NCBI RefSeq assembly: GCF_006345805.1
Contig: NC_042998.1
Span: forward strand, 146,444,001 to 146,508,000
DNA: 64,000 nt
Source: Octopus sinensis
Taxonomy: Eukaryota
Direction: 5' to 3'
Positions 1 through 64,000 of the stretch are shown here, one piece after another. The position numbers and the translations under genes are program-made. Below the pieces are notes generated by a model. It was not told where the DNA came from. It was given only the letters and a program-made list of their open reading frames with translations, and searched no databases. How positions within the stretch are numbered: position 1 is the first letter of the stretch; every line of letters begins with the position of its first letter.

Positions 1-198
1 ATTTTCTCTCCCTATTTATTTCTATGTTCCTTTCTGTCGAAGAGCGTAGGTTCGAAACGTAAAAGACTTTCTCACTTCCCGAGCGTTAAACTAATACATC
101 TGTTTGTTGTTTACAGACCCATCTTCGTCTTTTTTTTAATTGTAAATTCTCACCACTAAGGATTCTGCCAGCTCACCACCTTAGACTCTGCAAAATAC

Positions 199-565
199 GT
201 GGCACTCGGTCAGATACGACGACGAGGGTTCCAGTTGATCCGATCAATGGAACAACTTGCTCATGAAATTAACGTGCAAGTGGCTGAGCACTCCACAGAC
301 ACGTATACCTTTAACGTAGTTCTCAGGGAGATTCAGCGTGACACAGAGTGTGACAAGGCTGGCCCTTTGAAATACAGGTACAGCAGAAACAGGAAGAAAG
401 AGTGAGAGCAAGTTGTTGTGAAAGAGTACAGCAGGTTTCGCCATTACCCCCTGCCAGAGCCTAGTGGAGATTAAGGTGTTTTCGCTCAATAAACACTTAT
501 AACGCTTGGTCTGGGAATCGAAACTGCGAGCCCGCTGCCTTAACTACTGGGTCATTGTGCCTCCC
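199..565 (-). mobile_element. tRNA-derived SINE
   Basis: The minus strand begins GGGAGGCACAATGACCCAGTAGTTAAGGCAGC (A-box-like) followed by GTTTCGATTCCC (B-box-like), then a repeat-like body. The 3' boundary is approximate. Confidence 0.7.
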
Positions 566-849
566 TACTCTACCAAATAAGATAACGTTATGGTTGATCT
601 ATTATAACAAAGAAACGAGAGAGTGGGGAGAAAGAGAGAGAGAGGGGGGGGAGAAGGGTAGAGAGAGATGGTGATCATAGAAACCTTATCTTAAGTGAAA
701 ATGGTTGTGGTATAAATAAAAATCTTGTGGAAAGGTAAGAATCAATGCCAGTAATTATCTAATACGTATTATATCACCAACTGATTCAGATTTTTATTGT
801 CCTATAAGGAGAATTTTTTCTCTCGAGACACCTTGTGCAGCGTTCGTAT

Positions 850-1804
850 TGTAGGGAATACGACCGTACGTAAGGAGTTGGTGACAAATGTCTCTACGGT
901 CGCCCCTAACAAAATAAGAAGCCAAATACATAATATAAAACACAATGCCAAAAGGAATAAATGAGGACGACAAACCGTTCTACTGTTTGAGAGAGAAGAA
1001 GACTTTATTTACAATGTGTACAGAGATAAAGTATGGGTGCTAGCAAAGTGTAGTGTCTGAATGCATGCGCATAGGTGTATGCGACAGAGGTGTATACGTA
1101 TAAAACAGAATACAGAGCATAAGATCAGCATATTGAGTTAAGAGGGAATTTATTTACCAGTTCGTAAGTGACGTACACGATAGCAAGAGTTCTATAACAA
1201 GATGTTGTGGACACTAGGCAGAGGCCGGTTGGGTACATGTCGTGCAGCGGTTTGTGGCTTCAATGCCGTGTCGAGTCTCTTGATACAGAAATTTCTTTCA
1301 GGTAGACTGTAACTGTTTTACCTCGCTGAAATATTCACAAACAGCGTGGAGTCTAAACCTGGACGATGTTGTTGTGTACATATTTGAAGTTGACGGTGGT
1401 AATGGTGGAGACGTCCTACGCTGCTGGTGTATATTAGCGTCGTCATGGCTGAAGCAGGAGCATGGCTGTCTGGCTGGTCATCTGTCGCTGGAACTGGAAC
1501 ATGGCTGAGTAGCTCGGTGGTCAGTGACTAGACCTTAGAAGTTCTAGAGCCAAAGACCTGGACGGTTGTTGATCTCGCCCTTTTAAAGCCTGGGGTAGGC
1601 TCAAATGAAGCAGACCTTATCCGAAGACTGTGATTGGTTGGCTTACACACTGGCGCGAAATAAGTCGAAAGACAAACCGCGCCAAATGCCAACCAATCAG
1701 AGCAGTGGACACAACAGAGTCAAACTAGCCAAAGATGGTTGTAATCTCACACGAGATTATTCTTAATGTGTCTCTCAAACAGTGAGGATATCAGTTGCGC
1801 TACA
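850..1804 (-). mobile_element. Solo LTR (Gypsy-type), ~955 bp
   Basis: Termini TGTAG...CTACA are flanked by a 4-bp TSD GTAT (846-849 and 1805-1808). AATAAA lies on the minus strand near 1004-1009, and an inverted CCAAT pair lies near 1632 and 1693. No coding remnant is visible. Confidence 0.8.
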
Positions 1805-2394
1805 GTATTATCTTTACATGTTTGCATGTCCGAATACTACTCGACCATATTAAATAAAATTGTAAGCGTCTTCCTCCTCCTCTAAAGTTGCTGGTTTTGT
1901 ATCAAAGTTTGAAACTATTGCTAGAGTACAAAAGCTCAGAACAAAAACTGCTTAAAATTTCCTGGATCTGGATTGGTACTATCTCATTGATACAAAAAAA
2001 GGACAAAAAGAAAAAGCAGAAAAGAAAGTTGGTGAAATTTTAACGCAATTCGTAGAGAATCAGATCAAAAGGTACAAAGCCCTAACGATTCTGTCAGTTT
2101 TACACTGGGATGTAACTAATCATCAACAACCCCTGGGCATTAAAGTCTCGATTCCTAAGACTCATAGGACCGTTTACCTGTTTTGCAAAGCGTATTATTG
2201 TCCGAGATCACAACGTTATTTTGCCGCAGGGTCAATTAATTAGCAGCTGAGTGAACTGGAGCAATGTAAAATAAAATATTTTGCTCAAGAACACAACCCC
2301 ACCCAGGCTTCCAATCGTGAGTGCAACATCTTAACCACAAGGACACACGTTTGACTAAAGTTAAATATAAAAAATATTCAAACAAAGGAAAACT

Positions 2395-4815
2395 GGTAGA
2401 AGCAAGAAGGAAGCTGCCACAAAACTGAAATCAGATTGGTGAGAGGCCAAAGCTGAAGAGGTACGGTACTATGCAGATAAAAACGATATGAAAGCATTTT
2501 ACTCAGAACTTCGAGAAGAGGCACAACAAAACTGATAGCTCTTGACGGCAAAACGGTACTCCATGAAAATCAGAGAGCTTAGATAGCTTTACCAATCATT
2601 TTAACAGGTTACTTGATATCTCAGGTTTTATGGACTATACCGCCTTTGAGAAGGTTACACAACAACTAGCCATCCAATCCTTAGATGACAAACTATTTAC
2701 AAGGAATTCAATGATGCAATCAAACAAATGAAAGAAGGTAAAGCACCAGGCAAATGTAACATACCCGCTGCAGTCGGGAAGCATGGAGGTGTGAAGCTTA
2801 TTGAAAGCCTCTATAGCATTGTGCTCCAGATCTGGGGAACGGAAACAGTTCCACAAGACTGGAAAGACGCAGGTATCGTTCCTATCTTCAAAAAAGTTTG
2901 TAGAACGGACTGTGGAATCTACTGAGAAATATCACTTTTATCAATAACTGAGATCTTGGCTAATATTCTACTGAACAGACTAAATTAGTATATCTGTCCA
3001 AATGTCTTACCTCAGACTCAGTGTGACTTCCGTCGCGGTAGAAGCACTGTGTGCATGTCTTCTGTTTTCGCCAAATTCAGGAAAAATGCATTGAGCAGGA
3101 CATGCCTATGTATGCAGCAGTGGCGGCTCGTGTATAGGCACTGCGGAACTGCTGCACCCCCTATTTTCACTCGATATTATTGATAACATTCAATATAATG
3201 AGTCCTTATTTCTTTAATTCTTTCTTTATGCTTGTACATTATATAATCCTCAAGCTTAATATCAGTAGTCATCCCCTAGTTTATTAAAAAAATGCAAAAA
3301 TCCTTGTATGGAACTGTGCGCTTCACAGTTCCAGCGTCGCGGTGTTTGGCTGTTGTGTGCATGCGCACATGTCCGAGATAGGAAACTGCACGCTAGGGAG
3401 AGAGAGTACTGTGATTCAGACAGTGCCGACCCTTGTGTGCTGGTGAAAGGTAGTGTTTCTTTTTGACTCCGCGTGTGTTGTGCTTTAAAACGTGTTTATA
3501 TTCTTGAATGTGATAAAGTGTTGAATCAGATTATCATCCTTCTTCCAGTTATAGTCTTGCTGTCAGGATTTGAAAAATAGGGCAGATTTCCACTCCCTTA
3601 TTTTGTGATTTAGGGGGAATTCGTAGTGATGTTCAGTGAATAAATGAAACACACTACCTGGCAGTGGATTAGACACCATCCGATCAAATTTATGTATAAA
3701 TTTTCGTTTTATATGTTTGTTTCCTTTTACACAATATTAAAACAACGGCTAAAAATTTTCTGAAGCAGCGCCCCCACTAATTTTATCTACGAGCCGCCAC
3801 TGGTATGCAGTATTCATATATTTCACAAGGGATTTTGACACAGCATTCCGTGAGTCGTACTAGCTCCAGCACCGTTTTTCAATCTGGCAGCAGTGTTGGA
3901 AGTTGCCTTTGAGGGAATTGGAGGTGGGATTTACATCCGGAGCAGGTATAATGCTGATCCGTTCAATGTAAAGCCAAGACGCGCACTACGAAGGCCCTTG
4001 TACGAGAGATACTGTTCGCTGATGATAGTGTGCTTTGTTGCCCACACTGCTGAAGGTATACAGAAACTGGAAATTAACTTTGCTAGAGTTGCACAACAGT
4101 TCAACTTAAAGATTAACCTCAGAAAAATCGAATGTCTTTACCAACATATGGAGAACCTAACTTTCCTGTAACAGAGAAAATATTGCTATTAGAGATGTAA
4201 GGTTGGCCCAGTGCAAAGCATTCAAATACCCAGGCAGCACCATCTCACATAATGCACGACTGGACCAAAAAAAATCACACAAAATGAGCAGGCTGTAGGG
4301 GAGGCTGTGGAAAAATAGAAATGTTTCTATACGTGTCAAATGTAAGGTATACCAGGCTATAATGATTTCTTCCCTGCTGCAATGTGCTAAAACCTGAACG
4401 GTCTGCAAAGCTAAAGTAGACAAGTTACATGCATATATGAAGAGACAGATACGACGAATTATGAATATCGCTCTCCTTGACAAGATCAAGAATGAAAAGA
4501 CCTTACGGCGTGTTGGTCTACCTCCTATGATGGAAATCCTCATTGATAGAAATTTACGTTGGTTGGGTCACGTACACAAGATGAAAAACAAATTCCCCAG
4601 ACAAATCCTTTACTTCCAACTATGCAAGAGGAAAAGAAACTATAGAAAATCTAGACTGAGATTCAAATATACTACAAAAAGGAATGTGAGGTGGAAAGGA
4701 ATTGATCATAATAAATAGCAAACCCAAGTGAAAAACAGACGAATTTGGAGAAAGTTTAAGTCATGCCAAAGCCACGAACAGTCACAGTCGTGACAGCTGA
4801 CGGCAAAGATAATGA
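2395..4815 (+). pseudogene. Decayed RTE-clade LINE ORF (RT region), interrupted by a hAT MITE
   Basis: Peptide fragments MKEGKAPG..IP, VPQDWKDAGIVPIFKK..DCG.Y and LRWLGHVHKM..PRQILY are typical of RTE RT and C-terminus. Many stops and frameshifts; boundaries approximate. Confidence 0.85.
3118..3802. mobile_element. Non-autonomous hAT element (MITE)
   Basis: Perfect 14-bp TIR CAGTGGCGGCTCGT / ACGAGCCGCCACTG; 8-bp TSD GTATGCAG (3110-3117 and 3803-3810). Confidence 0.92.
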
Positions 4816-5105
4816 TACGTAGTCCTCCTTGCTTATTTCCCTTAGACACTGTCAATTTCTTCTTTCTTTTGTTTTCTTTCTGTCACTTCAAATCCATTTA
4901 GTGTTTCTGATAAACATTTCCTTCTTCCGGCAAATTAGTTTATTTCGCTCTATGAACTTCTATTTACTGTTTGCTTATATCGACTTTTTGCTTCATTGGA
5001 TTCTTTATTGTTTACCTAAAAGAAAAACAACAAAAAACATCCGACAAAGTTTTTCTCCCGTGCAAAACTTAATCGACAACAACTTTTGCATTTTTTACAT
5101 CGAAG

Positions 5106-5111
5106 GTGAGT
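5106..5111 (+). promoter_or_regulatory. Candidate 5' splice donor (possible non-coding first exon of the propeller gene)
   Basis: AAG|GTGAGT is a perfect consensus, in non-repetitive CpG-retaining sequence. Confidence 0.3.
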
Positions 5112-5151
5112 GGAGAATTTATTTATCTTATTATTTATTATCTATTTAGAG

Positions 5152-5630
5152 CAGGAGTGGGGAAACTTTTTAGTGCGGCGGGTAAAAATTTCCAAAGAAA
5201 AAGGATCGCGGGTGGATCACAAGTTCTAACTGTGTAAATCTTGCATATATCTATGTATAATTCGATATACATTAATAAAGATAAGATTAACACATTAAGT
5301 TAACGCGCAACATCTCATTAAGGCCGCCACCGAATTTAGGACGTTTATATTACTTTCGAGATATTCTTTATTTTTCAGCTAGAGTGTAGTTGGGTCTCAA
5401 GGGGGTGTTTTATAGTGAAAGTAATATGTGTTTTATAATGAAAATAAAATGTCGATTCACTTGGCAATTACCAGACGATTTTCTGTTCGAGTCTAACCAT
5501 TTTAAATCGCAGTGGAAATGCGACCTATGTCGCAAATAGGTATACGAATATTGTATAAATTTTATAATCGAAAAGTTTACTATATTTTGTACAGACGAAT
5601 GTATCAGCCCGCGGGGGTTCCCCACCACTG
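5152..5630. mobile_element. Non-autonomous hAT (Charlie-like) MITE
   Basis: Imperfect TIR CAGGAGTGGGGAA / TTCCCCACCACTG; 8-bp TSD ATTTAGAG (5144-5151 and 5631-5638). Confidence 0.88.
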
Positions 5631-5759
5631 ATTTAGAGTGGGAATTGGGTTCTGTAAAAGCTTTTGGAAAACTGAAAGTTAAACGTGGTATTTTAAAGTT
5701 TAGTGCAGGAATGGGTAACCTTTGTGGGTTAATATAAAGATCTTCACCCGTTAACAAAA

Positions 5760-6395
5760 ACACAAAATCCCCAGCCTGCTGGGTGTTAACAATTGTGTAG
5801 AAAACGAATATGACAAAAACGAACCTGGGGGATGGGGAGAGGACTTTCAGTAACTTCACAAGATCCGATTTTTCCGTCATAACTTTCGGGAAAATGGATA
5901 TATATTGATTTTTTTTACGGGATCCCACGTTTTTGGTTATGGAGGATCCGATTCTGAATTTTTTTTTCAAAAATCGCATTTTCAAAACTTCAGTTCACCC
6001 TCCCACTCTTCATTTTTCACTTTTCCCGGAAATTTTCCCAATTTTTTTTTTATGAAATACGTAGAAAAAGGCGAAGATTGAGATGAAATTTGTGGGGAAA
6101 TCCACAAAATCCGAGTTTTTCCCTCGTAACTTTTAGTAGAATGGGTTTTTTCAATGAAATTTTATAGAAATAGGCGCAGGAGGGGCTGTGTGGTAAGTAG
6201 CTTGCTTACCATCCTCATGGTTCCGGGTTCTCCAGCATGGCCGCAGTCATGAAACAAGTAAAAGAGTAAAAGATTAAATACATTTCAAACGGCATACATT
6301 ACGATTATAAATTTGTGAGGAAAATCTTTTCCAAAGGGTGGGGAGAGAGGACTTGGGAAAATTCACAAGATCCAATTTTTTCCCTCATAACTGTT
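5760..6395. repeat. Unclassified repeat with three copies of an internal ~30-bp motif
   Basis: CACAAGATCCGATTTTTCCGTCATAACT-like motif at ~5857, ~6103 and ~6364; interrupted by a SINE fragment. Confidence 0.5.
6172..6272 (+). mobile_element. Internally deleted SINE (head fused to tail)
   Basis: The head AGGCGCAGGAGGGGCTGTGTGGTAAG..GGTTC joins directly to the tail TCCAGCATGGCCGCAGTC..GAAACAAGTAAAAGAG. Both parts match the full copy at 11338-11743. Confidence 0.75.
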
Positions 6396-6487
6396 TATAT
6401 AAGTGTGTGTGTATATATATGTGTGTGTATATGTGTGTGTATACATATGTGCATATATGTATGTATATATGTATATGTGTATATATA

Positions 6488-7122
6488 GCCAAATCGGCTA
6501 TCTGGGCGCTGTCTGTACGTCCCATTAGTACATCAAACGCATTAGGGGTATCTCTACGGACCAACAACTTGCTATCGAACTGGATGAAAGATTTCCTAGC
6601 AGTCAATGTCACACTAATTTCCTCCCTGGAGAGGCCTGCCTTATTGTGTGCGTGCCATAGGGCCTTATTAAGTATAATAGGGTTGATTGAAGAATAGAAA
6701 CTAGATATATCGAATTGGATAAATTTAGTGTTGGCCTTATCAGTAATAGAAGTAAACCAATCTACGACTTGAACAGAATTGGACCATAAGCTAAGTTTTA
6801 ATTTATTAATTAATATAGGGATATACTTATCTAATATGTATTTACTAAGGGTACCGATGTCTGAACTGGAAGGGCATATGAGCCGCAATGCTGGGTTAGT
6901 ATGAAAGTTCTGTTTGTGGTCCTTTAAGATGAATCTGGGTTGCCTGGGGTTCAATGGTTCCGTCTTCATCTGTAATCCGTAAGTCTCCATAATCTGCTTA
7001 GTTTCTAAGTTGGTTTGCCTGAGAGTATTCCTACTGGTGGTCCTGTAATTCTTATGTATCTCCTTTTTGAGCAGTTCTAAATAATGGCTCTTGGTAAGCT
7101 TATATATGTTGCCGGTTTTATC
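6488..7122 (-). pseudogene. Penelope-like element RT, N-terminal part (inverted segment)
   Basis: DKTGNIYKL, FILKDHKQNF..P.LRLICP, IQFDISSFYSSI and FDVLMGRTDSAQIADL correspond to PLE RT motifs up to motif B. Confidence 0.88.
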
Positions 7123-9057
7123 ATAAACCTTCCACTAATCTTAAGTATATCAGCATTTTCAGTAATCATGCCAAGCCAATTACCGATAATTTAGTTAAAA
7201 ACATATCTCTGAGACTGTCCAAATTATCTGCTAATGTCGACATCTTTAACCAAAAGGCAGACTTCTATAACGCCGCCTTGTCAAGAGCCGGTTATAAGGA
7301 GAAAGTGTCATACATCAACCCAGCTCATTCTAAACCAACATCTGCTTCTCCAGATAGTAAAGTTACTCGTAATAGGAATAATGATTTCAATTCTAATAGT
7401 GCCAGCAACCCTGTACATAAAATAAATTCTTTACGGACTAGGGGAGGTAAGCACCATGCAACCCCAAATTTCCAACCCAGAAATTTTCCCCTTACTATCA
7501 CAAACAACAGTAAGAACAATTCAAAGGCCACAAAAAACTGTATCTGGTTTGTAATACCTTTCGGAAAACAAATTAAATCGAACCTTCCCTTACAGTTCCG
7601 TGAAGCCGTTGCTAGGAACTTTCCCAGAAATTCTAGATATCATTCTATTATCAATTCCCACAAGGTCAGAATAGCTTTCTCTAACACTAGGAATCGTTCA
7701 CAAGTTATATCTTCCCACAATACCAAGCTGCTAAACAAAGATTCTTCACCCGGGAGTTCCAACACTAATCTTGCTAATTCCAACCCATCATACAATCATA
7801 ATAATAGGAATAGTATTAATAGTAGCAGCATTAGTAGCAGCGAAAGTGTTAACAATGATAATATTAAAAATAGTATTAATCGTGTTAATAACAATGGTAG
7901 TGTTGATGGTAACAACAATAACGGTATTATTGTCGGTGGTATTGCTGGTTGTAATACCATTAATAATACTAATAATAATAGAAATAGTGTAGTTGTTAGC
8001 GCTAATAATAATAGTAACAACAATCATAACAATAAAAACTTCGTCTCGATCTCGGAGGACAACCCCAACAGAATTAAATTTTTGTCTAGTAATTCTAAGA
8101 TTAAGAATTCCATTTACCAGTGTAGAATTTCTTCTGGTACTGATGTCTTCTATATAGGAGTGTCCACTTCCCAGTTATCCAAGAGAATTTCAAACCACTA
8201 TTCAACATTCAGGGATAGGAAAAAACGACATAGTACAGGGCTAAGTAAATTAATTTGGCGTCTTAAAGACAACAATATAATTTTCAAGTTAGATTGGTTC
8301 ATATCGTCTGTATCCTTTCCTTTTAATAAGGGCAGGAGATTTTGTAACATTTGTAACTCTGAACTCTTCCATATTCTTTTCGATAAGGTTCCCCTAGTAA
8401 ACACACTCATAGAAAAACGTACAAATGTAAACACTGGCAGAAACACACTTTCTACTCATATAAATGATAACGATAGTCACTGTGGTTTGAACAATTAGCT
8501 TCACGTCCACCCCACTGCTATAGAGAAATTCTTTACTAAGCCTTGGAACATTCTTTCAATCAACGTACCCTTCCCTCTCCACTTGTTCCCTACCTATTAT
8601 TCCCTTATACCTTCCCTTCCTACTATCTATCTTTGACGGATGTCTCTCTCTCACACACAAAATCACACACACAGACACAAATGCAGTTATACACACACAC
8701 AAACACACGCACTCATTAACACAAGCACACACCCACACATTTCCATACATACAGCAAACATACTGTTCCCTACCTATTATTACTTTATCCCTTCTCTTCC
8801 TCCTACTATCTATTTTTGACGTCAATTCTTCTAACGGATTTTAAAAAAAAAACACTCATTATCGCTTTGTTTACCATGTAGGCAATCATCGAAATTTTTG
8901 TGTGTCTTGTTGAGAGAGGCTCCCTTTCTTTCCTGATGAGAAGATTGCATAATGCACCCTTTATTCCTTTGGAATGAAAATATGCTGTCTTCGAAACATG
9001 TGTCGAGAGTAAAGGAATTTTGTTAACATCTTCGTTCGACTCAATTCTTTCATTTAT

Positions 9058-9058
<1 letters not shown>
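7122..9058 (+). mobile_element. Penelope-like element 3' part: RT thumb, Asn-rich linker, GIY-YIG endonuclease and pseudo-LTR
   Basis: HKPSTNLKYI..SNH (RT thumb); SIYQC..FYIGVS..SKRISNH..F and STGLSKLIWRLK..CNICNSE (PLE GIY-YIG). The element ends in a (TA)n tract at 9059. Confidence 0.88.
8921..9016 (+). ncRNA. Type I hammerhead ribozyme in the Penelope pseudo-LTR
   Basis: CTGATGA at 8933-8939; stem II GAAGA..GCATA / TATGC..TCTTC; GAAA at 8993-8996; minimal stem III AC[ATGT]GT; cleavage triplet GTC at 9002-9004; stem I CTTTC/GAGAG with a possible CTTT/AAAG extension. Confidence 0.85.
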
Positions 9059-9096
<38 letters not shown>

Positions 9097-9392
9097 GGTG
9101 TATATGTGTATATGTATATATATATATTGATGTATATTGTTTTGTTCGATTTGGATGTTCCTATTTATATAGTTAATAAATAATATGAAATGGTATTATC
9201 TGTAAGTTGATGATTGAAATGAATTTATTCCTCCATTTTCTTATTTGTATTATGAATTTACGGTAAAATATTTTACCTTCGCCCATCCGATACAATAAAT
9301 GAATTAATTGCATTGCAATTATAAGCATTTATGTACTTAGCATTTGGGTGCTTCACCATAGTGGGTTACCCTCATAAGCTCTATCTTACTTT

Positions 9393-9432
<40 letters not shown>

Positions 9433-9504
9433 AATATAATATGTGACAATTATTCGGTAGCCATGATAAAACTCCGAGTTTTGGATGTCGGGGCGGAAAC
9501 CCAT

Positions 9505-11337
9505 GAGGTAATGAAGGTCACAGAGAGGATCATAGCCCAATGAATTAGGGAGAGAGTCAGTTTAGATGAGATGCAGTTTGGGTTTGTGCCAGGGAAAAGT
9601 ACCACTGATGCTATATTTCTGGTAAGACAGCTGCAGGAGAAATACCTAGCCAAAGATAAACCTCTGTACCTGGCTTTCGTTGACATGGAGAAAGCCTTTG
9701 ACAGGGTCCCCCAGTTCCTTATCTGGTGGTCAATGAGGAAACTAGGGATAGATGAATGGTTAGTATAAGAGCTGTGCAAGCCATGTACAGGGACGCTGTC
9801 AGTAAGGTGAGGGTTGGCAGCGAGTACAGTGAAGAATTCCAGGTAGAGGTAGGGGTCCATCAAGGTTCAATCATCAGCCCTCTCCTGTTTATCATAATCC
9901 TCCAGGCAATAACAGAGGAATTCAAGACAGGATGCCCCTGGGAGCTCCTCTATGCTGACAACCTTGCTCTAATTGCTGAGTCACTATCAGAACTGGAGAA
10001 GTTTCAGGTGTGGAAACAAGGATTAGAATCAAAGGGCCTTAGAGTCGACCTAGCTAAAACCAAAGTCCTAATAAGTAGGAAGGCAGGCAAACCTCAAATC
10101 CTTTCAGGTAGTTGGCCCTGCTCGATCTGTAGAAAAGGCGTAGGTAGAAACTCTATAAGATGTACCCAGTGTAAGCTATGGACACATAAGAGGTGCAGTA
10201 ATATCAAAGGAAGGCTAACTGGGAAGATAGTTTTTGTATGTGGCAGATGCTCAGGAGCAATAAACACTGAAAATGCACAGAGACCAACTTCCGCCTCATT
10301 CCAGGGAGAAAAACTAGAAGTAGTTGATAGCCTCCGTTACCTAGGTGACCAAGTCAGTAGTGGAAGAAGGTGCGCTGAAAGTGTAGCTGCTAGAATAAGA
10401 ATAGCTTGGGCAAAGTTCAGAGAGCTCTTACCTCTGCTGGTGACAAAGTGCCTCTCGCTCAGAGCAAAAGATAGACTGTATGACACATGTGTACGAACAG
10501 CCATGCTACATGGTAGTGAAACATGGGCCGTAACTGTTGAGGACATGCATAAGCTCACAAGGAATGAAGCCAGTATGCTCCACTGGATGTGTAATGTCAG
10601 TGTGCATACTCGACAGAGTGTAAGTACCTTGAGAGAAAAATTGGACCTAAGAAGCATCAGATGTGGTGTGCAAGAGAGATGACTGCGCTGGTATGGTTAT
10701 GTGGTGAGAATGGATGAGGATAGCTGTGTGAAAAAGTGCCACACCTTAGCTGTTGAGGGAACCTGTAGAAAAGGTAAAACCAGGAAGACCTGAGATGAGG
10801 TCGTGAAGCATGACCTTCGAACATTAGGCCTCACTGAGGCAATGGACTAGTGAGCGAAACCTTTGGAAATATGCTGTACTTGAGAAGACCTGGCAAGCCA
10901 AGTGAGACCATAACCCGTGGCCTATGCCAGGGTTGTAACCAGCTCACTTGTGCATACCCTTCATTGGACTCTAAACTGTTTGCGAAGATCTGTTGAGGCA
11001 AGTGAAATCGAAATCAAATTCGATGGCAGCACTAAGAGCACCATCCGAGCATGATCATTGCCAGGGCCACTGACTGGCTCCTGTGCCGGTGGCACATAAA
11101 AAGCACCATTTGAGCGTGATCGTTACCAGCATCGCTTTACTGGCACTTGTGCTGGTGGCACGTAAAAGCACCCACTACACTCTTGGAGTGGTTGGTGTTA
11201 AGAAGGGCATCAAGCTGTAGAAACTGTCAGATCAGGCTGGGGCCTGGTGCAGCCATCTGGCTTGCCAGTCCTCAGTCAAATCGTCCAACTCTTGCCAGCA
11301 TGGAAAGCGGACGTTAAACGATGATGATGATGATGAT
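9505..11337 (+). mobile_element. 5'-truncated RTE-like LINE with a PHD finger embedded in the RT region
   Basis: QFGFVPGKSTTDAIF, FVDMEKAFDRVP, GVHQGS and LLYADN (catalytic D replaced by N); a C4HC3 finger; ends in a (GAT)n tail. Confidence 0.93.
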
Positions 11338-11743
11338 ATACTCTTTACTTGTTTCAGTCATTTGACTGCGGCCATGCTGGAGCACCGCCTTTTAGTCGAG
11401 CAAATCGACCCCGGGACTTATTCTTTGTAAGCCCAGTACTTATTTTATCGGTCTCTTTTGCCGAACCGCTAAGTAACAGGGACGTAAACACACCAGCATC
11501 GGTTGTCAAGCAATGCTAGGGGGACAAACACAGACACACAAACACATACACACACATACATATATATATACATATATACGACAGGCTTCTTTCAGTTTCC
11601 GTCTACCAAATCCACTCACATGGCATTGGTCGGCCCGTGGGCTATAGCAGAAGACACTTGCCCAAGATGCCACGCAGTGGGACTGAACCCGGAACCATGT
11701 GATTGGTTAGCAAGCTACTTACCACACAGCCACTCCTGTGCCT
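11338..11743 (-). mobile_element. Full-length composite tRNA-derived SINE
   Basis: Minus-strand head AGGCACAGGAGTGGCTGTGTGGTAAG (A box) ... GGTTCAGTCCC (B box), an internal microsatellite, and tail GAAACAAGTAAAGAGTA. Several other copies occur in the window. Confidence 0.9.
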
Positions 11744-11754
11744 ATATATATATA

Positions 11755-13269
11755 CTAGCAAACGCTCCCGTCCTTTGGAAGGTTTAAGTTGCTTCGTGAT
11801 ATTTTTTCACCAAATAATTGAACTACAGAGAAGGTTTATATGTAGCACAGCAATCTGTTTCCGATTAACCTAGGAATGGAAAATCAAATTGAAGGCTAGT
11901 TATTGTGAAGGTCATTGCACTTTTAATGATTGTAGAACATATAAGTTTGCAAGCCATGTAAAGTAGAGCTACCGAAGTGTTTTGGAAGTGGATTACAGAT
12001 AATGACTACAAAATATAGTTGTTTTACATGAAAGTGAAATTTCTTGTCAGAAACAGCCACATAAATGGTGTAAGGAAGTTGAAGGAAAATGTTGAAACTT
12101 CCCCACTGTGAGTTTATTTTTTTCGGAGAGAAAAGCTAACAAACTAACAACGAATGCTGCATAAAGTTAAATTGGTATGGAGCTTCCTGAAAGATACGTA
12201 TAGCTTTCGCTAGTGGAAGCAAAGCTCTTATTTAAAGGTTGATTCTTTGGGATGAACCATATGTGAGTGTTTAAAAAAGGCTAGAATGACAATGTTAAAA
12301 CGTATTTGAAACAATGGACAGCAGTCGAAATATCATAATGGATGGGTAAAGAAGCATCCTTAAAGTGAAACAATGGTATCAAAGGTAAAAATAGATATCA
12401 ACAAACAGAAGAGAGGGAAGGGGACATCACCTTTCAAGTAACTCAGAATAGGTAAGGTAAGCTTGTCAAAGGTTAATGCAGTTTCAATATGTAGATTAAG
12501 ATAGTTTGGTATTGGATATTCATCATGTATACGTAGTTTTCCTAGTCAATTGAATCACTGTTGTATGTGGACAGCAGAAATAAATAGACAAAATCCTTTC
12601 ACTTTTATAAAAAGATTAGTCACCGGCAGCTTACATGAGGTTGCTAGCGCTTTAGCTTGATAAGTTTATGTAGCCGTGAAAAAAATTGATAATGCTTTTG
12701 CAGCAAAGTTGCAGCTCACAGCGATGACGTCATTTGAAGCATTATGTGCCAGGAAAAATTCAACATTTTTGTTTAATTTTCAAACTTTTTCAACCTTAAA
12801 AGCAAAATTTCGCGTCAACTAAAAATGTGCATTATAGCCCTTCTCAAGGGCTACATGCAGATGTAATTTTTTTCCTGGAAAGGCTTACAATGTGATAAGA
12901 AAAAATTTTTAAGAAAATGAGGGCAAAAAGCACTCGTTCTTTCACAATGAAAAATCTTTGCTTAGTAGTCTGAATTTTGCAACAAAATGCATGATTATAA
13001 AGCACAACAGCCCAAAGTGCATGCTGTTGGGCGTTAGATGCCAATCGCGCCAATCTGGAGGGGCTTAGAGCCCCCTTGAATGGATAAAAAATCACTCTTC
13101 TCACCATAGGAACCGCATCTTTCCAGATGGCGAGTTTTAACCTACTCAACTCTCTGCCTTATCACGCCTTCTATGCCTGTGTCAATTTTCAGCTCAATCC
13201 GACCACTGCTCTGGCCGCCAACCTCTGACGTAGCAAAATGTGCACACAATTTTGACTCAAAGCCTCTTT

Positions 13270-13282
<13 letters not shown>
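11755..13282 (-). mobile_element. Non-autonomous Helitron-like element
   Basis: The plus strand begins A|CTAG with a degenerate subterminal hairpin (CCCGTCCTTTGGAAGG). The other end reads TTTTATATATAT, like the element at 59800-61351; the exact 5' TC is obscured by microsatellite. Confidence 0.55.
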
Positions 13283-13605
<323 letters not shown>

Positions 13606-13985
13606 TATGTAGCTGGCATTGCACGGGTCTTAATAAATTACCATTCAACTGCGGAAAGTTGAGCCTTACACTTGAGAAAATTTTTTGAGCTCTACCTTGG
13701 CTACTGCGTTCGTGCAATGCTCTTCTGATTTCAACACCTTACTCCTCAGCCCAGCGCAGATCAGAACCATATGAAGTAAAGTTGGAGAAATTGTGGGTCT
13801 TGGTTGGCGGCAGGTTCAAGCGGTCCCATTCTATGGTATACCTGGCCAGTGCCAGATGTTCACTGTTAGTGTCGGTTTTGAGGTCATGTGGGGTCACAAT
13901 GTGTGTGCACACAATGGTGGAAATTAATTGTTTATGCATCAGAGAAGGAATGGGGTTAGTTTTCTGACAAAAACAAATCAGGAGC

Positions 13986-14230
13986 TACCTGAACAAAGAC
14001 ATGAGTGCCAGTTACATAACACTGGCATTGGCTATGACTGCAATTTCACTTGGCTTGACGATCTTCTGAAGCATAACATGTCATCAAAGATCTCTATCAA
14101 TTGTCATTGTCTCCGTAAAGTCCAACATTTGAATGTCATCTTGTACCATGTCTTCCTGGGTCTACCTCTTGCACAGGTTTCCTCCACAGTTAGAGATCAG
14201 CACTTCTTCACACAGCTGTCCTCGTCCATG
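13986..14230 (-). mobile_element. 3' fragment of the RTE-like LINE family
   Basis: The reverse complement matches the GAGGACAGCTGTGTGAAGAAGTG..GGTAGACCCAGGAAGAC segment of the 9505-11337 element. Confidence 0.65.
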
Positions 14231-14266
14231 TGTGTGTGTGTATACACACACACACACATATATATA

Positions 14267-14374
14267 AACTGTTACTCAGAGTTTCATGTTCCTGCTTATC
14301 AGATAGTTCTGATGAAAAAATTTTCATCACAGTTGTCTGATGAACAGAGGAAAGTGAAACTCTGAATCACAGTT
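14267..14374. ncRNA. Palindrome with two divergent hammerhead-like cores (Penelope terminal remnant)
   Basis: Plus core: CTGATGA 14337-14343, GAAA 14356-14359, CTCTGAATC|ACAGT. Minus core: CTGATAA..GAAACTCTGAGTA|ACAGT. The centre is GATGAAAAAATTTTCATC. Confidence 0.6.
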
Positions 14375-14484
14375 TTTGTGATAATTTTGCAGCTTTAATA
14401 AAAGCATATTACTTTACTTTTGATATTTGACTACTATTTTTCCCACTATGTTTTCCACTTATGTGCTTACCTGATGTATACATA

Positions 14485-14730
14485 CAGTGCCATGAATTAT
14501 TGTTGTCTAAATTACGCAAAAAGGAAAATAACACTGACATCTCATTTTAACAGATATATTTACCAAAATTGCATAAAAATATCTTGAAATAGTAATGAGT
14601 AAATTTATTCAATAAAATCACCATTGGCTTCATCCACGGCCTGCAGACGACTTCGGAATCTTCTGCATTTCTTCAGGACGTTCTCCTTGTTTAATTTGGT
14701 GGAAGGTATAAAAAACAACATTCAGGAATA
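14485..14730 (-). mobile_element. Terminal fragment of a Tc1/mariner (DD37D-like) element
   Basis: Starts at TA|CAG; the sequence closely resembles the left end of the 30587-31420 element. Confidence 0.65.
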
Positions 14731-14997
14731 ATAATAATTTAGTAGCTGGACTTGTGAAAAATTCACGGAAAATATAAAAAATGTAAGCATCTGTAAATTG
14801 TGCTGGTGCCATGAGAAATATTTCTATATTGTGACAGTTACAGAATATAGAAAGATGTGTAAAACTGATAACTATATAATCCAACCAAAATATCTCAGTT
14901 ACACAAACGTAAACAGAATTACTATTTAGCCATAAAATACATTGTTCATATTCAAAGAACCTTTTTGGTTTAGTGGTATGGAACGTTCTTCTGGTAT

Positions 14998-15222
14998 TCT
15001 TTTATTTGTTTCAGTCATTTGATGGTAGCCATGCTGGAGTGCCACCCTTTAGTCAAAGAAATCGACCCCTGCGCCTTATTCTCTGTAAGCCTGTTGCTTA
15101 TTCTAGTTGTCTCTTCTGTCGAACAACTAAGTTACAGGGATGCAAACACACCAACATCGGTTGTCAAACAATAGTGGTAGGGGACAAACACAGACATAAA
15201 CACACACACATAAAAATATAAT

Positions 15223-15315
<93 letters not shown>

Positions 15316-15388
15316 CGAGCTTCTTTCAGTTTCCATCTACCACATTCACTGACGAGGCTTTGGTCGGCCCGAGGCTATAGTAGAAGAC
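14998..15388 (-). mobile_element. SINE copy (5'-truncated, decayed)
   Basis: Collinear with 11338-11660. Confidence 0.8.
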
Positions 15389-15885
15389 ACTCTTTAAAGT
15401 ATAGAGTTGAATTTCATGCAGCTATGTGTTGGCAACTCCCCCCCCCCATTTTGTAGGGGGGGGGTGCCCAATTTTCTGGGCTCTTTTCACAGCTATACCC
15501 TATTTGAAATTTCCTCAAGTTTTTGTATGAAATATAAAAAAAAGGGAGGGGTGCTTGTTTGTAGTTTGTCGAGAAAACGTTAAACATGCCTGAAATAAAA
15601 ATATGTTCTTTCCCCACCAACTAAAAGACACGATGAACTCTGAAAGAAGGTGAATAAGTACCAGGAGTGGGGGAAAGAAGAGAGAACTAACAGTTGATTG
15701 TTCTGGAACTTCCAGAATAAAAACTTAAACACCTGAAAGACTTTCCCTCTATTCTTTACTAAATTTCTTTCCCTCTTCTCCATTGTTGAAAGTAAAGAAG
15801 TTAGAAAATATTGATTGTTTTTCAGTCTAATTGCCATTGTAAATGACTGAGGCTTTCCTTGGAAATAAAAATCCAGATTGAGGAA

Positions 15886-15973
15886 GCGGAACAGGTAAAA
15901 TCATCCAGGCTACATATGTTTTCTAGCTAACTGGCTAAGAAACATATGTAGCCTGGATTTTACTGTTCCACGC
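15886..15973. other. Stable ~88-nt hairpin
   Basis: Perfect 19-bp stem ATCCAGGCTACATATGTTT (15903-15921) / AAACATATGTAGCCTGGAT (15940-15958), with an extended lower stem GGAACAG..GTAAAA / TTTTAC..TGTTCC. Confidence 0.85.
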
Positions 15974-16527
15974 CTTCAGTTTGGATATATATGTGTGTGT
16001 GTGTGTGACGAGCTTCCACACAGTTTCCATCTACCAAATTCACTCACAAGACAACAATCAGCATGGAGCTTCAGTAGAAGACTCTTGCCCAAGATGTTGT
16101 GCAGTGGAACTGAACTTGAGACCATGTGGTTGGCAAACAAGCCTCTTAATGACACTGCCATGTTTGTCCTAGTGTGTGTGTGTGTGTGTCTAAAAAATAC
16201 AGATTTGGTGTAACATTTTAATGTTTGACTGTTCCTTTCTCTCAGTTTTCTATCTCAATTCCCTGTACTTTTTCCTTATTTACATACTGGGTGCTTTTTT
16301 TTCCTACTACAAGTCTTACTTGTCAACACTCACCTGTGTTGTTTGTTCTCTCCTATATTGCTTTTCTTTGTTCTCAACAACCTTACTAAAGACTACCTGC
16401 TTCAACTCCTACCTTCTTATTTGTGCAAGGTAGAAATACAGCTGACCTTGTTTTCTTTTTCATTCTTTTCACCATAGCTCTTGGTTTGTATTACTAACTT
16501 TAGTCATACAATACTCCTCACCACACC

Positions 16528-16566
<39 letters not shown>

Positions 16567-16869
16567 TATAGATCTTACATTTCATCATCAGTTACCTTTA
16601 TAGAAGGTGTAGACAGTACTTGTTTGCATGATGACTGTCTCAGGTTTAAATAAAAGTGTTTTTATTTTTTGAGATATACTTGTTAAATTTGGGTCAGTTT
16701 CTGTTCTATATTTAAGAGATGGGGAATTATGTACATTATTTACATTATTTACAATTGACAGATATTTGTCCGTCAATTGTAACATAAGTGTTATGTTGTT
16801 AACGTAAGTGTTAACAACAAACAAGATGAGGACAAATATCCGTCAGTTGTAAATAATTTAAATAATTGG

Positions 16870-17990
16870 GTCAGTTTGTCATGACATGTTCTGTTGATTT
16901 CACTTGATGAACCCACCTTTGGCCTTGATGACAGCCTCTAGGCAACTTCAGAACCATCTACAGGCTTCCATCACTCTCTCCTGTTTTAGATCTCTGAAGG
17001 CCCTGGTAATCCTGGGCCTCAGCTCGTCCCTTGTGTTGCAGCTGGATTTGTTGATCTCTCATTCCACCGTACCCCACACAAAGAAGTTGAGGAGGCTGCA
17101 GTCAGGCAAGTTCAGAGCCAAATGTCAGGTGCTGTGTGATCGAAGAAATTCTCTGACAGTCAGGCCTGGGTTTTTCCTTCTGGTGAGACAGGGTGCAGAG
17201 TCTTGATGCCACATATATGGCCTTCCTGCAGCTACCTTGTTGATCCAGGGCTTCACCTCTTTGCTCAGAATAAGGATGTAATTGTCATGTTTAGCATAAG
17301 ACTCTCAGAGAAGAAGTAGAGTGGCATGATATAACCTTCACTGCTGACGACACTGAAGACCATGATTGTCACTGGAAATTTTGTCTGCATGACTCTGGGC
17401 ACATCCTTGGGTGAGACAGTGAGCCATCTGTTGTTCTGGGAGTTGATCTTCTGGTCTTGACAGAAATTCATTTTGAAGGAGAACTGTAGCATGTCTGGCT
17501 CCAAAATGTGTTTCAACTTGTTAATCAGCTTCTTGGCATGCTTGAGTTGCTTTTCCTGCATTGCCTTGGACAGAAATTTTCCCTTCCACATCTTGTATGA
17601 AATGTAATGAATATCTCCATGCACCACTAACTTGATGAGCTTTTTATCCACAGCTTTCTCCCATACAATGGCATGCATCGACTTGCTGGGGTCATTGTTG
17701 ATTTGAATTTCTGTGACAAATTCTGGTATTCTGATGGCATTAAATCATGGGTTTTCTTCTCTTGTTGCCTTGTAGTTGAATCCAGAAATCTACCAGCTCC
17801 TTTCTGACCTTTTCTACCATTCTTATGCTGATATTGAGGAAGTCTGAAATCTCTTTGTTTGTCCTTCCAGCATGATTCCAAGGAGAGCTCCATGCCTCTT
17901 CCATAAATTGGGTAGGAGTGGGGTCTCAGAATTTTCCATTGTCAATATTCTGTCAAAGAATAAATCAAAAATGGTTATTGTTTTTAAAAT
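16870..17990 (-). pseudogene. Decayed Tc1/mariner transposase (DD37D/maT-like)
   Basis: FCQDQKINSQNNRWL and VMQTKFPVTIMVFSVVSSEG.IMP motifs; frameshifted; boundaries approximate. Confidence 0.8.
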
Positions 17991-18439
17991 GAAAAAGACT
18001 GACACTCATCATCATCATCATCATTTAATGTCTATTATCCATGCTGGCATAGGTTGAACAGTTTTATTTTGCGTAGTTTCTATGGCTGGATGCCCTTCTT
18101 AACGCCAACCATTCTGTAAGCATAATGGGTGCTTTTACATGTCACTGGCATGGGTGCTAGTTGCATGACACCAGTATCTTCCACAACTACAATTGCACTT
18201 GGTTTGATGGGTCTTCTACTCAAGCATGGCATATTGTCAAAGGCCTCAGTCATTTGTCATTGCCTCTGTGAGACCCAATGAAAGTAAAAAAAGTATTTGT
18301 AAAAATTAGCAGTTGAAAATTGCAAATGAATAGTCTGCATCCTCTGTGTGTGTGTATGTATGAGTGTGCATTGTGTGTGTGCATGTGCGTTTGTGTGTGT
18401 GTACATATGCACACACCTTTGGTGTTGACTCTGTGTGTT

Positions 18440-18888
18440 CCGTAAATCCTCGAGTATAGTCCGCCCTTAAGTATAATACGCAGAGGATTTTTAGGGCGCT
18501 GTACTTCTGAAAAACCTAGCCGAACAAACACTTCCGCGCATGCGTAATACAATAATGGTTATATGGGAATGTAAATATATTTGCAAATTGTTTTTGTTAC
18601 ATGTTATTCTGTGTTCTGAATATTTTTATTTTAATAAATGTTGCTTACTGCAAGTTATGGATGATTCTTTTATGACGTCATTGCTTTCAGGCTTAGCTTA
18701 AGGTATTTTCGTGCCTGACATCACAAAATCACAAAATGCATTTGAATAAACATTGCCGGACAGCAAATAGTGACTCGGACATTGCTTAAAAAATAATTTT
18801 CATTTTTAACCTCTTATATAGTACGCACTAGGGATTTTGACCTTTAAATTTTGGGGAAAAAATGTGGAGTATACTCGAGGATTTACGG
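18440..18888. mobile_element. pogo/Tigger-type MITE
   Basis: 19-bp TIR CCGTAAATCCTCGAGTATA / TATACTCGAGGATTTACGG; right flank TA, left flank TT (mutated). Confidence 0.85.
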
Positions 18889-20565
18889 TATATGTACATG
18901 TTCAAATATGTAACATAAGACTGATTTCTTTTAGGTCTATATATTTTTTGTGTATTTATTGATTTTATTTCATAAAAATAAGTTTCATGACAAGAATCAG
19001 AAACAGTCAGATATGTACTTTATAAAATCATAGTTTGCATCAAAAAACATACAAACACCAGCGATGTCATATTCATACTCCTCCACCCAGTTTCCACAAG
19101 ACTTGCTTCTGGGTTCTCTCTCTCGGCTGTCAAACTATGATTTTCAAAAAAGTTTTTTTCTTGCCCTAAGATTCATAAGGTTGGTTACCTTATTTCTATG
19201 GTGTAGAAGTCACTGAGATCATAACATTCTCCTGAACACATCTGTCGCAGGGTTCAAGGCCAGTAATTTTGGCAGGAGGGGCAAGTCAATTATGTAAAAC
19301 CCCAATATTTTATTTCATTGATCCCCAAAGAAATGGGAAGCAAAGTTGACCTTGATGGAGTTTGAATACAAAGAGCCAGAAGAAAAGTCAAACAATGTAG
19401 AGACACTTTATAACACTCTCATTCTCAGAGAGCATGTATACCCTTTGTCCCCCTCTTCCCATCTCTTTCTCTCTTGTATTCATGCTTTCTCTCTATCTGT
19501 CATGTCCTTTTCCTTGTTTTCTCTCCTCACTTATTGCTAGCTACTTAACTCCATCTCTCACATCTTTCTAAAATAGCCATTGATATCAGGGTAACATTCT
19601 CTCTGTATATTTAAGGTATATTCTCTCCTCACCCTCTTTCTTTTTCTACTTCTCTCCATTTTCACTACCCCATATAGCTATAATATCTAACAGGAAAATA
19701 GATGTATTCCTCTTATAACCACTAAAAAAGATAGTTAAAAGAAAATTTAGAACACTGAGGAGAAGGAAAGAAAGGTATGTAAGTACAATACATCAAACAA
19801 CCACAAAAAGAATTAGTTATGAAGACAACTTATATTGTGGAGATATGGAAATGAGCAGTGTAACAGTAGAGAACCAGGGACAACGCAGTAAAAAGCAATA
19901 GTGGGAACATGTATACAGATACACAATTACACCAATACACATATAGTAATCCATATATATCCAGGTATGCACTTCAAAAATTCCAATTAAGCCTTGTTCT
20001 CTGAACCAGAACAACGGTCAACCCCCAAAATTTAACCTACAAAATTTCCAATTAAGTCTCAAGATGCTGCTTTACAATTAGAAGAGAGTAAGAGTATCCC
20101 TACCCATACATACAAGCACACGTCTTAATAACTTTGTAATGCAATCCTTACATCTTTAGAATTAATATCCAAAAACTTTTATTATCCTACCCATCTAGAT
20201 ACATTTAAAGTCTACCTATCCTTGTAAAAAATTGCAAACACTTTAACTTCACAGTCATGAACAGCTTATCCTTGAGCAAAACTCTGGAGTAGACTATCAA
20301 CTTATATAATGCACACATATATGCACACTCATATGTTTCTTGACTGTCACTACATTTCTCTTTCCCTCAATGTCTTGTGTGTGTGTGTGTGAGACAGAGA
20401 GAAAGAGAAAGAGATGGCAGTTCTTTCTGTCAGAAGATCATGAGGAAGAGCAGCTGCTTACATGTAGGGTTGGGACGCAACTACCAGTACTATCCAGTAC
20501 CTGTCATTTTGGCACTTCTCCATCACTGCAGGGCTTTTCTCCCTATTTGTACTTAGTAGTTTTAA

Positions 20566-20786
20566 CCCTTTAGTATTCAGAATATTTTGTGAAGTGTAAT
20601 GCTTATTTATTTATGTTGATTTAAATAACTCATGCATTATCTTGTAGCTTTGAGATTTTGATGATGTTATTGTTTATTTTTAGCATGGCATTGTAGGATT
20701 AATGTAAGAGGCTGGATCCAGTCAGTTTGAATGTAAAACAGGTAGAATATTTTGGGCCAGATATGGCCGGTTTAAAAGACAAAGGG
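20566..20786. mobile_element. piggyBac-like MITE
   Basis: TTAA|CCCTTT ... AAAGGG|TTAA termini. Confidence 0.75.
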
Positions 20787-21599
20787 TTAAAGGGGATGAG
20801 AGAGTGGATACTTTCATAAGAGTGTGAGGGGGAAATAAACAGGTGTAGGTAGAGTTTAATATGAGTGAGGAACTAAGGTGGGGGTACAGTTGAAAGGGAA
20901 ATACCAATATGGAGAGGGGTGAGATGGGAGATATAGGAGTGGCTTAAGAAGGGGAATAGATCAGAAAGAGGTGGGATTATGTGCAAATTGTAGGAGCAGT
21001 GGAGAAGGAGATATAGAGACATAAGGGGCTATAATAAACACGATATGATGATAGATATAGAATTTTATAGATTTTTGACAACTGTTCTTCTGCATGTAAC
21101 ATCATAGAGTATATGAATTAATCCTATTACAAGTTTACATATCTTTGTCTTGCTCTGAAAAAATTCTGTGGGTTTACATACAACCCACCCAGCAAGAGTA
21201 TGTAGGGTCAATGACCAAAGAGTAATAAGTGCAATCTAGTTACTCTTTATCTCCCGGTGTGTCTGTTGATTCAGAGTCTAATATTTATGTTGTTCCCTGT
21301 ATTTTCCTTTTTCTTACCTCTTTATTATCTTATCTTCTTTGTCTTTTTGTAAACCTAGTTATGTATACATATATAAGTACATATTTAATGTTCCTGCTTA
21401 GATAATTCTTTATAAGAATTATTGTTGTTTCAATATTTTAATCTATCAGTAAATCAATAAGGATTCAAGTATTTCTGTTATATAAATTGTTGAAGGTAAT
21501 AGATAAAAAATAAATAGCCATTAAATATTTAGCTTCCTAATCTAGATAATAATTATCTTGTCCATAAATTGTTAAACTTAATGCCAAACTAACATATTC

Positions 21600-21660
21600 T
21601 ATTCTCTGTCTTTCTTTTTAATTTCCATTGCAATTCTTTCTTTCCTTCTATTTATTGTAG
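21600..21660 (+). promoter_or_regulatory. Splice acceptor of the large coding exon
   Basis: A long polypyrimidine tract ends TTGTAG at 21660, about 170 nt before the first in-frame ATG. Confidence 0.65.
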
Positions 21661-21829
21661 TATCTTCTTGTTGGAAGTTGACCATGTGCGTATTAGAAGA
21701 AATGAAGCCAACCTTTTGAGATGGACATAATTTTTATATATCATCTTTAGTAAACAACAATGGAAATCGGTTTAAGCATTGGAATATGAACTGAATTTTA
21801 AGGAAGGAGAATCTGGAAAATTGTTAAAA

Positions 21830-24800
21830 ATGTCACAAAAGCGAAAACATTCGCGTTTGGATTGTATGATTCCCAGTAAAGTACAAAAAATGGCATCACG
21901 TAAAATCATTTCTAAACCAAGTTTGGAAGATATAATTCCACATAAAGTAAGAAAAAAAGCTTCATTTAAAACAATTACTAAAATTGTTTCAGAAAAACAA
22001 GGTTGTAATCTATGGATTAATAATCAAATTGATTTGCGTAAAATATATTTAACAAATTTCCTTTGTGAGTTATTTGCTATGAGAGATAATGTAAGTGATT
22101 CAGAGTTTCACAAGAAAGCTCTGGTGAAGATAAAATCAGTTATAAGGGGAATTACCTCATGGAATTATACAAGTCTGCCAAAAACCATTTGCTACTTAAA
22201 GAAATTGAGCAAAATCCATCATGGTTCAAACCCACCATTTCAAATGTTACATCACAAAGTAAAATTTCGACCACTTCAAAAAATTACAACTCATTTTGTG
22301 AATTTCAACCTTCTTTCTGAACAGTTATCATTTATTAATATAACAAAGATTTTGATGCTTTATGATGTTGCTGTCATTTATGACTCCTACAGCTTGTCTA
22401 TAAATTACATTAATCAAGATGGACTTTGTGAAACTTACTATTTTAACTCTCCCATCACAGATATGACACAAGTGGGAGAGCATACTGTTATGGGAAGTCT
22501 TCCTTTCAGGAATAAAATCATCTTAATTCATCCTTTCAGTCTGGAATTGATAACTCTTGACCATGGTTTTTATAAACTTTCCTATGTAGAAGGAACAAAA
22601 TTTGTTGGTGTGAAGTTGTTTTCTAAAACCATTTACCTTGTGGACTGGATTCAAAGAGATATACACGCTTTATTTAACATTAATCACTTCATTTCATCAA
22701 TTGCTGTTGGACCTCGAAAACTTATTCTGGTGGCTTTCAGTATCATTCCTTGTGTTACCTGTTATAATCTCCAGGGCAGAAAATTATTCCAGTTTGATGT
22801 TCCATTCAATGATAAACTGATAGAAATTGTAGCCAACCAAAAATATTTCTATTTCTTTGAAAACAATAATATTTTCAAGGTTTCAGAATTTGGTGGCATT
22901 TCTAAGAGAATAGTTGAAAGAACTCCTCAAAAGATTTATCTTCACCAAAACAATCTTGTTTTATTCAGTAATTTTAAATATCAAATTATCACCCCTAATT
23001 CTGGCCACGACAAACCTATTTTTCTCATAATCAAAGTCCAAGGTATCTCACCAGTCTAGATATTGAAAATGCACGTGATATAAGGGCTGTAATACCAATA
23101 TCAAGACATTGTTTTATAATTATTTATTTAGAAAATTTCATAAAGTTACTCATTCTTCGTGATGAAAAGAAAATTATTGAACATTCGTTAACCCTGGAAT
23201 CACCTTTGATTGATGTCTCTCGATGGGCTGAGGACAAGATCATTGTTTCATTTGGCAGGAAATTCCAAAAGATCTCCTGGGACAATTATAATCTTGTTGC
23301 AACAAATATACAAGCGACTGCAAGTGAAATTTACATCCAAATTAGTCATATTATATCTGACAAATTTGTATGTTTAGTAGATGGACATAAAGCTCAACTA
23401 CATATCATATGTGTGACAGAAAGTAAAATTGAACCTATTGAGTTTATAAATTTGGAGCATGGAAATGTCTCCATTGCAGCCTCCCCACTCAATTTAATGG
23501 TAGTGGACAAAATGGATGAAAAACTTGTGGTTTTTTCTACTGATGGAGAACAATTATTTCAAATACAGCTTCCTGTGATTGAACAGCCAAGGAAAGTGTA
23601 TTCAGACATCCTTTATTTTTATATAATTTCTAACAACAACTCAATTAAGATATATAATATATTTGGACAGCTAAAGAGAGAGTGGAAAATTCCACGTCAT
23701 TTTCTGCCAGTAATTGGTGTTCAGAAAGGGACAGTTACCATTGTGGACCCAATAAACAGTATACTTCATTGCTATAAATTTCTTTGTGGTGATGGGTATC
23801 AAGTTCCAGTGAAGACTCTTAAAGATACCACAAGCACTGATATAATTTATGATGACCAAAATCAAATCAAAGCTATTATTGGTTCTGTATGTCTTGTGCC
23901 CAATGGTCAGTTAGCTATTGCTGAGTGGGGAGAAAATAAATTGTTACTATGTTGCAAGAAAGGAAATATTAACCATCAGCTTAGCGTACCATCTCCAATT
24001 ACTGATATCTGTCGATGGGATTGCAACAATTTAGGATTAACATTACCTCTTGAAAAACAACTCTGGATTTTTGATTATGTTTCAAATTATATTAGAGTAA
24101 GATCTTTTGAACAGCCATATGTTCTTATACATAAGTTAGACAATGACAGGGCTATTTGCTACTGTGACAAATCTAAGTGTCTAGATATAGTTACAATAAA
24201 ACTCACTAGTCAACAACCAACCAGACGTTTAGCTATATGTCCCAGTTATATCAGATCTTTACATTTGTGGCACAACAATATTCTGGCACTTACCAAAAGT
24301 CAATTGTTGAAATACAACACTTCTTTTTGTGGTTCTCCTACTATTTTGTATCCCAAATTTGGTTCTGGAAGATGTCTGTATGATGTATGTTCTGACAAAA
24401 CAGCCATATATTTAATTGATGACTCACAAATGCTTTCATTCAATGAAGAAACATTAATGGTTTGTGATTATGTGTCTTGCCAGCAGCTTAAATCTTTCAT
24501 TGATCAACTTGATATCTTCTCCTGTACAGCAGTTGTTACTGATACATTATCATCTGTAGTACATCGTCATGATATATCAATGACATTAAATAAACATGTC
24601 TATCAAGTACCACATACCTATAAAGACACAAAGAGGATCATTATTTCAGCTCTGTTAATTACAGATAACAATTTAATAGTAATCTGTGATAAAAACAACT
24701 GCAGCATAAAGATATTAACTTTTAAGGGTGAACTAATTGATACGTTGGATTTGAACTCATCACCTACAGGGATTTGTCGTTGTTTATCCAATAGTTTTGC

Positions 24801-26853
24801 TATTTCCACCAACACAGACAAACTGTTAACAGTTCAAGTTCAGTTTCCTTTAACATATGTCAGCTTTAAAACATGTAAGAACTACAGATGCATTGCTTCA
24901 TTCTCAGATGGACGTTTAGTATGTAGCTGGACAGACAATGGAAGCTGTGGTCTAAGTATAGTTGATTTAAAATCATCTGTTTTTATGGAAAAGCACATAA
25001 ATGGTTGGAATGAAATAAGGAGGAAAACTATTCATGATATGACAGTTACTCCCAATGATGAAATAGTGGTTCACTGTTATGATGAAGATGATACTTTTAG
25101 TGAAGTAATATTCTTAAATATCCATGGTCAAATCACAAAGCAAGTAACTCCTCTTAATATGTCCATGCCTATTAGTATCACTAGTGATAAACTTTATATT
25201 TACATAATAACAAGTCAACCAATTGACTACTATTACAGGGTCACACGTTTGTCGATGGATGGCAAATATCACAGCATGTTTCTTCATCCGCATGAGTTAA
25301 TTGACGAATCAGTGTTAACTGCTATGAACTGTCGGGGACCACGATTTGTTATGGTCAACAGTAGCAATAATCTTTATACAGAAGGATTGTTGTCTCTTAA
25401 TAGAGAAATATTTTCAGTATCTCATCTCCAATGTGATAACTTCCCAGTACAAGTGAAAGATTTTGATGTATCTGAGAGAGGTCAGATTGTTATCTATGAC
25501 AGAAAGAATGACATTATTAAATGTTTTAGAAGTGGTGGATTGTTTTTGTGTCACAAGAAAATTAATTTCATAGTGGGAGGGTTATGTTTCATTGAGACAG
25601 GGAATATTCTAATCACTGTTCCCCAGATAAGAGAAATACAGGAGTTGAGTAAAAACACTTTAAGTGTTAAGAGGGTATTTAATACTGAAATACCATATTG
25701 TAAAATATACCGAAAAATCCACAATCATTATTGGTGTCAGGATTTAGAATCAACTGAATGTCATCTTGTTAAAATAGAAAATAATAACACTATTGTAATT
25801 ATTCAGAAAATTCTGCTTATCCAACATCCTGAATATCAGTTTTGGTTCAATTCTGAAGAAGAGAAAAATAGATTTAACCAAGAAGGGAAATTGCGAAATA
25901 GTCCAGATTTGTACATCCAAGCTATAAAAAGATCCAGAAATTGTAATAAGAGATTGCTCAAACAAGCTGGTGATTATATTGCAAGTTGTAGAGAGGGATC
26001 AAATATTGTAGCAGTAAGGAAATTGCCACGGAGAAAGGAAATTGTTTGCATTCCTCATTCAGTAGATAAAACTTTAGAAACCTCTCACTATGGAGCACAT
26101 TTTCTTCTTCTGGACAACAATAAAATGGTTGTAAGTTATAATGACAATGTAATAGTAGTAAGAACTAAAGAAACAGCAATGGAAACATCTGAAAATTTAC
26201 ACAAATTCAAAACTGATGCTGAAGTTAGTAACCTTTGTCAATGGAAGCAGGAGAGTCTTGTTTTTTGTCTTCCTTCAGAAAAACAATTTGTATTTTATAA
26301 TTCTGATTTCTCTTTACAGGAAAGAATCTGTACAGACAAAAGCTATGAGTATATTGGCAAAACCAGCAATAATTGCTTGGTATGTTGTAGAGGAGGTGGA
26401 GTAAATAGATTAGGGAGCAGTGAGATATATAGTGGTGCCTGTATAGATATATTGCTCATTGAAGATAGCACTTATGTTTACAAGAGTCAGAATGATATAA
26501 CTGATGGTATTATATACGATATAGCTGTGATGTTAGATGGTGATGTTGTAGTGAGTGGAGAATTTCAAGGTAAAGATTCAGTTTGTTGGTTCAACCATGA
26601 TATCATCAAGATAATAGTAGTACCTGTAATTGGAAATCCAAAACGAATCACAGCCTTTGGACAGTATGCTTACTACTTTGACTGGTATGGTATCATATAT
26701 CGTGTCTCCATTGATGGTTATTGCGAGAGATATATCACTACAGACAATAGAGAAATTATTACAGTTCACGATTTACATGCTGCAGATTTCAGTTTGATTT
26801 TGTTTGGACAATTTGTTGAAGGTGATAGTGCTATCTGCTTTTACCAAATATGA
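21830..26853 (+). CDS. Single-exon multi-beta-propeller protein with about six tandem NHL/TolB-like modules; one frameshift at ~22999-23059 (~1670 aa if repaired)
   Basis: ORF 21779-23059 (first ATG at 21830, MSQKRKH) overlaps a -1 frame that is open from 22999 to the stop at 26853. Recurring blade motifs include ISALLITDNNLIVICDKNNCSIKILTFKGELI..SSPTGIC, IGSVCLVPNGQLAIAEWGENKL..PITDICRW and VKDFDVSERGQIVIYDRKNDII. No TE motifs are present. Confidence 0.8.
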
Positions 26854-27165
26854 ATGCATTTTACTTCTGAAGGAATTTTACTAACTAAACAGGAAACTAT
26901 AAAGGCCAGGTTATTTGTGGGCTGCATGCATCTCTTAAATCCTTATTGCAAAAGCAGAAATCAGCAAAGAAGAACTACATTCTGTGTATAGACTTTTTTG
27001 TGTAATTTAATCTGAGGAAGAATCAAAATATTCTTAAACCTTCATGTTTTCTTTGATACTTGTCACCACCAGAACATGGTGACAGTGCCGTTATAAATAT
27101 AAATTATCTTACAAAGCATTAACAGTGCAATGGCTGGAGTATTTTCTGTGATGCAGACTTAGCTA

Positions 27166-28847
27166 CCATGTTTCCCCGAAAATAAGCCCTACCATGATTT
27201 TTCAGAATGTTTTTAATGTAAGCCCTACCCCCAAAATAAGACCTAGTCAAAAATGCATCAGCTTGTTAGCAAGACCATGTGATGTTTGCAAAGTAAGCCT
27301 ACTAGCGCAGCTTGGCTAAAGTCTGCACTAAGCATACACGGAGTTGACTCCCTTGTCCCCCAGAAAAGATGAGTGCAGAAAGAAAGAGTTATTCTGTGGA
27401 GTACAAGAAAGGAATTGTGGTAGAGTCACATAACAAGAATCTTACGGCTATCTGTAAGGAGATGATGTTAGATCTCTGAATGGTTCGAAAATGGTGAGCA
27501 GAGTACAATAATCTCAGCAGACAGTTAGATGAGGGAAGTGCTAAGAAGCACAAGTTTGTATCAGGTTGACAACCATTATTTTTGGAGCTGGAAGATATCA
27601 CTCCGGGATGGATTGCTGACAGAAGAACAAAGGCTTTGGTTGTACATAGGGTTGATATTCAAGAATTTGTTCTTGCAATGGTACCACAGTCAGATATACC
27701 CCCAGAGATATTCAAAGCATCACTCATTGATTGGATAACTTCCCTTAGTGATATGAGCTCTCTCTAATAAGATCGACAACACTGTTCAAGCTGGAGGATG
27801 CTGAAGTGATTCAACGTGGACTTGCATTCAAGTCCTTCATTGATGGTATTGACTTTTTAAAATACAATCTCTCCAATATAATTGCTATGGATGAGACTGC
27901 AGTATTTATGGGCCAAGGATCTAAAATGACTGTTGAACAGACAAGTGCCTCATCAATCTACATTGCCTCAATGGGTTACAAAAGTGCAAGAATTACTTGT
28001 ATTTTACCAATTTGTCTTATCACAAAGGGCAAAAAAGAGAAAATAGAATGCGTTTCGGGCATTTATGTCCTTGAAACGGAAAAGGCTTGGTGCACACAAG
28101 CTGTTATAAAGAAAATGAGTTGATTTTAACTATGCCACTTGTTTTACATGGTTCTCAAGAGGTCTTTTATTCTGGGATTTGGCCAGTACTCATCCTGCAA
28201 AAAATATGTAAACCTTCATTTTTAAAAGAAGAATTGACCACATAATGATTCTCATGGGAATGACTTCATATCTACAAACATTAGGTCTTGTAATAAACAA
28301 GCTCTTCAAGGATTATTTGCAGATGGAAGTGAATGACTATATCAAACATAGAATGGAGAGAAATCAGCGTGGAAACTTTGTCAAACCCATCCTCAAAGAA
28401 GTTGTGAATTGGGTGAGGAATTCATGGAATAAAATTACTGACAGTCGCATTGCCAATGGACTACAAGCAAGGTACTTGGACAAAAAGTGTTCATTTAAGG
28501 AAAATTATATTGCCAAGCATGAGAGATTGGAGTCCATGATTATACAAGAAGTGGATTTGCAAGACATTCAGTCTGAAGTTCAGGGTTTGATGATTTATGA
28601 CTATGTTCCAGAAGAGGACAAAATGTTTCTACTTGACTAAAAACAATAAGCAAATAAATTAACTTTTGATAAGTAAAATCATAGGTATCCTTTTTACAAT
28701 TTTTTCCTTTTACATGAGGACATGAAACTTTTTGTCTTTCTTGGATTTTTTCCGCAAAAATTTAAGACATTCCTCAGAAATAAACCCTAATGCGGATTTT
28801 GGATGCAAAATTATTAAAGACCAAGTCTTATTTTCGGGGAAACATGG
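27166..28847 (+). mobile_element. pogo/Tigger DNA transposon with decayed DDE transposase
   Basis: 21-bp TIR CCATGTTTCCCCGAAAATAAG with TA on both sides; NIIAMDETAV and LQTL.LVINK.FKDYL motifs; multiple stops. Confidence 0.92.
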
Positions 28848-28849
28848 TA

Positions 28850-29110
28850 TGTGCTGTTGGGAGGACAGATTTGATATTCCTCATCAGCTAAAAAAATATC
28901 AGGACTTGGTTAATAAGACCTCTGTCAAGGAATGGCATGCAGCCTCATTCCTTATTGAAGTGAATTGCTGTGGATTTGCCACAAGATTGGTGTGCTATTT
29001 TCTGTAGACAACTGGCCTGGAACCCAAACAGCTGAAGAAAGCCTAAAATTGGCATGGCAGCTGAAACCTGCTCAAGGTGGCTGTGGTTGTCTGATTGGAA
29101 ATGGAACCTT
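28850..29110 (+). pseudogene. Remnant of a restriction-like endonuclease domain of an early-branching non-LTR element (HERO/NeSL/R2-type)
   Basis: WEDRFD..HQLKKYQDLV..EW.A..F.IEV.C.GFA resembles the RLE C-terminal 'WE..KY..L..W..EVG.RGF' pattern. Confidence 0.5.
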
Positions 29111-30174
29111 TCTGCAGGCAAAAAATAATGTCCTCACTGCCCCACTCAGGTAAAGTGTACAGGTTAAGGAATGAAATGCTTATCACTCTGAGATACCTGC
29201 TGATGATATGGAAGAGTTTCTGACATTGTGATGGATCTAGAAGAGCTTGCAATACATCTGAGTAACCCAACAGTTTCTGCATGGGGCAAAGCATCTTCAA
29301 TATTTATTTCACCAGTGGTTGCCATGAAAGCCTTTAGAGATTGTAAGTCTTTAACATCTGTAGACAATCCAATTGGCTTTAGGTGTAATGAGAACTGTTT
29401 TCTTGTTACTATATATTGTCTGTTTTGTTACTATATATTGTCTGTTTTGGTAACTAGGTTACCATACCTCCACCGTTGGCCATTTTTTGAGTCTCTGTTC
29501 ACACAGTATACACACCTACTGAAAAGTGTTGAATTTTTGTATGAATAAGGGCTGAGGATGAGAAAGAGAGGAGGTATCCTATGGTCTTGTTAACAAAGTG
29601 TATGACGTTAGAGATGAATGTCACTAGGGCAATTAAATATCAGAGAAATATTTAACACATTGGGTGAATGTGATGAGGGCAATTAAGTGTAAGATAGATA
29701 ATTAACCCATAATGTATACTCAAATTGATAGAAGGAATGTTGGAGATTGTGCCATTGATATATGCTATGATGAAACCTAAGGACATGACTAGAAACTTCT
29801 GATCCTTTGTTATTATAGTCAAGTAATCAAAAGGAAGCGTAATGTGGGCGAAGTTCTATGATTCATATAAAGAAAAGAAACCTGACATTTAATGATTCAA
29901 AATCTATTGTAACAGTGCCAACTATTAAGATTCTGGTATATGAAGTTTATCATAGGCAAATTTAACCAAATTATGATACTGCAACCATTTAAGGAGTTAC
30001 CTCCACAATTTTGAGAGCCTGTCTTAAAGCAAACACTATGAAAAAAGGAAGATCCTCTGAGAAAGCTCTTTTATTTATTAACAATGCAACTTTTAATTAA
30101 TGTCCTTTCTCTTCAATTATTTGATGTTTTAAAAAAAGGAACTAGAAAATGTGACTGTTTATTTATTCCATTAA

Positions 30175-30393
30175 TGCTTTTGATACTAACCCTTCTTAGG
30201 CACTCCTGGTTCTGTGATACAAATTTTCTATTATAAAATGACCTTAATTAAAACTTTCCATCAAAATCTCTTGTTCATTTATGTTCCAAACATCAACTTA
30301 ATAATGAAAAATTTATTTAATAAATCCTTTATTATTTTAAAAATTAACTGAAACAAAGGCTGTGTATTTAAACAGAAGTATGGTAACAAATGG
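30175..30393. mobile_element. piggyBac-like MITE (decayed)
   Basis: TTAA flanks; collinear with 32256-32472. Confidence 0.55.
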
Positions 30394-30536
30394 TTAATAA
30401 TGTTGGATTTTGTCAAACTGCTCAATCCATGCCAGCATGGAATGAACGGTTTGATAGGGTCCAACAGGTCAGAGGGTGTGTTGAGCTCCACTGTCTCTTT
30501 TGGCATAGTTATGGCTGGATACTCTTCCTAGTGCTA

Positions 30537-30586
<50 letters not shown>

Positions 30587-30588
<2 letters not shown>

Positions 30589-31420
30589 GGGTGCAGTGAA
30601 TAAACTATTGTCGCAAAAATAAAAATAACACTGATGTCTCATTTTAATAAAAATAACTCTGATGTCTCATTTACCAAAATTACATAAAAAATCTTGAAAT
30701 ACTAATGAGTAAATTTATTCAATAAAATCGCCATTAGCTTTAACCACTGCCTCCAGACGACTTTGGAATCTCCTGCAATTCTTCTGGATGGTTTCCTTGC
30801 TTAAGTTGGTGAATGCTGCCATAATCCCTGCCTTCAGTTCATCTTTGGTGTTACATGGAGTTTTGTTGGTCTCTCTCTCAACTGCATCCCACATATAATA
30901 ATCAAGGGGGTTGCAGTCTGGGGAATTAGGTGGTCAGAAGTTAGGGGTGATGTGGTCGCAGAAATTGTCTGACTGCCATGACTGGGTTCTCCTGCTTGTG
31001 TGGCATGGTGCAGAAACCTTTTACCACACATAGGGTCTTCCAGCAGCTACCCTCTTGACCCAGGGCAGCATGACCTCCTCCAGGCACTTGACGTTGGCCT
31101 CTGTATTGAGTCTGAGGCTGTGTTGGAAGATGAATGGAGGCATAACGTTGCCATCACTAGTGATCACTCCAAACACTATGATGTTGACTGGATGTTTGAT
31201 TTTTATCACTCTTGGTAGATGTCCTCAGATTGACACCCAGACATTCTGAAATGTTTGTATTGGAGCTTTCAGTGTGAATGCCAAGCAGTACAACATGTTT
31301 CCAAATTTCTGGCAGACTGAATTGTGTCATGGTGCTGTTTTTCTCACAGACAGTGTCCAACTGACCCTACTATACTGTGTAGTTGACAAAATCAAAAACA
31401 AACAATGCGCATGTGCAAAA
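30587..31420 (-). mobile_element. Internally deleted DD37D/maT-like Tc1-mariner element
   Basis: KHPVNIIVFGVITSDGNVMPPFIF..VAAGRPYVW plus a WPPNSPD.NPLDY-like region; CAGGGTG end within (TA)n. Confidence 0.8.
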
Positions 31421-31464
31421 TTTGTACACACATACACACACACATTTTGACAGAGTGCTAGTGT

Positions 31465-31985
31465 TCTGAGAGAGAAGTTAGGCATAAAAGGAATTGGTTG
31501 CTGTGTGCAAGAGGGAAGACTGCACTGGTTTGGTCATGCGATGTGGGTGGATCTCTCAAAGTGGATGGAACACATGGAAGTGGGAGACCCAGGAAGACAT
31601 GTGATGAAGTACTGAAGAATGGCCTTAAGATGCTGAACCTTTCAGGCAAGATGACAAAAGACCAAGATGCCTGGTGCCTTGATGTACTCAAGACGACCCG
31701 TACTCCACAGCAGCCTTTTCGTGGTGTAAAGCACTCATGTTGGTACCACATAAAAGTACCCATGTCGTGTCATGTAAAAGCGACTGTGTATTAACACATA
31801 AAAGAGTCTATGTGGTTCCACATAAATGCACCTAAATGGTGTTATATAAAAGCACTGGCATTAGGAAGGGCATCCAGCTGTAGAAACCATGCCAAATCAG
31901 ACTGGAGTCTTGTGCAGCTTGCCAGCTCTGGTCAAACCATCCAATCCATGCCAGCATGAACGACGGATGTTAAATGATGATGATA
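31465..31985 (+). mobile_element. Decayed 3' fragment of the RTE-like LINE
   Basis: GRPRKT.DEV coding end, the family 3' UTR and a (GAT)n tail. Confidence 0.75.
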
Positions 31986-32255
31986 TATATGTATGTCATC
32001 TTTTACAGTGTGAAAAACATGACTTTGAAACAATGATAAATAACAATTAATGTAATAATTAATTACAAATTATATGAAAATTGATTTATGCTATTCATAA
32101 AATGGCATCTTCTATTGTCTGTTTTATGGTTTCTAATCAGTTTAGAATATATTCTTCACCAGGGGTACACCAACACTAGTAGACATAATGAATGGATACA
32201 CTGAAAAAGACTGCTTAGCTAAGAGGTTAGTTAGGAAATGATGAAACTATTTTAA

Positions 32256-32472
32256 CCCTTTTAATAGCAAGCCACCTGTGACTGCCCCTATTTCTATGAT
32301 TCAAACTCCCTGTTTTAAAATTATCTAAATTAATATCGTCATTTAGAATTTCATGTTAATTTATGTTCCAAAAACTTGAATAATGGCAGTTATTTTGCTT
32401 AAATTCTTCATTATTTTCAATATTAATTAAAACAAAGGTAATGTACTCAACAGAAATGTGGTAACAAAATAG
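32256..32472. mobile_element. piggyBac-like MITE (decayed)
   Basis: TTAA|CCCTTT start and TTAA end; similar to 30175-30393. Confidence 0.6.
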
Positions 32473-32774
32473 TTAAACAGGTAGCTCTTTAGTTTAAGAC
32501 TGACTGTATGGTAGTTAAGCCTAATATTTTCTTGTGCTGAAGAGAATCAATATTTTAAAATACCAATAATCAGCAGCAGAACTAAGAAACTACATTAAAC
32601 TAACATCATGTCTTGAGAAAGATGATAATCTTCAGTTGAAAAATAAGAAGTCATAAATAGAAATTTTCTTCTGAATTGTGTATGTTCAAGAATTAATTCC
32701 ATGAAATACAGATGAATAGAATTAAAAAAATACTTCAAAAATTCAAATTTGGAAATTTGTTTTTTATTGTTGTT

Positions 32775-32808
32775 TACTAATGTATGTACCTGGCTGTTTT
32801 CTTTTCAG
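32775..32808 (+). promoter_or_regulatory. Candidate splice acceptor
   Basis: Branch-point-like TACTAAT, a pyrimidine tract and TTTTCAG|G; no ORF follows. Confidence 0.35.
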
Positions 32809-33821
32809 GTGTATCTAACCGTCTTACCTGTTTGTGTTTACCTCTATGTTGCATGTCTTAGTTGCATGGATATGTTGAGCTGTCTTACTTATATATGTTC
32901 AGCTCCTACCTCAGAATGTTAAGCCTCTGGAATCTCTTCCCTGCAGTTATTGATTTGCAACAGCTCTACCATAACATTGACATCAATCACACCAATAATT
33001 CATTTGACTAAAATTCTTTAAGGTGGTGCCCCAGCATGTCCGCAGTCTAATAACTGAAACAAGTAAAAGGTAAAAGAGAAATAATATTGTTTCTCTACAC
33101 CCACATTACATTGGCCCTCCCATCCCCCACTCAGGCCATTAAATTATTTCTCTTCATGCATTATGCTTGTCTTTCTCTCTCATTCCTACAGCCTATCCAA
33201 ATGTGTCATCTCTCTTCTCTCCTTATCAATGGCATCATCATTATAACTACCATATTGCTAGCAGCCCTCTCACCCCACCTTCAACTGTTCTCAAACTTTA
33301 CAGATATTGCCAACCCCTACTTGTCCATTTCCCCTATCCCTTCCTTTGCCCATACTCACTTGTAACTTCCACCCACCTACTACTACTCATTCATACCTTG
33401 AGATGCCACCTGGACACCTCATCACCATTATTTATCGCTTTGGAGATACCACTATTTCATTCTTACTCTCCTAAATGTGAGTAGCCAGTTAGCTTCTTTA
33501 CAATATGAACCTGCTCTACCCCAACCTTTTTTCTCAAATCTCAACCATTATCTAACATAACAACACAGTCCCCCTCCTTTGTCACGTTTTGTAGATTTGA
33601 AAGCTGCAAAGCAACCTCAGTAGTGCCAGTGGTACCAAAACAAGCACTCAGTATACACTGTAAACTGGTTAGCATTAGGAAGGGCATCCGGCCATAGAAA
33701 CCATACTAAAGCCAACACTGGAGCTCAGTGCAGTCCTTGGACTCATCGCATCTTTGTTAAGCTGTCTAATCGATGCCAACGTAGAACCTGGATGTTAAAA
33801 TAATAATGATGACGATGATAT

Positions 33822-34711
33822 ATGTATCTGGACAACACTGTTGTAATGTTCCAGCCTGCACCAGGAAATCCTTACATGGAACCAGCTATCTTAGTTGAAG
33901 GAACAATTCTGAAAAGTTTGTCTATCTGGGCTGCACACTCAGCTGTTCTTGCTCCCAGATGATGAAATATCTTTCAGGATGCAGTGAGCAACTGATTCCT
34001 TCTGGTCTCTTCAGTTTTGTGTCGGGTCCCAGCATGGCATCACAAGGTAAACAAAAATTGCTGTGTACTGACATTACTCCTTTACTCATGTGAGACATGG
34101 ACCCTTTACAAACGTCATGTAAGGGTCCTTGAATGCTTTCATCAGAGATGTATCAGACACATTCTGAATGTTGGCTGGACCTTCAAAACTCCAGACACAG
34201 GTCCTGAGGACAGCTGATATCTTGAGTACTGAGGCGATGTGCATAAGCGCCGGTTACATTGGAGTGGACTCCTTATTAGAATGAAGGACAGCAGGATCCC
34301 TAAACAAATGCTATATGGGGAACTTGTGAATGGAAAGAGAAACCAAGGTTCCGATTTAAGGACTGTGTCAAATCCTCCATTAAAGACCTGTGATATGCAG
34401 GAGACTGACTAGGAGAACAATGCCTGTCATCGCCACAGATGGAGGAAGCAGGTTAAGGAGGGGGTCGACACCTTTGAGAGAGCACGTATTCTGCATGAAG
34501 AATATAAGCGTGCTGCTCGAAAACACACTGCTGGTGTAGTGAATGGAGAAAGCTTGGTCTGCAATGTTTGCAGTGATGTATGCTTTTCAAGAGCAGGGCT
34601 CATTAGCCACCAATGGAGCCACAAATGCAAAATTTAAGTTAGTCCTAGAGTGCACAATGTCCCTGAAGGTTAGCAATGGTCTTCCTCGGTTATGAGTGGA
34701 TGGCCATCATC
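33822..34711 (+). pseudogene. 3' fragment of an RTE (BovB-like) LINE with a C-terminal C2H2 finger
   Basis: LLYSCETWTLYKRH..LECFHQRCIR.IL; IPKQMLYGEL; CNVCSDVCFSRAGLISHQWSH; (CAT)n tail. Confidence 0.8.
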
Positions 34712-34909
34712 ATATATTCTTTTCCTCTTTTTAATCTAGAGTTAATTTTGCCTGGCCACCTGCTTGGTAGCAAGATTGTAAAGAAAGACATCTTATTTTG
34801 TTCTTCATCCTTTAAATCTTAAGAAAGTCTTGCAGATTTTTATTGTTCCAGATATCATGATCTGGAGAGAGAGTGAGAGAGAGAGAGAGGGCGGTTTTGA
34901 AGCTACTGC

Positions 34910-34943
<34 letters not shown>

Positions 34944-35384
34944 CGTGCAGCTTACTGCCATAGTTTCTAGTACCTTATTCTCTTCATAACACAAAAATAT
35001 GTTGCGGCAAACGAATATGGAGGGCTTTCAGTTTTCTGATTTCTGTAAAGCATTCACGTTTCGCATTAACATAACAGAGCCGAACTACACACAGGTGGGT
35101 AAACTAGCCTCTTCGGCATTAGGGTCTTTGTGTGAATTTGTTTAAACCAAGCTTCCCCATCTCAGTTATCGAACCCAAGGGAAGTAATTCATACATATTA
35201 CAAGGGAGAGGACTCAGGGACTTTTAAAGCTATAAATCTTAAGCTAAGGAATCATACTGTGGCGATGTTCGTTCCTTTCTTAAAGACCTTAGCGTAGTAA
35301 GTGAAGATAAAGTAACCAGCTTATTGCTATAAATCATCTGGATGTTAAATTAGGTCTATTAAATCTAAAATATATTTATTTATA

Positions 35385-35525
35385 CCATATTTACCCGTGT
35401 ATAAGTCGCATTTTAGTATACTTGATTTTAACTGAGAAAACGTAGGTTCAACAAAGGAAAAAAATTAATCCTAAATTAGGGGTGGAGCTTATTCACGAGT
35501 ACGGCTTATGCACGAGTTAATAAGG
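35385..35525. mobile_element. Short pogo-type MITE
   Basis: TA|CCATATTTACCCGTGTATAAG ... CTTATGCACGAGTTAATAAGG|TA; a related copy lies at 42105-42269. Confidence 0.7.
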
Positions 35526-36428
35526 TATGTTTAAGAAATATTTAAACTGTAAAAGAACGGAGAATGGGTTTATTATTTTGAAGTTTTGTATTCCACATCG
35601 ACTGGCAGGAATCTGTAGGGTTTTGAGATGACTGAATCGCTTCAGGAATCACACAGCTGGGCCCCGGTAGTTTATAATTAATGGGACATCTCAAAAATTT
35701 CTGTTGGGGAAATGTGCATGCTTTACTTTATTTACTTACTGACTTCTTGTTACATTTTTCTTTACTTTTATCTCATTACATGGCCAAATAGTTAAGTTTG
35801 CTTTGTAACCACCGGATCCCAGATTCGATCCTCCAACATGACATCTTGGGTGGTGTCTTCCTGTAAGGAAGATGCTAGTTTCTAACAAAGATACAAAATT
35901 CCATTGTTGGAATATAAATAGCAAAAACGAATGTCACATTTTGGACTTGAGAAAAGTCATTCATGCCTTTACTGTTATGCTTACAGATTGTACGTGTAAT
36001 GTGTATGTTAGCTGATCGATTTATATGTATCTATGTTTGAATGTATATATGTATGTTTGTATATATGTATGTATGCATGTATGTGTGTGTGTCTGTGTAT
36101 GTATATGTGTGTATGCATATATGTATGAATGTCTGTATATCTGTATGTATCTACGTGTGCAAACACGCATATATGTATGTATGTATATAAAATTAAATAT
36201 GCTAATTGTTGAGAAAAAAACTTTATGCTTATAACCCTAAAACATTCAGAAAAATCACTCGATTAATTTGATTGTGTAGTTTATGTTTTAGTGGAGACTT
36301 CATTGTGTCATTAATTATAAGTTATATAATTTTAATTAAAGTACTTCACATCATTCTCTACCCTGATCCTCTGTTACACACACTAGTACTCATGTACACG
36401 CGCGCGCGCACACGCGCGCGCGCACACG

Positions 36429-36498
<70 letters not shown>

Positions 36499-37080
36499 CG
36501 TTGATTTCTAAGTTGGGGAAGAAATGTAACTGACCAGAGCTAAACAATAACAACAACAATAATATAAGCCACGGTGGAGACTGTACATGGGCCTACTAGA
36601 AATAGCAGCCAAATCTCCCTGAAATTGCATCCCACTGGCACGAATAATGTGTTTCTGAGTCTTCTGTACAAGAAAAAGTCAGAATGGTTGTAGCTGGAAT
36701 GCCTTTGTTCATAGATTTGTACAATCAAAGCTGTCTGGGTTAATCCCAGTTTTACAGCTACTAACAATAATCAGTTGCTGTAAAACTAGAGTTAGATTAT
36801 GATAACAATGTGTAAGAAAATTTTAATTTTTTTTTTCTTTGGTCACTAAGTGTTTGTAATGAAGGATCTGTTATCGATTCACTGAAAGGGTGTCGATATC
36901 CGATCTAGTCACATACAATTTTATAAGACAATACAGACCAAGTCAGGTTGTAGGTAAAAAGACAGCAGTTCGTTTATTTATTGCGATGTCGTACGTGTAT
37001 CTGATGGGAGAAAGACAGCCTCTGATATACAGCTTCGTGTTAGTTTGTTGAAGTTTGTTGGTGGCTATGTCGTGAGGTTG

Positions 37081-40000
37081 TCAGAGCCCGTTGAATGTAC
37101 GTCCGATTGCGATGAGCCGTGGAGCCGGAGAGGGCAAAGGCGTCTGTGCAGGTGAAGGTGTTTGTGCAGGTGAAGGCGTTTGTGCAGGTGAAGGTGTTAG
37201 TGCAGGTGAAGGCGTTGTTAAAGGTGCATAGGTGGGTGTGTCAAGGTTGTCATCAAAAGATGAAGACGTCTCAAAATGTGCCTTTTTTAAACGGTCCACG
37301 GAAACGGTCTCCGAACGACCATTTATCTCAATCGTGAAAACCTTTGGTGTGCGAGAAAGCACACGGAAAGGTCCTTTATAGGGAGAAACAAGTGGGCCCT
37401 TCACAGAGTCGTCCCGAAAAAAAACATGCGACCAGGTGTTCATATCCGGTGGAAGATGGGACGGTGGAGATTGCTTTCTGGGAACCATGGGTGGAAGGTT
37501 CGAAAAGTATGCACGCAGTCTGGTGACATAGGTCGCCGGATCATGGGGCTGGGAAGTGTCTGGCACCAACATCGTACCAGGCAATGCCAGTGTGGTACCA
37601 TACAGCAGCTCTGCAGCAGAAAACCCCAGGTCTGCCTTGACAGCAGTCCGACAGCCGAGAAGCACAATGGGCAGAAATTCAATCCAGGACTGTGGGTCTG
37701 AAGAGGCACGAAGAGCGGCCTTGAGCTGTCTATGGAACCGCTCAACCAGTCCATTAGACGCTGGATGGTAGCTTGTAGTGTGGATATGGTGCATACCCAA
37801 AATTCGCGACAATTCGCGAAATAGCGAGGCCTCAAACTGACGTCCATGATCAGTTGTCAATCGGGACGGGACTCCGAAGCGAGAAATCCAGTTTGAAACG
37901 AAAGCTCGCGCAACAGTCTCAGCAGAAATGTCTGCTATTGGAATGGCTTCTGGCCAGCGGGAGAAGTGATCGACACAAGTTAACAGATAAGAGAACCCGC
38001 GACTCACAGGCCATGGTCCAACCAGATCGATGTGGACATGGCGAAAACGGGCCTCCGTGGGGGGAAATTGTCCAAGCGGGGCACGAACGTGCCGTTGAAT
38101 CTTGGACCGTTGACACTTGGAGCAGGTGCGTGTCCAAGAAGTAATAGTGCGACGCATATTCGGCCAGAAAAACCGAGCAGTGATTAGTTTAAGGGTGGCA
38201 GCGATACCAGGATGTGATAAGGAGTGCAGTGCTTCAAACACTGAGCGTTGATGGTTCTCAGGCACCAGTGGCCTGGGAGAACCAGTGGAAGTATCACAAA
38301 GAATGGTGCCTTCGGCTGACGGAAGCGGAAGGTAGGAAAACTGGCAACAGGAGAACTTGGAAAAAGTTAAGTCTAACGATGCCAAAGGTGGCTGCTCCTG
38401 CGAGATGGCAGCTAAGTCGATAGCAGCAAGAGACGAAAGGGCGCAAACTGGAAGGCGAGAGAGAGCGTCAGCAGGAACGTTCTCTTTTCCAGGTATGTGT
38501 CGAATGTTGCTAGTGAATTGAGAGATAAAATCCAGGTGCCGAAAAGCACGGGGTGAGAGTTTGTCCGTTTTTGAACACAGGGCAAACGTAAGGGGCTTGT
38601 GATCCGTATAGATCACAAAATCTCGCCCTTCAAGTTGATGCTGGAAATGACGAACCGATAGATAGATAGATCGCTAGGAGCTCACGATCAAAGGTGCTGT
38701 ATCGTCGTTCAGCTGGTTGCAGTTGACGGGAAAAGAAAGCTAGAGGTCGAATATGATCATCCACTGTGTGTTGTAACACAGCGCCAATCGCAGTGTCCGA
38801 TGCGTCCACAGTCAAAGAGAGAGAAGCACCAGGAACTGGATGTGCAAGCAAAGAAACAGAAGCCAGCTCCTTCTTAATGGACTCAAAGGCTGTCACTGCC
38901 TCAACAGAGAGGGTGACTTGACTGTCCTTTCTAGGAGAGTCCTTTAATAGCCTGGTGAGAGGTAGCAGCTTATCTGCACAACCGGGAATGAAACGTCTGT
39001 AGAAATTGATCATCCCTAGATAATGCCTGAGCTGGCGCAAGGAAGTGGGGGGTGCGATGCGTTGAATGGCATCGACTTTTGACGAGAGGGGGCTGATTCC
39101 AGTCGAATCAATATGATGGCCTAGAAAATCTAGGGAAGAGCGTCCGAAAATACACTTGTCGGGATTTACACGTATGCTATAAGCGCGAAGACGCTGAAAA
39201 AGCTGAGAGAGGTGCTGGAGATGATTTTCACGTGTGTCGCTCGCAATGAGTATATCATCGACATAGGCAAACACAAAATCAAGACCGCGGACAACCTCAT
39301 CAATGAAACGCTGGAAGGTGCTAGTAGCATTCCGTAAACCGAAACTCACATATAAAAACTCAAAACACCCAAAGGGGGTAGTGATCGCAGTTTTCGGAAC
39401 GTCGGCTGGGTTGACCGGTATTTGATGGTACGCGCGTATAAGGTCGACCTTCGAAAAAATGGTACAACCATGGAGATTTGCCGTAAAGTCCCAGAGATTT
39501 CTAATCGGGTATCTGTCGGCTATAGTTACGGCATTGAGGCGTCGATAGTCTCCAACCGGGCGAAAATCAGACTCGCCCTTTCGCGCCAAATGAAGTGGAG
39601 ATGCCCATGGGCTGGTGGAGGGGCGTATAAGGCCAAGTTGAAGCATGTGCTCAAACTCGGCCCTGGCCGTTTTTAGTTGGTCTGGCGCAAGGCGCCGGGG
39701 GCGTGAGAATACAGGCGGCTCATTGGTGGTGATGAAATGGAGGGTCGAGTGGGTAGGCTTTTCCAGTTTAAAGGCAATGTCCACTAGCTCCGGAAATGAA
39801 ACCAAAAGAGAGTGAAAAGGGTCTCTGAGGTGGCAACAAAGAATGTCGGGCTAAGGACCGCAGTGGTGGAACTCCCAGTCGGTGTAGAGAGCGACGTCAT
39901 GCTATCAAGAAGCCTCCGACGCCTGACATCCACCAACAGATTAAACCTATCCAGGAAATCAGCGCCGAGAATAGGATGCGGGATGTCAGCGATGACGAAA

Positions 40001-40262
40001 ACCCATTGAAAGTCTCGACGAAGGTTGAGGTCGAGGCGCAGCAAAATCTGACCGTAAGTGGTTATGGGAGACGAGTCAATAGCATGCAAGACAATCGAAG
40101 AGCGCTTGGGCTTGTCTGCAGCCAGACGAAGGGGCCAGATGCTGCAACAGGAGCCGGTGTCCACCATGAAGAATTTCTTCGACACCAGATCTTTTACAAA
40201 GAATGCACGATGTTTGGGAAACGAGATGGAAGAAGGTGACGTGCTCACCTCCTCCGGATTTA
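37081..40262 (-). pseudogene. Gypsy pol (protease, RT, RNase H, integrase) with two frameshifts
   Basis: VDTGS protease motif; YVDD RT motif; DASD RNase H motif; H..SHPG..C..C zinc finger; HIDLVG, TTD.GRQF and NGLVERFH integrase motifs. The pieces are 39784-40262, 38630-39805 and 37081-38616. Confidence 0.93.
37120..37222 (-). repeat. 18-bp tandem repeat encoding TPSPAQ/L at the integrase C-terminus
   Basis: About 5 copies of GTGCAGGTGAAGG(C/T)GTTT. Confidence 0.9.
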
Positions 40263-40937
40263 GTTTTCCGAGGGCTTGAAAGTGCACGGCTGGGTACACC
40301 GATCTGCCCTTTCGGCAGAGCAACTACGACTGCGTTGTCGGCGCTCGATCGCACGGGACAGATCATCGATTCGCCGCGTGAGCGCATCGATCTGCTCGGT
40401 TAGTGAAATTTGCACAGGGGAAACTGTTGGAGGGGGCCCTATTCATGCATACAGGCCTCGCGATGGAGATAGATTCGGAAATTCCAGTATTCTATCGGCC
40501 ATCGTGGCAATCTGATCAACTGACACAGACTCCAGTACCGTGGCCAGCATTGTCTGCACATGGGCAGGCAACCTGGAGAAAAATATCCTCCGTAAGAGCA
40601 GCGCGTCCGCTGCGTTGCCGCTAAGCTCCCTTAGATGGTGCAGGAACTGGGATGGAGTTCTGTCCCGCAACTGCTCGTCGGCCATCAGCTCCTGAATATT
40701 GCTCTCCCCCGACCGTGTGTTGCGGCGGAGGATTTCTGCTTTCACGGACGCGTATGTGGCGTCTGGGTGGGGACTTATTATTAGATCCCTGATCGATGCG
40801 GCGAGTCGGGGATGTAAGCCGGAATATAGCAGGTGCAACTGCTGCTGTGGAGAAATGGCATGTGCATCAAAATACCACTCCACCTGGGCAAACCACAGAC
40901 CCATGTCCCCCGTGAATGAAGGCAAACCTGAAGCCAT
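40260..40937 (-). pseudogene. Gypsy gag with a premature TGA and a partly deleted zinc knuckle
   Basis: LPSF..WFAQVE.YF; the frame continues past the TGA at 40443-40445 to ..ADRCTQPCTFKPSEN* (stop 40260-40262). Confidence 0.8.
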
Positions 40938-42104
40938 GCCTTTGTCGGAAGGAATCTGTGAGAAAGGGGCAGAAGGTATGATCAAGGAATGGAGAGAGAA
41001 CACGTGGAACCGACAAAGCAAATCAAAATTGTGTTTTGTGTACTGTAGTGTTTGTGTGTGCACCTCGTAGGTAGCAAAAATAAGTGTGTGTGTACAAAGG
41101 AAAACAAAATACAGAAAAGGAAAAAAAAATGAATGTGTGTGTGTTCGTTTATTTATTGCGATGTCGTACGTGTGTCTGATGGGAGAAGGACAACCCCTGA
41201 TGTGCAGCTTCTTGTTAGTTTGTTGAAGTTTGTTGATGGTCGTTGGCGGCTAAGTCGTGAGGTTGTCAGAGCCCGTTGAATGTACGTCCGATCGCGATGA
41301 GCTGTGGAGCCGGAGAGGTAGATTTGAGTTTGGCGGGTAAAGGAACGTTTTCCCGCACATGCGCATGGGGAAGACTTCCGGTGGCCACCCGGAAGTAGTC
41401 CCATTCTGCGCATGCGTGCTGAACCCTACACAGTAGCATCACTACATGTTCTTTCCTATTTGTTCCTATCTAGAAATCAAAAGAAATAAGTACTATTCCC
41501 TTCAAACCTTGCTTTTGTGACCTGGACATCAATGTTTTGAAACTTACCTATTTTCCATATTTCAGACTGATTCAGCATGGATTTGCTGAAGCAGAAATAT
41601 CATTATAGAAAATATTCTGCTCAATACCACAGATTTGCTTGTCAGTTGCTTGACCTTAATCACTTGAGAATGTTTCTTAGTGACTGACAATATGTGCATC
41701 TCTGATCATGAGCAGGAGTAGTGGGAGAGTATCATAGTCATGTGTTGAGAGGGATTCTTTGGGGTTTGAATAAATATAACAAAAGCAAAGTTTGAAGGAA
41801 ATATTAGCTATTTTTCATACTCTCAAGGGGTAAGCAAATAGGAAATAACAGTTGCTACCCAAGGACAAAAACCATGTTACACAGTCTAATTGCTGATTTA
41901 ACTAAATATTGCTAACTTTTGTTTTAATGAAGTAATATTTGTCTTTAGCAAGTTAGATAGCTGGCACCCGCAGTTGTATCCATTCACACATAATATTTCT
42001 ACTCATTCATTCAGACATATCCATCCATTGATCTGTCTGTCCATTCATTGTCCCTCAATGGTTTCTAATACAGGCAGAAAGCCACAAAGAAAGGTTATTA
42101 ATTA

Positions 42105-42269
42105 CCTTATTTACTCATGTATATGTCACGCTATTTTATACTTGATTTTAACTGAAAATACTGGAGTGCCACTTATACATGCAAAAAAGCTAAAACTATG
42201 AAGGGAAATGGTTTTATACCAAGACTTAATGTTCAATTAAGAGTGTGGCTTATACATGAACAAATACAG
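42105..42269. mobile_element. Short pogo-type MITE
   Basis: TA flanks, degenerate TIRs and an internal TATACTTGATTTTAACTGA shared with 35385-35525. Confidence 0.6.
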
Positions 42270-42641
42270 TATATAATAACTTTTAATTTAAGTATAAGGC
42301 TTGTGGGAGGCAGGGTTGTTGATTATATTGGTTTCAAATTTTGACAGAAGGCCAGCAATTTTTGGGGAGGAGTAAGTTGATTACATCCACCCCAGTGCTC
42401 AAATGGTACTTGTTTTATTGATTTTGAAAGGATGAAAGGCAAAGTCGACTCAGGATGTAAAGAAGGACAAAATGTCACTGAGCATTTAGCCTGATGCAGC
42501 AATGATTCTGACACCAGTATTTGACTGATATTCTATTTTGTTGACCATGAAGGGTGAAAGGCAAAGTCAATTTTCTTGTTTCCTTTTGCTAAAACTTTAT
42601 ACTTTATTGTCACTTGGTCATAGAAAGTTGTCTATTTAGTG

Positions 42642-42683
<42 letters not shown>

Positions 42684-45423
42684 ATGTGGGTGTTGTATGT
42701 GTGCATGTATTTTTTAAAATCATTTTTCGTGAGCCATAAGACTTATAAAACAGGTTTATCAGTTTGCATGGCATATAAGTGACAAAGATCATAACATCCC
42801 CTTGAATTAGATGCCAGTCCATTGCAGGCTTCAAAGCCAACAATTTTAGCGGAGAGTCAATTACATTGACTCTAATACTTGACTTAGTACTTTATTTTAT
42901 CACTGTCAAAGGAATGAAAGTTGATCTCAGTGGGATTTGAGCTCAGAACATAAAGAGCCAGAAGATATGCCACCAAGCATTTTGTTTATCATGCTAAAGT
43001 TTTTGTCAGCTTGCCAGGTTGTGTGGATGTATGTACTCATAAATATTTGTATTCCTCTTGCTGTCAACTTCAGCATGTCCCAAGATTCGATTTTGTCTCT
43101 TTCCACTCTCTTTCTTCTCTCTACATGACAATGTTTTACTTGCCACCATGTCTAACAACATTCACTCTTACACAGATGTGATGACACTACTCTTTATTCT
43201 CTAACTATGCATCATTCACTCACAACCAAGACCCTACACATAAACTCCATAAAGAGAGGCTTTGAAACATCCTATAATAGCAATATATCAATCTCATCTC
43301 TTTCAACATCAACAACTACCCCCAACTCCTCATATCAAAACATCATTGCACCACAACCACCTTAATCATATAACAGCACTCAATTAGAGTCCTCAGATTC
43401 ACTCCAAGTGCTGTATCTTTAGTACTTCTGGTGAAAGTACATCCTTATCTTAGCTAGGACCACTTTCCAATGACTGGTCCTTCTCTTCAGAACCGAAATA
43501 ATTACTGATACCCTACAAAACTCAGATGAGACTCACAATGAAGTATTTCTCTCTCGTGTGGCAGTGCTGCTGTTACAGATGTCCTAGATCACATCCAGAA
43601 AAAAACCACCTGACAAATTGGCATAAATCCACTCACAAAAACATTCCATCCTTGAGCTCACAGGCATGTTGTGTCCTCTTTTTGTTTTATCTATGGCTAC
43701 TATGCTGACTTCTATTGTTTGAAGCTATCAATGATAGTGTCACTGATGTTAAAACATTCCCAACTCATCTCTACATCTCTCATCACCCCAGACCATACTC
43801 AAGGCCCCACTCCAATCATTATTCCAATTCCTTCTCTCCCAGAATATAATTCCTCTGGAATTCCCTTAGTGAGCATGTTCACTAATTTATTGTATAAAAG
43901 TGTTTGTGGAAAAGTCCAGTAAATGAGCTTTTGAGAAGCATGTGTGATGGAATATTAGAAGGTAGTTTTAAACAATTTAATTTATTAAATTATCACAAGA
44001 GCTAACAAGTAAAAAGAGCATTGCTTGTGTGTATGCATGAGTCAGGGAAAGCATTATAAATTACGTTTGAAAAATAGATTCAGTTGGAAGTCACTATGAG
44101 CTAACAGGAAACAGAGCTAGCTTAAACAAAAATATACTGTCCATTATGAGGCAGAGTTGTGGCTGATGTCATCCAGAATTTTTCAGAGTGATGTTAGCAT
44201 AAATGAAATAGGCTGTTCATGATGGGACAAGTTGAGAGCTGATATAATTCAGAGTTAGCCATGCAAAGTTGATGTGGAAAACAAAGAGGCTGTTCCATGA
44301 TGAAGAAGCAATGTTGGTGGTCTGCAGTCTATCCGCTAACTAATTGAAATGCATGCTTCACTTCATGGGCAGGGAACTACCTCTAGTATTCATACACGCC
44401 TAGCCCTGATTGGATGGAGAATGCCATAGCACAACTGTTCTATGACACAACAACTAAGATGGCTTTCCTGACATGCTACAGGTTCAAGAAGATTAATGAC
44501 ATTAAGTCTTACTGGTCTTGGAGAATCTGTGAAGGTAATGAGCACTGTCCCTTCCTCCAGACACACAAAAAAATAAAAGTATATCATCATCACCATCATC
44601 ATCATCATCATCATCATTTAGCATCCATTTTCCATGCTGGAATGGGTTAGATGGTTTAACAAAGATCCAGTATGTCAAAAGGACCACATCTGACTATAAT
44701 CTCAGCTTTGACATGGTTTCTAAAGCTGGATGTATTTCCTAACACCAGCTACTTTACAGAGTGTACTGGATGCATTTTACTATGGCACAAACACTGGTCA
44801 TCTTGCACTTGGCCTAAGACTAAGGAGGTAACAAAAAGAAACCACAGTGATAGGTGATTTATTATGTTCATCTCAGCAAAAATGAGGTCCTAAAAGCATT
44901 TCTTTTTTGTCTATGGTTCTGTACCCATTCTGTTCCTGCAAAGCTTTCCCAACAATTCATCTTTCTAACACTCATCCCTCCATCACACCTCTAACTATGA
45001 CATTATTTCCTCAGCTGCTGTAATAAGAGTAGAACTGCACAAGTTTCATACTCCTTCTGTGCTACAAGTTATTTTTCTCTTTGGAACAACTTTCTTTGTC
45101 ACCCATTCCATGTCTTCAACAATAACTCTTATCACTTGTTTTCCACTGACCACCTTTTTTGCCCTGAACACCCTCTTATATCTGCCATTGTCACCCTGCT
45201 CACCTTTGTCACTCACTATACCTCCTACTTACCCCTGACCTCCATCTCTCTCATTTTGTATCCTCCCTCTCTCTCTCCCACTCCAAACACTTTACCACAT
45301 CTTCCTATTTCTTCTCTATCTACAGTTTTATTAAACTGTTATTCTCCATCCCTCTCCTTTTATGTACTTCCACTTACCACCTCCTTCTTGACTCACTCCT
45401 GTTTTCCTTTGCTTTGTGTGTGT

Positions 45424-45501
<78 letters not shown>

Positions 45502-45747
45502 ATGTTTGTGTCTCCTCTTGACATCTTGACATCTTGTGATAGTCGTAAATGGCTTTTATTCATCTCTTGTATTGTGCAAAAGCATGTCTAGCCAAAGGGA
45601 AATATTACCTTGCTTGGGAACAGGTGAATGTTGGTAATGGATAGGACATCCAGTCATAGAAAAGTAGATGCTAAAATTGTAATGATGATAATGGCAGACA
45701 CTCACCAAGTGCAGTATATATATATATAAGAGCTTATATATATATAA

Positions 45748-47540
45748 GATGCTGTAAGTAAGGTGAGGGTTGGCAACAAGTACACTGAAGAATTCAGGGT
45801 AGATGTAGGAGTCCACCAAGGTTCAGTCCTCAGCCTCCTCCTATTTATCATAGTCCTCTAGAGGAATTCAAGACAGGAAGCCCCTGGGAGCTCCTATATG
45901 CTGATGACCTCGCTCTAATTGCTGAGGCACTATCAGAACTAGAGGCAAAGTTTCAAGTGTGGAGACAAGGATTAGAATCGAAGGGCCTTAGAGTCAACCT
46001 AGCTAAAACCAAAGTCCTAATATGTAGGAAGGCAGGCAAACCACAAATCCCTTCAGATAGATGGCCCTGCTCAATCTGTAGTAGAGGTGTAGGTAGAAAC
46101 TCTATAAGATGTACCCAGTGTAAGCTATGGACACATAAGAGGTGCAGTAATATCAAAGGAAGGCTAACTGGGAAGATAGTTTTTGTATGTGGCAGATGCT
46201 CAGGAGCAATAAACGCTGAAAATGCACAGAGACCAGCTTCCGCCTCATTCCAGGGAGAAAAACTAGAAGTAGTAGATAGCTTCAGTTACCTAGGGGACCA
46301 AGTCAGTAACGGAGGAGGGTGCGCTGAAAGTGTAGCTGCTAGAATAAGAATAGCTTGGGCAAAGTTCAGAGAGCTCTTACCTCTGCTGGTGACAGAGGGC
46401 CTCTTGCTCAGAGTAAAAGGTAGACTGTATGACGCTTGTGTACGAACAACCATGCTACACGGCAGTGAAACATGGGCTGTGACTGCTGAGGACATGCGTA
46501 AGCTCGCAAGGAATGAAACCAGTATGCTCCGATGGATGTGTAATGTTAGTGTTCATACTCGACAGAGTGTAAGTACCTTGAGAGAAAAGTTGGACCTAAG
46601 AAGCATCAGATGTGGTGCGCAAGAGAGACAACTGCGCTGGTATGGTCATGTGGCGAGAAGGGATGAGGACAGCTGTGTGAAAAAGTGCCACACCCTAGCG
46701 GTTGAGGGAACCTGTGGAAGAGGTAGACCCAGGAAGACCTGGGATGAAGTGGTGAAGCACGACCTTCGAACATTAGGCCTCACCAAGGAAATGACTAGTG
46801 ACCAAGACCTTTGGAAATATGCCATGCATGAGAAGACTCGGCAAGCCAAGTGAAAGCATAATCTCATGGCCTATGCCAGGGGCGTAACCAGCCCACTTGT
46901 ACGTAACCTTTTCCTTCTTTGGTCACTAAAGCTCTGCTTGCGAAGACCTGCTGAGGCAAGTGAAATCAAATCAAATCAATCAAAAGCAAAATCAAAATCA
47001 AATTCGATGACTTGCGTCCATGCTGGCAGGGTGCAAAGAGCACCATACGAGCATGATTATTGACAGAGCGGCTAACCGGCTTCTGTGCCAGTGGCATTTA
47101 AAGGGCACCATTCGAGTGTGATCGTTACTAGTGTCGCCTTACTGGCACTTGTGCTCGTGCTAGTAGGGTGCCAAGAGCACCATCTGAGTGTGATCATTGC
47201 CAGAGCAGCCAACTGGCTTCCATGCCAGTGGCACGTAAAAGGGCACCATTCGAGCGTGATCATTACCAAAGTCGTCTTACTGGCACCTGAGTTGGTGGCA
47301 TGTGTAAAAGGATTCGAGCGAGGTAATTGCTAGTACCGCCTGGCTGGCCCCTGTGCCGGTCGCATGTAAAAAGCACCCACTACACTCTCAGAGTGGTTAG
47401 CGTTAGGAAGGGCATCCTGCTGTAGAAACTCTGCCAAATCAAGATTGGAGACTGGTACAACCATCTGGTTCACCAGCCCTCAGTCAAAATCGTCCAACTC
47501 ATGCTAGCATGGAAAGTGGACGTTAAACGATGATGATGAT
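45748..47540 (+). mobile_element. 5'-truncated RTE-like LINE with PHD finger (second copy)
   Basis: Highly similar to 9505-11337; YADD is intact; a 298-aa open C-terminal frame; ~65-bp tandem subrepeats in the 3' UTR; (GAT)n tail. Confidence 0.93.
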
Positions 47541-47544
47541 ATTG

Positions 47545-47578
<34 letters not shown>

Positions 47579-47607
47579 GTAGTTCACTTGAAGCTTTGTG
47601 CATTGTT

Positions 47608-47970
47608 TGTGAAATGTAATGTGTCTTGAATGGCGCAACAATGCAGAGTGGACTATAATAATTGTTATAATTTAAGTATTCATAAACTGATATGATGTAA
47701 TATTTCAGAATATAGAAATTCCTTCTTCAGATATTGCTAGGAATTGGTCAAGTCCCTGCTATAATCAGTTTTTTAATGGTTACTGAAATTTTTTTTTTCA
47801 GAAAAGCCATTGGAAAACTGATTATAGTGGTGACTTGATTAATTCTTAGTGATATCTGAAGAAGGAATTTTTATATTCTGAAATATTATGTCATATCAGA
47901 CTATGAATAATTTAATTATAACAGTTATTATAGTCCAATTTGCATTGTTGTGCTATTCAAAAATGTTATA

Positions 47971-47977
<7 letters not shown>
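47608..47977. repeat. ~370-bp palindrome carrying two inverted hammerhead-like motifs
   Basis: The arms are reverse-complementary around ~47792. Plus core at 47850-47898: TGATAT-CTGAAGA-AGGAAT..ATTCT-GAAA-TATTAT-GTC-ATATCA. Minus core at 47688-47736. Confidence 0.8.
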
Positions 47978-48010
<33 letters not shown>

Positions 48011-48023
48011 ACACACACACATA

Positions 48024-48962
48024 CATGGTGCGTAGGGTATTTGAGAACATGACATTTTTTAGTTATAACTCTGTCATTTACGTTTCAGAAGATAATAATG
48101 GCAGACACTCAGCTTAGTCAAGAGATGAGAAGGCCTGTTGTAACTGAGACCTTAAAGACTGAACAGAGTGATTTAGAGACAGGTCAGTTTTTTAAAGTCA
48201 CCTGATCTTTTGTCTACAAAGTTTGCAAGAAGTTAGAAGCCTCAATTTGAAAGGTATCACCAGTATTGAAATGCAAAACACATTCCCTATGCCCCAATAC
48301 CCTCAGAACACCCAAATTTATTTGACAAGTTTAACAGATCACTGACGGAAATCCCCAAAAATCTGTGAGGTCAATTGCAAAAGATCTCCATGAGTCAGGA
48401 AGGACAATCTGAAATGTTGTCCACAAAAACATCCAGCACAAGTCTAACATGATGAGGAGAGGTCAATACATGTATTAAAAAAAAAAAAAAAAAGGGAAAA
48501 TTGTTTTGCTCAGGTCTGAAAGGTTATTAAACAAAGTTAAAAATGCAGAAGAACATGACTAAATTTGATTTTTCTCAGATGAGAAAGCTTTGACCAGGAC
48601 CACATAACCCCAAACATTTGGCCTCCAAACTCATCAGATTTCAATCCATTGGACTACTATGTGTGAAGTGTCATTGAAAGAGAGGTCAATCAACATTCCC
48701 ATAATATTAAGGATTCTTTGAAAGCCACCAAAGTGAAAGTAATGTCTGATATGAACTGGAACCATTTGATTCAGGCATGTAGATGAATCAGATCTTGCAT
48801 AAAAGCAGTTATTGATGCTGAAGGTGGCTACATTGAATAAGATCATAAAGAAGACAATCTAGTTTATATGTACAAACGTTTTCATTAATAAAGTTATTTT
48901 CTGTTATCATATATTCTAAAAAAAAAAAAAAGAATTTGTCCTCAAGTAACTTGCGCACCCTG
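48024..48962 (+). mobile_element. Internally deleted DD37D-like Tc1/mariner element
   Basis: TA flanks; imperfect TIR CATGGTGCGTAGGGTATTTGAG / CTCAAGTAACTTGCGCACCCTG; FFSDEK and WPPNS.DFNPLDYYV remnants. Confidence 0.8.
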
Positions 48963-49134
<172 letters not shown>

Positions 49135-49519
49135 TTGTAGCAGTGTACTGTGTGTGTAAGGGGGGGGGGGTCACAAGTCAAGCATGGTGGAACTTCTCTA
49201 GATATAAAGGTCAGCCACGAATAAACCAGTTTTATGGATAATTAGCAGTTGTGGACAAGAGCAGCAGTATGGCTAGTGCTGCTTGTTCCATAACAATAAA
49301 AGAGGTTTTGCATGTCCAATAATGTGTTATGTCAAGGCTGATAAGGTCACCTTCAAGTAACCCTTGCTTTCAAATACATGTTAAATAGAAGCAGGTTTCT
49401 CTTCCTCCTGCTGTCATGCACACTGGCAGACTGAAGTGTTCATAAGCTGACTATAAAGGAGTGATGTTTGAGCTGTGAAATCTTGCATGCATTAAATCTG
49501 TCTAGTAGCAGATGCTCTT

Positions 49520-49865
49520 AAAAAGGGAAAAAATTTGGCATTGTGATGTTATCAAGTACCTGCAGAAAACTGGTTGATCACCCCACCCTCAATTATTCTC
49601 CTGATTTGGCCCCATCTGACTGTCGTCTGTTCCCCAATGTGAAAAACCTCTTGGTTAGGAATCAACCAGTATCACAATGACGATATCTGCTATAGATGAC
49701 TTTTTTGATCAACAAGAAGAAAACTTCTTCACCAAAGAAATCCAAGCACCACAACACCAATGGAAGAAGTGTGGGAACTACAAGGGGTCTATATCAAAGA
49801 ATAAACCTCATTTGGTCATGTTCCATGATAGTATCTTGGTTAGCCTATGAACTTTTCAGTCTACC
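49520..49865 (+). pseudogene. mariner transposase remnant
   Basis: TATTCTCCTGATTTGGCCCCATCTGAC encodes YSPDLAPSD, the mariner signature motif. Confidence 0.7.
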
Positions 49866-50541
49866 ATTGTATTTGATGTTCTGTTGGGTTATGGGTTTGA
49901 GGACTGAGATGATGTATATGTCTGCTCTTGAGTACATGAGGCATCTTACCCTGTAGTGATACTAATGTTCAGGGTGGGGAAAAGCTTAGTGGTGAGAGAT
50001 AAATTGTGAAGGTGGCAAGAAGGAGAAATTGGTAGGTGTTGCTGAGAAATCTGTCTGTTGATGATTTGTGTGTGGTGGTCATGAATACACTGAAGAGTGA
50101 CTCACATGACTAAGCAATGCTGTTTAGGGATTATGATGCATACCCTATCCTGAAATGTCCCTAGAAAAGGAAGGATAAAAACTCTAGGTTTAACCTTTCT
50201 TGACTTCAAAATGAAAAGCAGAGTTGACATTGATGGGATTTGAACTGTGGACTCAGTGAGTTGGAATATACCATACAACATTTTGCCTACTTCTCTAGCA
50301 ACTGAGCCGACTGACTTCCTGTGTGTGTATGTATGTACGTATGTATGTATGTATGTATGTATGTATGTATGTATGTATGTATGTATGTATGCATGTTTGT
50401 ATTTATGGATATATATATATATATGCATGCATATATACATACACATATATATATATATGTGTATGTGTATGTATATATGCATGCACATATATATCTATAC
50501 ATGTATATATCTATATATACATATATATACATAGATACATA

Positions 50542-50758
50542 CAGGGTGGGTGGCTGAAAAGTTCTTGGCTTTAGATAAAAGAAAATAAAGGAGGATCAAT
50601 TAATTATGATTTTATTCAACATATTCCCTTCTCAGATTTACACACTTATTGCAGCAGTCCTTCAGATTTTTAAGCCCTGTAAAAGAACTCAGAAGGTTAG
50701 GTCTCCAACCAGGCCTTTCACAACACCCTTGAAGCCAGGAACTTTTCAGCACCCCTTG
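50542..50758. mobile_element. mariner-type MITE
   Basis: TA flanks; TIR core GCTGAAAAGTTCTTGGCTT / AAGCCAGGAACTTTTCAGC. Confidence 0.8.
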
Positions 50759-51202
50759 TATATGTATGTCTTGCATAAAATATTAAACTACATCCAGTGG
50801 TGTAACTCCAGTTTGATAGTTCTGGAGTTGCAGAGAACGTGGAGTCAGCTCTTACCCCCCAGTCTGTTCCATCCCAGAATGGTAGTAGCTGTCAGAGTCC
50901 GTTTTATGGGTTAAATAGATTTCTCTGGGGTAGAGGAGGCTTCCATTATTTCTGACTAAGCCACAGGGAAGGCAGCTCTCCCAGGAGAAAGATATCTGAC
51001 ATAAAATTTACAGTCAAAATGGCACTAGTCATCTTGCAATTTTTGTCACTGGAATCTACTACGACAACTGAGAGACTGGCAAAGCTTTTGTCACTTAAAA
51101 CCAATGATATATATAGATGTCTCGCTCATTTTATTTCTTGGCTGAATGTTACACGGCTTATCATCTGACAAGATGAAGTAATCATTTATATATGCATGTA
51201 TG

Positions 51203-51242
<40 letters not shown>

Positions 51243-52064
51243 ATATATGTGTGTATGTATATATATATGTAGTATATATATATGTGTGTGTGTGTGTGTA
51301 ATTTGATAATTCTTTTTTGTTTATAAATTTTTTCTATCAGTTTGTTTTGTTCTATTTCTTGGGTTTCATTTGGGAGTGGTCATTCCACTATTTATTTCTC
51401 TTTTAGTAAGCCCCTACCTAAATCCCTAACACTCACATATCCATTCATATACACAAACATACACACACACACCCACCTACACATACGAACACACACACAC
51501 TCTCTCTCTCACACGCACACACAAACATAAACATGTATACAGACATGTACATACATTCTTACATACACATTCTTGCACATATGTGTATTTGTGTGTGCAT
51601 GTATATATATATATATTTAATGTATGTATGTGTATATATATTTCAGCATGTGTATATATATACATTACAATCAAAGGTGCAGAAATGATGTACTCTGAAG
51701 AAATTTAAAGATAATGTAATCCAGGGGTAGAGCAAGAAATCCATGAATTAAGTACTCCAAATCAGTTGGAAGGATATGGACAGTCTGTGTGAACATGTAG
51801 TAAATAGTCCGTGTATATATATACACACACACACACACATACATATTTGACAAAATGAATAGAAATGGCTTTTCTGATAATTTTACCACCTTAATTTTTA
51901 AATGTTTATAAATTATTAGGTGTGAATTTCTCACGTGGTTCTCAAACTGATATTTTAGAATTTGTCAACACATACACAAACACACACATACACATGTACT
52001 CATGCACATATACTTGTATGTACACACACTACATACACATGTATATATATGCGTGTATATATGC

Positions 52065-52106
<42 letters not shown>

Positions 52107-52254
52107 ATATACATACACACACACACATGCACGTGTATGCATGTGTGTGCTTATATATATGTAGTATATATATATATACATACATATATACACATACGCA
52201 CTATGTGTGTGTATTATATATATATATATTTATATATATATATATATATATATA

Positions 52255-53350
52255 CTGGGTGTTTGGGCTAAATTTGACAGTTTGCATAAAAGTATTTTAA
52301 AAACACAAAAATTTCAACTAGATTAAGGCTGGGAGTTAACAGTTTATTCAGTATAGCCACCCTCAGGTTCTACCGTGGCCTCAAGATAGATTTTGGAACT
52401 TGGTGCATGAATTCCTCACTGTGTCCTTGAGAAGATCTTTGAACACCTCCTTGATTTTGGCCACCAGCTCAGCCTTGGTATTGCTGGCAGAGTGGTTGGT
52501 ATCCCTCTCAACTGCACCCCACTCATAGCAACTCATGAGATTACAATTGCAGATATTAGGAGGCCAGAAATTAGAACTGGTGTTGTTATAAAAATCCTCT
52601 GACAACCACTTCTGACTCTTTCCTGAGGTATGGCAAGGACCCCAATCCTGCTGTCATACATATGGCCTTCCAACAGCAACCCTCCCAGCCAAGGATTGAC
52701 CACATTTCTCAGCAGTTTCACATAATTGAGCCTAAGGCCACATTCAGATATGTGGGGATGAATCCAGGCATGCAGATGCAATTAAAACACCTGTTGGGTT
52801 TCCGTTGCAACTATCCATATCATGTCTTACAACTGTTTACAGTGCTCACACAGCATTGAGCAACATTGATGTTGGCATTTTGATACCTAGCACGAATTAT
52901 CATGATACAAACAACTCTTTTCCAATACTTAGATGTCTTCCATTTCTCCATGTCTGTTAACTTTTTCTCAACTGTAACTTTAATCATGTGTATATAAATA
53001 TAAACAAACTAACATTCGTTTTTTGTATAAGCGCCGAAATGTGTATATTAACATACAAATGAGATGATAATTTATTTTCGAATGCAGAGACACTGTTAGA
53101 ACAGCAGAAACATTGGGTAAATTACCCTTACAAAGCGGAAACATTTGTCAGCAAACAGCCCAAGTTTTTTCTGCTTTGTAAGGGTAATTTACCAAATGTT
53201 TATGGCGTCTGTGTGTTTGAAAATAAATTATCAGCATATTTGTATATAACTTTAATGTTTATACTCTCCAATGCTGTTGACTGTTCACCAATACATCTAG
53301 CTGTTCCCATGAAGGAGACATAAAAATACCATCAGATTTAGTCTGAACAC

Positions 53351-53354
<4 letters not shown>
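52255..53354 (-). mobile_element. Decayed DD37D-like element with an internal foldback insert
   Basis: TIR CTGGGTGTTTGGGCTAAATTTGA / TCAGATTTAGTCTGAACACCCTG; FWPPN..CNLM..WGAVER remnant; inverted repeat at 53054-53246. Confidence 0.75.
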
Positions 53355-53439
<85 letters not shown>

Positions 53440-53486
53440 TATATATATGCGTGTGTGTGTGCGTATTATACACATATATAGATCTA

Positions 53487-53730
53487 AGGCGCAGTCGTGG
53501 CCGCGTGGTAAGGAGTTTGCTTCCCAATTCCTAGTTCAATCCAACTGTGTGGTACCTTGAATAAATGTCTTCTGCTTCTATAACTTCGTGCCTTATGAGT
53601 GAATTTGGGAGGCGGAAACTAACACACACACACGTTTATGTGTCAGTTCTGAGATCGATTCGCTTCACTAAAATTCTTCCAAGCAGTGCCCCAGCATGGC
53701 CACAGTCTAATGACTGAAAGAAGTAAAAGA
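53487..53730 (+). mobile_element. SINE copy
   Basis: AGGCGCAGTCGTGGCCGCGTGGTAAG head and CCAGCATGGCCACAGTC..GTAAAAGA tail. Confidence 0.75.
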
Positions 53731-53751
53731 TACACACACACACATGCATAC

Positions 53752-53808
<57 letters not shown>

Positions 53809-54160
53809 TCAGTATTTGACTTAGTAAGAAAATAACTCCATATTGTGGTATAACCGTGCACAATGATTTTATTTCAAAATGAAAACATAATAAAAACAAA
53901 CAAAATTCTGAAAAAGAAACAAAATATTTCACCGAGCGTTTTGATCAATAAATCAATATTTATCTGAAACGGCAATAAAATAGATGAAACAAATGTCAAG
54001 AAGCAGGTGCCCGTCCCAAAGATGTTGGCGAGTTTATGTCCCTTTGCACTTTGAGAGTTTAATTAACATTTAATTACATTTACAAGACTAACAGCAAGCA
54101 ATGTTAGTGTATACAGTCCTCAACTAGGCTGGTGGCAAGAAGAAATCACCCTCATTTGAG

Positions 54161-54166
54161 GTAAGA
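54161..54166 (+). promoter_or_regulatory. Candidate splice donor of a non-coding first exon
   Basis: GAG|GTAAGA followed by T-rich intron-like sequence in a unique, CpG-retaining region. Confidence 0.35.
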
Positions 54167-56904
54167 CGATCGTGTATTTTTAGTTAAATTACTTTATCTT
54201 CTTTTTATTTTAATTCTGTACGTCAAATTTCTAACATTGTTCAACATCTGAATTAAAAAAAAAACTTTACATGCGTAAGATTTTATTATATTTAATTACT
54301 AGCAGTAGAATATTTAAAGCATTTATAGCAGATGTTTTATCGATCTGTCATCTCTTAAATAACTTGTCTAAATATACGAATACACACACAATAAACAGCA
54401 ACAGCTCTGCTTGGTGTTAATTGGCAAAACATGTCCGAATCTGACCAGTTACTTAGGGAGCGCTCCAACTATCCTACACCACCCACTTTAATATATCTAC
54501 GCCCATATCGAATAAATATGTTAATGTTTCCTTTTATTTACCCTGTCCTGACATTTGTTGAAGTAATTCGATTTCTTTTTAACGGCGATGCAACATTTTA
54601 GAATTTGTTGACTGTGTTCTTGCATTTGTTGATGGGAAATGTAATGATCAACATGGCCACGTTAAGGACTGCTCCCGTGTTAGGCATTCTCAAGTAGTTT
54701 GCGATAGCGTGTCTATATGTATATATAAATATAAATATATTTATACACACACACGCTCGCAAGCATACAGTGTATTAATTCTTGCACAGGTTTTACCCTG
54801 CTGCTGCTTATGATCATGCTGATGCTGCAGCTCCAAGATATATTTGGAAAACTTTTGTCTCTCTCAACTTCGTAACTCTCCTCTTTCTTTCATCAAATAT
54901 TTAACACGATCAAATTATTATTAGTAGTATTCCTCCTATCAATGTGTGTTTTATGTTATTAATCAACATGACAATTAGCCTTCTCAATAAATTAGTTTGC
55001 GGTGGATAGACCAGGGACTCACCCAACGCTACTTTTACACTGGTAATGTATGGTTCTTTTTATTGTTGTTTTCGTCCACTAAACCAGCAAAGTTGTCGAA
55101 AAATCTCTAGTTTTTGTTTTATCTATTGCATATTCCGATTAAATATATAATGACTATAGTATTCCATACTTATTTGGTGTGTAGTTTTAATATGATGGGA
55201 CTTTTAAACAAACTCTTTCCTTTTTCTCTCTCGAATCTGACCAATTCACTTTGGCTGTGGGATTATTCTGGTCAACCATATTTTATAAGTCTTTTACGGT
55301 AATATCTTTATTACACCTAACACTGTGTAACTGTAGGTGTGTATGTATGTGTGTATGTGTATATATACTATATATCTATGTATACTATATATTCAGTTTA
55401 ATTAGTATGTTGTTATTTTGGGGGTCGTCCCCTCTATCTTCTACTGAGATCTTATAAATAATTTCTTCGATATGTCAGGATGACCTTCCCTAAAAAACAA
55501 CCCAAAGTAACAGATGTGGATATTGTAAAAGTAATATTAGCAACACCACAGCCGCAGAAGCAACAGTAACAACAACAACAGCAAAAACATTTTTTACGAT
55601 TTTAAAATATTAAATTATTTATTGTATAAGCATGAAGCTTGTATTTTTGTGATCGATAGATAAATAAGAAGTTTTGATGTTCATGCATTTCCTAAGAGCA
55701 CAATGGTATACGTGACGAGGAAAGGTTCCAATCAGTATTCGAAACCGGTTTGCAGATTTTGTACGTCGGGACAGCCTAGCACCTCTACTCTATAAATAAA
55801 TGAATATAATAGTAAGGGTTGCGACCCAGAAATAAAATGAAGCTAGCAATAAAAATATTTTGTGTGGGCAAAGTTTTTGAGAGCAATGATAGTCGTACAC
55901 TGTGATAATAGGAGCTGATACAAAATATGTTACTTCTACAGTGTGAAACATTCCACTTGATACAAGCGTCAAGTAGCTAGTAGAGTGCAGGCTCTTGCCC
56001 TTCCATATTTGTAATGTTTTCAGTTCGTTTGTTGCAAAAGTTTCTTTTCATATTGTTTGAATATTTACCGGAGATTACCCCTACTCTTTATTCTTTTTCT
56101 TGTTTATTTACCAAAATTGTTTTTTTTTATTATCCATTTCAATATTCTTGCACAAAAGTTTTTGGGAAAGATAAATCTGATAATAAAGTTGTTTTTCTTC
56201 AGTTTTTGTTTCTTTAATCATTTGTGTGCTTCTTCAGTAAAATGAAAGTTGTTACCAAAGTATTTAGTTGTGATTCAATAAAAGGAACAGATAAATCTTA
56301 ATCATCACCTGGACATTACTGTCTTGATTTTTAGAACTCACCAAGTCAGACACCTGGTTTCCATAGCACATAATTGGCTGAGATCACAACTTTCCTCCTG
56401 AACAGAATGTTAGTTCATTGCAGAGTTACTCATTTACAAAGTGAACTTGAGCAATGTGAAAATGAAGTGTGTTTGCTCATGAACACAACACACTGTTTGG
56501 TCCAGGAATCAAAACTACAATCTTGTGATTGTGAGGGCAACACTCTAACCACTAGACCATATGTCTTTACAGTAAAAAATGGTTGGAACTATATTGTTAT
56601 TGGTTTAGAACATCAGGTTATATTTTAAGGAGTAATTCCCAGTGCCAAGGACAGCAGTGGCATCATCAGAAATAGGAAATGCAGTAGACAAGAGGAATAT
56701 TGTAAACCTGTTCATTGTTGGTATTTGTGATTGTGGTATAAGCATAGGAGTAGCTTTGTGGGTAAGAAACTTGCTCCCCAACCATACGGCCCTGGGTTCA
56801 TGCTGCACTTTGTGGAAGTGTTGTCTGCTACAGCCTCTGCCTGACCAAAGACTTGTAAGTGGATACTGAAAGAAGCCTGTTGCACACGTGTGTGTGTGTG
56901 TGTA

Positions 56905-57247
56905 TATTCTTTTATTCGTTTCAGTCATTTGACTGCGACCATGCCGGAGCTCTGCCTTTAGTTGAACAAATCAATCCCAGGATTTATTCTTTGCAAGCTT
57001 AGTATTATATTGGTCTCTTTTGTCGAACCGCCAAGTTATGGGGATGTAAACATACCAACATCAGTTGTCAAGTCATGGTGGGGGACAACACACACACGCA
57101 CATATATATAATATATACGACAGGCTTCTTTCAGTTTCCGTCTACCAAATCCACTCACAAGGCCTGAGGCTATAGTAGAAGACACTTGCCCAAGGTTCCA
57201 CACAATAGGACTGAACCTAGAACCATGTGGTTGGGAAGCAAGCTTCT
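56905..57247 (-). mobile_element. SINE copy
   Basis: Collinear with 11338-11720. Confidence 0.8.
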
Positions 57248-57340
57248 TTATTTCATGAAATTGGCCATGAAGGCTGTGCTTAGAGAGGACAACACAAGGT
57301 GGGGACAAAAAAACAAAACTAATAGAAAAGATGAATATAA

Positions 57341-58267
57341 TTGCCAGTACCACCTGACTGGCCCTCGTGCCGGTGGCACGTAAAAGTACTCACTACACTC
57401 TCAGAGTGGTTGGCGTTAGGAAGGGCATCCAGCTGTAGAAACTCTGCCAGATCAAGATTGGAGACTGGTGCAGCCATCTTGTTCACCAGTCCTCAGTCAA
57501 ATCGTCCAACCCCTGCTAGCATGGAAAGCGGATGTTAAATGATGAGGATGATGATGATGAATAAATGGAATGAAGCTGATCGGCCCCCACCTCTGAGCAA
57601 CTTCATTGAACCTGTTAATACAACCCATTTTTTTAATACAGAGTGTAAGTACCTTGAGAGAAAAGTTGGACCTAAGAAGCATCAGTTGTGGTGTGCAAGA
57701 GAGATGATTGCGCTGGTATGGTCATGTGGCGAGAATGGATGAAGATAGGTTGTGAAAAAGTGCCACACCCTAGCTGTTGCGGGGAACCTGTGTAAGAGGT
57801 AGACCCAGGAAAACTTGGGACGAGGTGGTGAAGCATGACCTTCGAACATTAGGTCTCATTGAGGCAATGACTAGTGACTGAGACCTTTGGAAATATGCTG
57901 TGCGTGAGAAGACCCGGCAGGACAAGTGAGACCCATGGCCTTTACCTGAGATGTAGCCAGTCCACTTATGCATACCTTTCCTTCTTTGGACATAAAACTG
58001 CTTGTGAAGACCTGCTGAGGCAAGTGAAATTGAAATTGATAAAAAAGATCAATGGAAATTGTAGTTGTGATACCAGTGCCAATGGCATGTAAAAAGCACT
58101 CACTACACTCATGGAGTGGCTGGCGTTGGGAAGGGCATCCACCTGTAGAAACACTGCCAGATTGGACTGAAGCCTGGTGCGGCCGCCTGGCTTCCCAGAC
58201 CCCGGTCGAACCGTCCAACCCATGCTAGCATAGAAAACGGATGTTAAACAATGATGATGATGATGAT
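57341..58267 (+). mobile_element. Two tandem 3' fragments of the RTE-like LINE (57341-57560 and 57638-58267)
   Basis: Both match the family 3' end, and each ends in (GAT)n. Confidence 0.85.
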
Positions 58268-59752
58268 TAATTTAAACTACCATTGATAATGCTGTTGTGA
58301 CAGCTAGCTTTCACTTTTTTGGAAAATGTCTAAGTCAAGTTCCTTTAAAATGTAAGCATAACTTACCCTTTTAGGTATTTTGCTGGTGTCCATTTTTGTA
58401 ACCCACCAATCGAAATCAGTTTCTTTTTCATAATTTATCAATCTTGAGAAGTACTCTGGATCTGCCACTGCACAGCAAACATCCTTGGGCCACCTTCCTA
58501 CCCTTGTTATGTCCACTTTTATTGCTTTGTCCCATGTCTTTATCTCATTGCAATTTTATTCTTTATTCCTGTTATACAATATAACAAATTTATCCATGGG
58601 CTGGGGTGGGGAAATTTGGGGCCCCTGTGTGTTTGTGCTTGTGTTTATGTCAGGCGGGGTATGAGGAGGGTTGGTGTCTGTATTCCTTCTCTTTTTTCCC
58701 GCTGTCTCCCAGCTGGTGTTTACCTCCTCTTCCTCGATGCTGGTACTGGTCTTTGTCTGTGATGCCTCTTCACTCTCCTTCTCATGCTTTTCTTCAGACT
58801 CTACGGGCAGTGGAGCACCAACGACTTTCTCACTCTCTTGCCTTTCCTTATCCTTCACAGGTGGTGCAGGACAATCCGCTCTAATGTGGCCTTTCAGGCC
58901 ACATTTATAGCAGTGCAGAATCTTCTTTTCCACTCTGACTTTCAGCATCACATCTGCAACCATAATTGTCTCCACCATACTTTCAATATCTTCTAGGTTA
59001 ACCTGTACCACCATGTTCAGGCTCTGCCCTTGCCAGTTTCTGTAGTGTTCTGGTGGCCTGCAGGACCACCACCTTTTCTTCCATGCCTAGCAGTATGGCA
59101 GCTACCAGCCAGGCTACATTCACTTCTATGGGGTATGTCTTCTACTCTAACCATGGAAGCACGCCTCCCCGGGTATATGGGCAGAAGCACTACTTCTTCA
59201 GTTTTTAATGGTGTGGCTGAGTGCAGTCTGGCAGTAGCTATCTCCCAAAACTGCACTTCTACCATTCCGTACTTTCTTCCCTTGGCAAGGTAGGATATCT
59301 CTTGCCAGACTGGCCTCAACGCTTTTTCAACTTGTGCTTCCAACACCATTTCTATTTTTCTTGTTGCCACTGTGTATGTCCTGTAAACAATTGTCCTCTC
59401 TTCCTTATTCTTTAACATTTCTTTGGTGGGGAACACCTTCACATCGTTCCCCTCCCTTTTAAGTATTTCCTTGAACTTGCTCAACTCTTCCAGACTTATG
59501 TCTTCAATTTTCCCCTCTGCCACTACAGCATAATTCCTTGTTTTCATTACTGCATCAATCTTCTTCAAACATTTCACTATTTCTTCCTTGAGATGAGACA
59601 AAGTCTGAAGAAGAATAATTCAAATCCTCACAACTCATCACACAATGCTCCTCCATTAAACAAGAAGGAAAATATCGCATTGCCAAGACAACCAAAAAAC
59701 ATGTGTTATTCACAAAGGTAGCAGTTGAACTAAACAAAAACGCTATACCAGT
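58268..59752 (-). mobile_element. ORF1/gag-like-only element (RRM-like region plus CCHC knuckle), frameshifted
   Basis: Consecutive minus-strand ORFs 59017-59601, 58556-59014 and 58304-58516. CYKCGLKGHIRADCP is a knuckle and WETAGKKRR is a typical LINE ORF1 motif. No EN or RT follows, and the element abuts an (ATC)n tract. Confidence 0.65.
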
Positions 59753-59799
59753 AAGCTTCTTACCACACTGCCACACCTGCACCTATATATATATATATG

Positions 59800-61351
59800 C
59801 TAGCATTATGACCCGGCGTTGCTGGGTCATAGTGCTAGTGCATGTATATATGTGTATATATATGTGTACATATTACATCTACATCTATATATATACAAAG
59901 TTATATCTTGATATCGCTAGTGATAACAATACTCAAAAATATATAACAGACTGGAATTGTAGGCTCGTCTCTTGCAATTTCGATCAATTGTATCTTGTCC
60001 ACCCTCTTGTATAGAAGTATGGCTACAATCCAGCCTACCTCTACTTCTGGGGGGACATTTTAAATTTTTATCCGGGACGTCCTACGTCCCAGATATAAAG
60101 GTAAAAATAAAATATTTCCACTTTGCAAGGTTCGAATCGAGTACTCCCTTGCATGCTCCGTTGACTCGAACCTTGCTTCTATTGTGGCGAATTTACCGCC
60201 TCTGGTTAGATACTTGATATCTTTCATAGTCGCACCAAGACACTTTTCGATGGTGCTTTCCTCCAGGTGTTCAAATTTTTTTTTTCTCTACATTGTATAC
60301 TTTATAGACAGTAGTGTTTTCTTTAATTTAATTTTTTATTTCGTTTGGTGATGTTATCCTAGATTCACCGTCTTTGTTGGTGATCAATCCGAAATAGGTT
60401 TGTATTTCTTCCATTTTAATTTTAATGAGTTCACGCCTGCCGATGGCTGCAGCAAAATTCATTTTTGGACTTTCTTTTATCGAAGGCATTTTAACAAAAT
60501 TGCTTCCAAATAAAGGGTGAAAATATTGTCAATTTCCCCAAACAGGGACACAATTCAATTTTTAAACAATAACCAAAGCTCCTTCTCCCAAAGGGGGAGG
60601 GTTACGGTTTGCAATTATTTAACAAATGCAACACAACAACGTTTCCTTTACGAGGAACCAACAAACCTTACGGTGAATCAAAAAGCAGTACGCAGTTGAA
60701 GCTATGGTCCTTTATGTATAAGAAATAAACCAACAGCAGTACTCAGAAGCGGCTGTTCGAGAAAACACATTACATACAGCCAAACTTCATATAGATACTT
60801 AATGCTAGCTAATTAGCAGATAATCTAATGTAAAAGCCGTGGTAAAGGGTATGTGCACAGCTTCATCTGGACTATTCCATTTCTGCACATTAATTTTATT
60901 TTTAATTTATTCCCATTCATGTGAAAGCACTTATTCAAGTTCAAGTCATTGATGCAATTTTATACCAATTGCTATTTTTACTTTTAATTGTTATGTTACG
61001 ATTTAATTATTATATTATACTTTAGTTTGATTTTAATTATTACTTACTGCATATAATTCAATTATTATTATCTCTAATTTTTATTGTTAAAATGAAAGTA
61101 TCTGACATAATATAGAGAAATGTTTTTGTTTCACTTTTAACACATAATACTGAATTAGTGGAGAAGATATGATATTGCTATGGGCTCACCCTAGGCAAGA
61201 AGTTGAACTTTTTTTTTTGCCCAGGAAACTACATGAACCCTAAGTAAGGCATGTGTAAAATTTGAATGAAATTGGTTGTGTAGTTCTCAAGTTTAGGGAA
61301 ACACACAGACAAACAGACAGACACACATTCTCAGTTTTATATATATAGAGA
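59800..61351 (-). mobile_element. Non-autonomous Helitron-like element carrying an ORF1-like fragment
   Basis: The minus strand starts TCTCTATATATATAAAA, has a (CTGT)-type microsatellite near the 5' end, and ends in the hairpin CTAGCATTATGACCCGGC-GTT-GCTGGGTCATAGTGCTAG terminating in CTAG. Both flanks are (TA)n. Confidence 0.75.
59990..60489 (-). pseudogene. Divergent homolog of the neighbouring ORF1-like protein (N-terminal half)
   Basis: Manual translation: MPSIKESPKMNFAAAIG..TTVYKVYNVEKKK/FEHLEESTIEKCL..IKYLTRGGKFATIEARF..LFLPLYLGRRTSRIKI aligns with NYAVVA..TIVYRTYTVATRK..VEKAL..ISYLAKGRKYGMVEVQF..VLLPIYPGRRASMVRV. Confidence 0.75.
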
Positions 61352-63789
61352 TATATATATATATATATGATATGTGTGTGTATCTTTGTCTTGACATCAT
61401 GTGATCGTTGTAAACAAGTGTCACTGTCATACAAGTAATGTTTGTTTCTAGTCTTCCATGAAAAACATGTTTGCTTATGAGGGAATATTACCTTACTTGG
61501 AAACAAGTGAGGGTTAATGACAGGAATTGCATCCAGCTGTAGATAATCTGCCCCAACAAAATGTCTGACCTATCCCAGCATGGAAATATGGAACATTGAC
61601 TGATCACACACACACACACATATATCATTTAACATCCATTGTCTTTGCCGGCATGAGTTGGACAGTGTGATCAGAGCTAGCGAGGCAGGGAACTGCACCA
61701 GATTCCAGTCTGATTTGGCATTGTTTCTAAGGCCCTTCCTAATGCCAACCACTTTATAGAGTGTGCTGGATACTTTTACATCTTCAGTTTCCATCTATCA
61801 AATCCATCCACAAGGCTTTGGGTGGCATGAGGCTGTAGTAGAAAATACTTATCCAAAGTGCCATGCTGTGGGACTGACTCCAAAACCATGTGGTTGGAAA
61901 GTAAACCTAACCACACTGCCATGTCTCTGCCTTGCATATAGAAGGGTATTTATTGAGTCTGTTCTTAGTCTCTTTCCTTCATTATCGTCCTTTGAAATAA
62001 TCACACAAGGCTTCAGAAATCTTTGAACATTTCTTAAGTGTTAATGATGTAGTTCTCATTACAAAAGCTGTTAAAAGAATTAATAGTTAGATCAGATTTG
62101 AAAACCTCAGTCTACAAATGACTCCCAGTTAAAGTATATGTAAAGATGCTGGTTAGTGAAGGTTGTTGGTGCAAAACCAACAACTTTCATCCACCCGTGC
62201 TCTTGATTCCTCTTCTACTTATCTTGTACCTTGATAATCCACCCAGACAACTCATTACTATTGTCATCTCTTCCCAACTTCATTCACATCACCCTATCCT
62301 CTCTTCTAAAATGTGAATAACTCCTTTACAGCGAGAAATTTGTTCTGCTTTGGCTCCTTTTCTCATACTTTAACCCCACATCTAGCATAAAGCCACTCCT
62401 TTCAAGGTTCATAGTATTGTAGGCTACATGACAACTTCACTAGTGCTGGTGGCTCATAAAAAGCACTCAGTACTTGCTGTAAAGTGGTTTTGCATTATAA
62501 AGGGCATCTAGCCATATAAACCATGCCAAAAGCAGACACTGCAACACAACACAGTCCTCAGACCTGTTGGTAGTGCCATGTCAGCATGGAAGCTAGATGT
62601 TTAAGTGAAGATGAGGGGTTAGTTGATTACACTGACTCCGGAGGGACAAAAGGCAAAGTTGATCTCAGTGTGATTTGAACTCGGAATGTAATGAGCTGGA
62701 AGAAATATGAGACATTTTTTTCTAATGCTCCATTTATTCTGCCAATCAACCACCTTCAATTCTGTTTATCAAGTTACATTTAATGGAATGACAAATCTGA
62801 GTGACATTCAAATAAAGATCATGTTTTATTTTGTTTAATTAATATTTGATAGTTCTCAGCCTCTTTTGGAGATCATCATCATTTTTAATGTCCATTTTTC
62901 TATGCTTGTGTTGGTTGGAAAGAGTTTATTGGAACAGTTTTTTTTTATGGTCAAATGCCCTTTCTGTCTATCACCAACCCTTACCTGTTTCCAAGCTAGG
63001 TGATATTTCCCTGTGGTCAGACATGTTAACGAAGAATATAGGAAATGAATGACACTGCTTTTATGATGGTGACTCTCATTTACAACTGTTATGCAATTTT
63101 GAGACAAGGAGAGAGAGGAAGAGATGCATGCACACAACGAGCTTCTTTCAGTTTCAGTCTATCAGATCCACCCACATGGCTTTTATCAGCTACGTGCTAT
63201 AGTAGAAAGCACTTGACCAAGTTGCAATGCACTGAACCAAACCCAAAATGATGTGGTTAAGAAACAGATTCTTAACAACATAGTCATGCCTACACCAAAC
63301 TATTTCAGGTCTTCTGGTTTCTAATAGAAATTCTGCTCTATTCACAGTATCTGCTGGTCAGATTCAGGCAAAGTGTTTTTTTATTTCATATCAGATTTGT
63401 AATCTTTTGATTTTAGTTTTTAACTTACCAATACATGATTGTTGTAAGTGAGCATTGCTGTCATACAAGCCATGTTTATTTCCAGTATGAATTTTTTCAT
63501 ATATTTAGCAGAATAATATGTCTTGATTAAGTGTAGAGTTTAGATTATTCAACTATCATTTTACTCTGTTTGTCATTGTAGTTTGCCTCTATTTTTATGT
63601 TATACAATTTTATAAATGTATTTTGTTTAATTTCACTGTTTTAACCTATTTGATCACAGTGAAAACATGTTAAATTTGACATCTTTGTAATGCATTTAGT
63701 CTCTGATGATACTAGAATAGTTTTGTTTAGTACAAAACTCTTCAGACGTTTTAATTTTGTTTTGTCTGATAATGTATTTTAAATTCCAG

Positions 63790-64000
63790 GTTTACCTTCG
63801 AAGATGATTTGCATAAAACTTTAGGATTGTCAGATTACCAAAAGAAGGAAAATGGAATATGGACTCAAAGATATTTTACTGTCTTTCAGTAAGATTTAAC
63901 TTCTGAAAGATTCTTATCTTCAAATGGATTTATCTCCAAAGATTGAATATACTATTATAGAAGACGATTCTTTCCAAAATTTGGAAGTTGATTATGAAAT
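63790..64000 (+). CDS. Possible start of an exon of another gene (5' UTR then ATG at 63924, MDLSPKIEYTIIEDDSFQNLEVDYE..., running off the window)
   Basis: T-rich intron-like sequence ends TTCCAG|G; the frame is open from the ATG to the window end (only 25 codons). Confidence 0.35.

Follow-up and report, generated by a model that had tools for sequence, protein, structure and literature searches.

TRIM-NHL proteins, among them Brat, TRIM2/3, TRIM71/LIN-41 and Mei-P26, carry a single NHL propeller, a fold mainly known as an RNA-binding regulator. In the account given in PMC4015489, the b-c and d-a loops define the top, ligand-binding face of the NHL propeller, and the top surface of those NHL domains that bind RNA is basic. 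TRIM genes have also been expanded in other lineages: PMC2657112 puts the zebrafish finTRIM expansion at 84 genes, and describes finTRIMs as virus-induced proteins which retain RING/B-box and carry a single B30.2 domain. In the fungal NWD NLRs HET-D/HET-R, as presented in PMC4986451, NACHT and HET effector domains are combined with near-identical WD40 repeats. Several beta-propellers in one chain are found in the YWTD arrays of LRP2, LRP4 and ROS1, in DDB1 and in IFT-A. The papers on TRIM56, a single-copy antiviral E3 with a RING, discuss an NHL-like domain and RNA binding.

The window analysed here, a stretch of 64,000 nucleotides of Octopus sinensis DNA, contains a gene whose product is predicted to have six propeller modules in tandem. 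Its coding sequence (21830..26853, forward strand, as are all features below) is a single exon encoding about 1674 aa after allowing for an assembly error. An earlier note on this DNA had described a reading frame of about 5 kb; the extent of the coding stretch was correct, but the assembly splits it into a frame of 409 aa at 21830-23059 and one of 1284 aa at 22999-26853, with one base missing from a short homopolymer (22996..23000). Four of the four sequencing runs examined had an extra base at 22998-23000 compared with the assembly, and the frame was uninterrupted in the O. vulgaris and O. bimaculoides orthologs. Therefore, we conclude that the break near 22998 is an assembly error and not a real frameshift; a pseudogene or a programmed frameshift is ruled out by the same runs together with three uninterrupted orthologs. 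Orthologs of the window protein include P0003 (6 aa differences), P0006 (94%) and P0004 (85%).

The gene had also been called intronless, which is true of the coding region only, as the gene is spliced via a 5′ intron. A 5′-UTR intron was recognised by its polypyrimidine tract and the TAG of its 3′ splice acceptor (21630..21660), and RNA-like contigs of runs X4 and X10 begin at the acceptor AG (21659-21660); these runs carry no RNA label, and their RNA status was deduced from run size and exon-limited cover. The X4 contig has 305 letters 5′ of the acceptor which do not fit the local sequence, and the upstream exon was not located. RNA-like contig depth was 0 at 20902-21535, where the DNA runs reached 50-90. 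The 5′ UTR part of the coding exon (21661..21829) contains five upstream ATGs, with in-frame stops ahead of the start; upstream coding exons for a RING or B-box are thus unsupported, given these stops between acceptor and ATG. The long 3′ region (26854..28500, extending beyond 28500) is covered by X10 contigs 25886-27818 and 27800-28500+, and crosses a decayed DNA-transposon-like copy with broken ORFs, which we take to be of pogo/tigger type. The window gene is evidently expressed and spliced. A transposon or viral origin was rejected, no such domains being found by Pfam in the window ORFs and paralogs.

Six modules of about 220-270 aa were recognised, with first blades at about 22336, 23077, 23875, 24637, 25447 and 26093, in agreement with the starts proposed before; profiles built from the family also matched other modules, with i-E values down to 4e-8. 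Structure prediction, which the note had suggested as a check, gave NHL propellers, although the pTM of the models was low (0.47 and 0.42). Propeller 1 (22280..22990) was predicted to have six blades (paralog model 132-380; its match to a teneurin-like NHL chain had Z 18.4), as was propeller 2 (23041..23793; paralog model 386-644 versus Brat NHL, Z 21.0, rmsd 3.5 over 249). Propeller 3 (23830..24580; paralog model 651-909 versus Mei-P26 NHL, Z 19.9, rmsd 3.3 over 246) has six blades in the paralog model, the last of them low-confidence in the window model. The best match was that of propeller 4 (24586..25404) to Brat NHL, with Z 27.4 and rmsd 3.7 over 256. For propeller 6 (26035..26850) the number of strands indicates six blades. 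In paralogs propellers 4 and 6 have hypervariable top faces, which are conserved in the window copy. About six propellers had been claimed; five six-bladed NHL propellers appear in the models, but module 5 (25417..26022) is a shortened propeller of about four sheets with a low-confidence helical insert, by DSSP of the model, and is the most conserved module among close paralogs (pN 0.02).

The N-terminal part (21830..22279) comprises a K/R-rich tail and a predicted domain of 3-4 helices, placed by alignment with the model of paralog L025 (helices 41-67, 72-90 and 97-115). Searched against TRIM coiled coils, its profile gave nothing significant (best E 0.016 among 22 sequences), and a homodimer prediction for it, run without an alignment, scored 0.02. 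Atlas look-ups, taken as leads only, returned NHL clusters at 0.79 and, for the N-terminus, unnamed clusters at 0.84. The absence of RING and B-box held for the two window ORFs, nine paralogs and ten database members by Pfam, the sole zinc fingers in this set being C2H2 in one probably fused gene model. No NACHT or NB-ARC NTPase was matched by Pfam in the window ORFs, paralogs and database members, and the models leave no room for one; no effector domain was recognised in the protein. In line with the note, a crude hydropathy scan revealed no clear signal peptide or TM segment; the highest 19-residue mean was 1.63 in ortholog P0006.

The closest match outside the family among 1.84 billion proteins was a cuttlefish RING-B-box-NHL protein (E 7e-13), and hhalign of propeller 4 with cuttlefish TRIM-NHL gave a probability of 96.9; a profile search matched TRIM71 (E 5.5e-4). 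These matches and the Brat/Mei-P26 fold bear out the earlier assignment to NHL-type, TRIM-NHL-related propellers. Pfam NHL alone was below cut-off (E 0.085) and a single-sequence PDB search gave TRIM71 at E 0.17, both uninformative. Single-frame TRIM-type NHL genes in the same genome (G000) match all six module profiles, and propeller 4 is the module closest to the ancestral TRIM-NHL domain. We infer that a cephalopod TRIM-NHL gene without introns supplied the NHL domain, which was multiplied in tandem, and that RING and B-box were lost. A frame of 1838 aa of TRIM type on contig C21 was considered as a missing link and rejected, as it has no propellers.

The family has at least 132 loci in this genome, 67 on chromosome-scale contigs and 65 on 60 small contigs. 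The tandem paralogs that the note advised looking for are present: 56 loci are clustered on C30, the smallest chromosome-scale contig. Many copies have broken frames; cluster copies were spliced and transcribed in all three RNA-like runs examined, from three different studies. The types of N-terminus, propeller 1 and propeller 2 recombine freely among paralogs, that is, modules are swapped. Named family members came only from Octopus spp. and Argonauta, consistent with the lineage-specific origin proposed before, and no six-propeller member from squid or cuttlefish was among the named hits (in one search 20 of the 57 hits were named). No ankyrin arrays were found beside the family on C30 among the 134 matches listed (150 of 1391 candidates scored). 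A search of the literature, octopus genome papers included and supplements and subscription papers excluded, found no description of the family.

Among 22 close paralogs, propellers 4 and 6 are under strong diversifying selection: site models (M2a versus M1a) gave 2dL 564 with omega 8.6 on 16% of sites for propeller 4, and 2dL 561 with omega 10.2 on 15% of sites for propeller 6. These models were our own code, with trees held constant and sites called by naive empirical Bayes, and the test is one that recombination inflates. The same test gave 2dL 3-47 for propellers 1, 2 and 3 and module 5, with propellers 2 and 3 and module 5 also significant. Tree-free pN/pS was 1.3-2.3 for propeller 6, 1.1-2.2 for propeller 4 and 0.34-0.70 for propellers 1-3; confidence intervals lay above 1 for propeller 6 and for propeller 4 in the closest 13 copies, while propeller 4 in all 22 paralogs with no transition weighting gave 1.10 (CI 0.88-1.38, which includes 1). 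The selected sites of propellers 4 and 6 concentrate on the predicted ligand-binding top face: of 72 such sites, 62 were in b-c/d-a loops and 2 were at the bottom (Fisher p 8e-14). The faces were derived from the order of the strands and from an alignment of about 31% identity rather than from coordinates. Pairs held out of this 72-site test were compared by top versus bottom differences. In propeller 4 the bias recurred in Argonauta paralogs (15/107 versus 2/95), L033/P0042 (50/109 versus 12/95) and L043/P0045 (28/107 versus 5/95), and was weak or absent in one further pair (12/106 versus 7/95); in propeller 6 it was weak or absent throughout (Argonauta 8/108 versus 8/92; others 20/103 versus 15/86 and 6/101 versus 7/86).

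The window copy is single, deep-branching and evenly conserved among its orthologs (propeller 4 95%, propeller 6 96%). Unlike in the cluster paralogs, positive selection on the ligand face was not seen in these orthologs (propeller 4 differences, top 5/116 versus bottom 5/95); it is therefore more probable that the window copy has a fixed partner than that it is a variable sensor. The sensor suggested in the note is strongly supported by the paralogs, a large, clustered family with positive selection on the ligand faces of propellers 4 and 6, and less so by the conserved copy in the window.

On balance we favour the view that the family consists of variable intracellular immune receptors, with the window copy as a fixed-ligand member or helper; the immune role is suggested by the evolutionary pattern. 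The clustered copies, which diversify propellers 4 and 6 on what is predicted to be their top face, would act inside cells as receptors for rapidly changing molecules of pathogens or parasites. The two propellers would be two variable binding sites, probably for protein rather than RNA because the charge of their faces is not fixed. A constant scaffold, made up of propellers 1-3, module 5 and the N-terminal helical part, would couple binding to an effector provided in trans, for which a TRIM/E3 or another signalling partner from the host is the most likely candidate. With both of its faces constant, the copy in the window would bind one unvarying partner of the host, being either the ancestral member or a helper shared by the family; the helper role is one it may have. 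A bolder version, which we put forward only tentatively, is a germline-encoded, antigen-receptor-like repertoire built by octopods from a TRIM-NHL domain, in which at least 100 intracellular proteins, each with a constant scaffold that bears two hypervariable propeller faces independent of each other, would be shuffled by recombination on one small chromosome and signal via the conserved single-copy helper encoded in the window.

Surface charge bears on the role in RNA surveillance raised by the note, and on the unlikely alternative that the family are nuclear adaptors of genome defence, in which the variable faces would follow the proteins or RNAs of transposons or endogenous elements and the arms race would be with selfish elements and not with infections. 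Such an arms race would predict the same selection pattern in this TE-rich genome, RNA binding is possible for NHL domains (PMC4015489 and PMC5908797), and many members have K/R-rich N-terminal stretches. These stretches resemble nuclear localisation signals. However, by residue counts on the window ortholog, acidic residues prevail over basic ones on the top faces (12 K/R versus 17 D/E in propeller 4, 11 versus 17 in propeller 6), and the selected sites of these propellers in paralogs range in net charge from -6 to +9, with no fixed basic charge; no nucleic-acid-binding or repressor domain was found by Pfam. Compared with the basic tops of RNA-binding NHL domains, these values for propellers 4 and 6 tend to disfavour an RNA surveillance role.

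Less probable still is a code for self/non-self or for cell identity, whether of gametes, of neurons or in allorecognition, under reproductive or developmental selection. Clustered, recombining hypervariable families do serve allorecognition, fungal WD-propeller NLRs being the example treated in PMC4986451; a protein lacking a signal peptide or TM segment on the hydropathy scan would nevertheless hardly read the surface of another cell, and transcripts occur in the RNA-like runs of the three different studies mentioned above. Variable substrate receptors for housekeeping ubiquitination or trafficking, like DDB1 or Kelch-like multi-propeller adaptors and with no defence role, are very improbable: the presumed ancestor was an E3 ligase and DDB1 and IFT-A were among the whole-model fold matches, but those matches reflect general propeller likeness, and omega near 10 is not usual under host-substrate pressure. 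Birth-and-death under relaxed constraint, in which a conserved scaffold gene gave rise to many copies, with drifting surface loops and a selection signal from recombination, misalignment or assembly error, could draw on the broken frames, change-tolerant loops, mosaicism and assembly indels, but is largely refuted and very doubtful, since tree-free pN exceeds pS as given above, the excess is confined to two of six homologous modules and to one face, and the propeller 4 pattern recurs independently in Argonauta and between species.

The family has been overlooked because Pfam misses it and databases label every member uncharacterised. To our knowledge octopuses have no antibodies, and the immune-receptor reading offers a concrete candidate for their recognition of variable intracellular threats. 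With the variable surface residues mapped, ligand hunting and infection studies, farmed octopus included, become directly testable. The NHL propeller would here be reused as a tandem hypervariable recognition platform.

Compared with known systems, the family shares with TRIM-NHL proteins (the cephalopod RING-B-box-NHL protein CAE1315789.1 among them) the six-bladed NHL propeller (model Z 20-27) and single-frame coding, which several TRIM-type NHL genes in this genome also have; it differs in having six modules and not one, in lacking RING, B-box, a detectable long coiled coil and filamin, in a top face that is not uniformly basic, and in more than 100 copies under diversifying selection. TRIM56 is likewise a TRIM-family factor, but neither a six-propeller protein nor a member of an expanded family. 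The multi-propeller scaffolds show general fold likeness only (TM 0.13-0.20, 8-11% identity) and another blade type. LRPs, moreover, are extracellular, with EGF spacers. As with HET-D/HET-R in PMC4986451, these are intracellular receptors whose beta-propellers are hypervariable, are selected on the face that interacts and exchange sequence within the family, but NTPase and effector are absent by Pfam and the NHL modules are mutually highly diverged. Teleost finTRIMs and TRIM5alpha are similarly TRIM-derived, lineage-specific and clustered, with positive selection on the ligand-binding domain as reported in PMC2657112, whereas the octopod family has lost RING and B-box and varies in two of six NHL propellers. 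With diversified immune receptor families in general, the octopod family shares a clustered lineage-specific expansion, and its cluster paralogs share positive selection concentrated on the predicted ligand surface.

Comparison of the window gene (CDS at 21830-26853, + strand) with sequencing runs and orthologs found that its coding sequence is a single frame. The assembly shows two frames, 21830-23059 and 22999-26853; an extra base at 22998-23000 was present in all four runs compared with the window (two DNA-sized and two transcriptome-sized), and the frame is uninterrupted in the orthologs of O. vulgaris (P0003, CAI9717522.1) and O. bimaculoides (P0006, XP_014788575.1, 1674 aa) and in that of a Logan contig (P0004). 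Therefore, the frame break is an assembly error, and the reading frame of about 5 kb proposed in the earlier note is continuous once the missing base is allowed. The window protein differs from the Octopus vulgaris record at 6 residues, and the sole substitution within the CDS in run X2 is synonymous. The start of P0004 lies 13 codons upstream of the window ATG.

In two RNA-like runs, cover of the window gene begins at 21659, at a polypyrimidine tract followed by TAG, and depth is zero at 20902-21535, where DNA runs reach 50-90. Since the RNA-like cover starts at an acceptor and is absent from 20902-21535, we conclude that the gene is transcribed, with a single-exon CDS behind a 5′-UTR intron; the RNA nature of the runs is itself inferred, none being on record as RNA. 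The description of the gene as intronless thus holds for its CDS but not for its 5′ UTR (21661-21829), in which five upstream ATGs were counted. The RNA-covered 3′ region contains a decayed DNA-transposon-like copy (27389-28640, + strand), presumably of the pogo/tigger type. Other mobile elements in the window are an LTR retrotransposon (37081-41249, - strand), presumably Gypsy-type, whose gag-like, RT/RNase H and integrase frames each occupy an ORF of their own; two related LINE fragments (9756-10682 and 45789-46853, both + strand) that include RT and a Cys-rich finger resembling PHD; and head-to-head RT-like and GIY-YIG-like ORF fragments without Pfam match (6385-8498), which we assume to resemble a Penelope element.

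Sliding family profiles along the protein revealed six repeats (P1 to P6) of about 255 aa each, with cross-matches down to i-E 4e-8. At the N-terminus, three to four helices are predicted in addition to a basic tail. AlphaFold2 models of window residues 648-1674 (pLDDT 71.3, pTM 0.47) and of residues 1-913 of paralog L025 (pLDDT 72.4, pTM 0.42) consist of four-stranded blades throughout. A fold search with P4 retrieved the NHL domain of Brat (Z 27.4, rmsd 3.7 over 256), then TRIM2 (24.7), PknD (24.3) and TRIM71 (23.9); in L025, P2 matched Brat (Z 21.0), P3 Mei-P26 (Z 19.9) and P1 a teneurin-like chain (Z 18.4). P6, which had no separate listing in the fold search, has six blades by strand count. 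The tandem NHL-like propellers of the earlier note are predicted for most modules, but module 5 was modelled as only about four sheets with a low-confidence helical insert. Pfam found neither RING nor B-box in the family proteins examined, as had been noted, nor any NACHT, and no TM segment or signal peptide stood out clearly in a crude hydropathy scan of four members.

Searching 1.84 billion proteins with a profile built from modules 2-5 gave 57 matches with E up to 0.001. Beyond the family, the top match was a RING-B-box-NHL protein of a cuttlefish (E 7e-13), which hhalign aligned over P4 with a probability of 96.9; similar TRIM-NHLs followed, one of them from Argonauta. The genome carrying the window has several TRIM-type NHL genes, each in a single open frame, and all six module profiles match at least one of these (best i-E 1e-16, for P4). 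The simplest history would start from an intronless TRIM-NHL whose NHL domain was tandemly multiplied and whose zinc fingers were lost. In many TRIM-type genes of this genome (L067-L075), a single long open frame encodes RING, B-box, coiled coil and/or NHL; one product, a TRIM of 1838 aa, lacks a propeller and has a long tail rich in Ser and Thr.

The genome (2.72 Gb), in which the window spans C2:146444001-146508000, was searched twice, with 169 and 150 matches listed and only the best candidates scored. Among the matches listed, at least 67 loci lie on chromosome-scale contigs, at least 56 of them on C30 alone between 1.5 and 15.1 Mb and the remainder on C1, C2, C9, C10, C25, C27, C28 and C29; at least 65 more lie on 60 small contigs, some probably being haplotype duplicates. 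Single family contigs in a DNA run reach a depth of 4,400-8,000, versus 50.8 for the window gene, which hints at roughly 90-160 close copies, although depth is not copy number. Named members come from O. vulgaris, O. sinensis, O. bimaculoides and Argonauta hians, and are called uncharacterised or hypothetical, automatic domain labels aside. Most of 40 loci retrieved are collinear single frames of 1670-1930 aa with 30-33% identity to the window protein; midpoint rooting of the tree puts the window gene, together with its three orthologs, on a separate branch that is the longest. Splicing of the cluster copies uses a conserved acceptor, and all three RNA-like runs compared cover these copies, with single-contig depths up to 6,800, 2,700 and 740, which pool many paralogs and do not rank single copies. 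The family is real and expressed.

Some members showed further peculiarities. In L021, a joint in run X4 (1825-2843) skips 1017 bases (339 codons) that span a large part of P6 and the last part of module 5; the skipped stretch is no canonical intron on the gene's strand, and the joint perhaps reflects a deleted paralog. Acidic tandem-repeat or low-complexity insertions occupy the C-terminus of L033 and single loops of L028 and L038. On C29 (1.28-1.73 and 9.30-9.36 Mb) and C27 (9.96-11.03 Mb), members lie within about 60-300 kb of long ankyrin-repeat frames. Three O. vulgaris gene models (P0013, P0023, P0007), in which a member is fused to C2H2 fingers, a transposon domain or a second copy, are probably annotation chimeras.

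Of the 40 loci retrieved, the selection analysis used 22, all of them intact close paralogs (17 from C30, one from C1 and four from small contigs), the 18 divergent or broken loci being excluded. With our own implementation of site models M1a and M2a, 2dL reached 564 in P4, where 16% of sites had omega 8.6, and 561 in P6, where 15% had omega 10.2, versus 3, 47, 23 and 21 for P1, P2, P3 and P5; the 13 closest copies gave 367 and 317, versus 3-34 in the other modules. The paralogs are mosaic, types of N-terminus, P1 and P2 having recombined, and module distances correlate at only 0.10-0.63, except for P4-P6 (0.91). Therefore, pairwise pN/pS with codon bootstrap was counted too: it was 1.30-2.28 in P6 (four of four confidence intervals above 1) and 1.10-2.17 in P4 (three of four), versus 0.34-0.70 in P1-P3 and 0.58-0.79 in P5. 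Sites were placed on predicted faces by alignment to the strand order of the model, with strand closure as in PMC5908797. Of 72 selected sites, 62 mapped to b-c or d-a loops and 8 to strands, leaving 2 for the opposite face (p 8e-14); the b-c and d-a loops by definition form the NHL top surface, the RNA-binding side of Brat (PMC4015489). Mean identity among paralogs is 25-30% at selected sites versus 89-90% elsewhere, and the net charge of these sites ranges from -6 to +9. Two Argonauta paralogs share 97-99% identity in P1-P3 and P5, versus 90% in P4 and 89% in P6. In four pairs outside the selection test, the Argonauta pair among them, the pattern recurred for P4, with a top-face excess in three of four, and a clear excess for P6 was seen in only one. 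The window gene differs from this: between its orthologs, identity is 92-96% in each propeller, with no bias towards the top face.

For this expanded, clustered, expressed and mosaic family with selection on two modules, we somewhat favour a role as defence receptors. P4 and P6 would then each provide a variable binding site, carried by a scaffold that stays constant, with foreign, fast-evolving and probably protein ligands. Because RING and B-box are gone, an effector would have to act in trans, via the helical N-terminus, P1-P3 or module 5. The window protein may bind something fixed, as an ancestral member or helper. Genome defence is an improbable alternative, and self-recognition a slightly weaker one still. 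That the pattern reflects drift, or that the family is a housekeeping adaptor, is in either case very improbable.

The significance of these data rests on the family rather than on the window copy alone. The family appears to be undescribed: no description was found in the openly accessible literature searched or by term look-up in the main text of two genome papers, PMC9068888 and PMC10700109; the former refers to unnamed squid gene arrays in its supplement. The absence of RING and B-box sets the family apart from TRIM-NHL proteins, and that of NACHT from NLRs, whereas in its way of working it would resemble finTRIMs (PMC2657112) and fungal WD-propeller NLRs (PMC4986451).
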